Origin: a virus
Length of the DNA: 64,000 bases
IMG/VR virus record: IMGVR_UViG_3300035698_019443
Location: 40,265-104,264 of that record
Direction: 5' to 3' (one strand)
The notes beneath the pieces were generated by a model, which was not told the origin of the DNA, searched no databases, and saw only the letters and a list, made by a program, of their open reading frames with translations. Position numbers and translations under genes: made by a program. Position 1 is the stretch's first letter. Each line of letters starts with the position of its first letter. This document shows, piece by piece, positions 1-64,000 of this stretch.

Positions 1-9541: not shown

Positions 9542-12500
9542 TACACCACCTCCACATACAGGCCAGCGAATCCAAGGTTGAGCGTGTCCCCGACTGTCCC
9601 GCCTGTAAGGGACACCGAAACTTCATACATGCGAGCTGCCGCTGCCAGCGTGCCCGCCGCAGGCCCCCCTGTCAGCGTGAGGGCGCTCGTCTCCTTGTAC
9701 ACCTGGCCAGCAACCGCCGACTCAAGCAGGAACCCTGCCCCGCTAGTGATGCGTGTGGGCGCGGCAGCGGCGGCAGTAGTGCCGATGTCGTCAATATGCA
9801 CCGACGCTGTTCCTGCTGCGGCAAAGACCGCATTCATCATGCAGCGGAACTTCACCTGCCCGCCAGTTGGCACCTTCGAGGCGTCGAACATGAATTGGCC
9901 GACAACGATCTCTGGTCCTGCCCCTGTCACGACGTAGTCATAGCGTCCAGTCTCGATGGAGGTGTAGACCCCCGTTGACGTGCCACCACCTGTGACCGTA
10001 TCAGCCCAAACATCAGGGCCAGTGGACACAAGATACATCCACCCGGATTTGCCTGTTGCTGTATTCGTCCCGTCGTCGAGGTAACACGCCCCGACAGCCT
10101 CTCCAGTGGGAGCTGCGGCTGCCGGAAGCGACACAGTGAGACTGCCGCCGACGCGGAGAATCTTGTTGTCGAACTCGCCGTAGATCAGAGGGGTAGCAGT
10201 GTCGGTGTTCGCGATGAACAACTTGTTCGAGCCGGTCGTCTCCAGCCCACCTGCGTTGTAGCCGAGAAGGACATTCAGCGTGCCGGTTGTAAGCTCGTCA
10301 CCAGCCAGTGCCCCGACCGCTGTGTTGAATCCTACCGAGGTAGTAACTTTCTCCAGGCACTGGAAACCAATCGCGACATTGCTATCACTGGCTCCCGACG
10401 CAGAAAAGGCAGTCATGCCCACAATAGTATTTCTCTGCCCGTCATTTCGATAGCTGGCCAACGCACCAATGCAGACACTATCGTCGCTATTGATGAGACC
10501 ATCTCCCGCACGCTCGCCAATACAAACATTGTCGTCGCCATAGAGCTTAGTGGCTGCTTGGTGGCCTATGGCTACGTTCCGTTGGCCGCTGGAAATAGCG
10601 TAGCCGGCTCGATAGCCTATTAGTGTATTCTCATCCCCGAAAGTTGCACCTTCGCCTGCCTGTGAACCAATGGCAGTGCATTTATCCGCACTAGTAGCAG
10701 CCACCATGGCTTGGTAGCCAATAGCAACTGTGTCATTGACCGTAAGAGCTTCGCCGGCACGGTAGCCCACAGCGACACAATTGGTAGCTCCAGTTGTCGC
10801 ATTCTTCATAGCGTCGATGCCAACAGCTACCGTGAAAGAAGCTAGCGCCGATAGAGACCCGTCGCCGATGGCGATGGTTGAATCACCTCCAGCCGCACTG
10901 CCCGTCATCCCGTACCGCCACATCGACTGCTTCCACAAATACGTGTAAGCACCCGAAATGGCTATCCAACGAGTAGTGCCCGCGTCGGCAGTAGCGAGGA
11001 CGTGGGTTGCGTCGTCCGCGTAGGTGCCGACAACGACAGCCTCGTAACGGTACATCGACTCGGTCTCGACGCAGTACATCAGGTCGTTATCGGTACCCGT
11101 TGCGAGACGAGCCGCAGCAACCGTCGTGTAAGTCGTCAGACCGCCGCCGCCACCGCCCGCTGCGGCCCAGGAGATGTCGGTCCCGTCAGAGGTCAAGACG
11201 TAGGTTGCCGTCCCCGCCGCCAGCCGCGTCGTCGCGTTCGCGGCGTTTCGGATAATGAGGTCTCCCCTAGTCGTCATCGGGTCGGCGAAGCCCGTGCCGA
11301 GCTGCACGGGAGTTCCCGCATCATCAACAAACCACAGCGTGGTGGGAGCACTGTTGTCGACATAGAGCAGGCCAGTTCCGCCAGCCGCCGAGGGGTCAAA
11401 GGGCGCTGCTGCCTGCTCGTCGAGCACCAGGCCCGTTGGGTCGATCAAGCCAGTGACGGTGAGCTTGCCCTCGATGCGAGCGTCTCCTACGACACGCAGC
11501 GTCTCGGCCCCGGCAACCGCTGCCGCGCCCACGACGAACTTGTCCCCTGTCGCGACGTAGACCACGCCGGTCGTCCCGTCAGAGGTCGAGGCGAGGCGTA
11601 GGGTGTCGGATGCGTCCGTCCCACCGTAGAGCACCTGGCCCCCGCTACGGCCCACGAGCCATGCGGCCCCAGGGTGATCGTCGTCGAGCAGCCCAGCGAG
11701 GCTACCGTGGTCGCTCGCGACCCCTGCACTTGCCCGTGTGACAGACCGGAAGTCGACGTAGTTTGCACCCTCATCAGTAGTGACCACGCGAGCCTGCACC
11801 ACGTTGCCGTAGCCGTCCGAGGTCTGATAGATCACCGAGCCGAGGGGTGTGATCTCGGCGAAGGGCAGCCCCGCAGTGACCAGCGAGTTGATCTCAGTGG
11901 TCGCACCTTCTCTGGCTTTCCGCTTATTGCTGTATTCGACCTGTCCCTGGATGGCGATGATGGGCTCGTCGAGGTCGTTCGTGGCGAAAATGTGAACGAG
12001 AACGAAATCGTTATTCGTGACCTGGGTCTGCTGCCATGCCCCGCCAGTCAGCTCATTCCATGCGAGTCGGTCGGACGCGCCGAAACGCTTGCAGGCGTAG
12101 ACTGAGGCGGTGTCCTTGTTCCAGTCGGACGCGCCCGACAGATAGTAGATCGGGGCCGTGAGCTGGGGTGTGAGATCCTGGGGCGATCCATCGGTGAAGC
12201 GTAGGTAGATGTCCTCGTCCGCGATCGCGACCGTGCCGCAGTCGAACTGCGCCGAGGCGTTGACGCCGCCGTCGCCATCGGCTGAGAAGCTGCCGAGCGC
12301 ACCACCTGAAACCCACTGAGTGCCGAATGCCGCATGGAGGTATTCATGCGTGATCCCGTCCATGATCGTGCCATGGCGTTCTTCCGCGAAGTAGATCTGG
12401 ACGGCGGCTGAGACGTCCCAGTAGACGATGGCACAGATCGCGTTGTCCCGCAGAATAGTAGTGGACCACGTCTGCGTGGCCTGGAGTACCTCGGAGCTGT

Positions 12501-13164
12501 CGAGGTAGAAATACCAGAGCCCCTCGGTGTTAGTGATCGCCTTGGTCTTGGCGGCGACGGAGTATTTTACCCCTGAGATCCAGTAATCGAAGGTCGCGCC
12601 GGTCGGAGCAACTGTGAGCGTCAACGTCCCGTCGTCGAAAGCGAGCGTCGATGTTGTGCGGCTGTCAAAACCCGTGGGTTCCGCCAGGGCTGCGAAGGAG
12701 GCGCTCGGCGCGGCCAGCCACGCGAGGTCAGACCCGTCCGAACCCAATACCTCGCCAGACGCACCCAGGCCGAACCGGGCTGTAGCGTTCGCGGCATCGC
12801 GAATAATGAGGTCGCCTCGTGTAGTCATCGGGTCGGCAAACCCCGACGACTCTGCGGCCCAGACGATGTCAGACCCGTCTGAGGCGAGTACCTGCCCGAT
12901 AGTACCGATGCCGAGACGAGCGAGGACGTTCGCAGCATCGCGGACGATAATGTCCCCACGGGTCGTCATCGGGTCGATAAGCGCCGCCACCCAAGCGATG
13001 TCTGTACCGTCCGAACCCAGTACCTCGTCGGCGGCTCCGATCCCGAGGCGAGCTGTCACATTCGACGCATCTCGGATAATGACGTCGCCGCGAGTGGTCA
13101 TGGGGTCAGAGAAGCCGCCGCCGCCACCCTTGGGAGAAGTAGAGCCGAAAAGACTACCAGACAT
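9541..13164 (-). CDS. Long fibre/spike protein (~1207 aa) with shaft repeats and adhesin-like beta-roll
   Basis: Four DPMTTRGD.I.R.A.N...R...G...VL.SDG.D..W repeats; many N.AIG..A-type repeats; ATG 13164 follows the upstream stop. Confidence 0.8.
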   Translation of the reverse strand: MSGSLFGSTSPKGGGGGFSDPMTTRGDVIIRDASNVTARLGIGAADEVLGSDGTDIAWVAALIDPMTTRGDIIVRDAANVLARLGIGTIGQVLASDGSDIVWAAESSGFADPMTTRGDLIIRDAANATARFGLGASGEVLGSDGSDLAWLAAPSASFAALAEPTGFDSRTTSTLAFDDGTLTLTVAPTGATFDYWISGVKYSVAAKTKAITNTEGLWYFYLDSSEVLQATQTWSTTILRDNAICAIVYWDVSAAVQIYFAEERHGTIMDGITHEYLHAAFGTQWVSGGALGSFSADGDGGVNASAQFDCGTVAIADEDIYLRFTDGSPQDLTPQLTAPIYYLSGASDWNKDTASVYACKRFGASDRLAWNELTGGAWQQTQVTNNDFVLVHIFATNDLDEPIIAIQGQVEYSNKRKAREGATTEINSLVTAGLPFAEITPLGSVIYQTSDGYGNVVQARVVTTDEGANYVDFRSVTRASAGVASDHGSLAGLLDDDHPGAAWLVGRSGGQVLYGGTDASDTLRLASTSDGTTGVVYVATGDKFVVGAAAVAGAETLRVVGDARIEGKLTVTGLIDPTGLVLDEQAAAPFDPSAAGGTGLLYVDNSAPTTLWFVDDAGTPVQLGTGFADPMTTRGDLIIRNAANATTRLAAGTATYVLTSDGTDISWAAAGGGGGGLTTYTTVAAARLATGTDNDLMYCVETESMYRYEAVVVGTYADDATHVLATADAGTTRWIAISGAYTYLWKQSMWRYGMTGSAAGGDSTIAIGDGSLSALASFTVAVGIDAMKNATTGATNCVAVGYRAGEALTVNDTVAIGYQAMVAATSADKCTAIGSQAGEGATFGDENTLIGYRAGYAISSGQRNVAIGHQAATKLYGDDNVCIGERAGDGLINSDDSVCIGALASYRNDGQRNTIVGMTAFSASGASDSNVAIGFQCLEKVTTSVGFNTAVGALAGDELTTGTLNVLLGYNAGGLETTGSNKLFIANTDTATPLIYGEFDNKILRVGGSLTVSLPAAAAPTGEAVGACYLDDGTNTATGKSGWMYLVSTGPDVWADTVTGGGTSTGVYTSIETGRYDYVVTGAGPEIVVGQFMFDASKVPTGGQVKFRCMMNAVFAAAGTASVHIDDIGTTAAAAAPTRITSGAGFLLESAVAGQVYKETSALTLTGGPAAGTLAAAARMYEVSVSLTGGTVGDTLNLGFAGLYVEVV
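12715..13113 (-). repeat. Three tandem ~44-aa shaft repeats; fourth copy at ~11160-11290
   Basis: DPMTTRGD units visible in the translation. Confidence 0.85.
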
Positions 13165-13165
13165 A

Positions 13166-13651
13166 TCAGCCCTCCACGCAAGAGACAGCGACGTAGCCGT
13201 CAACAGAGTCGGTGTCTTTCCTAAACGACAGATAGACGAAGGTTTTCGGGATGTACTCGTAGGTCGATCCACCCTTGAGGTGCGTCGAGCCATTGCCGAC
13301 TAGGTTCCCTACATTGGCGCTTCCCCCCGCCGTCGCTCGGGCGTTGAACCACGCATCGACACTGGGGGTAATGTGGAAGGTTCGATCAGAGGGGTTTAGC
13401 GGTCCAAGCTCCTGGCTTGCGGCGAGTAGGGTCATACGCCATCCACGGGAGGAAGGGATAAGGTCAATCTGCCGGAATGGATTGATCGTAGTGTCGTCCC
13501 CAGCTACGCCACTGATAAGAAACGTCCCGCTAGGCGTCCCCGAGACGACCTCGATGTATCCATTGTCGTCGGTACGGATCATCCGTCCTTGTCTGTGCGT
13601 GACCTGGCGTGCAGTAGACCCTATGATCGTCGCTATCGTGCTGTCGCTCAT
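13166..13651 (-). CDS. Beta-rich virion protein, candidate spike base/vertex
   Basis: Directly upstream of the fibre; TAGAAT 6 nt before ATG. Confidence 0.55.
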   Translation of the reverse strand: MSDSTIATIIGSTARQVTHRQGRMIRTDDNGYIEVVSGTPSGTFLISGVAGDDTTINPFRQIDLIPSSRGWRMTLLAASQELGPLNPSDRTFHITPSVDAWFNARATAGGSANVGNLVGNGSTHLKGGSTYEYIPKTFVYLSFRKDTDSVDGYVAVSCVEG

Positions 13652-13682
13652 ACACCCATTCTACTGGGCGCGGCGTGACTAT

Positions 13683-14642
13683 TCAACGCAGGGCGGAGAG
13701 GAGAGGAGAGCGGGAGAGCGCGGCATCCCAGGACCAGTGGTCGCGCACGGAGGGGGCGAAGTTCTCGGCCTTCCGGTGGAGCTCCTCTTCGTTGGCTCGA
13801 TAGAAGTCCAACGCGGAGTCGAGATCGGACAGGTCGTCGGCCACACGCACGAGCCCGCCGTCGATCGTGTCCGCCCACTCGGCGTGGCCTGTCGAGGTCG
13901 TTGCGACGACTGGCGTGCCGCAGGCGAGCGCCTCGAGAGGCATCATTCCGAAGCCCTCGGCGCGCGAGGGGGCAACGAGACAGTCGATCGTCTTATACAG
14001 AAGCGCCATGACAGAGGGGCGCCGGGATGGTCCGCCCATGTCGATCGGCACGCCGTGCTTTGACGCCAACACCGCGTCCGTGCCCTTGCGGTCGGAATTG
14101 ACGGCAGACCGGAAGTGCCGGAAGTTGACAGAGCTCCGTAGCTTCGTCCAGGGATGAGCTCGTGGGGAGAAGGCGGCGCCGACGCCGTGCTGAACCACGC
14201 CGACGGCCCGGTCAAGGCCAGCGTCGAAGAAGGCGTCGCGGCAATGCGCGGAGGGCGTGAGGATGGCGTCAGCCCGCTCCATATCCGCGACCCATCGGGG
14301 GCTTACCCCATTGGCGTAGTCACAGACGTGGTAGCCCACGACGTGCTCATAGCGGGGCACAGCTCGGAGCCACTCGGGGAAGCCGAAGACGAGAGCGACG
14401 CCCCTCCGCCTGAGCTGCGAGTCCTCTCGTGACTTCGAGTACTGGAGCGCGGCGTTGCGCACTTCGATGTGTAGAGCCTGCGGAGCTCGCGGGATGCAAC
14501 TCGGCAGGTCGCAGGGCTCGCCGCGCAGATTGACGACTTGGAGATCGACCCCCTGGCGCACGAGCCACTGTGCGATCTCCCGGCACACTACCGGGTAGCT
14601 CGACCAGCCAGCGAAGTGCCCATAGAAAGTTACCTGTGACAC
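13683..14642 (-). CDS. Glycosyltransferase family 4
   Basis: RKG, PSRAEGFGMMPLEALACGTPVV. Confidence 0.9.
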   Translation of the reverse strand: MSQVTFYGHFAGWSSYPVVCREIAQWLVRQGVDLQVVNLRGEPCDLPSCIPRAPQALHIEVRNAALQYSKSREDSQLRRRGVALVFGFPEWLRAVPRYEHVVGYHVCDYANGVSPRWVADMERADAILTPSAHCRDAFFDAGLDRAVGVVQHGVGAAFSPRAHPWTKLRSSVNFRHFRSAVNSDRKGTDAVLASKHGVPIDMGGPSRRPSVMALLYKTIDCLVAPSRAEGFGMMPLEALACGTPVVATTSTGHAEWADTIDGGLVRVADDLSDLDSALDFYRANEEELHRKAENFAPSVRDHWSWDAALSRSPLLSALR

Positions 14643-15580
14643 AATGCCTCCATTGCGAGCGTGACCCGTTGGGCCTCGTGAACGAAGCCCCACGCCCCCA
14701 CGGCGTAGCTATGGAGGTCTGCCCCCATCTTCCGCAACCCGTCTCGTCCGTTCTCGTTGAGCATCCTCGAAACAACACCTTGTACGGCGTGCTTTGTGAT
14801 CGGCCCGATGACACCCTCGCCTTGGATCGCCTCGATCTCGCGCCAGACCCCGCCGGTCCTCGTCGTGATAATCGGCACGCCGCACATCCCCGCCTCGAGC
14901 ACGGGCACCGATGTAGGATGGTCCCCGTCATTCAGGCAAATGTAGGCGTCGAGCGAGCGGTACCACCCTCGCATCCCCTCGGCGTCGAGCAGCCCCTCGA
15001 CCTCCCGACGCTGGAGCACGAGCTCTGCGTCGATCTCTGCGAACGCCGCCTGTATGATGTCGACGTTCTTGACCGAGCCCCAATTGAGATCCGAGCCCGC
15101 CCAGCCGACCCGCAGAGGTCCGCCGTGGTCGCTGTCGTAGGGGCAGGGGGACCAGAACTCCTGGTCGACCCTGTCGTGCGAATAGATAACGGGCACGCCG
15201 AGCTTGACTGCGTTTGGGATCATCGACTGGGTGTTGATCACAACGGCGTCGAGCGTCTGCGGCCTGACTGAGACCCGCATGTCAACGCCCTCGTGGCGAA
15301 TCTCGAGGCGAGCGTCGCGCATCGAAGCGAGGGTCAACACCGCCCGTTTGCACAGGGGGAGGACGCCGCGGCGTACCGCATCGTAGTAGACGGGCAACGA
15401 ACCGAAGCGGACGAGGTCAAAGGACCCCATTCGTTGCGGCGTGCATTCGTTCTGTAGGATGTTCAGTACCTCCCACCCGGCGTGCGTCGTCTCGCCGTAG
15501 TTCACGAGGCCCATTCCGTCGCGGTGGAGGCACCACCAGTCGACGTCGGAGACGTAGCAGAACCTCAGTGCGCGTTCCAT
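14630..15580 (-). CDS. GT-B (GT4-like) glycosyltransferase
   Basis: RVGWAGS...K, PVLEAGMCGVPIITT. Confidence 0.8.
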   Translation of the reverse strand: MERALRFCYVSDVDWWCLHRDGMGLVNYGETTHAGWEVLNILQNECTPQRMGSFDLVRFGSLPVYYDAVRRGVLPLCKRAVLTLASMRDARLEIRHEGVDMRVSVRPQTLDAVVINTQSMIPNAVKLGVPVIYSHDRVDQEFWSPCPYDSDHGGPLRVGWAGSDLNWGSVKNVDIIQAAFAEIDAELVLQRREVEGLLDAEGMRGWYRSLDAYICLNDGDHPTSVPVLEAGMCGVPIITTRTGGVWREIEAIQGEGVIGPITKHAVQGVVSRMLNENGRDGLRKMGADLHSYAVGAWGFVHEAQRVTLAMEALCHR

Positions 15581-17250
15581 GTCACCCCCCGGTTCGCGTC
15601 GAGCTCATCGAGAATCGCTCGGTTGCGCTCTCCCTGCGCGGCTTGCTCGGCGGTGTGCTCGTGTTGGTACTGGGCGACAATGAGCGGGTGGCTATCCGAC
15701 CGCACCCCACCATGCGCATCGAGGCGTTGCAAGAAGTCAATGTCCTCTGAGCCCCAGCCCTCGAAGTGCTCCTCGTCATAGCCGCCGGCGTCAACGAGGT
15801 CGGAGACGGCGACGGCGACGCAGCCTGTGGCCGGGCGCTCATTGCCGATGAAGGGCACGAGGTACGTCCCTGGCCGAACGACGGTGGCTACGTGGTCGAG
15901 GTAGCCCGTGGGGATACAACAGTCGACGTCGAGGAAGAAGACGATATCGTAGTCGTCCTCGAGGGCGAAGCGCGCCCCGGCGTTGCGGCAGCGTGCGATC
16001 GAGAACTCCCCGCTCTCTGGCGGCGTCGTGCCAATAAAGGGCACGTCGAACTGTAGCGCGACGTCGTTGGCGGACTCGGCGAAGCCTGCGCGGGACCCCT
16101 GGTCGACGACGACCGCCGGGGCACCACCCAACGATTCGAGCGCCGCGCGCAGGTCGGTCGCGGAGCGATCGCGGAAGGGGATCACGGTGAGCACCCGAGG
16201 CTGCGGGCGGTAATCTGTCTTCTCCCGACGAAGGAGTGCTTTGATCACCGTCGAGAGCTCGCCCCCTACCGCCTCCGTCGTTCCTCGATAGGAGAGACAC
16301 TTCCGTGCCCCGTCGAAGTGGCCCGAGGCGGCAGCGACGCGAAGCGCAGAGCCCACGAGCTCGCCGTGCGTACCACTACGCCAATAGGGAACGTCGTACT
16401 CTCGCAGCCACCCGCCGATACGCTGCGGGGCGATAATCGCGAGGTCTGCCGCGGCGGCGTCGAGCAGGTAGGGGTCGAGGTCCGAGCGCCCCGTCGTCGA
16501 GATATAGACATCAGCCCGATCAAAGATCTTCTGGAGCATGCCGTGGTGGAGGTCTTCGCCCAACCCGACAAGGGTAATTGAAGGAAGCTCGCCGGCGTCG
16601 TCAACGAGCATCGTCCGAGCGAGCGAGCGCGCGTCATGGAAAGGGGCGTCAGGGCATACGAGAACGAGCTCGACGGGGCTCGTCGGGCCGAAGGTCTTCA
16701 CGTACTCATCAACGAGGTGCGAGATGGTCCCCCCGCTATGCCATCGCCCGATGGCGACGAACTTCGTCGCACCGCGCTCGTGGGGCGTCGAGTAGTAGAG
16801 CTCGGGCTGCGCCGGCGGGGCGACGTAGGCCAGACGCTCGACGCCGGCAGCCGCAAGCACCTTGTATGCGCCCGGCGAGGGGACAATCACACCCTCAAAG
16901 TCGTTCAGCCCGTCGACGTACTTCTCTGGGATCGAGTTGAGGCCCCACTCGACGAGGGCGACGTTGCGTGCTCCCGCCTCCTCGGGCACTCGGATGTACC
17001 GACAGGCGTCCGCGACGGTCCCGATGAACAGAACGCTCTTGTCGCGCTCTGCCCAGGAGTCGCAGCGGAGGTGATGGTCCAGTATCGGGTGCCACGGCTC
17101 GGGGGTCGCCCCTCGCTCGACTGCCGCATTTGTCTTCGCCCGCCAGGTCAGGCGGTAGTCAACCTCCGCCTCGTGGAGCGCCGAGAGGTAACCCCACCCC
17201 ATCCGAGTCCACCAACTGTCGCCGATCAAGTCGGCTGTCACAAAGAGCAT
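15565..17250 (-). CDS. Bifunctional glycosyltransferase: degenerate GT4 plus GT2/galactosyltransferase-like domain
   Basis: VIPFRDR, ARCRNAG, FLDVD, GGYDE..FEGWGSED in the C-terminal half. Confidence 0.82.
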   Translation of the reverse strand: MLFVTADLIGDSWWTRMGWGYLSALHEAEVDYRLTWRAKTNAAVERGATPEPWHPILDHHLRCDSWAERDKSVLFIGTVADACRYIRVPEEAGARNVALVEWGLNSIPEKYVDGLNDFEGVIVPSPGAYKVLAAAGVERLAYVAPPAQPELYYSTPHERGATKFVAIGRWHSGGTISHLVDEYVKTFGPTSPVELVLVCPDAPFHDARSLARTMLVDDAGELPSITLVGLGEDLHHGMLQKIFDRADVYISTTGRSDLDPYLLDAAAADLAIIAPQRIGGWLREYDVPYWRSGTHGELVGSALRVAAASGHFDGARKCLSYRGTTEAVGGELSTVIKALLRREKTDYRPQPRVLTVIPFRDRSATDLRAALESLGGAPAVVVDQGSRAGFAESANDVALQFDVPFIGTTPPESGEFSIARCRNAGARFALEDDYDIVFFLDVDCCIPTGYLDHVATVVRPGTYLVPFIGNERPATGCVAVAVSDLVDAGGYDEEHFEGWGSEDIDFLQRLDAHGGVRSDSHPLIVAQYQHEHTAEQAAQGERNRAILDELDANRGVTWNAH

Positions 17251-17263
17251 GCTTGCCCCCTCC

Positions 17264-17680
17264 TCATACCTTGTGTACGACGTTCTCGTCGATCCTGAAT
17301 GCCAGCCCACAGATCGTCTTCCCGATGGTCTGCGAGCAAGTGAGCGCCTCCTCGATGGTCACAACGACTGTTTGGACAACGGGTTCGCCATCGTGGGGGT
17401 GGGCAAAGGTCAGGGGCTCTCGACGGTCGACGTGGACCGTCTTCTTCCCCCCACTGATATTGAGTTTCTCGCCGCACCTCGGACAGCAGATCTCGATGTC
17501 GTAGGGTATCTGCCCCCCCGAGCGCTCGTGCAGGTCAGCGGCGAGCAGGTCGGCGTCGATCACGAGCCCGTCGATCTCCCCCCCACGGCAGAAAAGGTAG
17601 ACGGGCAGCCCATTGAATGTTGAGACCCCCCAACGTCCTCGCTGCCAGGCCTCCGCCGTCTTGCTATCTGGTTTCTTCAT
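17264..17680 (-). CDS. Zn-ribbon protein
   Basis: CPRC and C...C motifs. Confidence 0.55.
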   Translation of the reverse strand: MKKPDSKTAEAWQRGRWGVSTFNGLPVYLFCRGGEIDGLVIDADLLAADLHERSGGQIPYDIEICCPRCGEKLNISGGKKTVHVDRREPLTFAHPHDGEPVVQTVVVTIEEALTCSQTIGKTICGLAFRIDENVVHKV

Positions 17681-18083
17681 CGTGACTCAACTCCTCGAGC
17701 GCCGCCGCCCGTGCCTTGTTTAGCTCTTTCATCGCCGCTTCACCTTCAGGGTGGCGATCTGGATGGAAGTCGCGAGCGAGCTCGCGGTACGCCTGGTTGA
17801 CGCCCTCCTTCGTTGCGGTCTTGGGGTCAAGCCCTAGCAGCGTCCAGTGGTCACTCTGCTCCGCGACCTCCTCTGCTGTCTGATCCCAAGGGAGCTCCTC
17901 GTCCTCGTCGAAGAGGCCTTCGATACAGTCATCGCAGACGACTCGCTTCTTCGCGACGCTGAGCCAGGCATGGTTGGGTTGGGTGAACCTGCCACAGGCG
18001 GCACACCCGAAGGTCTGCTCGGCACCGCCGAGGACCGTCCCGAGCCCGCCGAGCAGTTGGTGGAGGAGGTCATCCATGGTCAT
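17664..18083 (-). CDS. J-domain co-chaperone with N-terminal Zn finger
   Basis: LLGL...AYRELARDFHPD...MKELNKA; CAAC/CDDC. Confidence 0.85.
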   Translation of the reverse strand: MTMDDLLHQLLGGLGTVLGGAEQTFGCAACGRFTQPNHAWLSVAKKRVVCDDCIEGLFDEDEELPWDQTAEEVAEQSDHWTLLGLDPKTATKEGVNQAYRELARDFHPDRHPEGEAAMKELNKARAAALEELSHDEETR

Positions 18084-18453
18084 CGGCCTCGAGGTCGAAG
18101 CGCGCTGTGTCCACTGCAGCCGTCGCCGCCGCCGTCTCCTCGAAGAGCGCGGTCACGATGGCGGCTAGGTGTTGCGAGGCAAGGACGCGGACGGAGCGAG
18201 CAGTGGAGAAGAGCGGCAGCGGGGCTAGGTCGAGACGCCTCGCGACGAAGCCCCAAGTGCGGTCGGCTCGACGAGCCCACCCGAAGCGCCAGCCGCCATC
18301 GTCTTGCGCCTCGAGCCACGCCTCGACGCCGGGGTTCGTCGTCCGCACCCGCTCTTCGAAGCGTTCGATCTCCGCATTGAGCTCGTCTGTCGCCTGGTGC
18401 AGGTCGACCGCCCGCTTCCCCAGGCGCTCTATCATCACATCGAGGTCATTCAT
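18070..18453 (-). CDS. Hypothetical protein
   Basis: ORF with its own TTGACC-18-TACTCT promoter. Confidence 0.65.
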   Translation of the reverse strand: MNDLDVMIERLGKRAVDLHQATDELNAEIERFEERVRTTNPGVEAWLEAQDDGGWRFGWARRADRTWGFVARRLDLAPLPLFSTARSVRVLASQHLAAIVTALFEETAAATAAVDTARFDLEADDHG

Positions 18454-18459
18454 GCACGG

Positions 18460-18489
18460 AGAGTACGACGGAAGCTATGGCAGGGTCAA
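18460..18489 (-). promoter_or_regulatory. sigma70-like leaderless promoter
   Basis: TTGACC-N18-TACTCT-N6-ATG. Confidence 0.7.
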
Positions 18490-19667
18490 CGCCTTTTGAG
18501 GAAGGAGGAGCCGAGGACGAGGGCGCCGACGATGGGCACGCCGAGCACAATGCCCCAGGAGAGCTTCGAGCCAGACGCTCGTCGAGCTGCCGCCGCCGCT
18601 TTGATGGCGGCAATGTCCTCTCGGATCTGCGCGGTGGCGACACGCGACGCAGACGCTGCTCGCGCCCGAATGAGGTCCGACTCGAGCCCCATTAGCGTAC
18701 GCTCGGACTCGAAAGTACGAAGGAAACGAGCCTCCTCAGCCGGCTGTAACTCCGACCGCTGTATCCGTTGGTCCGCAACCATCGTCCGCAGCGTAGCGAG
18801 CGCCGCCATTCGAGTGAGCCCATTGCGAGCTGCCGTTATTGCTGCCCCATCAACCGTCTCGTTCTCGAGCGCTCGCGCACGCTCTGTGCGCTCCGACGAT
18901 TCGATGCCACGCTGTATCTGGCGCCTGTTGTGTTCGGCGCGGTTCGCCCCGTAGATCTTGACGCCAATGCCCACAAGAGCCGCAGCGGCAGCGGCAATCC
19001 CCGCTACAACCGAGGCCACGACACAGTAGTCAGGACCAGCCGCAACACCTTGGCTCATAATACGGTCGAGGGTCGCGTCGCGGAGAGCTCGAGTAAGCCC
19101 ACGATGCAACGCCTCATCGGGGTTTACTCCCCGTTGGATGTCCGCCTTGATACGCTCTTGGATATCGTAGGCATCCGAAGGCGTTCGCGTCATTGCATAC
19201 TCACGAAGCTCCGTCGAAGGGAAGACCTCCTTGAGCCTAAACGCTGCCTCTCTTTTGTCCCAGCCGATGGGGACTGGTGGGCGCAGGACCTGGAGGTACT
19301 CGTCGATCTTCGCCGCAGCCTCCTGGGGGCTCGCGGAGATCTGCTTGGCGCCTTCAATGACCCGACGTGCCTCCTGCGGCGCCCACTCCATGATCATCAT
19401 GTTGAAGATCTGTCGGCGCCGAGCGAGGAGAAACGAGATCGACGCGACCCGCGTAGCGTCCTCGGGCGTCTCCCCCTCTTCGACCCACTGCTGCGCCCGC
19501 TCTCGGACGTTCTGCTCGAGGCTCGGGTGGATCTCACTGAGAATGCGAGCGTACTCCGCCCCCCGCTGCCCTGCGGGCTTCTGCTGCGCGGCCTTCATCA
19601 TATTGCCGACGAAGTCGTGGGCAGTACGAGAGCTACGCCACGCCGCCTGGAAGACCGGGCGTGCCAT
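18486..19667 (-). CDS. Virion membrane protein with two TM segments
   Basis: Internal hydrophobic helix and C-terminal WGIVLGVPIVGALVLG...KRR. Confidence 0.65.
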   Translation of the reverse strand: MARPVFQAAWRSSRTAHDFVGNMMKAAQQKPAGQRGAEYARILSEIHPSLEQNVRERAQQWVEEGETPEDATRVASISFLLARRRQIFNMMIMEWAPQEARRVIEGAKQISASPQEAAAKIDEYLQVLRPPVPIGWDKREAAFRLKEVFPSTELREYAMTRTPSDAYDIQERIKADIQRGVNPDEALHRGLTRALRDATLDRIMSQGVAAGPDYCVVASVVAGIAAAAAALVGIGVKIYGANRAEHNRRQIQRGIESSERTERARALENETVDGAAITAARNGLTRMAALATLRTMVADQRIQRSELQPAEEARFLRTFESERTLMGLESDLIRARAASASRVATAQIREDIAAIKAAAAARRASGSKLSWGIVLGVPIVGALVLGSSFLKRR

Positions 19668-20228
19668 CTACTTGCGCCCCTTGAGGAAGTACCAACCTCC
19701 GCCCGCAACTGCCACGAGAATGACAGCGCCGACGACGTAGGTCCCCATCGAGGATGCGGGCGGGGGAGGTAGCGTTCGGTTGTTGTCCGCGGTGGGAGCT
19801 GGGTCGCCGTCGCGCAACGCCGCGAGCTCAGCGAGCGTCGTGTTCAGCGCCGCCTCGGACGCCTGTGCTGCTTGCGCGCCTGTCTCCATGAGCTGCTCGT
19901 GCTCGCGGATGTCCTCTTCCGACTGGGAGTCCCGAACGCTACTATAGATCTGGACGACAGCGTCGACTGCTCCCGCAGCAGCCCCAGTAATCGAGTCGAT
20001 GAGGTCAGTCACGGTCGAGCCCAGTCCGCTCATTCCGCTAGCCCGGCGAGAGATCGCCTCGGCGAGGGCGGTCTGCAAGGGCACGCCGGCAGAGGTTCTC
20101 TGTAGGACATAACGGTCCTGCCCGATCCGCCCCATGGCGTAATTGAGCGCTGCGGCCCGCACGTTCGGGGGCACGTTCGACTGGCGCAGTTTAGTGATGA
20201 GAGCCCTAGCTGCTTGTTGCGAGTTCAT
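19668..20228 (-). CDS. C-tail-anchored membrane protein
   Basis: Ends YVVGAVILVAVAGGGWYFLKGRK; contains GMSGLG. Confidence 0.7.
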   Translation of the reverse strand: MNSQQAARALITKLRQSNVPPNVRAAALNYAMGRIGQDRYVLQRTSAGVPLQTALAEAISRRASGMSGLGSTVTDLIDSITGAAAGAVDAVVQIYSSVRDSQSEEDIREHEQLMETGAQAAQASEAALNTTLAELAALRDGDPAPTADNNRTLPPPPASSMGTYVVGAVILVAVAGGGWYFLKGRK

Positions 20229-20790
20229 CGTCCTCTTCCTCCTCGGGTATCTCAGGGGCTGGCGGGGAACCCGACTCCCCCGGCATGGGTGGACGGTTCG
20301 GACGCCAACGGTCCCAACCGATCCAACCGAGAGCTCCGAGGGCGCCCAAGGCGACCACGGGTGGAGCCCACCGACGAAGTGTCAATGCGACCCCCGGCAC
20401 GTCGATCCCGAGCTCGCCTTGGATCTTTCCTTCGGAGCCGGCGAGGTATTCGAAGATCGACGAGAGCTGCCATGCCCCTCCGAGCGCGGCGGCAGGACTC
20501 GAGCACGCGGCGATCGCGGTCGAAGGCGGGAGTCCCGCATCGACGTCCGACAACCCTGGCTCGGCGCCAGACAGTAGACGAAGGTAATCGCGCAGTCCGT
20601 GCGCTGCCTCCTCCTCGAGCTTGGTGTTTCTCAACGCCCCTACTCGCTGGGCGAGCTCCTCGGGGCTATGACGTCGCGACCCTCGTCCGAGGATGGCGGC
20701 TTGGGTGAGAGCGCGAGCACGATGGTAGTCTGCCACTGCGCCCCGAAGTCTATCGTGGGCGACCGTAGCCTCTCGCAGAACGTCAGTCAT
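20206..20790 (-). CDS. Membrane protein with acidic tail
   Basis: TM VVALGALGALGWIGW near the C-terminus. Confidence 0.6.
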   Translation of the reverse strand: MTDVLREATVAHDRLRGAVADYHRARALTQAAILGRGSRRHSPEELAQRVGALRNTKLEEEAAHGLRDYLRLLSGAEPGLSDVDAGLPPSTAIAACSSPAAALGGAWQLSSIFEYLAGSEGKIQGELGIDVPGVALTLRRWAPPVVALGALGALGWIGWDRWRPNRPPMPGESGSPPAPEIPEEEEDDELATSS

Positions 20791-20795
20791 GTTGT

Positions 20796-21440
20796 CTATG
20801 ATACGCGATTTGCGAAAGAGATGTCATCCCAGAGGCTCTTGGGGATCCACCGCCCGTGAATTTGGTAGAAGGCGAACTGCCCGGTGTGAAACTCTATGGG
20901 AGTTCCGAGATGGGTCATTAGGAGCTCTACGGTATCACCTTCGTACGCGATGAGATGTACCGGCACGTCACCCCAGTTGTCCATAAGGTTACGGTTGCAG
21001 AGTGCCGAGCCTGACGCGATTGTGCCGTAGGAGTCCGTTTGCATATCCAGCGGGGATAGGCCTGCAATCTTGGTCCCCCACAGCAGGTAGGGGAGCAGCG
21101 CGTAGTCTCCGACACTATAGAGGCCAGTAGCCGTCTGCCCGAGTAGAAACGCGAACTGCACCTGTGAGATGTCGAGGACTAGCCCAGAAGGTACAGTGAA
21201 CTGCACCATGGACGTCACGACTCCAACTGCCTGGTTCTTGAAGGGAGCCACGCCTTCCCGTACATAGAAACTCGTCGCGTCCGGCGGTAGGGTGTCGTAC
21301 ATCCCCTGCGTGATTCGAACGAGCTGCGGGCCACGCTCTGGCTGAACGATCGTCCCTGAGCCAGGTTTACGCACCAGAGGCCGTTGGATCGACCTGATCG
21401 ACTTCTCTCTGAGCTTTCTCGTATCGTGTTTATTTGCCAC
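20796..21440 (-). CDS. Putative jelly-roll capsid/penton protein
   Basis: Beta-strand alternation, MVQFTVPSGLVLDI; third of three ~200-aa genes. Confidence 0.5.
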   Translation of the reverse strand: MANKHDTRKLREKSIRSIQRPLVRKPGSGTIVQPERGPQLVRITQGMYDTLPPDATSFYVREGVAPFKNQAVGVVTSMVQFTVPSGLVLDISQVQFAFLLGQTATGLYSVGDYALLPYLLWGTKIAGLSPLDMQTDSYGTIASGSALCNRNLMDNWGDVPVHLIAYEGDTVELLMTHLGTPIEFHTGQFAFYQIHGRWIPKSLWDDISFANRVS

Positions 21441-21451
21441 GATTGCTCCTT

Positions 21452-22102
21452 CTAGCTCTTCAAGACGTCAAGGCACTGCACGCCCACCATTTGAATGTAG
21501 AGCGTTCCATCGGTGCCCGGTGCGACCGAGGGCGTGACGTAGAATCGCGCCGTCGAGTTGGGGCCGAAGCCGTCGCCCTCTGGGCCGAGAATCCCGTCTT
21601 GGTCCTGTCGGTAGAGGATGTCCGAGGGGATCGCACGATCTTGCCGGTCCCGCTCGGCTCGCCCGTCGGAGTACTCCCAGAAGAAGTCGAGCACGTCGTC
21701 GACTGGCGATGCCGCGACCTCCTGCGAGCCCGCGATGTAAGGGTTGCCGCTCGAGATCGGGCGGAACCTGCCGCTGTTGGTACCGCTCGAGGGCACCCAC
21801 ACCATATGGAGGCGGTCGAGAAAGAACCAACCCTCCTCGGACACTGCCACGGCACCGCTCGCGCGCTCGGCAGAGCCCGAGGTCAGCGCAACGGAGACGC
21901 GGTAGGTAAAGGGGATGATCTTCGCGGCGTTGAGCTCCGTGTACCGGCGGAAAGAGAGCTGTCGGCCTTCGAGCGCGTCGAGCCGCGCGATGAGTTGGCT
22001 GGGATCACCAAACTCTTTGAGTCGCCCGTAGAGCTTGCGGAGCCCCACCGAGGTGTCCTCTTGCTTGTTTCGGAGTGCAGCGATCGCTTCGTTGATGTTC
22101 AC
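21452..22102 (-). CDS. Putative single jelly-roll capsid protein 2
   Basis: Short helical N-terminus then beta strands (PFTYRVSV...TLYIQMVG); strong AGGAGG SD. Confidence 0.55.
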   Translation of the reverse strand: MNINEAIAALRNKQEDTSVGLRKLYGRLKEFGDPSQLIARLDALEGRQLSFRRYTELNAAKIIPFTYRVSVALTSGSAERASGAVAVSEEGWFFLDRLHMVWVPSSGTNSGRFRPISSGNPYIAGSQEVAASPVDDVLDFFWEYSDGRAERDRQDRAIPSDILYRQDQDGILGPEGDGFGPNSTARFYVTPSVAPGTDGTLYIQMVGVQCLDVLKS

Positions 22103-22130
22103 GGTAATCTCCTCCTCTAATGAGGGTAAA

Positions 22131-22171
22131 GCCCCCGGCGAGGTCGACTTCGCGTGACACTCGGCGGGGGC
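22131..22171 (-). terminator. Imperfect GC hairpin after the putative MCP gene (partial terminator/attenuator)
   Basis: GCCCCC..CGAG...CTCG..GGGGGC followed by TTTA on the minus strand. Confidence 0.45.
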
Positions 22172-22211
22172 TCACCTGTCGTTGCAACAGTAAGCTATGT
22201 AGGTGTTCTCC

Positions 22212-22820
22212 CTACAGGACGTCGCGGACGTGCAGCCCATCGATCATGTAGCCGATGGAAACTTCGCCAGCGGTCAGCGCGGTGATGTCTGTGGCGAGGT
22301 CTGCAGAACCAAGCGCCGAGACACTCGCGTTGACCAAGAAGTTTTGCCTCGCCGGAATAGCTATACTTCTCGCCAACTTGCAGATACTTTCCTGGCTCGG
22401 TACCCCGTTATTAAAGTAAACGGTTGTGTCCGAACCGACGTCGCCGAAGAGACCACCACCTGCGGGCAAGTAGAAGGTCGGCGCCGTGAAGGCCTGCTTG
22501 TTTTGGATGACCAACTCCCAGAAGAGCTGAGCCATCGCGTGATGGTACATGATGTGGTCGTTCTGCGACGCGCCGACACAACCGCGGAAGTACAACCAAA
22601 CACGAAGGGCGAGCACTCGGTAGCTTTGGTCGGATGGGAACGCGCCTGCGCCCTCCATGTTTGTGAGAGCGACGGCGCCCGTGCTCGCAGCGGTGAACAG
22701 CCGGATGGGGCTGTTGGCGATGGTCGTTCGGGGGGTGAACCCGCCGGCGACGTTGCCTCGGATCAGAGTGTCCCAGAACGGCTGGTGTCGCCGTTCTTTC
22801 ATTCCACGTACTTTCGACAT
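22212..22820 (-). CDS. Putative major capsid protein (single jelly-roll)
   Basis: QPFWDT...RLF...TNM..AGAFP.DQSY.V...IPARQNF...IDG beta-sandwich pattern; follows the core-protein gene; paralog at 59204. Confidence 0.6.
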   Translation of the reverse strand: MSKVRGMKERRHQPFWDTLIRGNVAGGFTPRTTIANSPIRLFTAASTGAVALTNMEGAGAFPSDQSYRVLALRVWLYFRGCVGASQNDHIMYHHAMAQLFWELVIQNKQAFTAPTFYLPAGGGLFGDVGSDTTVYFNNGVPSQESICKLARSIAIPARQNFLVNASVSALGSADLATDITALTAGEVSIGYMIDGLHVRDVL

Positions 22821-22893
22821 CTCTTTGCTCCTCTCCTCGAAATCCTGTTTCTTTTCTGCGGGTGCGCTCCCACATCTTCCGAGGTGTTATTGC

Positions 22894-24570
22894 CTATCCA
22901 GAGAACACACTGCCGGCCAAGATGCCGGTCGATGCTGGGGAACCGTACTTGCCTGTGATCGGCTTGACGTAGCCAGGGGCTCCGTCAACCGGCCAGTTGC
23001 CCGCACTGCGCGGGTAGTCACCGGGTTGATTCGGCATGACAGTGACGCCGCCAGCGGGGGCGCCATTGAAGGCTTGATTGACCGCGGAGAGCACGGCAGC
23101 GCGAAGCTGCGGAGTGCCCTTGACCATGCCCATGCGGTTCTTGACTTCGCGGTAGGCGTGGATGGCGGCTTGTTTCGCGTTGGCGCCGGTGGCTGCCGCA
23201 GCGTTGGCGGCGTCAGCGATCGCCGCGTGGATCACTTCATTGCCCTGCGCGGCTTTGTCGCCGAGCACGCCGCCGTGAGTCTCGTTGCCGTAGAGCGAGC
23301 CGCCCTCATCAGCGAGACCCTCGTCCGCCGTGATATCGAAGCCTGCGACGGCTTCCTCGACTTCGAGGCCCATGCCGGGCTCTTCGATGTACTCGGCGAG
23401 ACCGTTGTCTACGCTGACGTCGAAGTCGGCGAGACCGTTGTCAATGCCGATATCGAGACCCATTCCAGGTGTCTCGATGTACTCGCCCATGCCTGGCTCT
23501 TCGATGTATTCACCGACGCCGGGCTCTTGGATGTACTCACCGATGCCATCGTCCGCCGCGAGTGCGCCGGCCATGCCACCGGAGAGAGCTCGCTCGTAGA
23601 CATCGAGGTTCGAGCCCATGCCGTAGCCTGCGAGGTCCTCGGCCAAGAGACCAACGGGCGGGGCGACATAGGCCTGGACGTTGGGCGGAGCGAACTGCGT
23701 GAGCAGAGTCTCGGCCAACGAGACAAGCGCGCCGACCATCGCTGCCTCGGAGTACTTGTCGAGGGGCTTGAGCGCGGCGACCTTCTTGGGAAGGTAGAAA
23801 GCAGCGAGCGCCACAGCGAGATTCGAGATGGCGGGGGCGTAGGGTCGCACCGACGCCGGAACCGCCTCGAGCTGCATGATCTGGTTGCCCGCCACGCGAC
23901 CGGCGAAGAAGCCTGCGCCACCAGCCAGGAAGGGAAGAACCATCGTCTTCAGCGTGGGCACGAGGCCCATGTTGCGACGATAGCTACGACGCTTCGTGGT
24001 CTTGCGCCGCTTGGACGCGGTGCTCTTGCGACCGGCGCGCTTCGAGAAGCGACCGTTCTTCAGACGCTTGCGGCTCGTGGCCTTGCGGCTCGTGCTCTTG
24101 CGGCGCTTGGAGGCGGCGACTTTGCGTTTCTTGACCCGACGTTTCTTTCCTTTGTTGCCCACCCAGACCCACTCGGCCTTCTCATGGACGGCGTCGCGGG
24201 GATACCAGCCAGCCCATTCGATCCCAGCAGTCTTGGCTGCCTTGGAGCGGGCTTTTCGATTGGTGAGCTTGGCTTTCGAGGGGCGCGTGCCGCCCTGGGC
24301 TCTTCGCTTCGGGGGGGTCTTCTTCGTGACCTTGGCACGCTTGGCCCTCTTGGCCTTTGCGAGATTGGCGGAACGCGTGGCGCGGCCTTTGGCGAGCGCG
24401 TCGAGGGTCGCCTGAGAGACCTTCTTCTTCTCTGGGTTGCGCTTGGCTTTCCTACGCACGGCCTTTTTTCGCTTCTTGGTCACTTTAGAGCCTCCTGCCT
24501 TTGCCTTTTTCGGCTTGCCTGGGTTCACCAGGGTGAGCAGGGTCGGGTTCTCTATCGCGTGGTATTTCAC
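22894..24570 (-). CDS. Putative core/DNA-condensing protein: K/R-rich N-terminus, hydrophobic middle, acidic Gly repeats
   Basis: ~200 aa dominated by K/R/A/S; three hydrophobic helices; G[IVML][GA]EY repeats. Confidence 0.7.
   Translation of the reverse strand: MKYHAIENPTLLTLVNPGKPKKAKAGGSKVTKKRKKAVRRKAKRNPEKKKVSQATLDALAKGRATRSANLAKAKRAKRAKVTKKTPPKRRAQGGTRPSKAKLTNRKARSKAAKTAGIEWAGWYPRDAVHEKAEWVWVGNKGKKRRVKKRKVAASKRRKSTSRKATSRKRLKNGRFSKRAGRKSTASKRRKTTKRRSYRRNMGLVPTLKTMVLPFLAGGAGFFAGRVAGNQIMQLEAVPASVRPYAPAISNLAVALAAFYLPKKVAALKPLDKYSEAAMVGALVSLAETLLTQFAPPNVQAYVAPPVGLLAEDLAGYGMGSNLDVYERALSGGMAGALAADDGIGEYIQEPGVGEYIEEPGMGEYIETPGMGLDIGIDNGLADFDVSVDNGLAEYIEEPGMGLEVEEAVAGFDITADEGLADEGGSLYGNETHGGVLGDKAAQGNEVIHAAIADAANAAAATGANAKQAAIHAYREVKNRMGMVKGTPQLRAAVLSAVNQAFNGAPAGGVTVMPNQPGDYPRSAGNWPVDGAPGYVKPITGKYGSPASTGILAGSVFSG
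23364..23547 (-). repeat. Tandem 9-11-codon repeats (PGMGEYIEE / DNGLA)
   Basis: GGCTCTTCGATGTACTC-like units; TCGGCGAGACCGTTGTC twice. Confidence 0.85.
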
Positions 24571-24618
24571 TTGCTCACCATGCTTTACAGCCTACGCGGG
24601 TCGCAGGCGGACTCTCAA
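24567..24618 (-). promoter_or_regulatory. Promoter plus leaderless 4-codon uORF (MVSK) coupled to the core gene
   Basis: TTGAGA-N18-TAGGCT-N7-ATG GTG AGC AAG TGA; the TGA overlaps the GTG start at 24570. Confidence 0.6.
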
Positions 24619-24667
24619 CTACGCGAAACCCCTAGTTAGTGGACGTCCCAATACTGTTTCGCGTCGT

Positions 24668-24696
24668 TTGACCGAGTTTGTCGTGGTTGGTAGACT
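24668..24696 (+). promoter_or_regulatory. sigma70-like leaderless promoter
   Basis: TTGACC-N17-TAGACT (TG extension)-N7-GTG. Confidence 0.75.
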
Positions 24697-24703
24697 GGTA
24701 AGT

Positions 24704-24988
24704 GTGAAGATACAGCCGAACCGCTACTACGCCGTCAAAGAGATCGCCGGCTACTTCGAGGTCGTCGACCAAACTATCGTCAATGCAATCAACCGCGGCC
24801 AACTCGTGGCGACGAAGTTAATGAATACGTGGCGGATAAAAGGCGAGTGGGTGTTGGCGTTCGAGAAGGAAGCAGTGGCGCACGCGAAGGCTATCCGCAA
24901 ATCCCTGCCGCCAATACGGACAGTCCCGACCCCGCGAAAAGTGCTACGATCCGGCGCCCGTCCCATGCAAAAAGGGCGTCTCCGTTAG
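24704..24988 (+). CDS. Excisionase-like HTH DNA-binding protein
   Basis: YAVKEIAGYFEVVDQTIVNAINRGQLVATKL..WRI. Confidence 0.85.
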   Translation: MKIQPNRYYAVKEIAGYFEVVDQTIVNAINRGQLVATKLMNTWRIKGEWVLAFEKEAVAHAKAIRKSLPPIRTVPTPRKVLRSGARPMQKGRLR

Positions 24989-25370
24989 GCGAGGAGCAGA
25001 GCAGCGTCCCCTTCTTTGGCGTTGACCGATAGAGCTGATCACCCACACGGATATCCGCCCCGAGGAAGTAGCCGAGCACAGCTGCGGAGTCGGGGTAGTG
25101 CTTGAGCGGTGACGATACCGTCTTCGCGCGGACGCCCTTCGTCGTACCGGCGGGCTCGAAGCACTTTACGCTCTTGCCATGGTCATGGAAGTATCGCTGA
25201 ATATCCCCGTTCTCGTGCCACTTGTCAGACCCGTAGTAGGTCGTCTCGGCGGACCCCACGAGCACCCACTTCGTCGGCCACTTCGCGTTGACGTCAATCT
25301 CCTTACGGATCTTCTTCTGGTGGAAGAGCTCCCACCGCTTGCGGGCGCCGGCGATGTCTCGACGTGCCAT
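24891..25370 (-). CDS. Hypothetical virion-cluster protein
   Basis: GAGG SD; last gene of the membrane-protein operon. Confidence 0.65.
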   Translation of the reverse strand: MARRDIAGARKRWELFHQKKIRKEIDVNAKWPTKWVLVGSAETTYYGSDKWHENGDIQRYFHDHGKSVKCFEPAGTTKGVRAKTVSSPLKHYPDSAAVLGYFLGADIRVGDQLYRSTPKKGTLLCSSPNGDALFAWDGRRIVALFAGSGLSVLAAGICG

Positions 25371-25373
25371 TGA

Positions 25374-25685
25374 TTACCTCTTCAGCAGAAGGAGAGCAGC
25401 GAGCGCCCCGATGGCGATCCACTCGAAGGGGACCGACGGGACACCCGAGCGGCAGATACAGCCCAATGCGGCCTCGCCCTTGCCGACCTTCCGCGCCAGG
25501 AGGGGCAGACGAGGGACGGCAGTGCCGATGGGGACGCCGATCTTCGCCGCGATAATTCGGGATGCGCGAGGAGCTCCGCCCGTCTGGTAGTAGTCGTAGC
25601 CGTCGCCCCGCCAAACGGAGCAGAGGCGCGCTACTTGCGGAGCCACAGGAATGCCGCCAAGGCCGCGGCGCCACCGATGATCCAT
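25374..25685 (-). CDS. C-tail-anchored membrane protein (start uncertain)
   Basis: Ends WIAIGALAALLLLKR. Confidence 0.55.
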   Translation of the reverse strand: MDHRWRRGLGGIPVAPQVARLCSVWRGDGYDYYQTGGAPRASRIIAAKIGVPIGTAVPRLPLLARKVGKGEAALGCICRSGVPSVPFEWIAIGALAALLLLKR

Positions 25686-25993
25686 GTTCTCTCTCCTGCG
25701 CTGCGATCGCCCCACCATCCGCTCAGCCCATCAACCGACCCGCCAGCGTTGAGCATCGGCGCGTTGCCGTACATCGTCGTGCCGGGGACCACTTTGTTGG
25801 TGAACGGCGCGAGCGACCCGGCGTCATCGGTCCACCGAGGGTCGAGCGCCCAGTGTGTCGCGAAGACACCATGTCGGTCTGCGGGTAGAATCGGCCCACC
25901 GAAGACGCCGCCACGGTAGGTAACTGGGGCGGGGATCTTCGCCACGCCAGTGCCGTGAACGGGACGCCGAACCTGAACGTATCGTCTGCTCAT
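25631..25993 (-). CDS. C-tail-anchored membrane protein
   Basis: ATGA overlap; ends WIIGGAAALAAFLWLRK. Confidence 0.7.
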   Translation of the reverse strand: MSRRYVQVRRPVHGTGVAKIPAPVTYRGGVFGGPILPADRHGVFATHWALDPRWTDDAGSLAPFTNKVVPGTTMYGNAPMLNAGGSVDGLSGWWGDRSAGERTWIIGGAAALAAFLWLRK

Positions 25994-26781
25994 TTGCTTG
26001 CCTTCTTTTTGAACAGGGTAGCGATGCGCCCCCCTGGCGTTCCGTATTTGACGTAGAGCGCGACCCCCGCGAGCACCGAGACCCCGCCAACGACGACCCA
26101 CGCCGGCACTCCGCCGCCCGCCTTGTCGTCGTCATCCTCGTCGCTGCTACCGCCGCCACCGTTGCCCGTGTTGGTTACTGGCGTGTGCCCGCCGTAGAGC
26201 GACTCTTCCATCGAGCCGCCATCTTCCGCCTCGAGCACACTGATGAGATCCGCAGTGATATCAGCTGACGAGTCTCCGGTCACAGACTCTGCCACTGCGC
26301 CTATTGGAGAGTACAAGAGAACATTCCGCACCAGCCTGCTGCTCAGGTCGGTGATGCGTGGATCATAGCGCGAGGCTGGCATCGCTCGCCATCGATCGGA
26401 GACTACGAGAGCTCGCCGCACAGCGACGTTCGCATCACGGACCAGTTGCTGCAAGACACGGACAGCAGCGACCGAGGGCTGTGGGGGTAGCGCAGAGATC
26501 TCTGCCTGCGTGGCCTGTACTCGTCTCGTGCGCGATCTTAGCTCTGCCATAATCGGGGAAGCCTCTTCCCCGCAGTCCTCATCAAATGAGTTCCACCACA
26601 ACGCCGCTGGCATATTCCAGGTGAACTGTCTCGCCAGCCACCCAGGACGGTCCCCATAGGTTTGTCGACCCTGCTCCGCCCGTTGCTCCAACGAAGCGAA
26701 GAGTGTCGCTACGTCATTCAGCCCCCCAGTAAGATGGAGCACTCGGGCTCGAAGAACCGTCGTTGTCAGTGCGATGGTCAT
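25990..26781 (-). CDS. C-tail-anchored membrane protein
   Basis: G/D linker, then WVVVGGVSVLAGVALYV, basic tail. Confidence 0.7.
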   Translation of the reverse strand: MTIALTTTVLRARVLHLTGGLNDVATLFASLEQRAEQGRQTYGDRPGWLARQFTWNMPAALWWNSFDEDCGEEASPIMAELRSRTRRVQATQAEISALPPQPSVAAVRVLQQLVRDANVAVRRALVVSDRWRAMPASRYDPRITDLSSRLVRNVLLYSPIGAVAESVTGDSSADITADLISVLEAEDGGSMEESLYGGHTPVTNTGNGGGGSSDEDDDDKAGGGVPAWVVVGGVSVLAGVALYVKYGTPGGRIATLFKKKASK

Positions 26782-26784
26782 CGT

Positions 26785-26973
26785 CTACTTCTCCCTCAGT
26801 AGCCAGATCGCCCCGCCGAGTACAACGACGGCGCCGACGACCCAGAAGGCAGCACGCACTGGCTCCACCGTCCCGAGCGCGGGGCGGGGGTAGCGGTAGA
26901 GTTGGTTGCGACCTCGAGGCATACGCGCGAAGCGCCCGCCGTAGGTCACTGGGGTTCGGGTCTGATACTTCAT
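26785..26973 (-). CDS. Small C-tail-anchored membrane protein
   Basis: GAGG SD; ends FWVVGAVVVLGGAIWLLREK. Confidence 0.65.
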   Translation of the reverse strand: MKYQTRTPVTYGGRFARMPRGRNQLYRYPRPALGTVEPVRAAFWVVGAVVVLGGAIWLLREK

Positions 26974-26980
26974 AGTGTCC

Positions 26981-27769
26981 TCACTTCGTCCAACGGTAGA
27001 TACCGTAGACGAGGGCGGCGAGGCCCGCGGCCCCAATGATGTAGACGTAGACGGGGCGCCCCTCGTTGTCGATCGACCCCGTTTCCATAATCGCTTCGAG
27101 CGATCCGACCATCGACGCAGCCTTCGCGAGGACGTCCTCGAGGTGCTGCCACGTCGCGTCCTGTACACCGGGCGGCTTGCCGGCGCCGAGAAAGACCATA
27201 GCGGTATAGATGCTGTCGGCTATTTTGTCCCGCAGTCCTTGATGTGTGGGTTGCATCTCGAGCACCTCGAGTTGCCAGTCCAAGACGTTGGCGAGGCTGC
27301 GAAGCGACGACTCCCCGCCAGCCCTTGGCGCCGCAGCGGACGACGTGAGCATTTTGAGCCCGCCGAGCTGCCCCCGCTCACTCAGCGTCCTCTCCGTCGA
27401 AACGAGCAGATCGCGTGCTTGCGAGAACGCCGTCCGAATAGTCACCATGAAAACGTCTCGACGAGCGAGCCACTGCTCCGCAACTGCCTCCTCTTGCCCA
27501 GCCCGCGGCACAAGATAGTCGGGACGGGGGAAGAGGATGGCGGCTTCGGGGAAGTCCTCTCCAACACTGTCGGAGAGACGTCGGACGGCCCAGAAGAGGC
27601 GAACGAAGGTTGAGCGGACGCGGCTCCAAGGATCGATCGTCTTCCCTGTGCCAAGTTGGGTCCAGGTGCTCCCCTCCTCGGCGCGATGAAGCGCCTGTTC
27701 GAGCGCCAGCCGTGCAGAGTCAAGCGTGTGCTTGCGATCGAGGTAGCCCTGTGCCGCCGCCGTCGTCAT
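26981..27769 (-). CDS. C-tail-anchored helical membrane protein
   Basis: Ends YIIGAAGLAALVYGIYRWTK. Confidence 0.7.
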   Translation of the reverse strand: MTTAAAQGYLDRKHTLDSARLALEQALHRAEEGSTWTQLGTGKTIDPWSRVRSTFVRLFWAVRRLSDSVGEDFPEAAILFPRPDYLVPRAGQEEAVAEQWLARRDVFMVTIRTAFSQARDLLVSTERTLSERGQLGGLKMLTSSAAAPRAGGESSLRSLANVLDWQLEVLEMQPTHQGLRDKIADSIYTAMVFLGAGKPPGVQDATWQHLEDVLAKAASMVGSLEAIMETGSIDNEGRPVYVYIIGAAGLAALVYGIYRWTK

Positions 27770-28857
27770 TTCGACTCCTTAGTCACGGAGTAGATGCCGT
27801 ATGCGGCAGCCGCCGCCCCACCAAGCCACATGAGCGGATGGTCCTCGATGGACTGCATGATCTTGTCCTGTAGCGTTGGCTCCTCGACGTCGGGCGTCTC
27901 ATCCTCGTCGAGCAGCGGCTCGTCGTCCGACAAGATCGGGTCTTCGTCAGGGAGCTCGTCTTCGTCGGGGAGCTCGTCTTCGTCGGGGAGCTCGTCTTCC
28001 GTGGGCTCGTCGCCATCCTCCGCGGCGAGGTCAATGACGAGGGACGTGTTCGTCGTCTTGCCGGTCTTCCTCGTGGTCTGCCCGCCGAAGATGTCTTGGT
28101 CCGTGCTCGTTCCACCGATCCGCCCCCCCTTGCCACTCGCCGTCTGGCCCGCCTCGATCTCGGTGAGCAAGGTCCGCCCTCCACGGGCGTAGTTACCGAG
28201 GTTGAAGTTGAATACACTTGCTGTCCACGCCGTCGGCTTCGGCCCCGCGAGCATGCGCTCGGCGGCTATGACTGCGATGCGGAACTGAGGGAGCAGCGTT
28301 GAGACGAGGCTCGAGTTGCCACTCTTCACAGCCGCCTCTATCCGCCCCTGCAACATGACCAGGCGACCCTTCACGAGATTGACCGCTGCGATCGTTGGGG
28401 CTGCCGAAGCAGCGACGAACGGGGCTTTCTTTGTACCGTGCTTGCCGAGGAACTGCTCTCTTGCGATCGCCATCGAAGCCGTGCCTGCGGTCCTCACGGT
28501 TCCCGCCCCAACGGCTGCTCCCTTAGCTCGCTGCTCGGCGAGGAAATCAAAGAGCTGGAAGTGCCGCAGCGGGATGAGGTAGGACCCACCCTGGCTGCCC
28601 GCCGGGAGCGACGGGGGGTAGTACTGCCCTGCGCCTTTGTACCCAAGGCGGTAGATATTTGCGAGCAGGCCAGCGTTCAGGTTCAGCCGGTTGAGCAGCG
28701 TCTTCGCGACGTCAGACACACGTCGCCCTGCCACGGTGTTCGGGGCCGCGGCTCTGATCGCCCCCAGGTCCGTCACGTTCTGGGCGTACTGCTCGGGGCG
28801 GTACACCGTAACCGCGATGTTGTTGATCATCCCCGTCTGGGGTGCGACTTGGCCCAT
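27766..28857 (-). CDS. C-tail-anchored protein with acidic repeat linker
   Basis: EDELPD repeats, then PLMWLGGAAAAAYGIY. Confidence 0.7.
   Translation of the reverse strand: MGQVAPQTGMINNIAVTVYRPEQYAQNVTDLGAIRAAAPNTVAGRRVSDVAKTLLNRLNLNAGLLANIYRLGYKGAGQYYPPSLPAGSQGGSYLIPLRHFQLFDFLAEQRAKGAAVGAGTVRTAGTASMAIAREQFLGKHGTKKAPFVAASAAPTIAAVNLVKGRLVMLQGRIEAAVKSGNSSLVSTLLPQFRIAVIAAERMLAGPKPTAWTASVFNFNLGNYARGGRTLLTEIEAGQTASGKGGRIGGTSTDQDIFGGQTTRKTGKTTNTSLVIDLAAEDGDEPTEDELPDEDELPDEDELPDEDPILSDDEPLLDEDETPDVEEPTLQDKIMQSIEDHPLMWLGGAAAAAYGIYSVTKESK
27941..27999. repeat. 18-bp tandem repeat x3 (EDELPD)
   Basis: TCTTCGTCRGGGAGCTCG x3. Confidence 0.9.
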
Positions 28858-28860
28858 GGT

Positions 28861-29781
28861 CTACTCTCCTTTTCCGCGGGACACGAGCCAACCGACGCCG
28901 ACTGCCGCGGCAGCCCACATGAGGGGGTTCGCTTGAATCGACGCCGTGATCTTCTCCATCAACGTCGGGGGCACGACGATCGGCGGCAGCACGATAATCG
29001 GCTCGGGGACGACGGGGGGCTCGGGGTAGACTTCTGGCGGGTCCAGCTGCGCCTCTTCCTCCTCGTCGAGTATCTGTTGCTCGGTGACCTTGGGGTCCTC
29101 GGCCTGGGCCGCGAGCTGCGCCGCGATCTTCGCCTCCTCTACTCGTTTGTCCGCCGCGGCCTTCGCCTCCGCGAGCTTGTCGGCTGCGGCCTTCGCCTCA
29201 GCGATCTTCGCCGCCGCTTCCCGATCTGCCTTGGCCTTCGCCGCGGCGCTCACCCGTGCCGCCGCGATATCTGTGGCAGCCTTCGCCGCGACTTGCGCCA
29301 CGTAGAGTTTCTCCTGCGCGTCCTTCGCCGCTGCCTCCTGTGCGAGCTTGGCGTCCTTCGCTGCGCTGATACGCGCTTGCAGCTCACGTTGTCGAGCGAG
29401 ATCCGCCGCAGCCTTCGCGTCTAGCGCCCGCTGTGCCACCGCGCTCTGCTCCATTAGAGTCTTCGCATGAAGCGCGGTCTGCTCCGCAGCCTTCGCCGTG
29501 GCCTCTTGCACCTCGGCGGCTTTCGCTGCGACGAGCGCCGCCTCTTTCGCGGCGAGGTCTGCCTTCGCTGCGATCGACGTCCGCACCGCGAGCTCCTGCG
29601 TCCGTGTCAACGAGGCCGCAGGGGCGAGCGGCGAGACGGGGACGTACTTCACTGCCTTCTCGGCGAGCGCCTCCTTCTGGACGGCGACGATCTTGGCGAC
29701 GACGAGCTCTCCCTTGACAGTGGCAATAGAGGGCACGATAGGCGCGACCGGCACAAAGGGCTTCGCGTAGTAGTTGATCAC
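28861..29781 (-). CDS. Ala/Lys/Glu coiled-coil protein with C-terminal anchor
   Basis: Long AAKA helix, Pro-rich linker, PLMWAAAAVGVGWLV. Confidence 0.7.
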   Translation of the reverse strand: MINYYAKPFVPVAPIVPSIATVKGELVVAKIVAVQKEALAEKAVKYVPVSPLAPAASLTRTQELAVRTSIAAKADLAAKEAALVAAKAAEVQEATAKAAEQTALHAKTLMEQSAVAQRALDAKAAADLARQRELQARISAAKDAKLAQEAAAKDAQEKLYVAQVAAKAATDIAAARVSAAAKAKADREAAAKIAEAKAAADKLAEAKAAADKRVEEAKIAAQLAAQAEDPKVTEQQILDEEEEAQLDPPEVYPEPPVVPEPIIVLPPIVVPPTLMEKITASIQANPLMWAAAAVGVGWLVSRGKGE

Positions 29782-30189
29782 AATTCCTCCCGAATGCCCT
29801 TCTGGCTCACGTAGATCAGCACGCCGCCGATGATGACCGCCGCGCCGGCGATGTAGGTGATCGGCTTACTCGTGATCGGGCCGGCGGGGTTGAGCCACGC
29901 GACGATGCCCGTCGGGGTCGGCGGATAGTCGGTGTTGCCGCCGCCACCACCCGTGATCTCCACCCCAGAGGCGACGATGTTCTCGAGCTGTGTAGTCGCG
30001 TCGCTGACGGCGACGATGAGGGCGTCCCACGTCGCGTCGACAATACCTGGCGTGCGCCCTGCGGCGAAGACCGCCGAGGCCTGCGCGAGGCTCGCCGCAG
30101 TCTGGTCAATGAGCGGACCATGCGTCGGTTGCTGCACGAGTACTGCTGTTTGGAGAGCGAGCCTCTGCGCCAACCCTCGGAGTTCACGA

Positions 30190-30197
<8 letters not shown>
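29778..30197 (-). CDS. C-tail-anchored membrane protein
   Basis: Ends YIAGAAVIIGGVLIYVSQK... Confidence 0.65.
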
Positions 30198-30753
<556 letters not shown>

Positions 30754-31257
30754 CTACTTTACCTTTCGGGCACGCCGCGCCATGGAAGCGGTGCGTGGCC
30801 CTGCGACTGGGTCGATGATTACTGGTTGTTTGTGCTGGTCGAGGGCGACTGCGAAGACGTGCGTGAAGGAGCCTTTCTCCTTGAATGCGACGCGGACGAT
30901 CTTGCACTGGATGCCGATGGTCCGCAGGGCAGCGACGAGGAAGACCGTCGCGTCGTCACAGTCGCCTACGAAGCGTCCAGTGCGTTGGATCGCCTCGATG
31001 ACCGCCTCGGGGTCGCGAACGAGCTCGACGTCCCTAGGGTCTGGGAGAAAGGTGTAGCGCCGATTGAACCAGTCGTAGACCGCTGCGATCTGCGAGAGCT
31101 TGTCGCGATCGCGCACATGCCGAACGATGTCCTCGACGAGGTTTCGTAGTCGAAGTGACTGCTCCCCACGCGGAGATTGCACGAGTTTCTCCATCTCGTC
31201 GACCGTTCTTTGTGTGCCCTGATACTGGACTGTTTTGTGCGGGGGAAGCTGAGCCAT
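30754..31257 (-). CDS. Transglutaminase-like cysteine protease
   Basis: GDCDD, THVF, IIDP (Cys-His-Asp triad); TACAAT 7 nt before ATG. Confidence 0.85.
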   Translation of the reverse strand: MAQLPPHKTVQYQGTQRTVDEMEKLVQSPRGEQSLRLRNLVEDIVRHVRDRDKLSQIAAVYDWFNRRYTFLPDPRDVELVRDPEAVIEAIQRTGRFVGDCDDATVFLVAALRTIGIQCKIVRVAFKEKGSFTHVFAVALDQHKQPVIIDPVAGPRTASMARRARKVK

Positions 31258-31270
31258 GAGTACGATTGTA

Positions 31271-31612
31271 CTACGAGAGAATACTAGTTGCGAGTGAGGC
31301 CCCGCCGAAGGTCCCGTGCCAGAAGATGCCGCCGTCACGGGCGGCTTCGTCCTCAACGAGCGAGGGACCGACGCCTGGATCGCCGCCGTTGTCCTCGAGC
31401 TCAAGCGAGGTGCCGATCTCGATGGGCGGAGCGAAAGCAGCCTGCGGCACTGCGACCTGCGTTGGCGCCGTCGAGGAGGCCAACGTCGCGAGGACCCCGA
31501 CCGTCAGTCCGATCACGGCGCCGTTCGTCGTGTCCTTCTTCAGGAGCTTCGCGCCAACCGCACCCGCAGCCCCGGCCAGTCCAATGTAATACAACGTGCT
31601 AGCTAAACTCAT
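31271..31612 (-). CDS. Two-TM membrane protein
   Basis: Two hydrophobic N-terminal helices. Confidence 0.6.
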   Translation of the reverse strand: MSLASTLYYIGLAGAAGAVGAKLLKKDTTNGAVIGLTVGVLATLASSTAPTQVAVPQAAFAPPIEIGTSLELEDNGGDPGVGPSLVEDEAARDGGIFWHGTFGGASLATSILS

Positions 31613-31630
31613 GCGTAGAACCTTTCCCTT

Positions 31631-32017
31631 CTATCCTCTTATTGGCGATTGCGTCGCGAACCACACACTCATTAGCTCTCGTTCTCTTGCGGCAAACTCT
31701 GCCGCCGTATACGCACCTTCGCTGCGGCTTCTCCCTGCTTCTTCCGCAAGAACCCGACGGCGTACCAAAGCTCGTTGTTCCTCCTCACCGGGGAGTAACG
31801 GTAGGACCATGACTCCGCCCGTGATCCCGCCGTTCGATGTGGGCGCCGTCGAAGGAGCACCGCCGCCGTCCATCGTGCGAGGCGTCGTGGGCCGCAAGAG
31901 GACAGACCCCCCACTAAGCACGGCTGCGAGCGCCTTCAGTTCCGGTTTCTTGGTGAGAAGCCCGACAAAGAGGTAGCTCGCTGCAGCTGCGAACCCTGCC
32001 TTGAGTACTTGGCTCAT
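31631..32017 (-). CDS. Membrane protein
   Basis: ATGA overlap; hydrophobic N-terminus. Confidence 0.55.
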   Translation of the reverse strand: MSQVLKAGFAAAASYLFVGLLTKKPELKALAAVLSGGSVLLRPTTPRTMDGGGAPSTAPTSNGGITGGVMVLPLLPGEEEQRALVRRRVLAEEAGRSRSEGAYTAAEFAARERELMSVWFATQSPIRG

Positions 32018-32175
32018 GCTCTTACTCCTGGTACGAGCCCCGAGGTGAGAGCGAGGAGCCCGAGAGCTCCAATCCCTGCGCCTGCGATCGGACTCTGCTC
32101 GATTGTGTGTGCGAGAACCGCCCCTGCGCCAGCGGCGGCAAGGAGCAACCAGAAAGATCCGCTCGTTGGACTCAT
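32014..32175 (-). CDS. Small two-TM protein
   Basis: 53 aa; ATGA overlaps on both sides. Confidence 0.55.
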   Translation of the reverse strand: MSPTSGSFWLLLAAAGAGAVLAHTIEQSPIAGAGIGALGLLALTSGLVPGVRA

Positions 32176-32462
32176 ATTGACTCCTTCGCCCCAACGCTCG
32201 CCCGGTACGCTGCCATCGTGGCTTGGCTCTCTTCCCACGACGCGGGGGGCGGCGTCTGCGGTAGCCAGCTCGTCATAGCTGCGATCTCGGCGTCCTGCTC
32301 GGCGGGCGTTCGCAGACTGAACGCGAGTTGTCCAAGGCCCGCCGCAGCCCCAACGCCATACTGCACCATTTGATTATCGGTGAACTTTCCCACGAGCCAC
32401 CAAGTCGAGTGCCCCGTGAAATACGCGAGGAGCAGCTTGAGCGGGAGGTCCAGACTACTCAT
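32172..32462 (-). CDS. Small two-TM protein
   Basis: MSSLDLPLKLLLAYF...; ATGA overlaps. Confidence 0.55.
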   Translation of the reverse strand: MSSLDLPLKLLLAYFTGHSTWWLVGKFTDNQMVQYGVGAAAGLGQLAFSLRTPAEQDAEIAAMTSWLPQTPPPASWEESQATMAAYRASVGAKESI

Positions 32463-32854
32463 ATCGTGTCCCCGTTGTCCCCGCCGTCGTCGTTGATCAG
32501 GGAGAGGGCGATGGCAGCGGCGTCGTCGACGGCGTCCCCAACGGCGCCCGTCGCTTTGTCGACGAGGGTGTTGGCGACGACCGCGGCGCTCTGGTCGACG
32601 GCGTACTTCGCGCCGATGCCCAGGAGAGCTCCGACGATCGCTCCGGTGACAGCGCTTCGCCCTGTGATGAACGCGAGGAGCCCTGTCGCGCCGGCGCCGA
32701 TGCCAGCCCACTTCGCCGACTCCGCGTAGTTTGGTGGAGTGTCCAGCCCGAGGGGGTAGCGGACGACAGCATAGTCAATGGGGGCGACTCGCCCGTTGCG
32801 AGAAACCTGTACGCGTTGGTTGTTTGTGCCGTAGGGGTAACGGGGAGTTCTCAT
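32459..32854 (-). CDS. Two-TM protein, first gene of the membrane operon
   Basis: TATCCT 6 nt before ATG; Gly-zipper helices. Confidence 0.65.
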   Translation of the reverse strand: MRTPRYPYGTNNQRVQVSRNGRVAPIDYAVVRYPLGLDTPPNYAESAKWAGIGAGATGLLAFITGRSAVTGAIVGALLGIGAKYAVDQSAAVVANTLVDKATGAVGDAVDDAAAIALSLINDDGGDNGDTI

Positions 32855-32899
32855 AGATCGAGGATACTAGGCTCAGATCGAGACTGCAAACGGGCGGAG

Positions 32900-33397
32900 T
32901 CAGCCCTCCTCTTCGAACTCCAGCTCGTCGGGTCGGGCGAACAGCTCCCACTCGACCTCCCACCATTCCTCGCCGTCTTCCTCGATCTGCTCCCCCTTCG
33001 AGTCCTCGATCATCGCCTCGGGGTCTGCGTTCTCTGGATCGATCCACTCCGAGCCGTCCCACAAGTAGAGCTCCTCTGGCGGCACGCTGTTACGCGTCTT
33101 CCAAGCGTCAGCCAGCGCATCGCGGGTGCCCTCGGTGTCCTTCTCCGCAGTGATGAGGTCTCGATCGAAGGCCAAGACGACAGGCACCCACCCCTCCTCT
33201 GGGTTGTCAGTGTTCGCCTCGGCGTGCTGCTCGAGCTTGTTGGCCCAGTAGGCGACCGCCTCGAACTCCGTCACAAAGAGCCAGCCCTCGCTGTAGGTTG
33301 CGTACCCGCCGCCAAAGGTCTGCCCCGCGCCGGGAATGAGCCCGTGCGCTCGGATATTGGCAAGACGGTGTAGGTAGGTAACGTGATAGACCGGCAT
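32900..33397 (-). CDS. ADP-ribosyltransferase-fold protein (KptA/Tpt1-like) with acidic tail
   Basis: VYHVT....L.NI...GL.P, LFVT, VVL, W.T...VPP. Confidence 0.6.
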   Translation of the reverse strand: MPVYHVTYLHRLANIRAHGLIPGAGQTFGGGYATYSEGWLFVTEFEAVAYWANKLEQHAEANTDNPEEGWVPVVLAFDRDLITAEKDTEGTRDALADAWKTRNSVPPEELYLWDGSEWIDPENADPEAMIEDSKGEQIEEDGEEWWEVEWELFARPDELEFEEEG

Positions 33398-33461
33398 GGG
33401 ACGAGTGTATCAGGGCTCCCGTGCGGGTGGAAGCTCGGCGGGCGTCATTAGCGCAGGTGCC

Positions 33462-33764
33462 TCATAGCCCCACGAGCTCTCGCCCGCCGTTCACCGCGTC
33501 CTCGGTGATGCGAACCCCTGGAACGAAAGAGAGAGCCTCGGCCACGGCGTAGCTCCCGTCGGGGTTCTTCTGCTGCGTCGTGATCTGCACGAGACAACCC
33601 ACACCGGGGATCTCCATCGCCTTCGTCGACTTCATCCAACCCTCGTCCTCGGATGACGCCTTGCACAAGAGCCGAAACATATCCCCGTCGCCGAAGACCT
33701 TGATGTCCTTCACATTGACCCTGGCTTGCGAAACAGTGCTGTTGTGTAGTGTCTTTTCACACAT
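33462..33764 (-). CDS. Conserved phage hypothetical protein
   Basis: KASS..EGWMKSTKAM...GC.VQ.TTQQ motif, recalled from diverse phages. Confidence 0.65.
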   Translation of the reverse strand: MCEKTLHNSTVSQARVNVKDIKVFGDGDMFRLLCKASSEDEGWMKSTKAMEIPGVGCLVQITTQQKNPDGSYAVAEALSFVPGVRITEDAVNGGRELVGL

Positions 33765-33782
33765 GCTGGTCCTTCTTTCCTT

Positions 33783-34136
33783 CTATTCAAAGAGCCCAAT
33801 GAACTCGTGGACGCAGGAGACGCCGGGGCAGGCGACGACGAGGAGTCCCGTCCCGTCCATGATCCCCTCGTCGTCCGTGTAGGCAGTCGTCTCGAAGATG
33901 ATTGAGCAGAACGGGTCGGGGTTGCCCTCATCGCGGATCAGAAACTCCCCACACTCGCCTCCATCGAAAGCCACTGTCCACTCCCCCTCGGCGGCGGAGT
34001 AGATGCTCTCGTCGCACGAGCCGTGCGTCGCTGTCCAGGTGACGGCGTACTCACCTTCCGGCGTGTAGCACTCGTCAATAGGGTCTCCGACGCAAGCCCC
34101 GAGAAGCAGCGTGAGGCCGAGCAGTAGATACCTCAT
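33783..34136 (-). CDS. Cys-rich acidic lipoprotein
   Basis: MRYLLLGLTLLLGA-C lipobox. Confidence 0.75.
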   Translation of the reverse strand: MRYLLLGLTLLLGACVGDPIDECYTPEGEYAVTWTATHGSCDESIYSAAEGEWTVAFDGGECGEFLIRDEGNPDPFCSIIFETTAYTDDEGIMDGTGLLVVACPGVSCVHEFIGLFE

Positions 34137-34432
34137 GGCGTCCCCCTTGTGGCGAGCAGCTCGACGATGGCGCAGAGCGCCTCGTTGTTGATGGACAGCG
34201 GCGACTCAGACCACAGCTCGTGAAGGCTTGCGGCCTTCAATGAGAGCGCAACGCCGCCGGGTGTCGCGCCAAACATCGCCCACGCCTCGTCAGCCCGCAT
34301 GCGGCGTAGGGTGTAGGTGCCAGAATAGGAGCTCACGATACTAAACTCCTCGACGCCGATCGACTCCCCAACGAACTTCACGAGGTCTTCGCCGCTTGCC
34401 ACGGCGCGCACGCCCTCTACTACCTCAACCAT
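34133..34432 (-). CDS. Hypothetical protein
   Basis: GGAGG SD; overlapping neighbours. Confidence 0.55.
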   Translation of the reverse strand: MVEVVEGVRAVASGEDLVKFVGESIGVEEFSIVSSYSGTYTLRRMRADEAWAMFGATPGGVALSLKAASLHELWSESPLSINNEALCAIVELLATRGTP

Positions 34433-34784
34433 GGTCGTCCTCCTCTATACCGATAAGTTCGATCAGCCGATCGGCCACGCGCCTCGCTCCGCCCCGGTAC
34501 ATCTCCACCGCGAGCCGCAGGAGCTCGATGCGTTGGACCGATACGCACCCAAGTCTGAGGAGGGGGTCGACGGAGACGAGCGGCGTCGGTGCGTCCTGTG
34601 GGGCGAAGCGCAACTCGGCGAGTCGCGTCCTCCCTTTGGGGGTTAGCTTCCACGCATTCGACTTGAGGGTAAGGCAACACAACTCCGCGTCGTGCGCCTC
34701 GTGGCATATTCCGCCCTTTTTGTGACTGCGTACCACGTCGAGGCTCGACAGAAAGTCCAACAGCTTCTGGTCTTTGTCAGTCAC
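34425..34784 (-). CDS. Hypothetical protein
   Basis: GTG start overlapping the upstream gene end. Confidence 0.5.
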   Translation of the reverse strand: MTDKDQKLLDFLSSLDVVRSHKKGGICHEAHDAELCCLTLKSNAWKLTPKGRTRLAELRFAPQDAPTPLVSVDPLLRLGCVSVQRIELLRLAVEMYRGGARRVADRLIELIGIEEDDHG

Positions 34785-35061
34785 TGTCGTCACCCCTTGC
34801 GTTGATCGTCCGGTGGAGTTGCTCGATACGGTGGTCATGCTCGAGGCGCCCGTCCTCGAGATGTCGAATCTCGGCCTCCAGGGACGTGACCTGGAGCACG
34901 GACGCATCGACGTACCCCTGTCGGTCTACCAACTCGCGCTCGGCTCGGCCAAGATCATCTCGGGCGCTCTCTAGTTCCTTGAATGCCTTGGCGCGGTTGC
35001 CCTCTTCTTCCGAGAGCACCAGCTCCAGTCCGCGGACGATGAATTCTTCCTCTTTGTTCAT
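34777..35061 (-). CDS. Coiled-coil protein
   Basis: Heptad pattern. Confidence 0.55.
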   Translation of the reverse strand: MNKEEEFIVRGLELVLSEEEGNRAKAFKELESARDDLGRAERELVDRQGYVDASVLQVTSLEAEIRHLEDGRLEHDHRIEQLHRTINARGDDSD

Positions 35062-35071
35062 GTCTTGCCTT

Positions 35072-35626
35072 TCAGGGCCATTGTTTGCCGCCGATCAGAT
35101 CGTAGAACCGGCGGGCGTTCTTTGTCGATTTGTGAGCTCTCGCCCACTCTTCCGTCATACACTGTGAGGACCCGTAGCTCCCCAGCCATCGCCAGGTCGA
35201 CCCACCGCAGCGATCTCTCGAGTAGGCAAGGAACGCCGCCCCGGTATAGATCTGGCACTCCGCTCCCTCAAGCGCCTTCGTGCAGTACCCTGGGCGGAAG
35301 TTCAGGGCGACCCCGTGCGTCTGCATGAGACCGATCTCGAAGCGCGGCTCTGGGCCAACGGCGAACTCGTCGAGGTTCGACTCACGCTTGGCAATCGCAA
35401 CGAGCAGGAGAGGGTCGAGGTGGTTCTCTTCCCCCGCCAAGTTGAAGAGCTTCGCGAGCCGAAGCGCTTCTACATCGCCGTGCGCTGGTTGGAGTGTTTG
35501 GATCGCCGCGGCGGTCTCGGCGGCGTCTTCGTCGCCATCCCCGTAAGCTCGTAGCGCCGTCAGGAGAATAGCAACGAAGAGCACCGCCATGACCAAAAGG
35601 GTGTCGCGTGTGTCAGGTGATATCAT
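35072..35626 (-). CDS. Lytic transglycosylase (SLT) with N-terminal anchor
   Basis: LDPLLLVAIAKRES, IGLMQ, GAAFL, SY. Confidence 0.88.
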   Translation of the reverse strand: MISPDTRDTLLVMAVLFVAILLTALRAYGDGDEDAAETAAAIQTLQPAHGDVEALRLAKLFNLAGEENHLDPLLLVAIAKRESNLDEFAVGPEPRFEIGLMQTHGVALNFRPGYCTKALEGAECQIYTGAAFLAYSRDRCGGSTWRWLGSYGSSQCMTEEWARAHKSTKNARRFYDLIGGKQWP

Positions 35627-35803
35627 TCCCCCGTCTTCGCACGTTCCTGCCGTTTACGCAAGACCTCGCCCCCTCGCACCTTGTCGGCGTTCACGCACTC
35701 GCCGGCGTCGTCACGGATGGGCATCTGCCGCGTCCGCTCTTCGTAGATCTCAGTCGCGATATTCGACTGTTGGACGACGCGGGGCACTTCGACGCGCTTC
35801 TGC

Positions 35804-36241
35804 TTACCCCTCTTTCGGCTCATCTTCGACCTCCTCCTCCTTGTGGTCCTCGTAGACCGCCGAGGCGTAGTCAACGACGTCCGCCCACACCGTGTCGAGC
35901 CTCTGGTCGAACGCCACCAGATCATATAAGCCCAACGTCAGCGCAGGCCCCTCGGGTGGCGAAAGTGCGGCGATCAACGTAAACAGGCTCTTCTGCCGCG
36001 AAGTTAGCTCCGCGTCAATTGCCGCCGACTCGAATGCCGGCGCCACCTTCGCTGGCGCGGGGCCGAAGTTCATCGCCTTCAATCCCTCGAACGCCACCTT
36101 CCCCACATCCATCAGTCGTACGGCGTCCTTTGTCGGGACCGTCGAGTCCAGGTGGAACGTGGTCTCCTCTTCCCCCACTTCGACCGAGATGTCGGCTTTG
36201 GTGCCGTTGCCCTCGTGCTTCAAGATAATTGACGTTCCCAC
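35804..36241 (-). CDS. Hypothetical protein
   Basis: Clean ORF in operon. Confidence 0.55.
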   Translation of the reverse strand: MGTSIILKHEGNGTKADISVEVGEEETTFHLDSTVPTKDAVRLMDVGKVAFEGLKAMNFGPAPAKVAPAFESAAIDAELTSRQKSLFTLIAALSPPEGPALTLGLYDLVAFDQRLDTVWADVVDYASAVYEDHKEEEVEDEPKEG

Positions 36242-36244
36242 TCT

Positions 36245-36613
36245 CTACTCCTTCCCTTTCTCGTCCGTTTTCTTCGGCAACGGGGCGTTCTCTCGCACCC
36301 ACGCGGCGATCTCTTCTAGGCGGCAAGCAAAGTCCTCGACGTCGCCTTGGTACCTCTGGAGAGCCTCCTCTGTCGGCTCAGACCCGCACTCGGCAACAAC
36401 GGGGTTTGCCGAGACGGTCATCCCGACTTTTCGGTTGCCGCTGTCAGACCGAACAACCGACACCTCGAAGCACTGGTTGTCCCCCCGAACAAACCCGAGG
36501 ACGTCAACGCGTGACTCTACCCGCTTCGTCTCCGTGTCGCACGGACACCGCGTTCCGAGCGCGCGGCCTACGCTGTCCCTAAGAAGTTTGACCTCTTCGA
36601 CCTCTGTACTCAT
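36245..36613 (-). CDS. Hypothetical protein
   Basis: Clean ORF in operon. Confidence 0.55.
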   Translation of the reverse strand: MSTEVEEVKLLRDSVGRALGTRCPCDTETKRVESRVDVLGFVRGDNQCFEVSVVRSDSGNRKVGMTVSANPVVAECGSEPTEEALQRYQGDVEDFACRLEEIAAWVRENAPLPKKTDEKGKE

Positions 36614-36615
36614 CT

Positions 36616-38610
36616 CTATTCCTTCTTATCCCGCAGCGTATTCAACACTGCGTCGAAATAGCGCTGCCCTGCCATCGTCAGATCTCCGGGCTCAATTCCA
36701 AAAAACGTGTGGACCTCGGTGTTTGGCGCCCCTTGCAGGACGTCGTAGATCGTCGCCCGATCAAGGCTCGTAATCGGGAGGAAGTCAGGGATGAACACGT
36801 CGAGCGGCATGTCTTGCTCGACCGCGATCTCGATGCCCTCACGGATAAGCGCGACCCGCTGCTCCATCGTGAGCTCGGCGAGGTTCGGCGCAGCGGCGGG
36901 GGGCGCCGCTTCTGGGGATGGTGGCAGCGCGAGGTGCGCGCTGTCGATAGCCGCCTGCGCGTTTGCTGTCGACGTCTGACCTTGGTGCTGAGCCCACGCC
37001 GCGGCGGCGTCTGCCGCATTGGCCGGCGCCGCACCGGGGTTCGGCATCGGGGGAGCCCCTGGCGCCCCCATCCGAGCCGCGACGGCGTTGCCGAGAGCCG
37101 TGAACCCACTCGATCCGGCGAACTTGCCCGCTGCGTCGGCGAGCTTGCCCATGGTCGACTCCGCGACGGCAGCACCATCGCCAGCGACGAAGGACGCGCC
37201 GAGGCCCGAGGCCACGCCCTTGATGGTCTCGATGTTCTTCGCGAGGCCCTCGATATTGTCCATCGAGCCGCCCTTCGTCGCTGTGGCGGCGTCAATCTGG
37301 GCCTTCGTCAGATCCCCACGGAGCCCGTCGCCCGAGGCGCGGAGGGTAATGACTTCCGCCCGAAGCTCTGTGTTCGTCTCCCGCATGTCGGTGAGTTGCC
37401 CGTTCACGGCATCGAGCCTCGCCTGCATCCCCGTCTCGGCTGACTTGACCGAGTCGTCTCGTTGCGTCTTCGCTCGATCGCGGTCGTCCCGAGCCCTTTC
37501 CCGCTCGTCAAAGATTGCCTTATTGTGCTCGGCGATCAGAGTGAGTCGCTCCTCTGCCGTCTTTGCCCGCAAGTCAGAGATCGCCTGCTGATGCCCCAAG
37601 GACAGCGCCTGGTCGTTGGCCTGCGCCCGCTGAGCGGAGTCCGCGATCTCCTTTCGCATCGAGTCGATCTGGCCGAGGAGTGACTTCTCCCGCTCCGAGT
37701 CCACCTTCGGCTGTGACTCCATGAGCTTCAGCAACATGTCAGCGCTGCGGTCCTGGGGCGGGGGCGCCGGCGGCACAGCGACGATCTCGGCGAGCTTCGC
37801 GATCGCAGCCTCGATGCGAGCCGCGCTCCCCTCGGCTGCCGCGTCGCGAGGAGCCTCTCGATTCTTGAGTAGCGCCTCCAGCTGCATCTCGCTCTGCGCC
37901 GACATCTGCGCGACGAGCGCCTTGGCCACGCCACTGTCGGGCGCCACAACGGGAGCAGGGGCAGCGGAGGGCTGACGGGGAACGTCCTCGAAGCCCCGCG
38001 CTTCCCGGCGGACCCGACCTGCCTCAGACTTCGCCGCGGGGACAGGCTTGCGCTCAATCTGCGGCGCGATGCGAAGATTGTTGTAGCGTCCAAGGATCAG
38101 CCGCTCTCGTCCGCCCCGCGGGCCGACGAAGAGGACGTGATAGGTTCCCGAGCCGAAGTTTTCGGCGATGAAGTCATCGTCGAACGTGTCTGGCGACTGC
38201 TCGATTCGACGGAGCCGTCCCCGCTGGTCGTTGCCGTTGTCATCGAGCGCCGGCTTGTCTCGGTAGAGCTCGAAGTAGCACCGCTCGGGCTGCGCGATCG
38301 CGAACTCCGCAAAGTGGTCGACGAAGGCGAACAATGTCGCCGCACCGTACCGCTCGTCGTGTTCGAACTTCGTGATGACGGGCTCAGGTCCCTCCGCCGA
38401 GGTTGTGACGTCGCCTACTACCTCCTCTTCGTCGAAGCCGTCATCATCGAACTCTTCGTCCTCACTCGTTGGCACTAGGACCTCCTTCGGGGGTGGGGGC
38501 TGCCGGGGCGTCGGCGACGACTTCGAGCTTCGGCGCTTCGCGGGGGGCTTCGGTTTCGGCGACGACGGCGGTTGTGGCGCCTGTGTCCTCTTCATTGCTC
38601 GCGGGGCCAT
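36616..38610 (-). CDS. Large protein: globular N-domain, long coiled coil, Ala/Pro linker
   Basis: FGSGTYHV domain; heptads at roughly aa 300-470. Confidence 0.7.
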   Translation of the reverse strand: MAPRAMKRTQAPQPPSSPKPKPPAKRRSSKSSPTPRQPPPPKEVLVPTSEDEEFDDDGFDEEEVVGDVTTSAEGPEPVITKFEHDERYGAATLFAFVDHFAEFAIAQPERCYFELYRDKPALDDNGNDQRGRLRRIEQSPDTFDDDFIAENFGSGTYHVLFVGPRGGRERLILGRYNNLRIAPQIERKPVPAAKSEAGRVRREARGFEDVPRQPSAAPAPVVAPDSGVAKALVAQMSAQSEMQLEALLKNREAPRDAAAEGSAARIEAAIAKLAEIVAVPPAPPPQDRSADMLLKLMESQPKVDSEREKSLLGQIDSMRKEIADSAQRAQANDQALSLGHQQAISDLRAKTAEERLTLIAEHNKAIFDERERARDDRDRAKTQRDDSVKSAETGMQARLDAVNGQLTDMRETNTELRAEVITLRASGDGLRGDLTKAQIDAATATKGGSMDNIEGLAKNIETIKGVASGLGASFVAGDGAAVAESTMGKLADAAGKFAGSSGFTALGNAVAARMGAPGAPPMPNPGAAPANAADAAAAWAQHQGQTSTANAQAAIDSAHLALPPSPEAAPPAAAPNLAELTMEQRVALIREGIEIAVEQDMPLDVFIPDFLPITSLDRATIYDVLQGAPNTEVHTFFGIEPGDLTMAGQRYFDAVLNTLRDKKE

Positions 38611-38989
38611 TCGGTACTCCCATCCCTTCGAGGATCTTCTCGGCGCCGTCGATGATCAGCTGGAGGTCGACGTCTTCGACTTCGCCTCCTGCCGCGCCGA
38701 TGGCGAGGGCGAGCGCTCGTGCCTGTTGGCAGAACTCGGCGAGGCCGGGGACGACTTGTTGGACGACGTCCGCCGTGACGGCACCCTCGATTGCCTCGAG
38801 GCGGGCGTTCGCGTCACCGAGCCCGTCGTACACCAGCTCGGTGAGCTTGATGATGAGCTCCATCACCGTACCGTGGACGTCTCGCGGCTGTGCTCCCCGC
38901 TTCCGCATCCCCTTTTGGGCTGCCTTGGCCTCCTCGATGAGCTCCTCAAGTGCTTCGTCGATCGCCATCTCTTCTGGTTCGTTCGTCAT
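38462..38989 (-). CDS. Acidic helical protein
   Basis: Starts 8 nt after the upstream stop; 3' end overlaps the next gene. Confidence 0.6.
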   Translation of the reverse strand: MTNEPEEMAIDEALEELIEEAKAAQKGMRKRGAQPRDVHGTVMELIIKLTELVYDGLGDANARLEAIEGAVTADVVQQVVPGLAEFCQQARALALAIGAAGGEVEDVDLQLIIDGAEKILEGMGVPNGPASNEEDTGATTAVVAETEAPREAPKLEVVADAPAAPTPEGGPSANE

Positions 38990-38997
38990 TCTGCCCT

Positions 38998-41900
38998 CTA
39001 GCCGCGGAGCGCTCGCGCCGCGGCGGATACGTGGTCAATGAAGGTGAGTACGTCGTCGGTCCCGCCACCAGAGATGCCCTTTCGCATCTCGAGCAGGCGC
39101 TCTTTGTTCCTCCGCCAATCGGCGACCCCGCCGGGCAGGAGAAGGTGGAATATCGTTGGCGCGTAGCCCGAGCAGGCGTAGAGCGTCGCTTCGGTGAGCT
39201 CCGTGTGCCCGTCCTCGTCGAGGAAGCGGCGGCAGATACGAGTGAGGCGCGTCTCGGGCTCGGGGAGCGCCTCGGCGTCGTGCTGTGCGATCTCGTCGTA
39301 GTAGCGGCACCCTCGCAGGCAGACGAACTCCGACTCACTGGCCGAGGGGATACGCCCCTCCTCGGGGTTCGTCGAGTCGGGCATCGCTGCCACGGCTGGG
39401 TTGAGCGGGGGCTCTTTCGGTATCTCCTCGGGCGTCTCTGTCTTCTCTGTCACTTCGACCTCTTCCTTCATCTCGTCCCACAGGGACGTCGCCTTCTCTT
39501 CCGCCCAGTCGCGATCCATCACGCCGTCGGGGTAGTCCATCTTCCACGAGACGATCGCCTCGCTGACAATCGCGAAGGCAGAGAAGACGCCGCCCGTCGC
39601 GAGCCGCCCCTTGACGACCTTGAGGATCTCCTTCGTCTTCGACATCTCGAGGTCGTCGACCTCTCCCTCTTTCGGCTCGTAGTTCTCTAGCACTGCGTTG
39701 GTTCGAGCTACGATCTCTTCTTCCGTTGCGAGAGTGTGCTCGTAGGTCTGCCGCCACAGGGCGACTGCGATCTTCGCCATCGACTGGAGCGAGCCTCCGA
39801 CATTGTCCCCGATCTCCACCGTGATTCGATCCTCGAGCATGGCGAGCTCGTGGACGATCGCCCAACGCTCTCCTGCGAGGACCATCGCTGCGACGCCATC
39901 GTAGTCGTAGCTCGTTCGTCCCTCCCGCCAACGTCCGACCGCTGCGCCAACGATCTCTGCGGGGTTGTAGCCATCGTCGTCGGCGTAGCGCCGCTCGACA
40001 GTCGCGCAGATCTCGGCGTGCAGCGCCTCCTCGGGAGTCTCCTTCTCCCCCCACGTCGCATACTTCTTTGTGAGCAGGTCCGCATACGTGGCACAAGTGG
40101 TCCTGATCTCCGCCTCGCCGATATCAACGGTATCGTGGGTGCTCCGCCACGCCTCCACCGCCGACTCGATGACGCTGTCCACAGAGGGCAGACCCGCGGA
40201 GAAGTAGACTTCGTCGGGGTTGAACAGCTTGTGGATCGCGTCCTGTAACGCTGACTCGAGGCTCTCCGCCCCCGTCTGGCAGCCCTGCAATGCGTCGTCG
40301 CGCATATCTGCGATCTCCTCATAACTGATGTCGTGGTCGGGGTAGCTGTTGTTCCATCCGTCAATCGCCGCGTCGACGATGGGCGCCAGCGGCGTGTCGC
40401 CGAAGCGCTTCTTCGCTTGGATAGCGTCATCGAGCTCACGCGCTAGAGCGGCTCGAGGATCGCCGACCGACTTGTCGTAGGCGGCGTCCCAATATCGACG
40501 GACGTCTTCCTTTGCCTCGTCGCGGTCTTCGATCGCTGCGCCGGGGAACTGGCGCCGCCACTGACGAGACGCAACAGCGATGACGAGCTCGACGTCGAGA
40601 GACACCCCCTCTGCGTGCTGCTTCTCCGCTGCCACCTGGAGCTCGTAGTCGAGCAGCGTCTTGGCGTCGACCTGGCCGGCGTACTGCTCGGCGTAGGTGA
40701 GCGCTGCCGCAATGTCCTCTTCCGTCGCGTGGGTCTTGGGGTGCTGTACGCGCCACTTCGCCACGACGTTGTCCTCGAGCTCTCCGAGGCACACCTGCCC
40801 GTTGTCCCTCGCCAGTGGAATCACCCGCAACAGCTCTGTTCGTAGTATCCCTGTGTCGACGAGCGCCCCCCGCTGCTCTCGAGCTCGGACTTGCGCCTTC
40901 TCGACGTTGATCTCGGCGTAAGAGTGCCCGGCCAGCCCGTCCGCTACGATCCGCAATGACTCTTTGAGGTCATCGAGGTCGACGGTTGCGCTGTTCTCCT
41001 CTGGAGTCTCCTCTTCGCAGGGTACGCTGCGATCAAGGCACGGCGCATCGCAGGCATGGCACTCTTCGGACCCGTCGACACCGGCGTACTTCAGCGCCGC
41101 GTCGACCTGCACCGCGATCTCCTCTTCGCTGGCGTCTGTTCCCCGGTGCTCTCGCCGCCATTTCGCCGTGGCTTCTGTGATTGCACCAGCGAGGTCGACG
41201 TTGCCCTCTTCGTGTGCTGCGTGGATGGCGCGCATCAGCGTCCTACCGAGCTCGGTCAGATCAGTGATGACCCCCCAGTGCTTCCACGCGGTCGCCTTCT
41301 CGTACTCCCAGCAGAACTCTTCGTTGGGGCGTGTCTTGTGCCAGGCCTTCGCAGCGGCGTTGATCGCAGCCTGCACGTCCAACTCCTGCCCCGCGTCGTG
41401 TTGGGTCTCCACCTCGATGCGAACGAGGCGATTGAGCTCCTCTTCGATCCTCGTCTTACGGGCGATGGCGTCGATCACCTCGTGGACCACTGTACCCTTC
41501 GCTATGGCCGCGGAGGGGTCTTTCTCGCGATACACCTTCTCCTCGCCGAACAGCTCCTGTTCTCGTCGAGTTGGGGGTAGCGACGAGTCAGCGAGCCGGC
41601 GTAGCGCCTCCCGCAAGACGTTGTGCAACGCTGCGCGGTCGAGGGGCTCGCGCCCGTCCGCGGTCCACACTTCGTTCGCGGCGTCCGCTGCCTCGTGGCG
41701 CTCTTTGCCGCCGTCGTCCTCTTCGCCTATAGGCTGGGCGACATTCCAGTCCTTCCCAGTAGGACTGCTCTCGGCGGGGGAGACCTTGACTGCCTCGACC
41801 CGCAGGTCCGCCGTGAGCTCGGCGAGGTCAACCGCTTTGCCGTCCACTGCCTTCGCGCACAGGGTCTTCCAGTATCGCGTCGCCCCCTCGCGAACCACCT

Positions 41901-42483
41901 CGTCGAACTTTGCGTCTTTGAGCTCGTACCCAAACCGGCGGCGCACGCCCTCTAGCACAGCAGCGACGTGGAGCCCCCCGACAGCCCCGTCGACCGTATC
42001 TCTGATCGTGCGGAATAGGTCCTCGTCTGCTCGCTGGAAGAACGAGCCCGTCGCTGTCGCCTCCCGCTCTGCCCGCTGCGACGCCGCCGCGTTGAGTATC
42101 TCCTCTCGCGAGGGTCGATGGTACTCGGCCTCCACGCCCCCGCTACGTTCGCTTCCGAGGCGCGGAGACCCATTGCCCTCGTTGCTCTCGCTCGAAACGC
42201 GCGGGGACGTAGGAGGCGCCCCTTCGCCATCGGTTGTCGGGGGCTCCTGTTGAAGCCACTTTGCCGCCTCTTCCGGCGATAGCCTCTCGTTGTCCGTCGG
42301 TGGGTCGGTCTGCTCGACCATCAGTTTTGGCGGTTCACTTCCCCCTCTGCCTTCTCCGCCTTCTATCGAGGTCGCCGTGGCCACCGCGTTACTCGCGTTG
42401 GCGACAAGGGGGGTCGGTGTGTGCGGTGTCATCCGCGGCTTTGTCGTGTGATCATTGCCGTTCAGGCTTTTGAATAATCCCAT
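38998..42483 (-). CDS. 1161-aa acidic protein with ~9 helical Trp repeats
   Basis: Recurring [IV]..A...W...[HY]P....EE units. Confidence 0.8.
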   Translation of the reverse strand: MGLFKSLNGNDHTTKPRMTPHTPTPLVANASNAVATATSIEGGEGRGGSEPPKLMVEQTDPPTDNERLSPEEAAKWLQQEPPTTDGEGAPPTSPRVSSESNEGNGSPRLGSERSGGVEAEYHRPSREEILNAAASQRAEREATATGSFFQRADEDLFRTIRDTVDGAVGGLHVAAVLEGVRRRFGYELKDAKFDEVVREGATRYWKTLCAKAVDGKAVDLAELTADLRVEAVKVSPAESSPTGKDWNVAQPIGEEDDGGKERHEAADAANEVWTADGREPLDRAALHNVLREALRRLADSSLPPTRREQELFGEEKVYREKDPSAAIAKGTVVHEVIDAIARKTRIEEELNRLVRIEVETQHDAGQELDVQAAINAAAKAWHKTRPNEEFCWEYEKATAWKHWGVITDLTELGRTLMRAIHAAHEEGNVDLAGAITEATAKWRREHRGTDASEEEIAVQVDAALKYAGVDGSEECHACDAPCLDRSVPCEEETPEENSATVDLDDLKESLRIVADGLAGHSYAEINVEKAQVRAREQRGALVDTGILRTELLRVIPLARDNGQVCLGELEDNVVAKWRVQHPKTHATEEDIAAALTYAEQYAGQVDAKTLLDYELQVAAEKQHAEGVSLDVELVIAVASRQWRRQFPGAAIEDRDEAKEDVRRYWDAAYDKSVGDPRAALARELDDAIQAKKRFGDTPLAPIVDAAIDGWNNSYPDHDISYEEIADMRDDALQGCQTGAESLESALQDAIHKLFNPDEVYFSAGLPSVDSVIESAVEAWRSTHDTVDIGEAEIRTTCATYADLLTKKYATWGEKETPEEALHAEICATVERRYADDDGYNPAEIVGAAVGRWREGRTSYDYDGVAAMVLAGERWAIVHELAMLEDRITVEIGDNVGGSLQSMAKIAVALWRQTYEHTLATEEEIVARTNAVLENYEPKEGEVDDLEMSKTKEILKVVKGRLATGGVFSAFAIVSEAIVSWKMDYPDGVMDRDWAEEKATSLWDEMKEEVEVTEKTETPEEIPKEPPLNPAVAAMPDSTNPEEGRIPSASESEFVCLRGCRYYDEIAQHDAEALPEPETRLTRICRRFLDEDGHTELTEATLYACSGYAPTIFHLLLPGGVADWRRNKERLLEMRKGISGGGTDDVLTFIDHVSAAARALRG

Positions 42484-42489
42484 GCCCGC

Positions 42490-42519
42490 AGAGTAAGACG
42501 GCGACTAGGGGGGCGTCAA
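42490..42519 (-). promoter_or_regulatory. sigma70-like leaderless promoter
   Basis: TTGACG-N18-TACTCT-N6-ATG. Confidence 0.7.
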
Positions 42520-42592
42520 CACATATCGTCACGAGGCGTGCAAGTAACAAGGCCACGACGAGGGGGCAGGGCTGTAGGTGCAGGAACCACTT

Positions 42593-42672
42593 GCTTTGTG
42601 TCAGGACGACACCTAGCTTTGTGTCATATTGACACCGTCCTGTGTATCAGAATGTTACACAGGCTTTGTGTC
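42593..42672. repeat. GCTTTGTGTC x3 with inverted repeats GTGTCA-N3-TGACAC and TGTGTA-N9-TACACA
   Basis: Copies at 42593, 42616 and 42663. Confidence 0.75.
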
Positions 42673-43004
42673 GGTGTGACAACAAGCTCGAGTAGGCGAG
42701 GCGGGAGGTGGGAGGTGGAGCGAGCAGGCCGGCAAGGTAGCCCAAGAATGCCAACAAGCCAGCAAGCAGTCATTGCGAGTACCACAAGGTTGCGCCTAAT
42801 GTTGCAGGACAGGACGCCAACGAGCCTATTTCGAGACAAGTAGTCTAGTCCGTCACTGTACGATCCCGTCGCCCTCCCCTTTACTTCCTATAGAACACCA
42901 GCAAATTACCGGCGTCCGGCGAATCCGGCGGGGTAGGCGTTAAGCCTCTCCCCGACGGACTCGCCAACACCGTCGCCCTCTTCGATTGTTTACTCTTTCA
43001 CTGA

Positions 43005-43181
43005 CCCGTCGACGGACTGCGACGGGGTAGTATAGTGAATCGCTGGCAGTGCGACATTGTTGGGTTTCTCGGAGATGGTCGAGTAAGTGAAACACTAGGC
43101 GATCCCGTCGACGGACAGGGCGACGGGAACATCGTAAAGGAGAGCCTGTTCTTGGTCTTCCCGTCGACGGACTGCGACGGG
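43005..43181. repeat. Palindromic iteron-like repeats, putative replication origin
   Basis: CCCGTCGACGGACTGCGACGGG at 43005 and 43160, variant at 43104; TACTCTTTCACT twice. Confidence 0.75.
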
Positions 43182-43230
43182 ATCATCTACTCTTTCACTT
43201 ACTGTTTTTCAGGGGAGGGGGAGGGACGTT

Positions 43231-44412
43231 CTATTTCGGGACACTCAGACCCCACTGCCCGCCGACCTTGCGGATAGTGCCATCTGAGTACAAAGTCTTC
43301 AACGCAGCAGTGACCCGACGGTGTCCGACCCCGATAGCCTCGGTCAACTTGTTGGCCGACATCGCAGCGTATACATAGGGCTCGTGCCGCTCTTCGAACT
43401 CAGCCTCAATCAGTTTGCGGCGGAGGGTGGCGAGCACCTGATGCTCTACCTCGGCAGCGCTCAGCGTGGCCTTCTTCTCCTCTTTGGGCGCCTTGGCTGT
43501 GTCGACTGAGTCTCTCTCGCCCGACTTGCGGCGGGCCTTGGGGGGCAGGGAGTGGCCCTCTCTGATCTCGTCGACGAGCATGACAGAGCCGACGTTCGTC
43601 GTGTTGTCGATGCCGACCATGACGTCGGCCTCGTGGGGGCTACTGTCGCGTGTCTCCCACTGGAGCAGGTTCGGCTTGCCCTCGCCCCGGTAGTAGCTAT
43701 TGATCCAGCCGTCGACCGCCCCCTCGAGCGCCGACGAGCCACGCATTCGGTCGCCCTCTTTTCGGAAGTGGTGTGTCAGGCAGATCATGGACCCAAACCG
43801 CTGAGCGAAATCGCGGTAGGGGCGGAGGAGCTCGGTGACGGCCCTCGAGTCGTTCTCGTTGAAGTCCGCTTGGTCGATCCCCAGCTCGATGAAGGGGTCG
43901 ATCGACAGCAACGCCGGAACGCGAGGGACGCGGCTGTAGATCTCGAGCAGGATGGGGACGACGTCTCGGCGCCAGACGACGCGGAGTGGGATCGACTGCT
44001 CGGCGCGGACGCCCATCTGTTTGAGTCGTCTCGCCAAGCGAGCTCTGCCGTCCTCAATGTTTGCGAGCAGCGCGTGCTGCGGTCCACCGACGATCGGGAT
44101 CTTCCCTAACCAAGGCGTGCCCGTCGCCACGCAGATCGCAAGATCAAGCTGAATGATCGACTTCCGCCCCCTCTTTGGCTCGCCCGCGAGGAGGTAGATA
44201 CACCCGCTCGCGAAGTGGTTCTGGAGTAGCCACGGAACCGCTACTGCCTCCTCCACGAGATCGTGGGCGGCGGCGGTGATCTGGCCGAAAAACTCTGCTA
44301 CCTCCGCGTCGGACATCGCAGAAACGTCCGACTTTGCTATCAATTCCCCTATGGCGGACTCACGACGAGCGGCGAGCGCCCGCTTCTTGCGGTCGTCTTC
44401 GATTGTTCCCAC
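43231..44412 (-). CDS. RepA/AAA_25 RecA-like helicase with C-terminal HTH
   Basis: VPWLL, GEPKRGRKS, NIED, LSIDP, ENDS, THHFRK, RGSSAL.G.VD. Confidence 0.85.
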   Translation of the reverse strand: MGTIEDDRKKRALAARRESAIGELIAKSDVSAMSDAEVAEFFGQITAAAHDLVEEAVAVPWLLQNHFASGCIYLLAGEPKRGRKSIIQLDLAICVATGTPWLGKIPIVGGPQHALLANIEDGRARLARRLKQMGVRAEQSIPLRVVWRRDVVPILLEIYSRVPRVPALLSIDPFIELGIDQADFNENDSRAVTELLRPYRDFAQRFGSMICLTHHFRKEGDRMRGSSALEGAVDGWINSYYRGEGKPNLLQWETRDSSPHEADVMVGIDNTTNVGSVMLVDEIREGHSLPPKARRKSGERDSVDTAKAPKEEKKATLSAAEVEHQVLATLRRKLIEAEFEERHEPYVYAAMSANKLTEAIGVGHRRVTAALKTLYSDGTIRKVGGQWGLSVPK

Positions 44413-44418
44413 ATCCCC

Positions 44419-44494
44419 GTGATATCACCCTATCGCCCATCGCGTCAACGACTTCTCTTTTCTCTTGACTCTGTGTTGCGTTCGGACGTAGGCT
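44419..44494. promoter_or_regulatory. Back-to-back divergent promoters at the strand switch
   Basis: Minus: TTGACG-N18-TATCAC-N6-GTG; plus: TTGACT-N18-TAGGCT. Confidence 0.7.
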
Positions 44495-44498
44495 GCGT

Positions 44499-45188
44499 GT
44501 GGGGTGTGAAACAGTGGGACGAAGCAACAACACGATCATGGCCGCGGCGCACATCGCTAGCCTCGTTGGGGACTACGCCGGCGAGGGTGTTCGGCGCAAC
44601 CTCCGCGAGCTCTGGCAGTACGGAAACGGCGCGAGGACGGACCTCGAGCGAGACCTCGCCGTCTCCTGGCTCGTCGAGAGGTACGCGACGCTCGACGGCG
44701 CGACAGTGCTTCGCGAGAGAGATGAGGAGCAGAGGCTCCACGCCGCATCGGCGCACGCCGCAGCCCTCGCCGCACGAGCCGCGATGGGCACGGTGCATCT
44801 TGACATCGTCGCGATCGCGGTACGTCATGCCCTCCGTATTGAGGGGGCGAGCAGCGACGAGCTCTACAAGGTCCTCGCGAGGTACCCGAAACGGGTGGGC
44901 ATCATTGGCGACCCTCACTTTCCCGCCGTCCGCCGAGTAAGGGAGGAGCTCAGCGCCCTCTCACCGGACGTGCGTCTTTTCGTCGAGGACGTGCCGGGCG
45001 TGGGGAAGCTCGCGAAGCACGGCGCCCAATTCCGCCACCTGTCAGTCGAGGTCGTCGACGACGTGGTCGCGCACGTCGATTACCTCGTCGCCTTCGCTGG
45101 CGGGAACTACGCGCCGGTCGAAGAGCAGATCGAACGAGCGCGGGCCGCGGGGCTGAACGTCACTGTGATCAGAGGAGGGGAGCGATGA
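44499..45188 (+). CDS. Protein with C-terminal SLOG (YspA-like) domain; start 44499 or 44538
   Basis: RVGIIG, GVGKLA, DYLVAFAGG, IERARAAGLNV. Confidence 0.55.
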   Translation: MGCETVGRSNNTIMAAAHIASLVGDYAGEGVRRNLRELWQYGNGARTDLERDLAVSWLVERYATLDGATVLRERDEEQRLHAASAHAAALAARAAMGTVHLDIVAIAVRHALRIEGASSDELYKVLARYPKRVGIIGDPHFPAVRRVREELSALSPDVRLFVEDVPGVGKLAKHGAQFRHLSVEVVDDVVAHVDYLVAFAGGNYAPVEEQIERARAAGLNVTVIRGGER

Positions 45189-45493
45189 AGGGACCACAGA
45201 CGCAGTTCGCGGTTCTGCGGGACGACGGGAGCTACGGTCGCATCTTTCGCTCTCGGATGGTCGCAGAGCTCGAGGGAAGACATCGCGTTGTCCCCGTGAC
45301 GATCCAGCCGGGGAAGGGCTACTGGTCCTGGTGGGACTATGAGCACACACGGTTCTCGATGACCTTCCCCTCGTTGATACAGTTCGATACGTGCTTCCCC
45401 TGTGGGTACAAAGGCTGGGAGAAGAACGGGGACGGCGAAGGCGTCGAGGTATCGGTAACGCCATTCCAGTTTATCGAAGAGGAGGCAGGGTGA
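45185..45493 (+). CDS. Hypothetical protein
   Basis: SD and ATGA overlap. Confidence 0.6.
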   Translation: MKGPQTQFAVLRDDGSYGRIFRSRMVAELEGRHRVVPVTIQPGKGYWSWWDYEHTRFSMTFPSLIQFDTCFPCGYKGWEKNGDGEGVEVSVTPFQFIEEEAG

Positions 45494-45759
45494 TGAGACG
45501 CATCACGATCACGATCCCAGAGACGGTGGCGGATGCGATAGAGATCTACCGAGCGGACTACGGGGACTTCAACGTCTCTGCGGTCTGCGCGATGGCACTG
45601 AAGGCTGCGTTGCGCCAGAAGGGCGTAGCGGTTGAGGGGGAGGACCGAGCAGAGAGGCTCCTCTTCGCCGGCATCGCGTGCTGCCCTAAGTGTCAAGGAA
45701 ACACGCACACTTGTGGCCAGTGTCGCGGCACAGGCTACGTCCGTCTGCGGGAGGCATAG
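45493..45759 (+). CDS. Ribbon-helix-helix regulator with Zn finger
   Basis: MRRITITIPE, NVSAVC; CPKC/CGQCRGTG. Confidence 0.65.
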   Translation: MRRITITIPETVADAIEIYRADYGDFNVSAVCAMALKAALRQKGVAVEGEDRAERLLFAGIACCPKCQGNTHTCGQCRGTGYVRLREA

Positions 45760-45761
45760 AG

Positions 45762-45980
45762 ATGGCTGCCATCGCGTTTCTCGTCGGTATTCTCATCGTC
45801 GGGCCGTTTGTGTGCTTCCTCCTCTCGTACCTGCCGATGAAGGTGGGGCGCTACTGCGGTACGTGTGAGTCCTACGACAACCAAGACTGGTCCGGTGTCG
45901 GGGTCTGTGAGAACCCGAGCAGTATTCACTGTGGCGTCGTGAACACCGACAACTGCCGCCACTGGGAGAGGAAGAGCTGA
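45762..45980 (+). CDS. Small membrane protein with Cys cluster
   Basis: N-terminal TM; CxxC. Confidence 0.5.
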   Translation: MAAIAFLVGILIVGPFVCFLLSYLPMKVGRYCGTCESYDNQDWSGVGVCENPSSIHCGVVNTDNCRHWERKS

Positions 45981-45981
45981 G

Positions 45982-46830
45982 ATGTCGAAGCTGACGAAAG
46001 AACAAGAGATCGCCTGCTGCAAGTGGCTCCTCAAGCGGCGAGGCTGCGCCGTTTGGCCGCTATACCGTGAGACTTGCAGGGTAATGGCGTTTGACGTCGA
46101 CTGTGACGCCAGTGCCGTGCAGGCGTGGGACGACGAGGACGAGGACGAGGGCACGCTCGACGTCATACCAACGTGCGACGAGAACGTCGGCCCGGCGCGA
46201 GTCTATCGACTGAGGCGGCGCATCGAAGTGCTCAACGGAACGCCGAGCTACCCAGCCCGAACTGAGGTGCTTCCCCTCCACAGCCACAATGTCGCTATCG
46301 GCGCCGAGGCCGGCTACAGCCCCATGGACGCGAAGCAAGAGGGGGGACGGTGCGTGCGGGGACGGACGTTTACCCCTCAGCGTATCGAGGCGAGTGTGGA
46401 GAAGATCCGTCTCGGCTTCGATGCGTCGCGGGCCTTTGGGCCTGACCCCATCGAGCCCGCCCTGGCGCTCATGCGGATCACGCGGGCGCAGTGCCGAGAG
46501 GCGCCATACGGCGTGAAGGCCAAGATCGCAGCGTGTCAGGAGGCAATAGAGCATATGGCAGGGGGGCAGCATCGAAGGGCTGACGTCTGGGCCGGGTGTA
46601 AGGTGCAGATCACCAACGCCCGGCGGGCATATGACATGGCGGACATCGTGCGGATCTTCGACGAGAGGGTACTCGAGGTCGCCGAGGCAGAGTTTGTGCG
46701 GCTCGGCGGTGTCGTGCCTTGGGCGGCAGCGGAAGGCGGCGAGGTCATCCCGGCGCGTCCGCTCAATGGACTCGAACGTCCCCGCGAGACGATGGTCGGC
46801 AACGTCGTCGTAGGGGGGTCAGGGCGATGA
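45982..46830 (+). CDS. Hypothetical protein
   Basis: Long ORF in operon. Confidence 0.6.
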   Translation: MSKLTKEQEIACCKWLLKRRGCAVWPLYRETCRVMAFDVDCDASAVQAWDDEDEDEGTLDVIPTCDENVGPARVYRLRRRIEVLNGTPSYPARTEVLPLHSHNVAIGAEAGYSPMDAKQEGGRCVRGRTFTPQRIEASVEKIRLGFDASRAFGPDPIEPALALMRITRAQCREAPYGVKAKIAACQEAIEHMAGGQHRRADVWAGCKVQITNARRAYDMADIVRIFDERVLEVAEAEFVRLGGVVPWAAAEGGEVIPARPLNGLERPRETMVGNVVVGGSGR

Positions 46831-47000
46831 GCCTATTCCGCATAGGATTCAGTGTGCTCTTTGCCGCATGGACGGTATTCCTCATTGGGTGGAGTGCCGC
46901 AACCGGCAAGATCGACGCGCTAGTGGTGTGCGCGCTGTGGATGCTCGTTCTCGGCGTCGGCCACGCAGGCGGCTTCGACTTCCGTGAGAAGAAAGAGTAG
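46827..47000 (+). CDS. Small two-TM protein
   Basis: ATGA overlap; hydrophobic. Confidence 0.5.
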   Translation: MSLFRIGFSVLFAAWTVFLIGWSAATGKIDALVVCALWMLVLGVGHAGGFDFREKKE

Positions 47001-47004
47001 AGCG

Positions 47005-47478
47005 ATGACGAGGTACTACACGGGGGTGGGGAGTCGGGAGACGCCGCGGTCGATCTGCGTCGAGCTGACGAGGATCGCTCGAGTGCTCCGCGGAAAAGAC
47101 TACACGCTACGGTCGGGTGGAGCTCAAGGGGCGGACGAGGCGTTTGGGGCGGGTGCTGGGAGAGATCGGGTCACCTATCGGCCCGTGGGCGTGCCGACGT
47201 GGGCCTTCGAAGAGGCCGCGAAGTACATACCCGCTGACCGTTGCTCCTTCGCGTCTATGGGCCTATTCGCACGAAAGCTCCTCGCTCGAGACATGCTCCA
47301 GGTCCTGGGGCGAGACGGCAACGAGCCCTCGTTGTTTCTCGTCTGCTGGACGCCGCTCGGCATCGACGACGGGGGAACGGGCTACGCCATTCGATGCGCG
47401 AAGGCGCACGGCGTGCCCGTCTACAACCTGAACAACGAAACGGACAGCGAAGTGTTCTACCAGAGGCTCGGGGAGTGA
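47005..47478 (+). CDS. DprA/Smf-like SLOG protein
   Basis: YTGVGSRETP, LRSGGAQGAD, QVLG, CWT, GGTG.A. Confidence 0.8.
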   Translation: MTRYYTGVGSRETPRSICVELTRIARVLRGKDYTLRSGGAQGADEAFGAGAGRDRVTYRPVGVPTWAFEEAAKYIPADRCSFASMGLFARKLLARDMLQVLGRDGNEPSLFLVCWTPLGIDDGGTGYAIRCAKAHGVPVYNLNNETDSEVFYQRLGE

Positions 47479-48014
47479 GCCGGCGGCAGCACAAGGTCGG
47501 ACGGTCGACGCTCGGACCAGGAGATCGGCTTGACTGGGGCACGCCTGTTGACCTCTTCGAGGAGCTCGACGACGAGCTCGGCCCATTCGACCTCGACGCT
47601 GCCTCGTACCCCTGGAACGCCCTGTGCGATCGCTACTACTCGTTGTGGCTACACTGCGATCGATCGGGAGCTGACATCGAGTGCGGGTGGGAAGACGCAT
47701 TCTGCCAGCCCTGGCACGGCAAGGTTTGGCTCAACCCGCCCTACGGTCGCACGATCGGTGACTGGCTCGAGAGGGCGCGGCTCGAGGTCGCCCTCGGCCA
47801 CGCGGAGCTCGTCTGCTGCCTGCTGCCCTCGCGGACGGACACTCGATGGTGGCACGCGCACGTCGAGGGACCAGTCGAGCGCGGCACTGCGAAGCGCCGC
47901 TTTATCAAAGGTCGCCTGACCTTTGCGGGGGCGCCGTCGGCTGCCCCCTTCCCTTCAGTCCTAGTGATCTATCACGCGGTCGAGCCACGGCTCGCCGGGG
48001 AGGAGTTGTTTTGA
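47475..48014 (+). CDS. Phage Dam-type DNA N6-adenine methyltransferase
   Basis: W.TP, FDLDAA, WLNPPYG, LLPSRTDT.W, GRL.F, APFPS. Confidence 0.9.
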   Translation: MSRRQHKVGRSTLGPGDRLDWGTPVDLFEELDDELGPFDLDAASYPWNALCDRYYSLWLHCDRSGADIECGWEDAFCQPWHGKVWLNPPYGRTIGDWLERARLEVALGHAELVCCLLPSRTDTRWWHAHVEGPVERGTAKRRFIKGRLTFAGAPSAAPFPSVLVIYHAVEPRLAGEELF

Positions 48015-48174
48015 TGTCAGGGTTTGCACACAGTAGCGCGAGTGTCGAGCACGGAGACCATGCGAGAGACGCGAAGGTTGGCGACTACGTGTTGGTGGGG
48101 TTCTCCCTGGTGCCCAGTGACGGCCTCGAGCGCCTGCGGGAGACGACGACCGGACCATTCTGGAGGCTGAACCG

Positions 48175-48378
48175 ATGATGGAGAAGAAGCTCGCGATGGT
48201 GACGTGCCGAAGCGAGAATGGGACGTGGTGCCCCTTCATGCAGCCGCGCGCCGATGGGACGGGGTACTACGATTGCGTCTGCAAGTTCGAGGTGGCGCCC
48301 GAAGCCACGCAGTGTCTGACACGCGTCGTACACGACTTGCAGGCGCGCGTGGCGAAGCTCGAGAGGCTGAACCGATGA
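48175..48378 (+). CDS. Small Cys-rich hypothetical protein
   Basis: ATGA overlaps. Confidence 0.45.
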   Translation: MMEKKLAMVTCRSENGTWCPFMQPRADGTGYYDCVCKFEVAPEATQCLTRVVHDLQARVAKLERLNR

Positions 48379-48692
48379 AAGAGGAGCGCGACGAGCTGGC
48401 GATGCAGGCGAGTGAGTTGCTGCGGTGGGTACACGAGCAGGACGGCTCCCCCGATACCAGCCTGTTTGAGGCGGCGGTGTACAACGTCTACGAGGCCGAG
48501 CGGACCTACGAGGGCTGGATGCAGCGCGTCATGTGGATGGTCCGTGAGGTCGCGACAGGCGCACGCCTCAAACAGATGTGGGCCGAGAACCGCAAGATGC
48601 TGTGGACGGATCTAACGAACCTGCGAGATGCGGCGGACAACGCGGAAGAGACGCACACGTTGCCCGCATTGGGAAGGAACCCGTACAGATGA
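48375..48692 (+). CDS. Hypothetical protein
   Basis: ATGA overlaps. Confidence 0.55.
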   Translation: MKEERDELAMQASELLRWVHEQDGSPDTSLFEAAVYNVYEAERTYEGWMQRVMWMVREVATGARLKQMWAENRKMLWTDLTNLRDAADNAEETHTLPALGRNPYR

Positions 48693-48925
48693 ACGACTAC
48701 GAGAAGAGGATCTGGTCTGCGAAGCTCGTCGCGACATACGAGCACCACGGACAGGCCACGGGGTGCTGTCGGGTAGACGCACTGACGCATGGTGTGATGG
48801 AGGCGGACTACACCATACTGGCGCTTCGTCGAATGGTTGCCTCTCGCGACGGTAGGCTGCACACGGACCCGACACTGGAGCTCGAGCGGACGGAGGAGGA
48901 GGAGGAGGAGGTCGAGGGGCAATGA
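48689..48925 (+). CDS. Hypothetical protein with acidic tail
   Basis: ATGA overlaps. Confidence 0.5.
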   Translation: MNDYEKRIWSAKLVATYEHHGQATGCCRVDALTHGVMEADYTILALRRMVASRDGRLHTDPTLELERTEEEEEEVEGQ

Positions 48926-58490: not shown

Positions 58491-59087
58491 GTGAGTGCTC
58501 TACGAGAGCTCTATGACAAGATCAAGGACTCGAAGGGGGACCAGGACGGGGAGGTGTTTCTCTCGTTAGAGGACGCCTACCTCCTCGGGTGGAATGGAGG
58601 GTTCTACCCGCGGGCGAACGTGATGCAGACACTGCAACAGTGCGGCGGGGTCTGGAGTGCGGACAAGCCGAAGGCAGCGGAAGCGCCAGTGGCACAGGAA
58701 GAGTGGGAGAAGCCAATGTCGAAGAAAGAAACGATGATCGAGCAAGCGACGGACACCGGCAAGAAGCTGATCGAAGCTGGCACCGAGGGGCTGAAGCAGA
58801 CCGGAGCGAAGCGCGTTGCCCGCAAGATGGTTGCTGTCGTGCGGAGTCGTACCGGCGAGCATCACCCCGCGCTCCTCAACACCGCCGCGGGACGCAAGGT
58901 CGAGCCCGTCATTCTCGCCGCCGCCGCCCACTACTTGGCTGGCGTCTTCCCCGAGCGTGTGCCGAAGGCCGAGGCGTTGCAGAAGAACTGCGAGCGGGTC
59001 GTCACCGCCGAGATGGCGGAGGTCGGCGAAGAGCTGATCGACATGATCGCGCCGTTGCTCGAAGACCTCGCGCAGATCGACGGGTAG
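58491..59087 (+). CDS. Hypothetical protein
   Basis: GAGG SD; clean ORF. Confidence 0.6.
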   Translation: MSALRELYDKIKDSKGDQDGEVFLSLEDAYLLGWNGGFYPRANVMQTLQQCGGVWSADKPKAAEAPVAQEEWEKPMSKKETMIEQATDTGKKLIEAGTEGLKQTGAKRVARKMVAVVRSRTGEHHPALLNTAAGRKVEPVILAAAAHYLAGVFPERVPKAEALQKNCERVVTAEMAEVGEELIDMIAPLLEDLAQIDG

Positions 59088-59114
59088 GTGGCAACGAAGA
59101 AGAAGGGGAGGAAA

Positions 59115-59149
59115 GTCAGTCTCAGCCCCCGCTTGGGGGCAGGGCTGAC
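59115..59149 (+). promoter_or_regulatory. Strong RNA hairpin upstream of the capsid paralog
   Basis: Outer stem GTCAGTCT/GGGCTGAC (with G-U pairs) around inner GCCCCC-GCTT-GGGGGC; no U-tract. Confidence 0.6.
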
Positions 59150-59203
59150 GATCCTTCCAGGGCTGCGAATCTATGTGTCTCTCGGCAAGGCTGAAGGAAT
59201 GAC

Positions 59204-59743
59204 ATGGCGCGAATAGTAGAAGTGAAGGAGAGGCTAGAGAAGAGCTACTACGACACGTTTCTGCACGAGGCCGGCGCGCCCTTCGTTCACGCGGAGCAGC
59301 GTCTGTTCGAGGGCAGCAGTCGAGGGCACCCAGAGCTGTCGAACATGGGTGGCAACGGCGGACAGCTGCCCGGCAACCAAGCGATGTCGGTGACTCGGGT
59401 CAACTTTATGATCGAGAGCACGGACGCCGAGTGTTTCCGTCGGCTCTTGCTCGATACCCACGTCACGCTCACAATAGGCTGCAAGGAGTGTTGGGGCTTG
59501 CACCCACGAGACCTTGCAGCGGGCGCGTACGACAGCCTGGCCCGTGGGGGGCGAACCTTCGTCGGCGGGCACGATCTGGCAAGGCCACTAGCTATCTGCG
59601 CTCGCCAGCAGTTTTCGCTAGAACTCCAGTTCTCGCAAGAGACTGTGCGGCGTTTGCAGAAGTACAGCAGCGTCTATCTTTCGAGTTATCACTCGAAGAT
59701 CGCCGTTACACTTAGTGGCATATTGACACGAGACGCATTGTGA
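59204..59743 (+). CDS. Paralog of the putative major capsid protein 22212-22820
   Basis: Colinear shared motifs KER, DT, RLF, L.NM.G, P..Q...V, L.AG, LAR..AI.ARQ.F, G...RD.L. Confidence 0.85.
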   Translation: MARIVEVKERLEKSYYDTFLHEAGAPFVHAEQRLFEGSSRGHPELSNMGGNGGQLPGNQAMSVTRVNFMIESTDAECFRRLLLDTHVTLTIGCKECWGLHPRDLAAGAYDSLARGGRTFVGGHDLARPLAICARQQFSLELQFSQETVRRLQKYSSVYLSSYHSKIAVTLSGILTRDAL

Positions 59744-60000
59744 AGATGTCGCCGATTTACTTCGACAATAAACGCCATGTTTGGTACTGTGGCCGACAGG
59801 CAATACGCGACGGAGACGCGGTGAAGTTTCGCCTCTCCGTCGGGATTGACCACGTCCTCGAAGGGGTGTTCGAAGAGAGCGAGTTTGAAGGCGGACGTTG
59901 GTGGCTCCGTTGTGAGGCACCGTCGGACGAGAAGCACGACTCGGTGACGATCTCGATTGTCCCGCGTGACGGGCTGCTCGTAGAGATGGAGGAAACGTGA
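59740..60000 (+). CDS. Hypothetical beta-barrel protein
   Basis: GTGA overlaps. Confidence 0.5.
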   Translation: MKMSPIYFDNKRHVWYCGRQAIRDGDAVKFRLSVGIDHVLEGVFEESEFEGGRWWLRCEAPSDEKHDSVTISIVPRDGLLVEMEET

Positions 60001-60215
60001 GTCGGAATATGGGCGCTCGTGGGCTGCACCAGATGACGAACGCCGAGCTGAGAGCTCTCGGTACGGACGTGGCGCTCGAAGAGCTCGAGCTTCGGCCAGT
60101 GGCGAAGAAGCGGACCTACAAGAAGAAGGCCGTCGACGGCGGGGATATCAAGCCGCCGTCATTCCAACGCCCCCCGATCTGGGACTTTGACGAAAAGGAC
60201 ACCAGGCGACAATGA
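59997..60215 (+). CDS. Hypothetical protein
   Basis: GTGA/ATGA overlaps. Confidence 0.5.
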   Translation: MSRNMGARGLHQMTNAELRALGTDVALEELELRPVAKKRTYKKKAVDGGDIKPPSFQRPPIWDFDEKDTRRQ

Positions 60216-60988
60216 CGACTTCGGGACAGAGCGCGGCGGGGTTCCATCGACTGCTGACATTCATCGAGTGTCCGCGGAAGTATGGGTTCCGCTACGTCCT
60301 GCTTCGGGTTCCGCCGCAGGCGCCGATGGCACTGGCGCGGGGGACCTGCCTACACGAGGGGCTCGCGGCGTTCTACGAGGGGAGAGATCCCAACGAGGCG
60401 CTAAACGCGATAGGTCCCCGCGAGGCTTGGCAGGTCCCCAATGCGCGGACGCTGATCAACGCATATATGGCTGAGTATGCCCATGATCGGCTCGATGTTC
60501 TGGCTGTTGAGAAAGAGCACTATGTGACGCTTGCGGGTCTCCCCTTCTCTCGTCGCATCGACTTGGTGTTTCGGGCGAAGGGGAAAGCCTGGGCGATGGA
60601 TCATAAGACGGCGTACGATGTGACTCGTCGGCTTGCATCTACTCGTTATGAGGCCGCGCTATTTACTCAGCAGATAGTGCTTGAAGCGACAGCGAAAGAG
60701 ATGTACGGTCTAGAGTTCGGGGGGTTTGTACTCAATCTACTAGGCACTGTCAGTCCGCCGCAGTTTTCACGGGTAGCTCTCTCGTGGCCACGCCGAATGC
60801 TCGACGAGTTTATCCCGTCGCTTCAGTGGTGGACACAACAGAGCAAGATGCTCGAAGAGTCGGGGCTCGACCCCTTCAAGTGGCCGCAGAGCCGCCAGTG
60901 CCAGGGACAGTACTCTCTCTGTGAGTTCTATGATCTTTGTCGAATAGGCCCAGATGGGCTCTACCGTTACGCGATAGAGGAGGTGTAG
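60212..60988 (+). CDS. PD-(D/E)xK (RecB/Cas4-like) exonuclease
   Basis: CPRK, GT.LH, E, RIDLV, DHKT, Q, C...C.F..LC. Confidence 0.9.
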   Translation: MTTSGQSAAGFHRLLTFIECPRKYGFRYVLLRVPPQAPMALARGTCLHEGLAAFYEGRDPNEALNAIGPREAWQVPNARTLINAYMAEYAHDRLDVLAVEKEHYVTLAGLPFSRRIDLVFRAKGKAWAMDHKTAYDVTRRLASTRYEAALFTQQIVLEATAKEMYGLEFGGFVLNLLGTVSPPQFSRVALSWPRRMLDEFIPSLQWWTQQSKMLEESGLDPFKWPQSRQCQGQYSLCEFYDLCRIGPDGLYRYAIEEV

Positions 60989-60989
60989 G

Positions 60990-61652
60990 GTGACAACAAA
61001 AGGCTCGATTGCAGTGTACGGTAGAACGGGAGTAGGCAAGACCTACGACGTCTGCCGCTGCTTCCGAAAGGGGTACGTCATTCTTAGCGAACCTGACGGA
61101 CTGCGATCGGTGCAAACGGGGTTGGGGTTTACGCCAGCACACTCGCAGTTGGTCAATCTCGAGCGCCCCTACGAAGAGGCACTACAGATCCTTCGAGGGG
61201 CTGTCGCGAAGGCCAAGGCGCAGGGATGTACTGCGGTGATTCTGGATACGGGGAGTGAGCTCGCAGATCGTGTGCTCGATGCGAACCTCGTGCGGACAAA
61301 GAACGACCCGAGGAGGAGCTACCCCGAGACGAGTCGACAGATAAAGCGCATTATTCGAGAGATCCTACAGCTCGACCTCTGGGCGGTGGCGATCTTTCAC
61401 GAGCAGGGACCGAAGGAGCGATATCCCCTCGGCGGGCCAAAGCTCCCCGGCTCCTTGATAAACGATATTCCACCGATGTTCTCTTTGATGCTGCGGGCCA
61501 ATATCGTACCCGGCCAGGAGGGGCAGATGCGCGTGTATGAATGCGATCTCCTCTCTGACGAGTACGTGATGAAGGACCGATACAACGTGACCAAAGAGAT
61601 GCAGCCGATGGATCTCCTAGCGATAATGAAAAAGGTCGCGAGCAAGGGCTAA
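60990..61652 (+). CDS. AAA_24/Sak4-like ATPase
   Basis: YGRTGVGKT, VILDT.SE, IFHE, KDR. Confidence 0.85.
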   Translation: MTTKGSIAVYGRTGVGKTYDVCRCFRKGYVILSEPDGLRSVQTGLGFTPAHSQLVNLERPYEEALQILRGAVAKAKAQGCTAVILDTGSELADRVLDANLVRTKNDPRRSYPETSRQIKRIIREILQLDLWAVAIFHEQGPKERYPLGGPKLPGSLINDIPPMFSLMLRANIVPGQEGQMRVYECDLLSDEYVMKDRYNVTKEMQPMDLLAIMKKVASKG

Positions 61653-61672
61653 GGCCCAAAGGAATTGAGATT

Positions 61673-62356
61673 ATGTCTGACAACAAGCATCTGCTCAAGA
61701 TCGCTGATGGCTCCGAGGACTTCACCTTCACTGTCGACGCGACGAACTACGTCCCCATGACCGGCACCTCGGGTCACGTCCCCGAAGGGATCTACGAGCT
61801 CAAGTGCTCGAAGGTCGAAGCGGTCAAGTCCAAGGCCGGCAATCCCATGGTGCGGTTCTTCTGGCAGACCGCGGCGCCAGCACCCTTCGTCGGCGTGCCG
61901 ATTCGCTCGCAGCACATCGTCCCCCGCGTCGACCTCACGAAGGACAGCGAGAAGATCGACAAGTTCTGGTCGGGTATCGTGGCATCCCTCGCTTCGGCGA
62001 AGGGTGGCAAGGTCGAGATCCCCAAGAAGGAGCTCACCCTTCACGCCTCGAACTTCCTCGGCAAGACCGCCTACGCGGAGCTCGAGACGACCTTCAACGA
62101 CGGCAACGAGTACTCGGACATCAAGTACTTCGTGATGAAGGACGAGTTCGACATGCGCCCCGGCCCGCACGGCGGCGGCGCGGCGGCTTCGACCCCCTCG
62201 ACCGAGACGGCGACGACGGCGGAAAAGCCGGCCACGGACGAGACCCCCGACGTGATGGCCGGCAAGAGCAGCGTCGAGGACTCCCTCGGCCTCGGCGGCA
62301 GGGGTGACGACGCTCCACCAGCGGCCAGCGAGGACAATACGCCCAGCCCCTTCTAG
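61673..62356 (+). CDS. Phage single-stranded DNA-binding protein (DUF669-like)
   Basis: PEG.Y...SKAGNPM; acidic tail ending PF; context next to the AAA ATPase. Confidence 0.75.
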   Translation: MSDNKHLLKIADGSEDFTFTVDATNYVPMTGTSGHVPEGIYELKCSKVEAVKSKAGNPMVRFFWQTAAPAPFVGVPIRSQHIVPRVDLTKDSEKIDKFWSGIVASLASAKGGKVEIPKKELTLHASNFLGKTAYAELETTFNDGNEYSDIKYFVMKDEFDMRPGPHGGGAAASTPSTETATTAEKPATDETPDVMAGKSSVEDSLGLGGRGDDAPPAASEDNTPSPF

Positions 62357-62359
62357 TCG

Positions 62360-62569
62360 ATGCTGCGCGTCAGTAACGACGCGCTGCGAGCTCTGCTGCG
62401 AGAGGTCGCTCGGGTGGACGGCGGCTGGATGGTAAAAAAGACGCGAAACGGTCATATCCGTTTCCGTGGCCCTGCGGGGCAGACCATCTTCGCCCCCTCC
62501 ACCCCGAGCGACCGGCGCGCAGTGAAAAACATCAGGGCGAAGCTGCGCCGAGAGGGATGTGGGGTGTGA
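62360..62569 (+). CDS. hicA: HicA-like protein
   Basis: GW...T.NGH..F...G......TPSD.R..N....LRR.G. Confidence 0.7.
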   Translation: MLRVSNDALRALLREVARVDGGWMVKKTRNGHIRFRGPAGQTIFAPSTPSDRRAVKNIRAKLRREGCGV

Positions 62570-62760
62570 TGCGACTCATGCAAGAGCGACGAGCGCGGAC
62601 AGCGGGGCGTGAGGTGCGCCAAGCCAAAGAGGCCGTGCAATTCGTCGATGAGTTCCTGCGGAATATCGACTGCGAGGCGGAGGCAAGGTCCGCCATCTGG
62701 GAGGAGTTCAACACTGAGGTAACGCATAGAAACAAGCTCAAGATGGCAGGGAAGCTATAG
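62569..62760 (+). CDS. Hypothetical protein
   Basis: TGATG coupling. Confidence 0.45.
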   Translation: MRLMQERRARTAGREVRQAKEAVQFVDEFLRNIDCEAEARSAIWEEFNTEVTHRNKLKMAGKL

Positions 62761-64000
62761 TGACCTATCGACCACAAGAGCACGGCGCACTCTGCGATCA
62801 GTGTCCGCTACAGGGCAACACTGCGGTAGCGCCTGAGCTGCACCGAAACGCACGCCTGCTCTGCGTGGCCGAGGCCCCAGGGGGAAAGGAGGTCGATCTC
62901 GGTCGACCTCTGGTTGGACCCTCTGGGGCCGAACACGAGAGGGCTGTCCGCGCGGCTGGCGCGCAGCGCTCTGACTGTTCATACACCAACACGATCCTCT
63001 GCCGCCCGCCGGGGCGAAACGGCCTCAAAGGCTACCTCGCCTACGTGGCGAAGCGAAACAAGCGGCGGAAGTCCAACGGCAAAGAGCTGATGCTCCTGCC
63101 GACCGAGGCCTGCCGACCTCGCCTCATGCGCGAGATTCGAGAGGCACCAGCTCTCCTGCTCATGGGCGCCTACGCGAAGCAGGCGCTCGCCGAGGGCGAA
63201 GGGGGCGAAGAGGGGTTCCTCGCGTCGAGGGGCTTCCCGTCGAAGATCGATATCGAAGGTCGATCGATCCCTACGCTCTCGACGGTCCACCCTGCCCTCG
63301 TCCTGCGGCAACGTCGGTGGACGTACATCTATCGAGCAGACGTCGACAAAGCCCTGCGGATGGCGGCTGGGCGGCTCAGGTGGAAAGACCCCGAGATGGT
63401 CGTCTTCCCGACGCCCGACCAGCTCCGTGACGTGCTTCGACGGCTCGACGCATCCAATCGCCCTGTGTCCTACGACGTGGAGACTGATGGGCTCGAGCCG
63501 CTGACGGCGAACCTGCGGTGTATCGGCATCGGCAACGACGAGCTCTGCACTTGCATCCCCTTCACGTCAATCCGCGGCGGGTACATCTGCTCGCCTGCGG
63601 TGACCATGGAGCTCGAGGGCATCATCCTCGACTGGTTCGCACAGCACGGCTCGGTCTGCGCCCACAACGGGCTCTACGACAACGCTGTGATGGCGGCGCG
63701 CAAGTGGCTCTGCGGACGCGAGTTCGTCATGGGGCGCAGGATGTTCGACACCGTCATCGCCCACCACATCGCGTGGAGCGAGTGGCGGCATAACCTCGGG
63801 TTCCTCGAGGCGCAGTACACCGACCGGGAGGAGCACAAGGACGTCAACCACGACGCGTGGCCGAGCGACCGAGAGCTCCATATCTACTGCATGCTCGACG
63901 TCGCGGTTACGTCCCGCGGCGCCTCGAGGCTCGCTGCGGAGAGTCGATTCATTCGACAGGTCGACGCCTTCCGCATCGACACCAAGCTCTCGGCGGTCTG
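62760..64000 (+). CDS. polA: Family-4 uracil-DNA glycosylase fused to 3'-5' exonuclease, probably the N-terminal part of a family A DNA polymerase; runs off the window
   Basis: Hand translation from GTG 62760: CDQCPL, AEAPG..E...GRPLVGPSG, TNTILCRPP, TVHPA; then YDVETDG, AHNGLYD, FDT.IAHH, YCMLDV. The polymerase domain itself is outside the window. Confidence 0.8.
   Translation, partial: MTYRPQEHGALCDQCPLQGNTAVAPELHRNARLLCVAEAPGGKEVDLGRPLVGPSGAEHERAVRAAGAQRSDCSYTNTILCRPPGRNGLKGYLAYVAKRNKRRKSNGKELMLLPTEACRPRLMREIREAPALLLMGAYAKQALAEGEGGEEGFLASRGFPSKIDIEGRSIPTLSTVHPALVLRQRRWTYIYRADVDKALRMAAGRLRWKDPEMVVFPTPDQLRDVLRRLDASNRPVSYDVETDGLEPLTANLRCIGIGNDELCTCIPFTSIRGGYICSPAVTMELEGIILDWFAQHGSVCAHNGLYDNAVMAARKWLCGREFVMGRRMFDTVIAHHIAWSEWRHNLGFLEAQYTDREEHKDVNHDAWPSDRELHIYCMLDVAVTSRGASRLAAESRFIRQVDAFRIDTKLSAV

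Follow-up and report, generated by a model that had tools for sequence, protein, structure and literature searches.

A putative virion-assembly module with two single jelly-roll proteins in a 104-kb genome suggests a lineage of large tailless phages

A block of genes in a 64-kb stretch of viral DNA (the window) is best explained as the module that assembles the virions of a bacterial dsDNA virus, one that is tailless and icosahedral, contains an internal membrane and has its genome condensed by protein; we give this reading, which leans on structure models of two of its proteins, a probability of roughly 0.6. We infer that the architecture resembles that of SPV1 (Portogloboviridae), in a virus that has its own replication genes and a genome about five times larger. 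The data suggest a lineage of large tailless phages that was previously undescribed: literature searches found no description of it, and tblastn of the two capsid candidates, A and B, against 50,697 GenBank phage records gave no match.

The window is part of a complete viral genome of 104,264 bp, which assembles as a circle through a terminal repeat of 127 bp. An earlier sequence-only reading of the window had proposed a genome of more than 64 kb, which was right in direction and short of the actual size. The stretch was recovered at at least 99% identity in contigs from four salt-lake metagenome runs, and no RNA runs holding it were listed. Contigs of its relatives measure 75-171 kb and have terminal repeats (complete relatives, 86-171 kb), and some have been binned into MAGs. 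The open reading frames that the sequence-only reading had named are all present on the minus strand where it had placed them; its central observation was confirmed and its overall interpretation, a large member of a poorly described lineage with an SH1/P23-77-like virion, was supported in part. The features of the window are listed in Table 1.

Table 1. Features of the window, with the evidence for each and its predicted role
Feature	Position	Strand	Evidence and predicted role
Fibre/spike, 1250 aa	9541..13293	-	'DPMTTRGD(L/I)I(I/V)RDA(A/S)N' units and beta-helix-like repeats; candidate receptor-binding protein
Two glycosyltransferases	14630-15580, 15565-17310	-	PF10111, PF02709, PF13692; downstream of capsid genes
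138-aa ORF	17264-17680	-	No family match; downstream of capsid genes
J-domain protein	17664-18083	-	DnaJ PF00226, E 7e-9; downstream of capsid genes
Three further membrane proteins, including conserved D (20206-20790)	18486..20790	-	Hydropathy
Protein C, 214 aa	20796..21440	-	Beta-rich look by sequence; candidate vertex or minor capsid protein
Protein B, 216 aa	21452..22102	-	N-terminal helices (3-58, coiled-coil-like) and single jelly roll (60-216); candidate second capsid protein
G+C-rich stem-loop, then B ribosome-binding site	22103..22211	-	Directly past A stop codon
Protein A, 202 aa	22212..22820	-	Single jelly roll; candidate major capsid protein
Three-part protein, 558 aa	22894..24570	-	Basic arm, hydrophobic helices, acidic repeats; candidate membrane-anchored genome condenser
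Conserved 159-aa protein	24891..25370	-	C-terminal membrane anchor (hydrophobic segment)
Seven mostly helical proteins	25374..30753	-	C-terminal hydrophobic anchors; predicted virion-membrane proteins
Transglutaminase-like cysteine protease or transglutaminase	30754..31404	-	Transglut_core PF01841, E 2.9e-7; candidate maturation enzyme
Lytic transglycosylase	35072..35626	-	PF01464 SLT, E 7.7e-9; N-terminal TM segment, residues 9-27
A', 179 aa	59204..59743	+	Divergent A paralogue among replication genes; candidate penton protein

No gene of the lineage is better conserved than that of protein A (42-62% identity, against 25-35% or undetectable similarity for its neighbours), which fits the expectation for a major capsid protein. 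Structure models of A and B are both beta-rich jelly rolls (AF2 pLDDT 92 for B, whose profile search gathered 273 representatives), and the solved structures that match them best come from capsids of tailless viruses that contain a membrane; the fold comparison that could have refuted the sequence-only reading came out in its favour. For A, the closest solved structure is SPV1 VP4, which also ranks among the top matches for B. For B, Foldseek returned SPV1 (6oj0_A, E 3.5e-4) and SH1 (6qt9_g, E 1.4e-3), and BFVD returned SPV1 VP4 (E 1.4e-4); in the VIA-wide comparison the scores were 9.3 for the PBCV-1 capsid, 8.4 for SPV1, 8.4 for the EhV MCP, 8.0 for a D13-like protein, 7.8 for the Faustovirus MCP, 7.3 for HCIV-1 and 6.8 for P23-77 VP17. 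A and B have no Pfam or PHROGs match at E <=0.01 and no sequence-level tie to a known capsid family; the profiles of A and B found no capsid protein in the PDB, where the matches of B were coiled coils at its N-terminal helix only. Profile-level similarity among A, B and C was not found either, and any common origin would be visible in the fold alone.

Of 22 related loci, 21 have B on the strand of A and downstream of it, usually adjoining it. The paralogue A' is recognized by A both in BLASTP (E 3e-6) and by a profile that matches it end to end (E 4.9e-11), and the complete relatives G1 and G3 each have a second A-like copy similar to it. The strict A-then-B order is in keeping with a set of hexamer and penton proteins, as is the retention of A' in the three complete genomes that were found to have it. 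Of the three tandem jelly rolls that the sequence-only reading had proposed, A and B are borne out by models, and the third conserved jelly roll is A' rather than C. Only three homologues of C were found by word search, and local profile matches occur in 4 of 22 loci, always directly after B, so that C is confined to the closest sub-clade. Its profile showed no link to A, B or the PDB, and the ESM Atlas gave a weak model (pLDDT 0.52) with jelly-roll-type leads only and otherwise unnamed viral clusters. Elsewhere in the B family there are proteins in which two B barrels are fused in tandem; scans of viral and metagenome contigs found no loci encoding them.

A and B could instead be surface glycan-binding or spike proteins, or chaperones, of a virus with some other architecture, whether enveloped, pleomorphic or built from an unrecognised shell protein. 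We consider this unlikely, because the best structural matches of both are lattice-forming capsid proteins, which rank above lectin-like and chaperone-like matches, and because the fixed gene order and the conserved A' suit hexamers and pentons.

The neighbours of A and B are in keeping with a membrane-containing virion. Among 15 IMG/VR loci that were compared, 14 have a homologue of the 558-aa protein directly before A. Its residues 1-200 hold 76 K+R against 7 D+E, residues 201-310 are hydrophobic, and residues 311-430, with GEYIEEPGMG-type repeats, hold 30 D+E against 1 K+R; it has no match in Pfam, PHROGs or, by single sequence, the PDB. Upstream of this basic protein, homologues of the 159-aa protein occur in 8 related loci, and homologues of D occur downstream of B in 7; the seven helical anchored proteins have no family matches. 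By a strict hydropathy rule, 12 of the 26 ORFs in the block have a membrane-like segment, and seven of these segments are C-terminal anchors, which outside the block occur in 3 of 107 ORFs (Fisher p = 4e-4). The count rises to about 14-15 if weaker Ala/Gly-rich C-terminal segments are included by eye, so the more than 15 membrane proteins claimed earlier were a slight over-count of a real enrichment. The cysteine enzyme suspected in the same reading is also real, and the transglutaminase-like gene is conserved in 9 of 15 loci and in the complete genomes G1 and G5.

Hallmarks of tailed phages were sought in the whole 104-kb genome by comparing every ORF of at least 250 aa, except for a few membrane ORFs near 265 aa, with Pfam and/or PHROGs. 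The scans turned up neither a terminase, portal or HK97 capsid nor a tail tube, sheath or tape measure. Their absence, noticed earlier for 64 kb, therefore extends to the complete genome, and the remaining 40 kb hold none of the three genes (HK97 capsid, terminase, portal) that would have spoken against the earlier reading. Six-frame scans for PF03237 and PF03354 were negative in this genome, as was the PF03354 scan of five complete relatives. An FtsK/HerA/A32-type packaging ATPase likewise had no Pfam or PHROGs match among the scanned ORFs of the genome by these sequence methods. Canonical Walker A motifs occur only in an SMC-like ATPase and in Sak4, with a third pattern match in the DUF669 SSB-like protein. 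In G3, a complete relative of 86 kb, no ORF of at least 100 aa has a canonical Walker A motif, and ten of its largest ORFs, which include an integrase, an endolysin, a spike-like protein and a transposase, hold no head or tail hallmark.

Two candidates were considered and rejected. An AAA_25 ATPase (43231-44412) was dismissed as the packaging enzyme because it matches primase-helicase families; as a single sequence it had no relevant match in the PDB. A 628-aa ORF that spans the window start was dismissed as a structural protein; it has a CxxxCxxC motif and a radical-SAM-like look.

These scans bear on the possibility that the virus belongs to a highly divergent branch of Caudoviricetes, whose HK97 capsid, portal and terminase have diverged too far for Pfam and PHROGs to recognise, and with A and B as decoration or cement proteins or fibre domains. 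The 1250-aa fibre matches PHROGs families of virion structural proteins (1e-35) and tail spikes (4e-17), and large proteins without assignment (1161, 664, 488 and 406 aa) could conceal a divergent capsid or portal; the ESM Atlas placed the 664-aa protein in unnamed viral clusters only. Spikes, however, are also found on tailless viruses, and TerL, as a rule the phage gene most readily detected, turned up neither in the scans of this genome nor in those of five complete relatives. The lack of a canonical Walker A motif in G3 and of portal, tube, sheath and tape-measure matches here, the conservation of A far above that of a usual decoration protein, and the run of tail-anchored membrane proteins with a membrane-anchored basic protein, for which tailed-phage head modules have no counterpart, make this explanation improbable.

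Still less credible is that the DNA is a large plasmid or another kind of mobile element, with jelly-roll proteins that have a non-virion role: circular assembly, relatives binned into MAGs and encoded recombinases would suit one, but the genome encodes a Bro-N protein, an endolysin-type amidase, the SLT enzyme and a fibre whose repeats are of the phage-spike type, genes for conjugation or partition were not seen in it, and the contigs of its relatives cluster in size and end in terminal repeats.

Tailed phages have replication modules with PolA, SNF2, Sak4, SSB and a Cas4-like nuclease. The same gene set, with PHROGs matches, is present here much as the sequence-only reading had described it: PolA with an intein, SNF2, a Sak4-like AAA_24 protein, an SSB-like DUF669 protein, a PD-(D/E)XK nuclease and a helicase. 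Unlike in tailed phages, it is joined to a structural module that is not of the HK97 type; the HK97-fold capsid, portal and large terminase of Caudoviricetes were not found in scans that covered nearly all ORFs of at least 250 aa. Three features indicate a bacterial host: a tmRNA gene, the SLT transglycosylase and an endolysin-type amidase (Amidase_2). A haloarchaeal host, considered in view of the salt-lake source, was rejected because acidic and basic content is roughly balanced in most ORFs and because of the tmRNA and the peptidoglycan hydrolases.

Helvetiavirae/Halopanivirales have a conserved ATPase-MCP-MCP gene block. The families placed there are Sphaerolipoviridae, Simuloviridae and Matshushitaviridae. 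As in Helvetiavirae, two single jelly-roll capsid candidates are encoded side by side in this genome; the packaging ATPase beside the capsid genes was not found. Since an FtsK/A32-type ATPase is missing from the scanned ORFs, the virus does not appear to be a member of the SH1/P23-77-like group. SPV1 VP4 is the closest structure, ahead of P23-77 and SH1, whose structural scores are lower, and no Pfam or PHROGs match places the proteins in the VP16/VP17 or VP4/VP7 families. Members such as P23-77, SH1, HHIV-2 and HCIV-1 have a packaging ATPase and genomes of 16-31 kb (PMC12643093, PMC12642351, PMC8812541), as against 104,264 bp here and 75-171 kb in the relatives. PRD1/Tectiviridae, PM2, FLiP and Autolykiviridae have one fused double jelly-roll protein, genomes below about 20 kb and mostly an FtsK-type ATPase; in contrast to these Bamfordvirae, A and B are separate single-barrel genes.

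In SPV1, jelly-roll proteins form both hexamers and pentons, an inner lipid layer is present, and a nucleocapsid protein condenses the genome into a nucleoprotein core; SPV1 also has glycosyltransferase genes and small guide-RNA arrays, and it has no packaging ATPase (PMC8459092, PMC8812541). The proposed likeness to SPV1 would lie in the VP4-like predicted folds of A and B, the basic, putatively membrane-anchored protein beside the capsid candidates, the lack of a packaging-ATPase match among the scanned ORFs, and the glycosyltransferase genes. There is no sequence similarity between the two, and the differences are considerable: SPV1 infects hyperthermophilic archaea (Sulfolobales), and its 20-kb genome lacks replication genes, whereas this virus has a full PolA-type replication set, features that speak for a bacterial host, a B protein extended by an N-terminal coiled coil, and a basic protein with a predicted membrane anchor and an acidic tail.

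On the preferred reading, the basic N-terminal arm of the 558-aa protein would condense the circular-mapping genome, and its hydrophobic middle would tether the nucleoprotein to a lipid vesicle populated by about a dozen tail-anchored viral proteins. A and B, jelly rolls by their models, may form an outer lattice of pseudo-hexameric capsomers on this membrane, the fivefold vertices being filled by A' or, in this sub-clade, by C. The transglutaminase-like cysteine enzyme may process or cross-link virion proteins, the 1250-aa fibre would bind the host, and the membrane-anchored SLT transglycosylase would open the peptidoglycan during entry. Since no packaging motor was found, the genome would probably be enclosed by co-assembly, as proposed for SPV1, and not by being pumped into a shell built beforehand. 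The virus is predicted to replicate autonomously, through the phage-type PolA, helicase, Sak4 and SSB set. A broader proposal is more tentative, and we hold it with clear reservation: that these viruses form a widespread high-rank lineage of bacterial dsDNA viruses of 75-171 kb, motor-free, with a jelly-roll shell like that of SPV1 around a genome that is condensed by protein and wrapped in membrane.

Among viruses with jelly-roll capsids, large genomes are known only in eukaryotic relatives. Known prokaryotic jelly-roll viruses with an internal membrane have genomes below about 20 kb (double jelly-roll) or of 16-31 kb (two-barrel) (PMC8812541, PMC12643093, PMC12642351), a size limit that would be broken by an autonomously replicating bacterial lineage of 75-171 kb. 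If the reading is correct, enclosing a genome of about 100 kb may not require a packaging ATPase, and SPV1, so far an isolated archaeal oddity at the base of the two-barrel viruses, would gain a large bacterial sister group. On the broader, more tentative proposal, the archaeal portogloboviruses would have their first bacterial counterpart, these would be by far the largest prokaryotic virus genomes known with a jelly-roll capsid, and the tandem B-barrel fusions would show single barrels in the course of becoming a double jelly roll. Automatic pipelines probably classify these contigs as tailed phages, and the A-B pair offers a ready marker for detecting members of the lineage.

Two smaller observations concern the block and its surroundings. 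The J-domain protein is conserved in G1 and G5. A scan of the morphogenesis block for promoter and terminator consensus sequences gave nothing above chance; the stem-loop between A and B has a predicted RNA fold of -51.8 kcal/mol (z = -4.06), which none of 200 shuffles equalled in stability, and we infer that it acts as an attenuator or transcript stabiliser.

By their predicted models and structural matches, the proteins of genes A and B, the first two of three tandem genes of about 200 aa, both have a jelly-roll fold, and the closest solved structures are those of lattice proteins from icosahedral viruses that contain a membrane. The AlphaFold model of A, built on a 46-sequence alignment (pLDDT 81, pTM 0.77), is mostly beta, and its best Foldseek matches are the capsid protein of Sulfolobus polyhedral virus 1 (SPV1; 6oj0_A, probability 1.00) and SH1 capsid chains. 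In the model of B (76 sequences, pLDDT 92), helices at residues 3-58 precede a jelly roll at residues 60-216; Foldseek gave SPV1 as the top match (E 3.5e-4), followed by SH1, and the best named match in BFVD was SPV1 VP4. An exhaustive structure search with B returned the PBCV-1 capsid (9.3), SPV1 (8.4), EhV capsid (8.4), a poxvirus D13-like protein (8.0), Faustovirus (7.8), ASFV p72 (7.5), HCIV-1 (7.3), HHIV-2 (6.9), P23-77 VP17 (6.8) and PRD1 P3 (6.2). SH1 (for A and B) and P23-77 VP17 (for B), with which the sequence-only reading had proposed a comparison, were among the matches; Foldseek placed SPV1 first for both proteins. No sequence-level link was found between A and B, or from either to the matched capsid families.

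That reading had proposed three jelly rolls, and two of them (A and B) stand by predicted models. The third protein, C, has only a poor Atlas model, from which the leads are no more specific than jelly-roll-type, and a profile search linked it to neither A, B nor the PDB. Its few homologues are restricted to the closest sub-clade and always lie immediately after B. A, conserved well above the neighbouring genes, has 99 homologues, all unnamed, which share 40-91% identity with it and lie on contigs as long as 179 kb; it is directly followed by a very stable stem-loop (z = -4.06). A profile of B built from syntenic homologues found 273 representatives among 1.84 billion proteins. Six B-family members, P0157, P0159, P0169, P0172 and P0174 (334-364 aa) and P0250 (454 aa), contain two tandem B-type barrels, with a shared G.L...L.GY.I motif at the end of each, and are natural single-to-double jelly-roll fusions. 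A local expansion of jelly-roll genes is seen on one contig from a Gemmatimonadota MAG, where a tandem array of five divergent B-like ORFs lies downstream of a homologue of A.

A second A-like gene, A', encodes 179 aa and, judged by BLASTP against A (E 3e-6) and a full-length profile match, is a true paralogue of A; a copy similar to A' is present in the complete relatives G1 and G3. Since SPV1 has both a hexamer and a penton protein (PMC8459092), we propose A' by analogy as a candidate penton.

Coordinates of features (window positions unless prefixed; L001 coordinates are genome coordinates)
Feature	Position	Remarks
A	22212-22820	minus strand
B	21452-22102	minus strand
C	20796-21440	minus strand
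A'	59204-59743	
Basic protein	22894-24570	558 aa, three parts
Cysteine enzyme	30754-31404	Transglut_core match, E 2.9e-7
SLT transglycosylase		membrane segment at N-terminus
Fibre		1250 aa; phage-spike repeats
Paralogue, 406 aa	6544-7764	just downstream of fibre gene; N-terminus near-identical to that of 488-aa protein
Paralogue, 488 aa	8075-9541	as for 406-aa protein
Glycosyltransferases		two
GDSL esterase		one
J-domain (DnaJ) protein	17664-18083	downstream of capsid genes; conserved in G1 and G5, both complete relatives
Acidic protein, 1161 aa	38998-42483	repeated helical units with common W..(H/Y)P...EEEI-like motif; Cys-rich C-terminus
SNF2 helicase	54843-57662	LAGLIDADG match, faint
PolA	62760-64000 joined to genome 18-2567	crosses record ends; intein with LAGLIDADG homing endonuclease
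tmRNA, full-length	L001:15847-16212 (genome 15847-16212, outside window)	Rfam RF00023, 135 bits; tag peptide ANTDNYGELAQAA
Modification-type enzyme cluster	L002:1283-2934, L001:5970-10219, L003:518-2404	two PAPS-reductase-like and radical-SAM proteins, methyltransferase, sulfotransferase, glycosyltransferase
Five B-like ORFs	L023:8865-13369	
G3 tyrosine integrase and transposase	L031:4781-5977	

The positions that the sequence-only reading gave for the three ORFs, basic protein and cysteine enzyme are correct. In the basic protein, residues 1-200 hold 76 K+R and 7 D+E, residues 201-310 are hydrophobic, and residues 311-430 hold 30 D+E and 1 K+R with GEYIEEPGMG-type repeats. A membrane-like segment was found in 12 of 26 ORFs of the proposed virion-assembly block by a strict hydropathy rule and in about 14-15 by eye, so that the earlier figure of more than 15 is slightly too high; the enrichment of C-terminal anchors holds (7 of the 26 block ORFs versus 3 of 107 elsewhere, p = 4e-4). 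Gene order is well kept: in 21 of 22 loci B is found downstream of A and on its strand, the remaining locus ending just after A; of the 15 IMG/VR loci compared, 14 have a basic-protein homologue ahead of A; and the order of a 159-aa anchored protein, protein D and the transglutaminase-like enzyme is retained among loci compared. The J-domain protein may recruit host Hsp70 in assembly, and the 1161-aa protein, with no Pfam or PHROGs family match, could be a scaffold or size-determining protein. The stretch encoding the 406- and 488-aa paralogues, which may be exchangeable host-range modules, has a G+C of 0.57 versus 0.63.

The lack of tailed-phage hallmark genes, previously noted in the window, appears to extend to the whole 104-kb genome, including the 40 kb beyond the window. 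Nearly all ORFs of at least 250 aa, all but a few of about 265 aa (one a predicted membrane protein), were compared with Pfam, PHROGs or both, and no match to any terminase, portal, HK97 capsid, tail tube, sheath or tape measure emerged; nor did these scans find FtsK in the rest of the genome. Six-frame scans with Terminase_6N (this genome) and TerL_ATPase (five relatives) were empty and control genomes gave signal. Canonical Walker A motifs occur only in an SMC-like ATPase beside PolA and in a Sak4-like protein; a third pattern match falls within a DUF669 SSB-like protein, and an AAA_25 protein matches primase-helicases. In G3 the canonical motif is absent from all ORFs of at least 100 aa, and ten of its largest ORFs yielded an integrase, endolysin, spike-like protein and transposase. 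Terminase and FtsK-type packaging ATPase thus both went undetected in these searches, in agreement with SPV1 and FLiP (PMC8812541).

The explanation that we favour, at a probability of roughly 0.6 and still unproven, is the one in the sequence-only reading, a virion with a membrane and no tail. The predicted set of parts matches that of SPV1 (PMC8459092), with lattice proteins of jelly-roll fold, a lipid layer, a DNA-condensing basic protein and no detected packaging ATPase. Membership of the Portogloboviridae nevertheless failed on sequence, genome size and host. The paired capsid genes recall the Helvetiavirae, where membership failed on the same three counts and on the packaging ATPase.

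The window (bases 40265-104264) belongs to an IMG/VR virus record of 104,264 bp; G+C is 63%. A direct terminal repeat of 127 bp suggests that this genome is probably complete, with circular permutation. In the window, a single long gene array occupies the minus strand between about 42.5 and 5 kb. Four salt-lake metagenome runs contain the window stretch at an identity of at least 99%, and 22 related loci came from scans of IMG/VR and of GTDB genomes. CheckV estimates five relatives to be complete (86-171 kb), four of them with terminal repeats. The lineage is real and widespread, and is undescribed in the literature and GenBank phage records that we searched.

An Amidase_2 endolysin, the SLT enzyme and the tmRNA gene indicate, from gene content, a bacterial host, and the tmRNA may itself be a clue to that host. 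Relatives were binned into MAGs of Gemmatimonadota (three), Pirellulales (two), Ignavibacteriaceae and Kiloniellales, which is weak evidence of host. Because the 86-kb G3 encodes an integrase and a transposase, some members may be temperate. The modification-type enzyme cluster may act on DNA or glycans.
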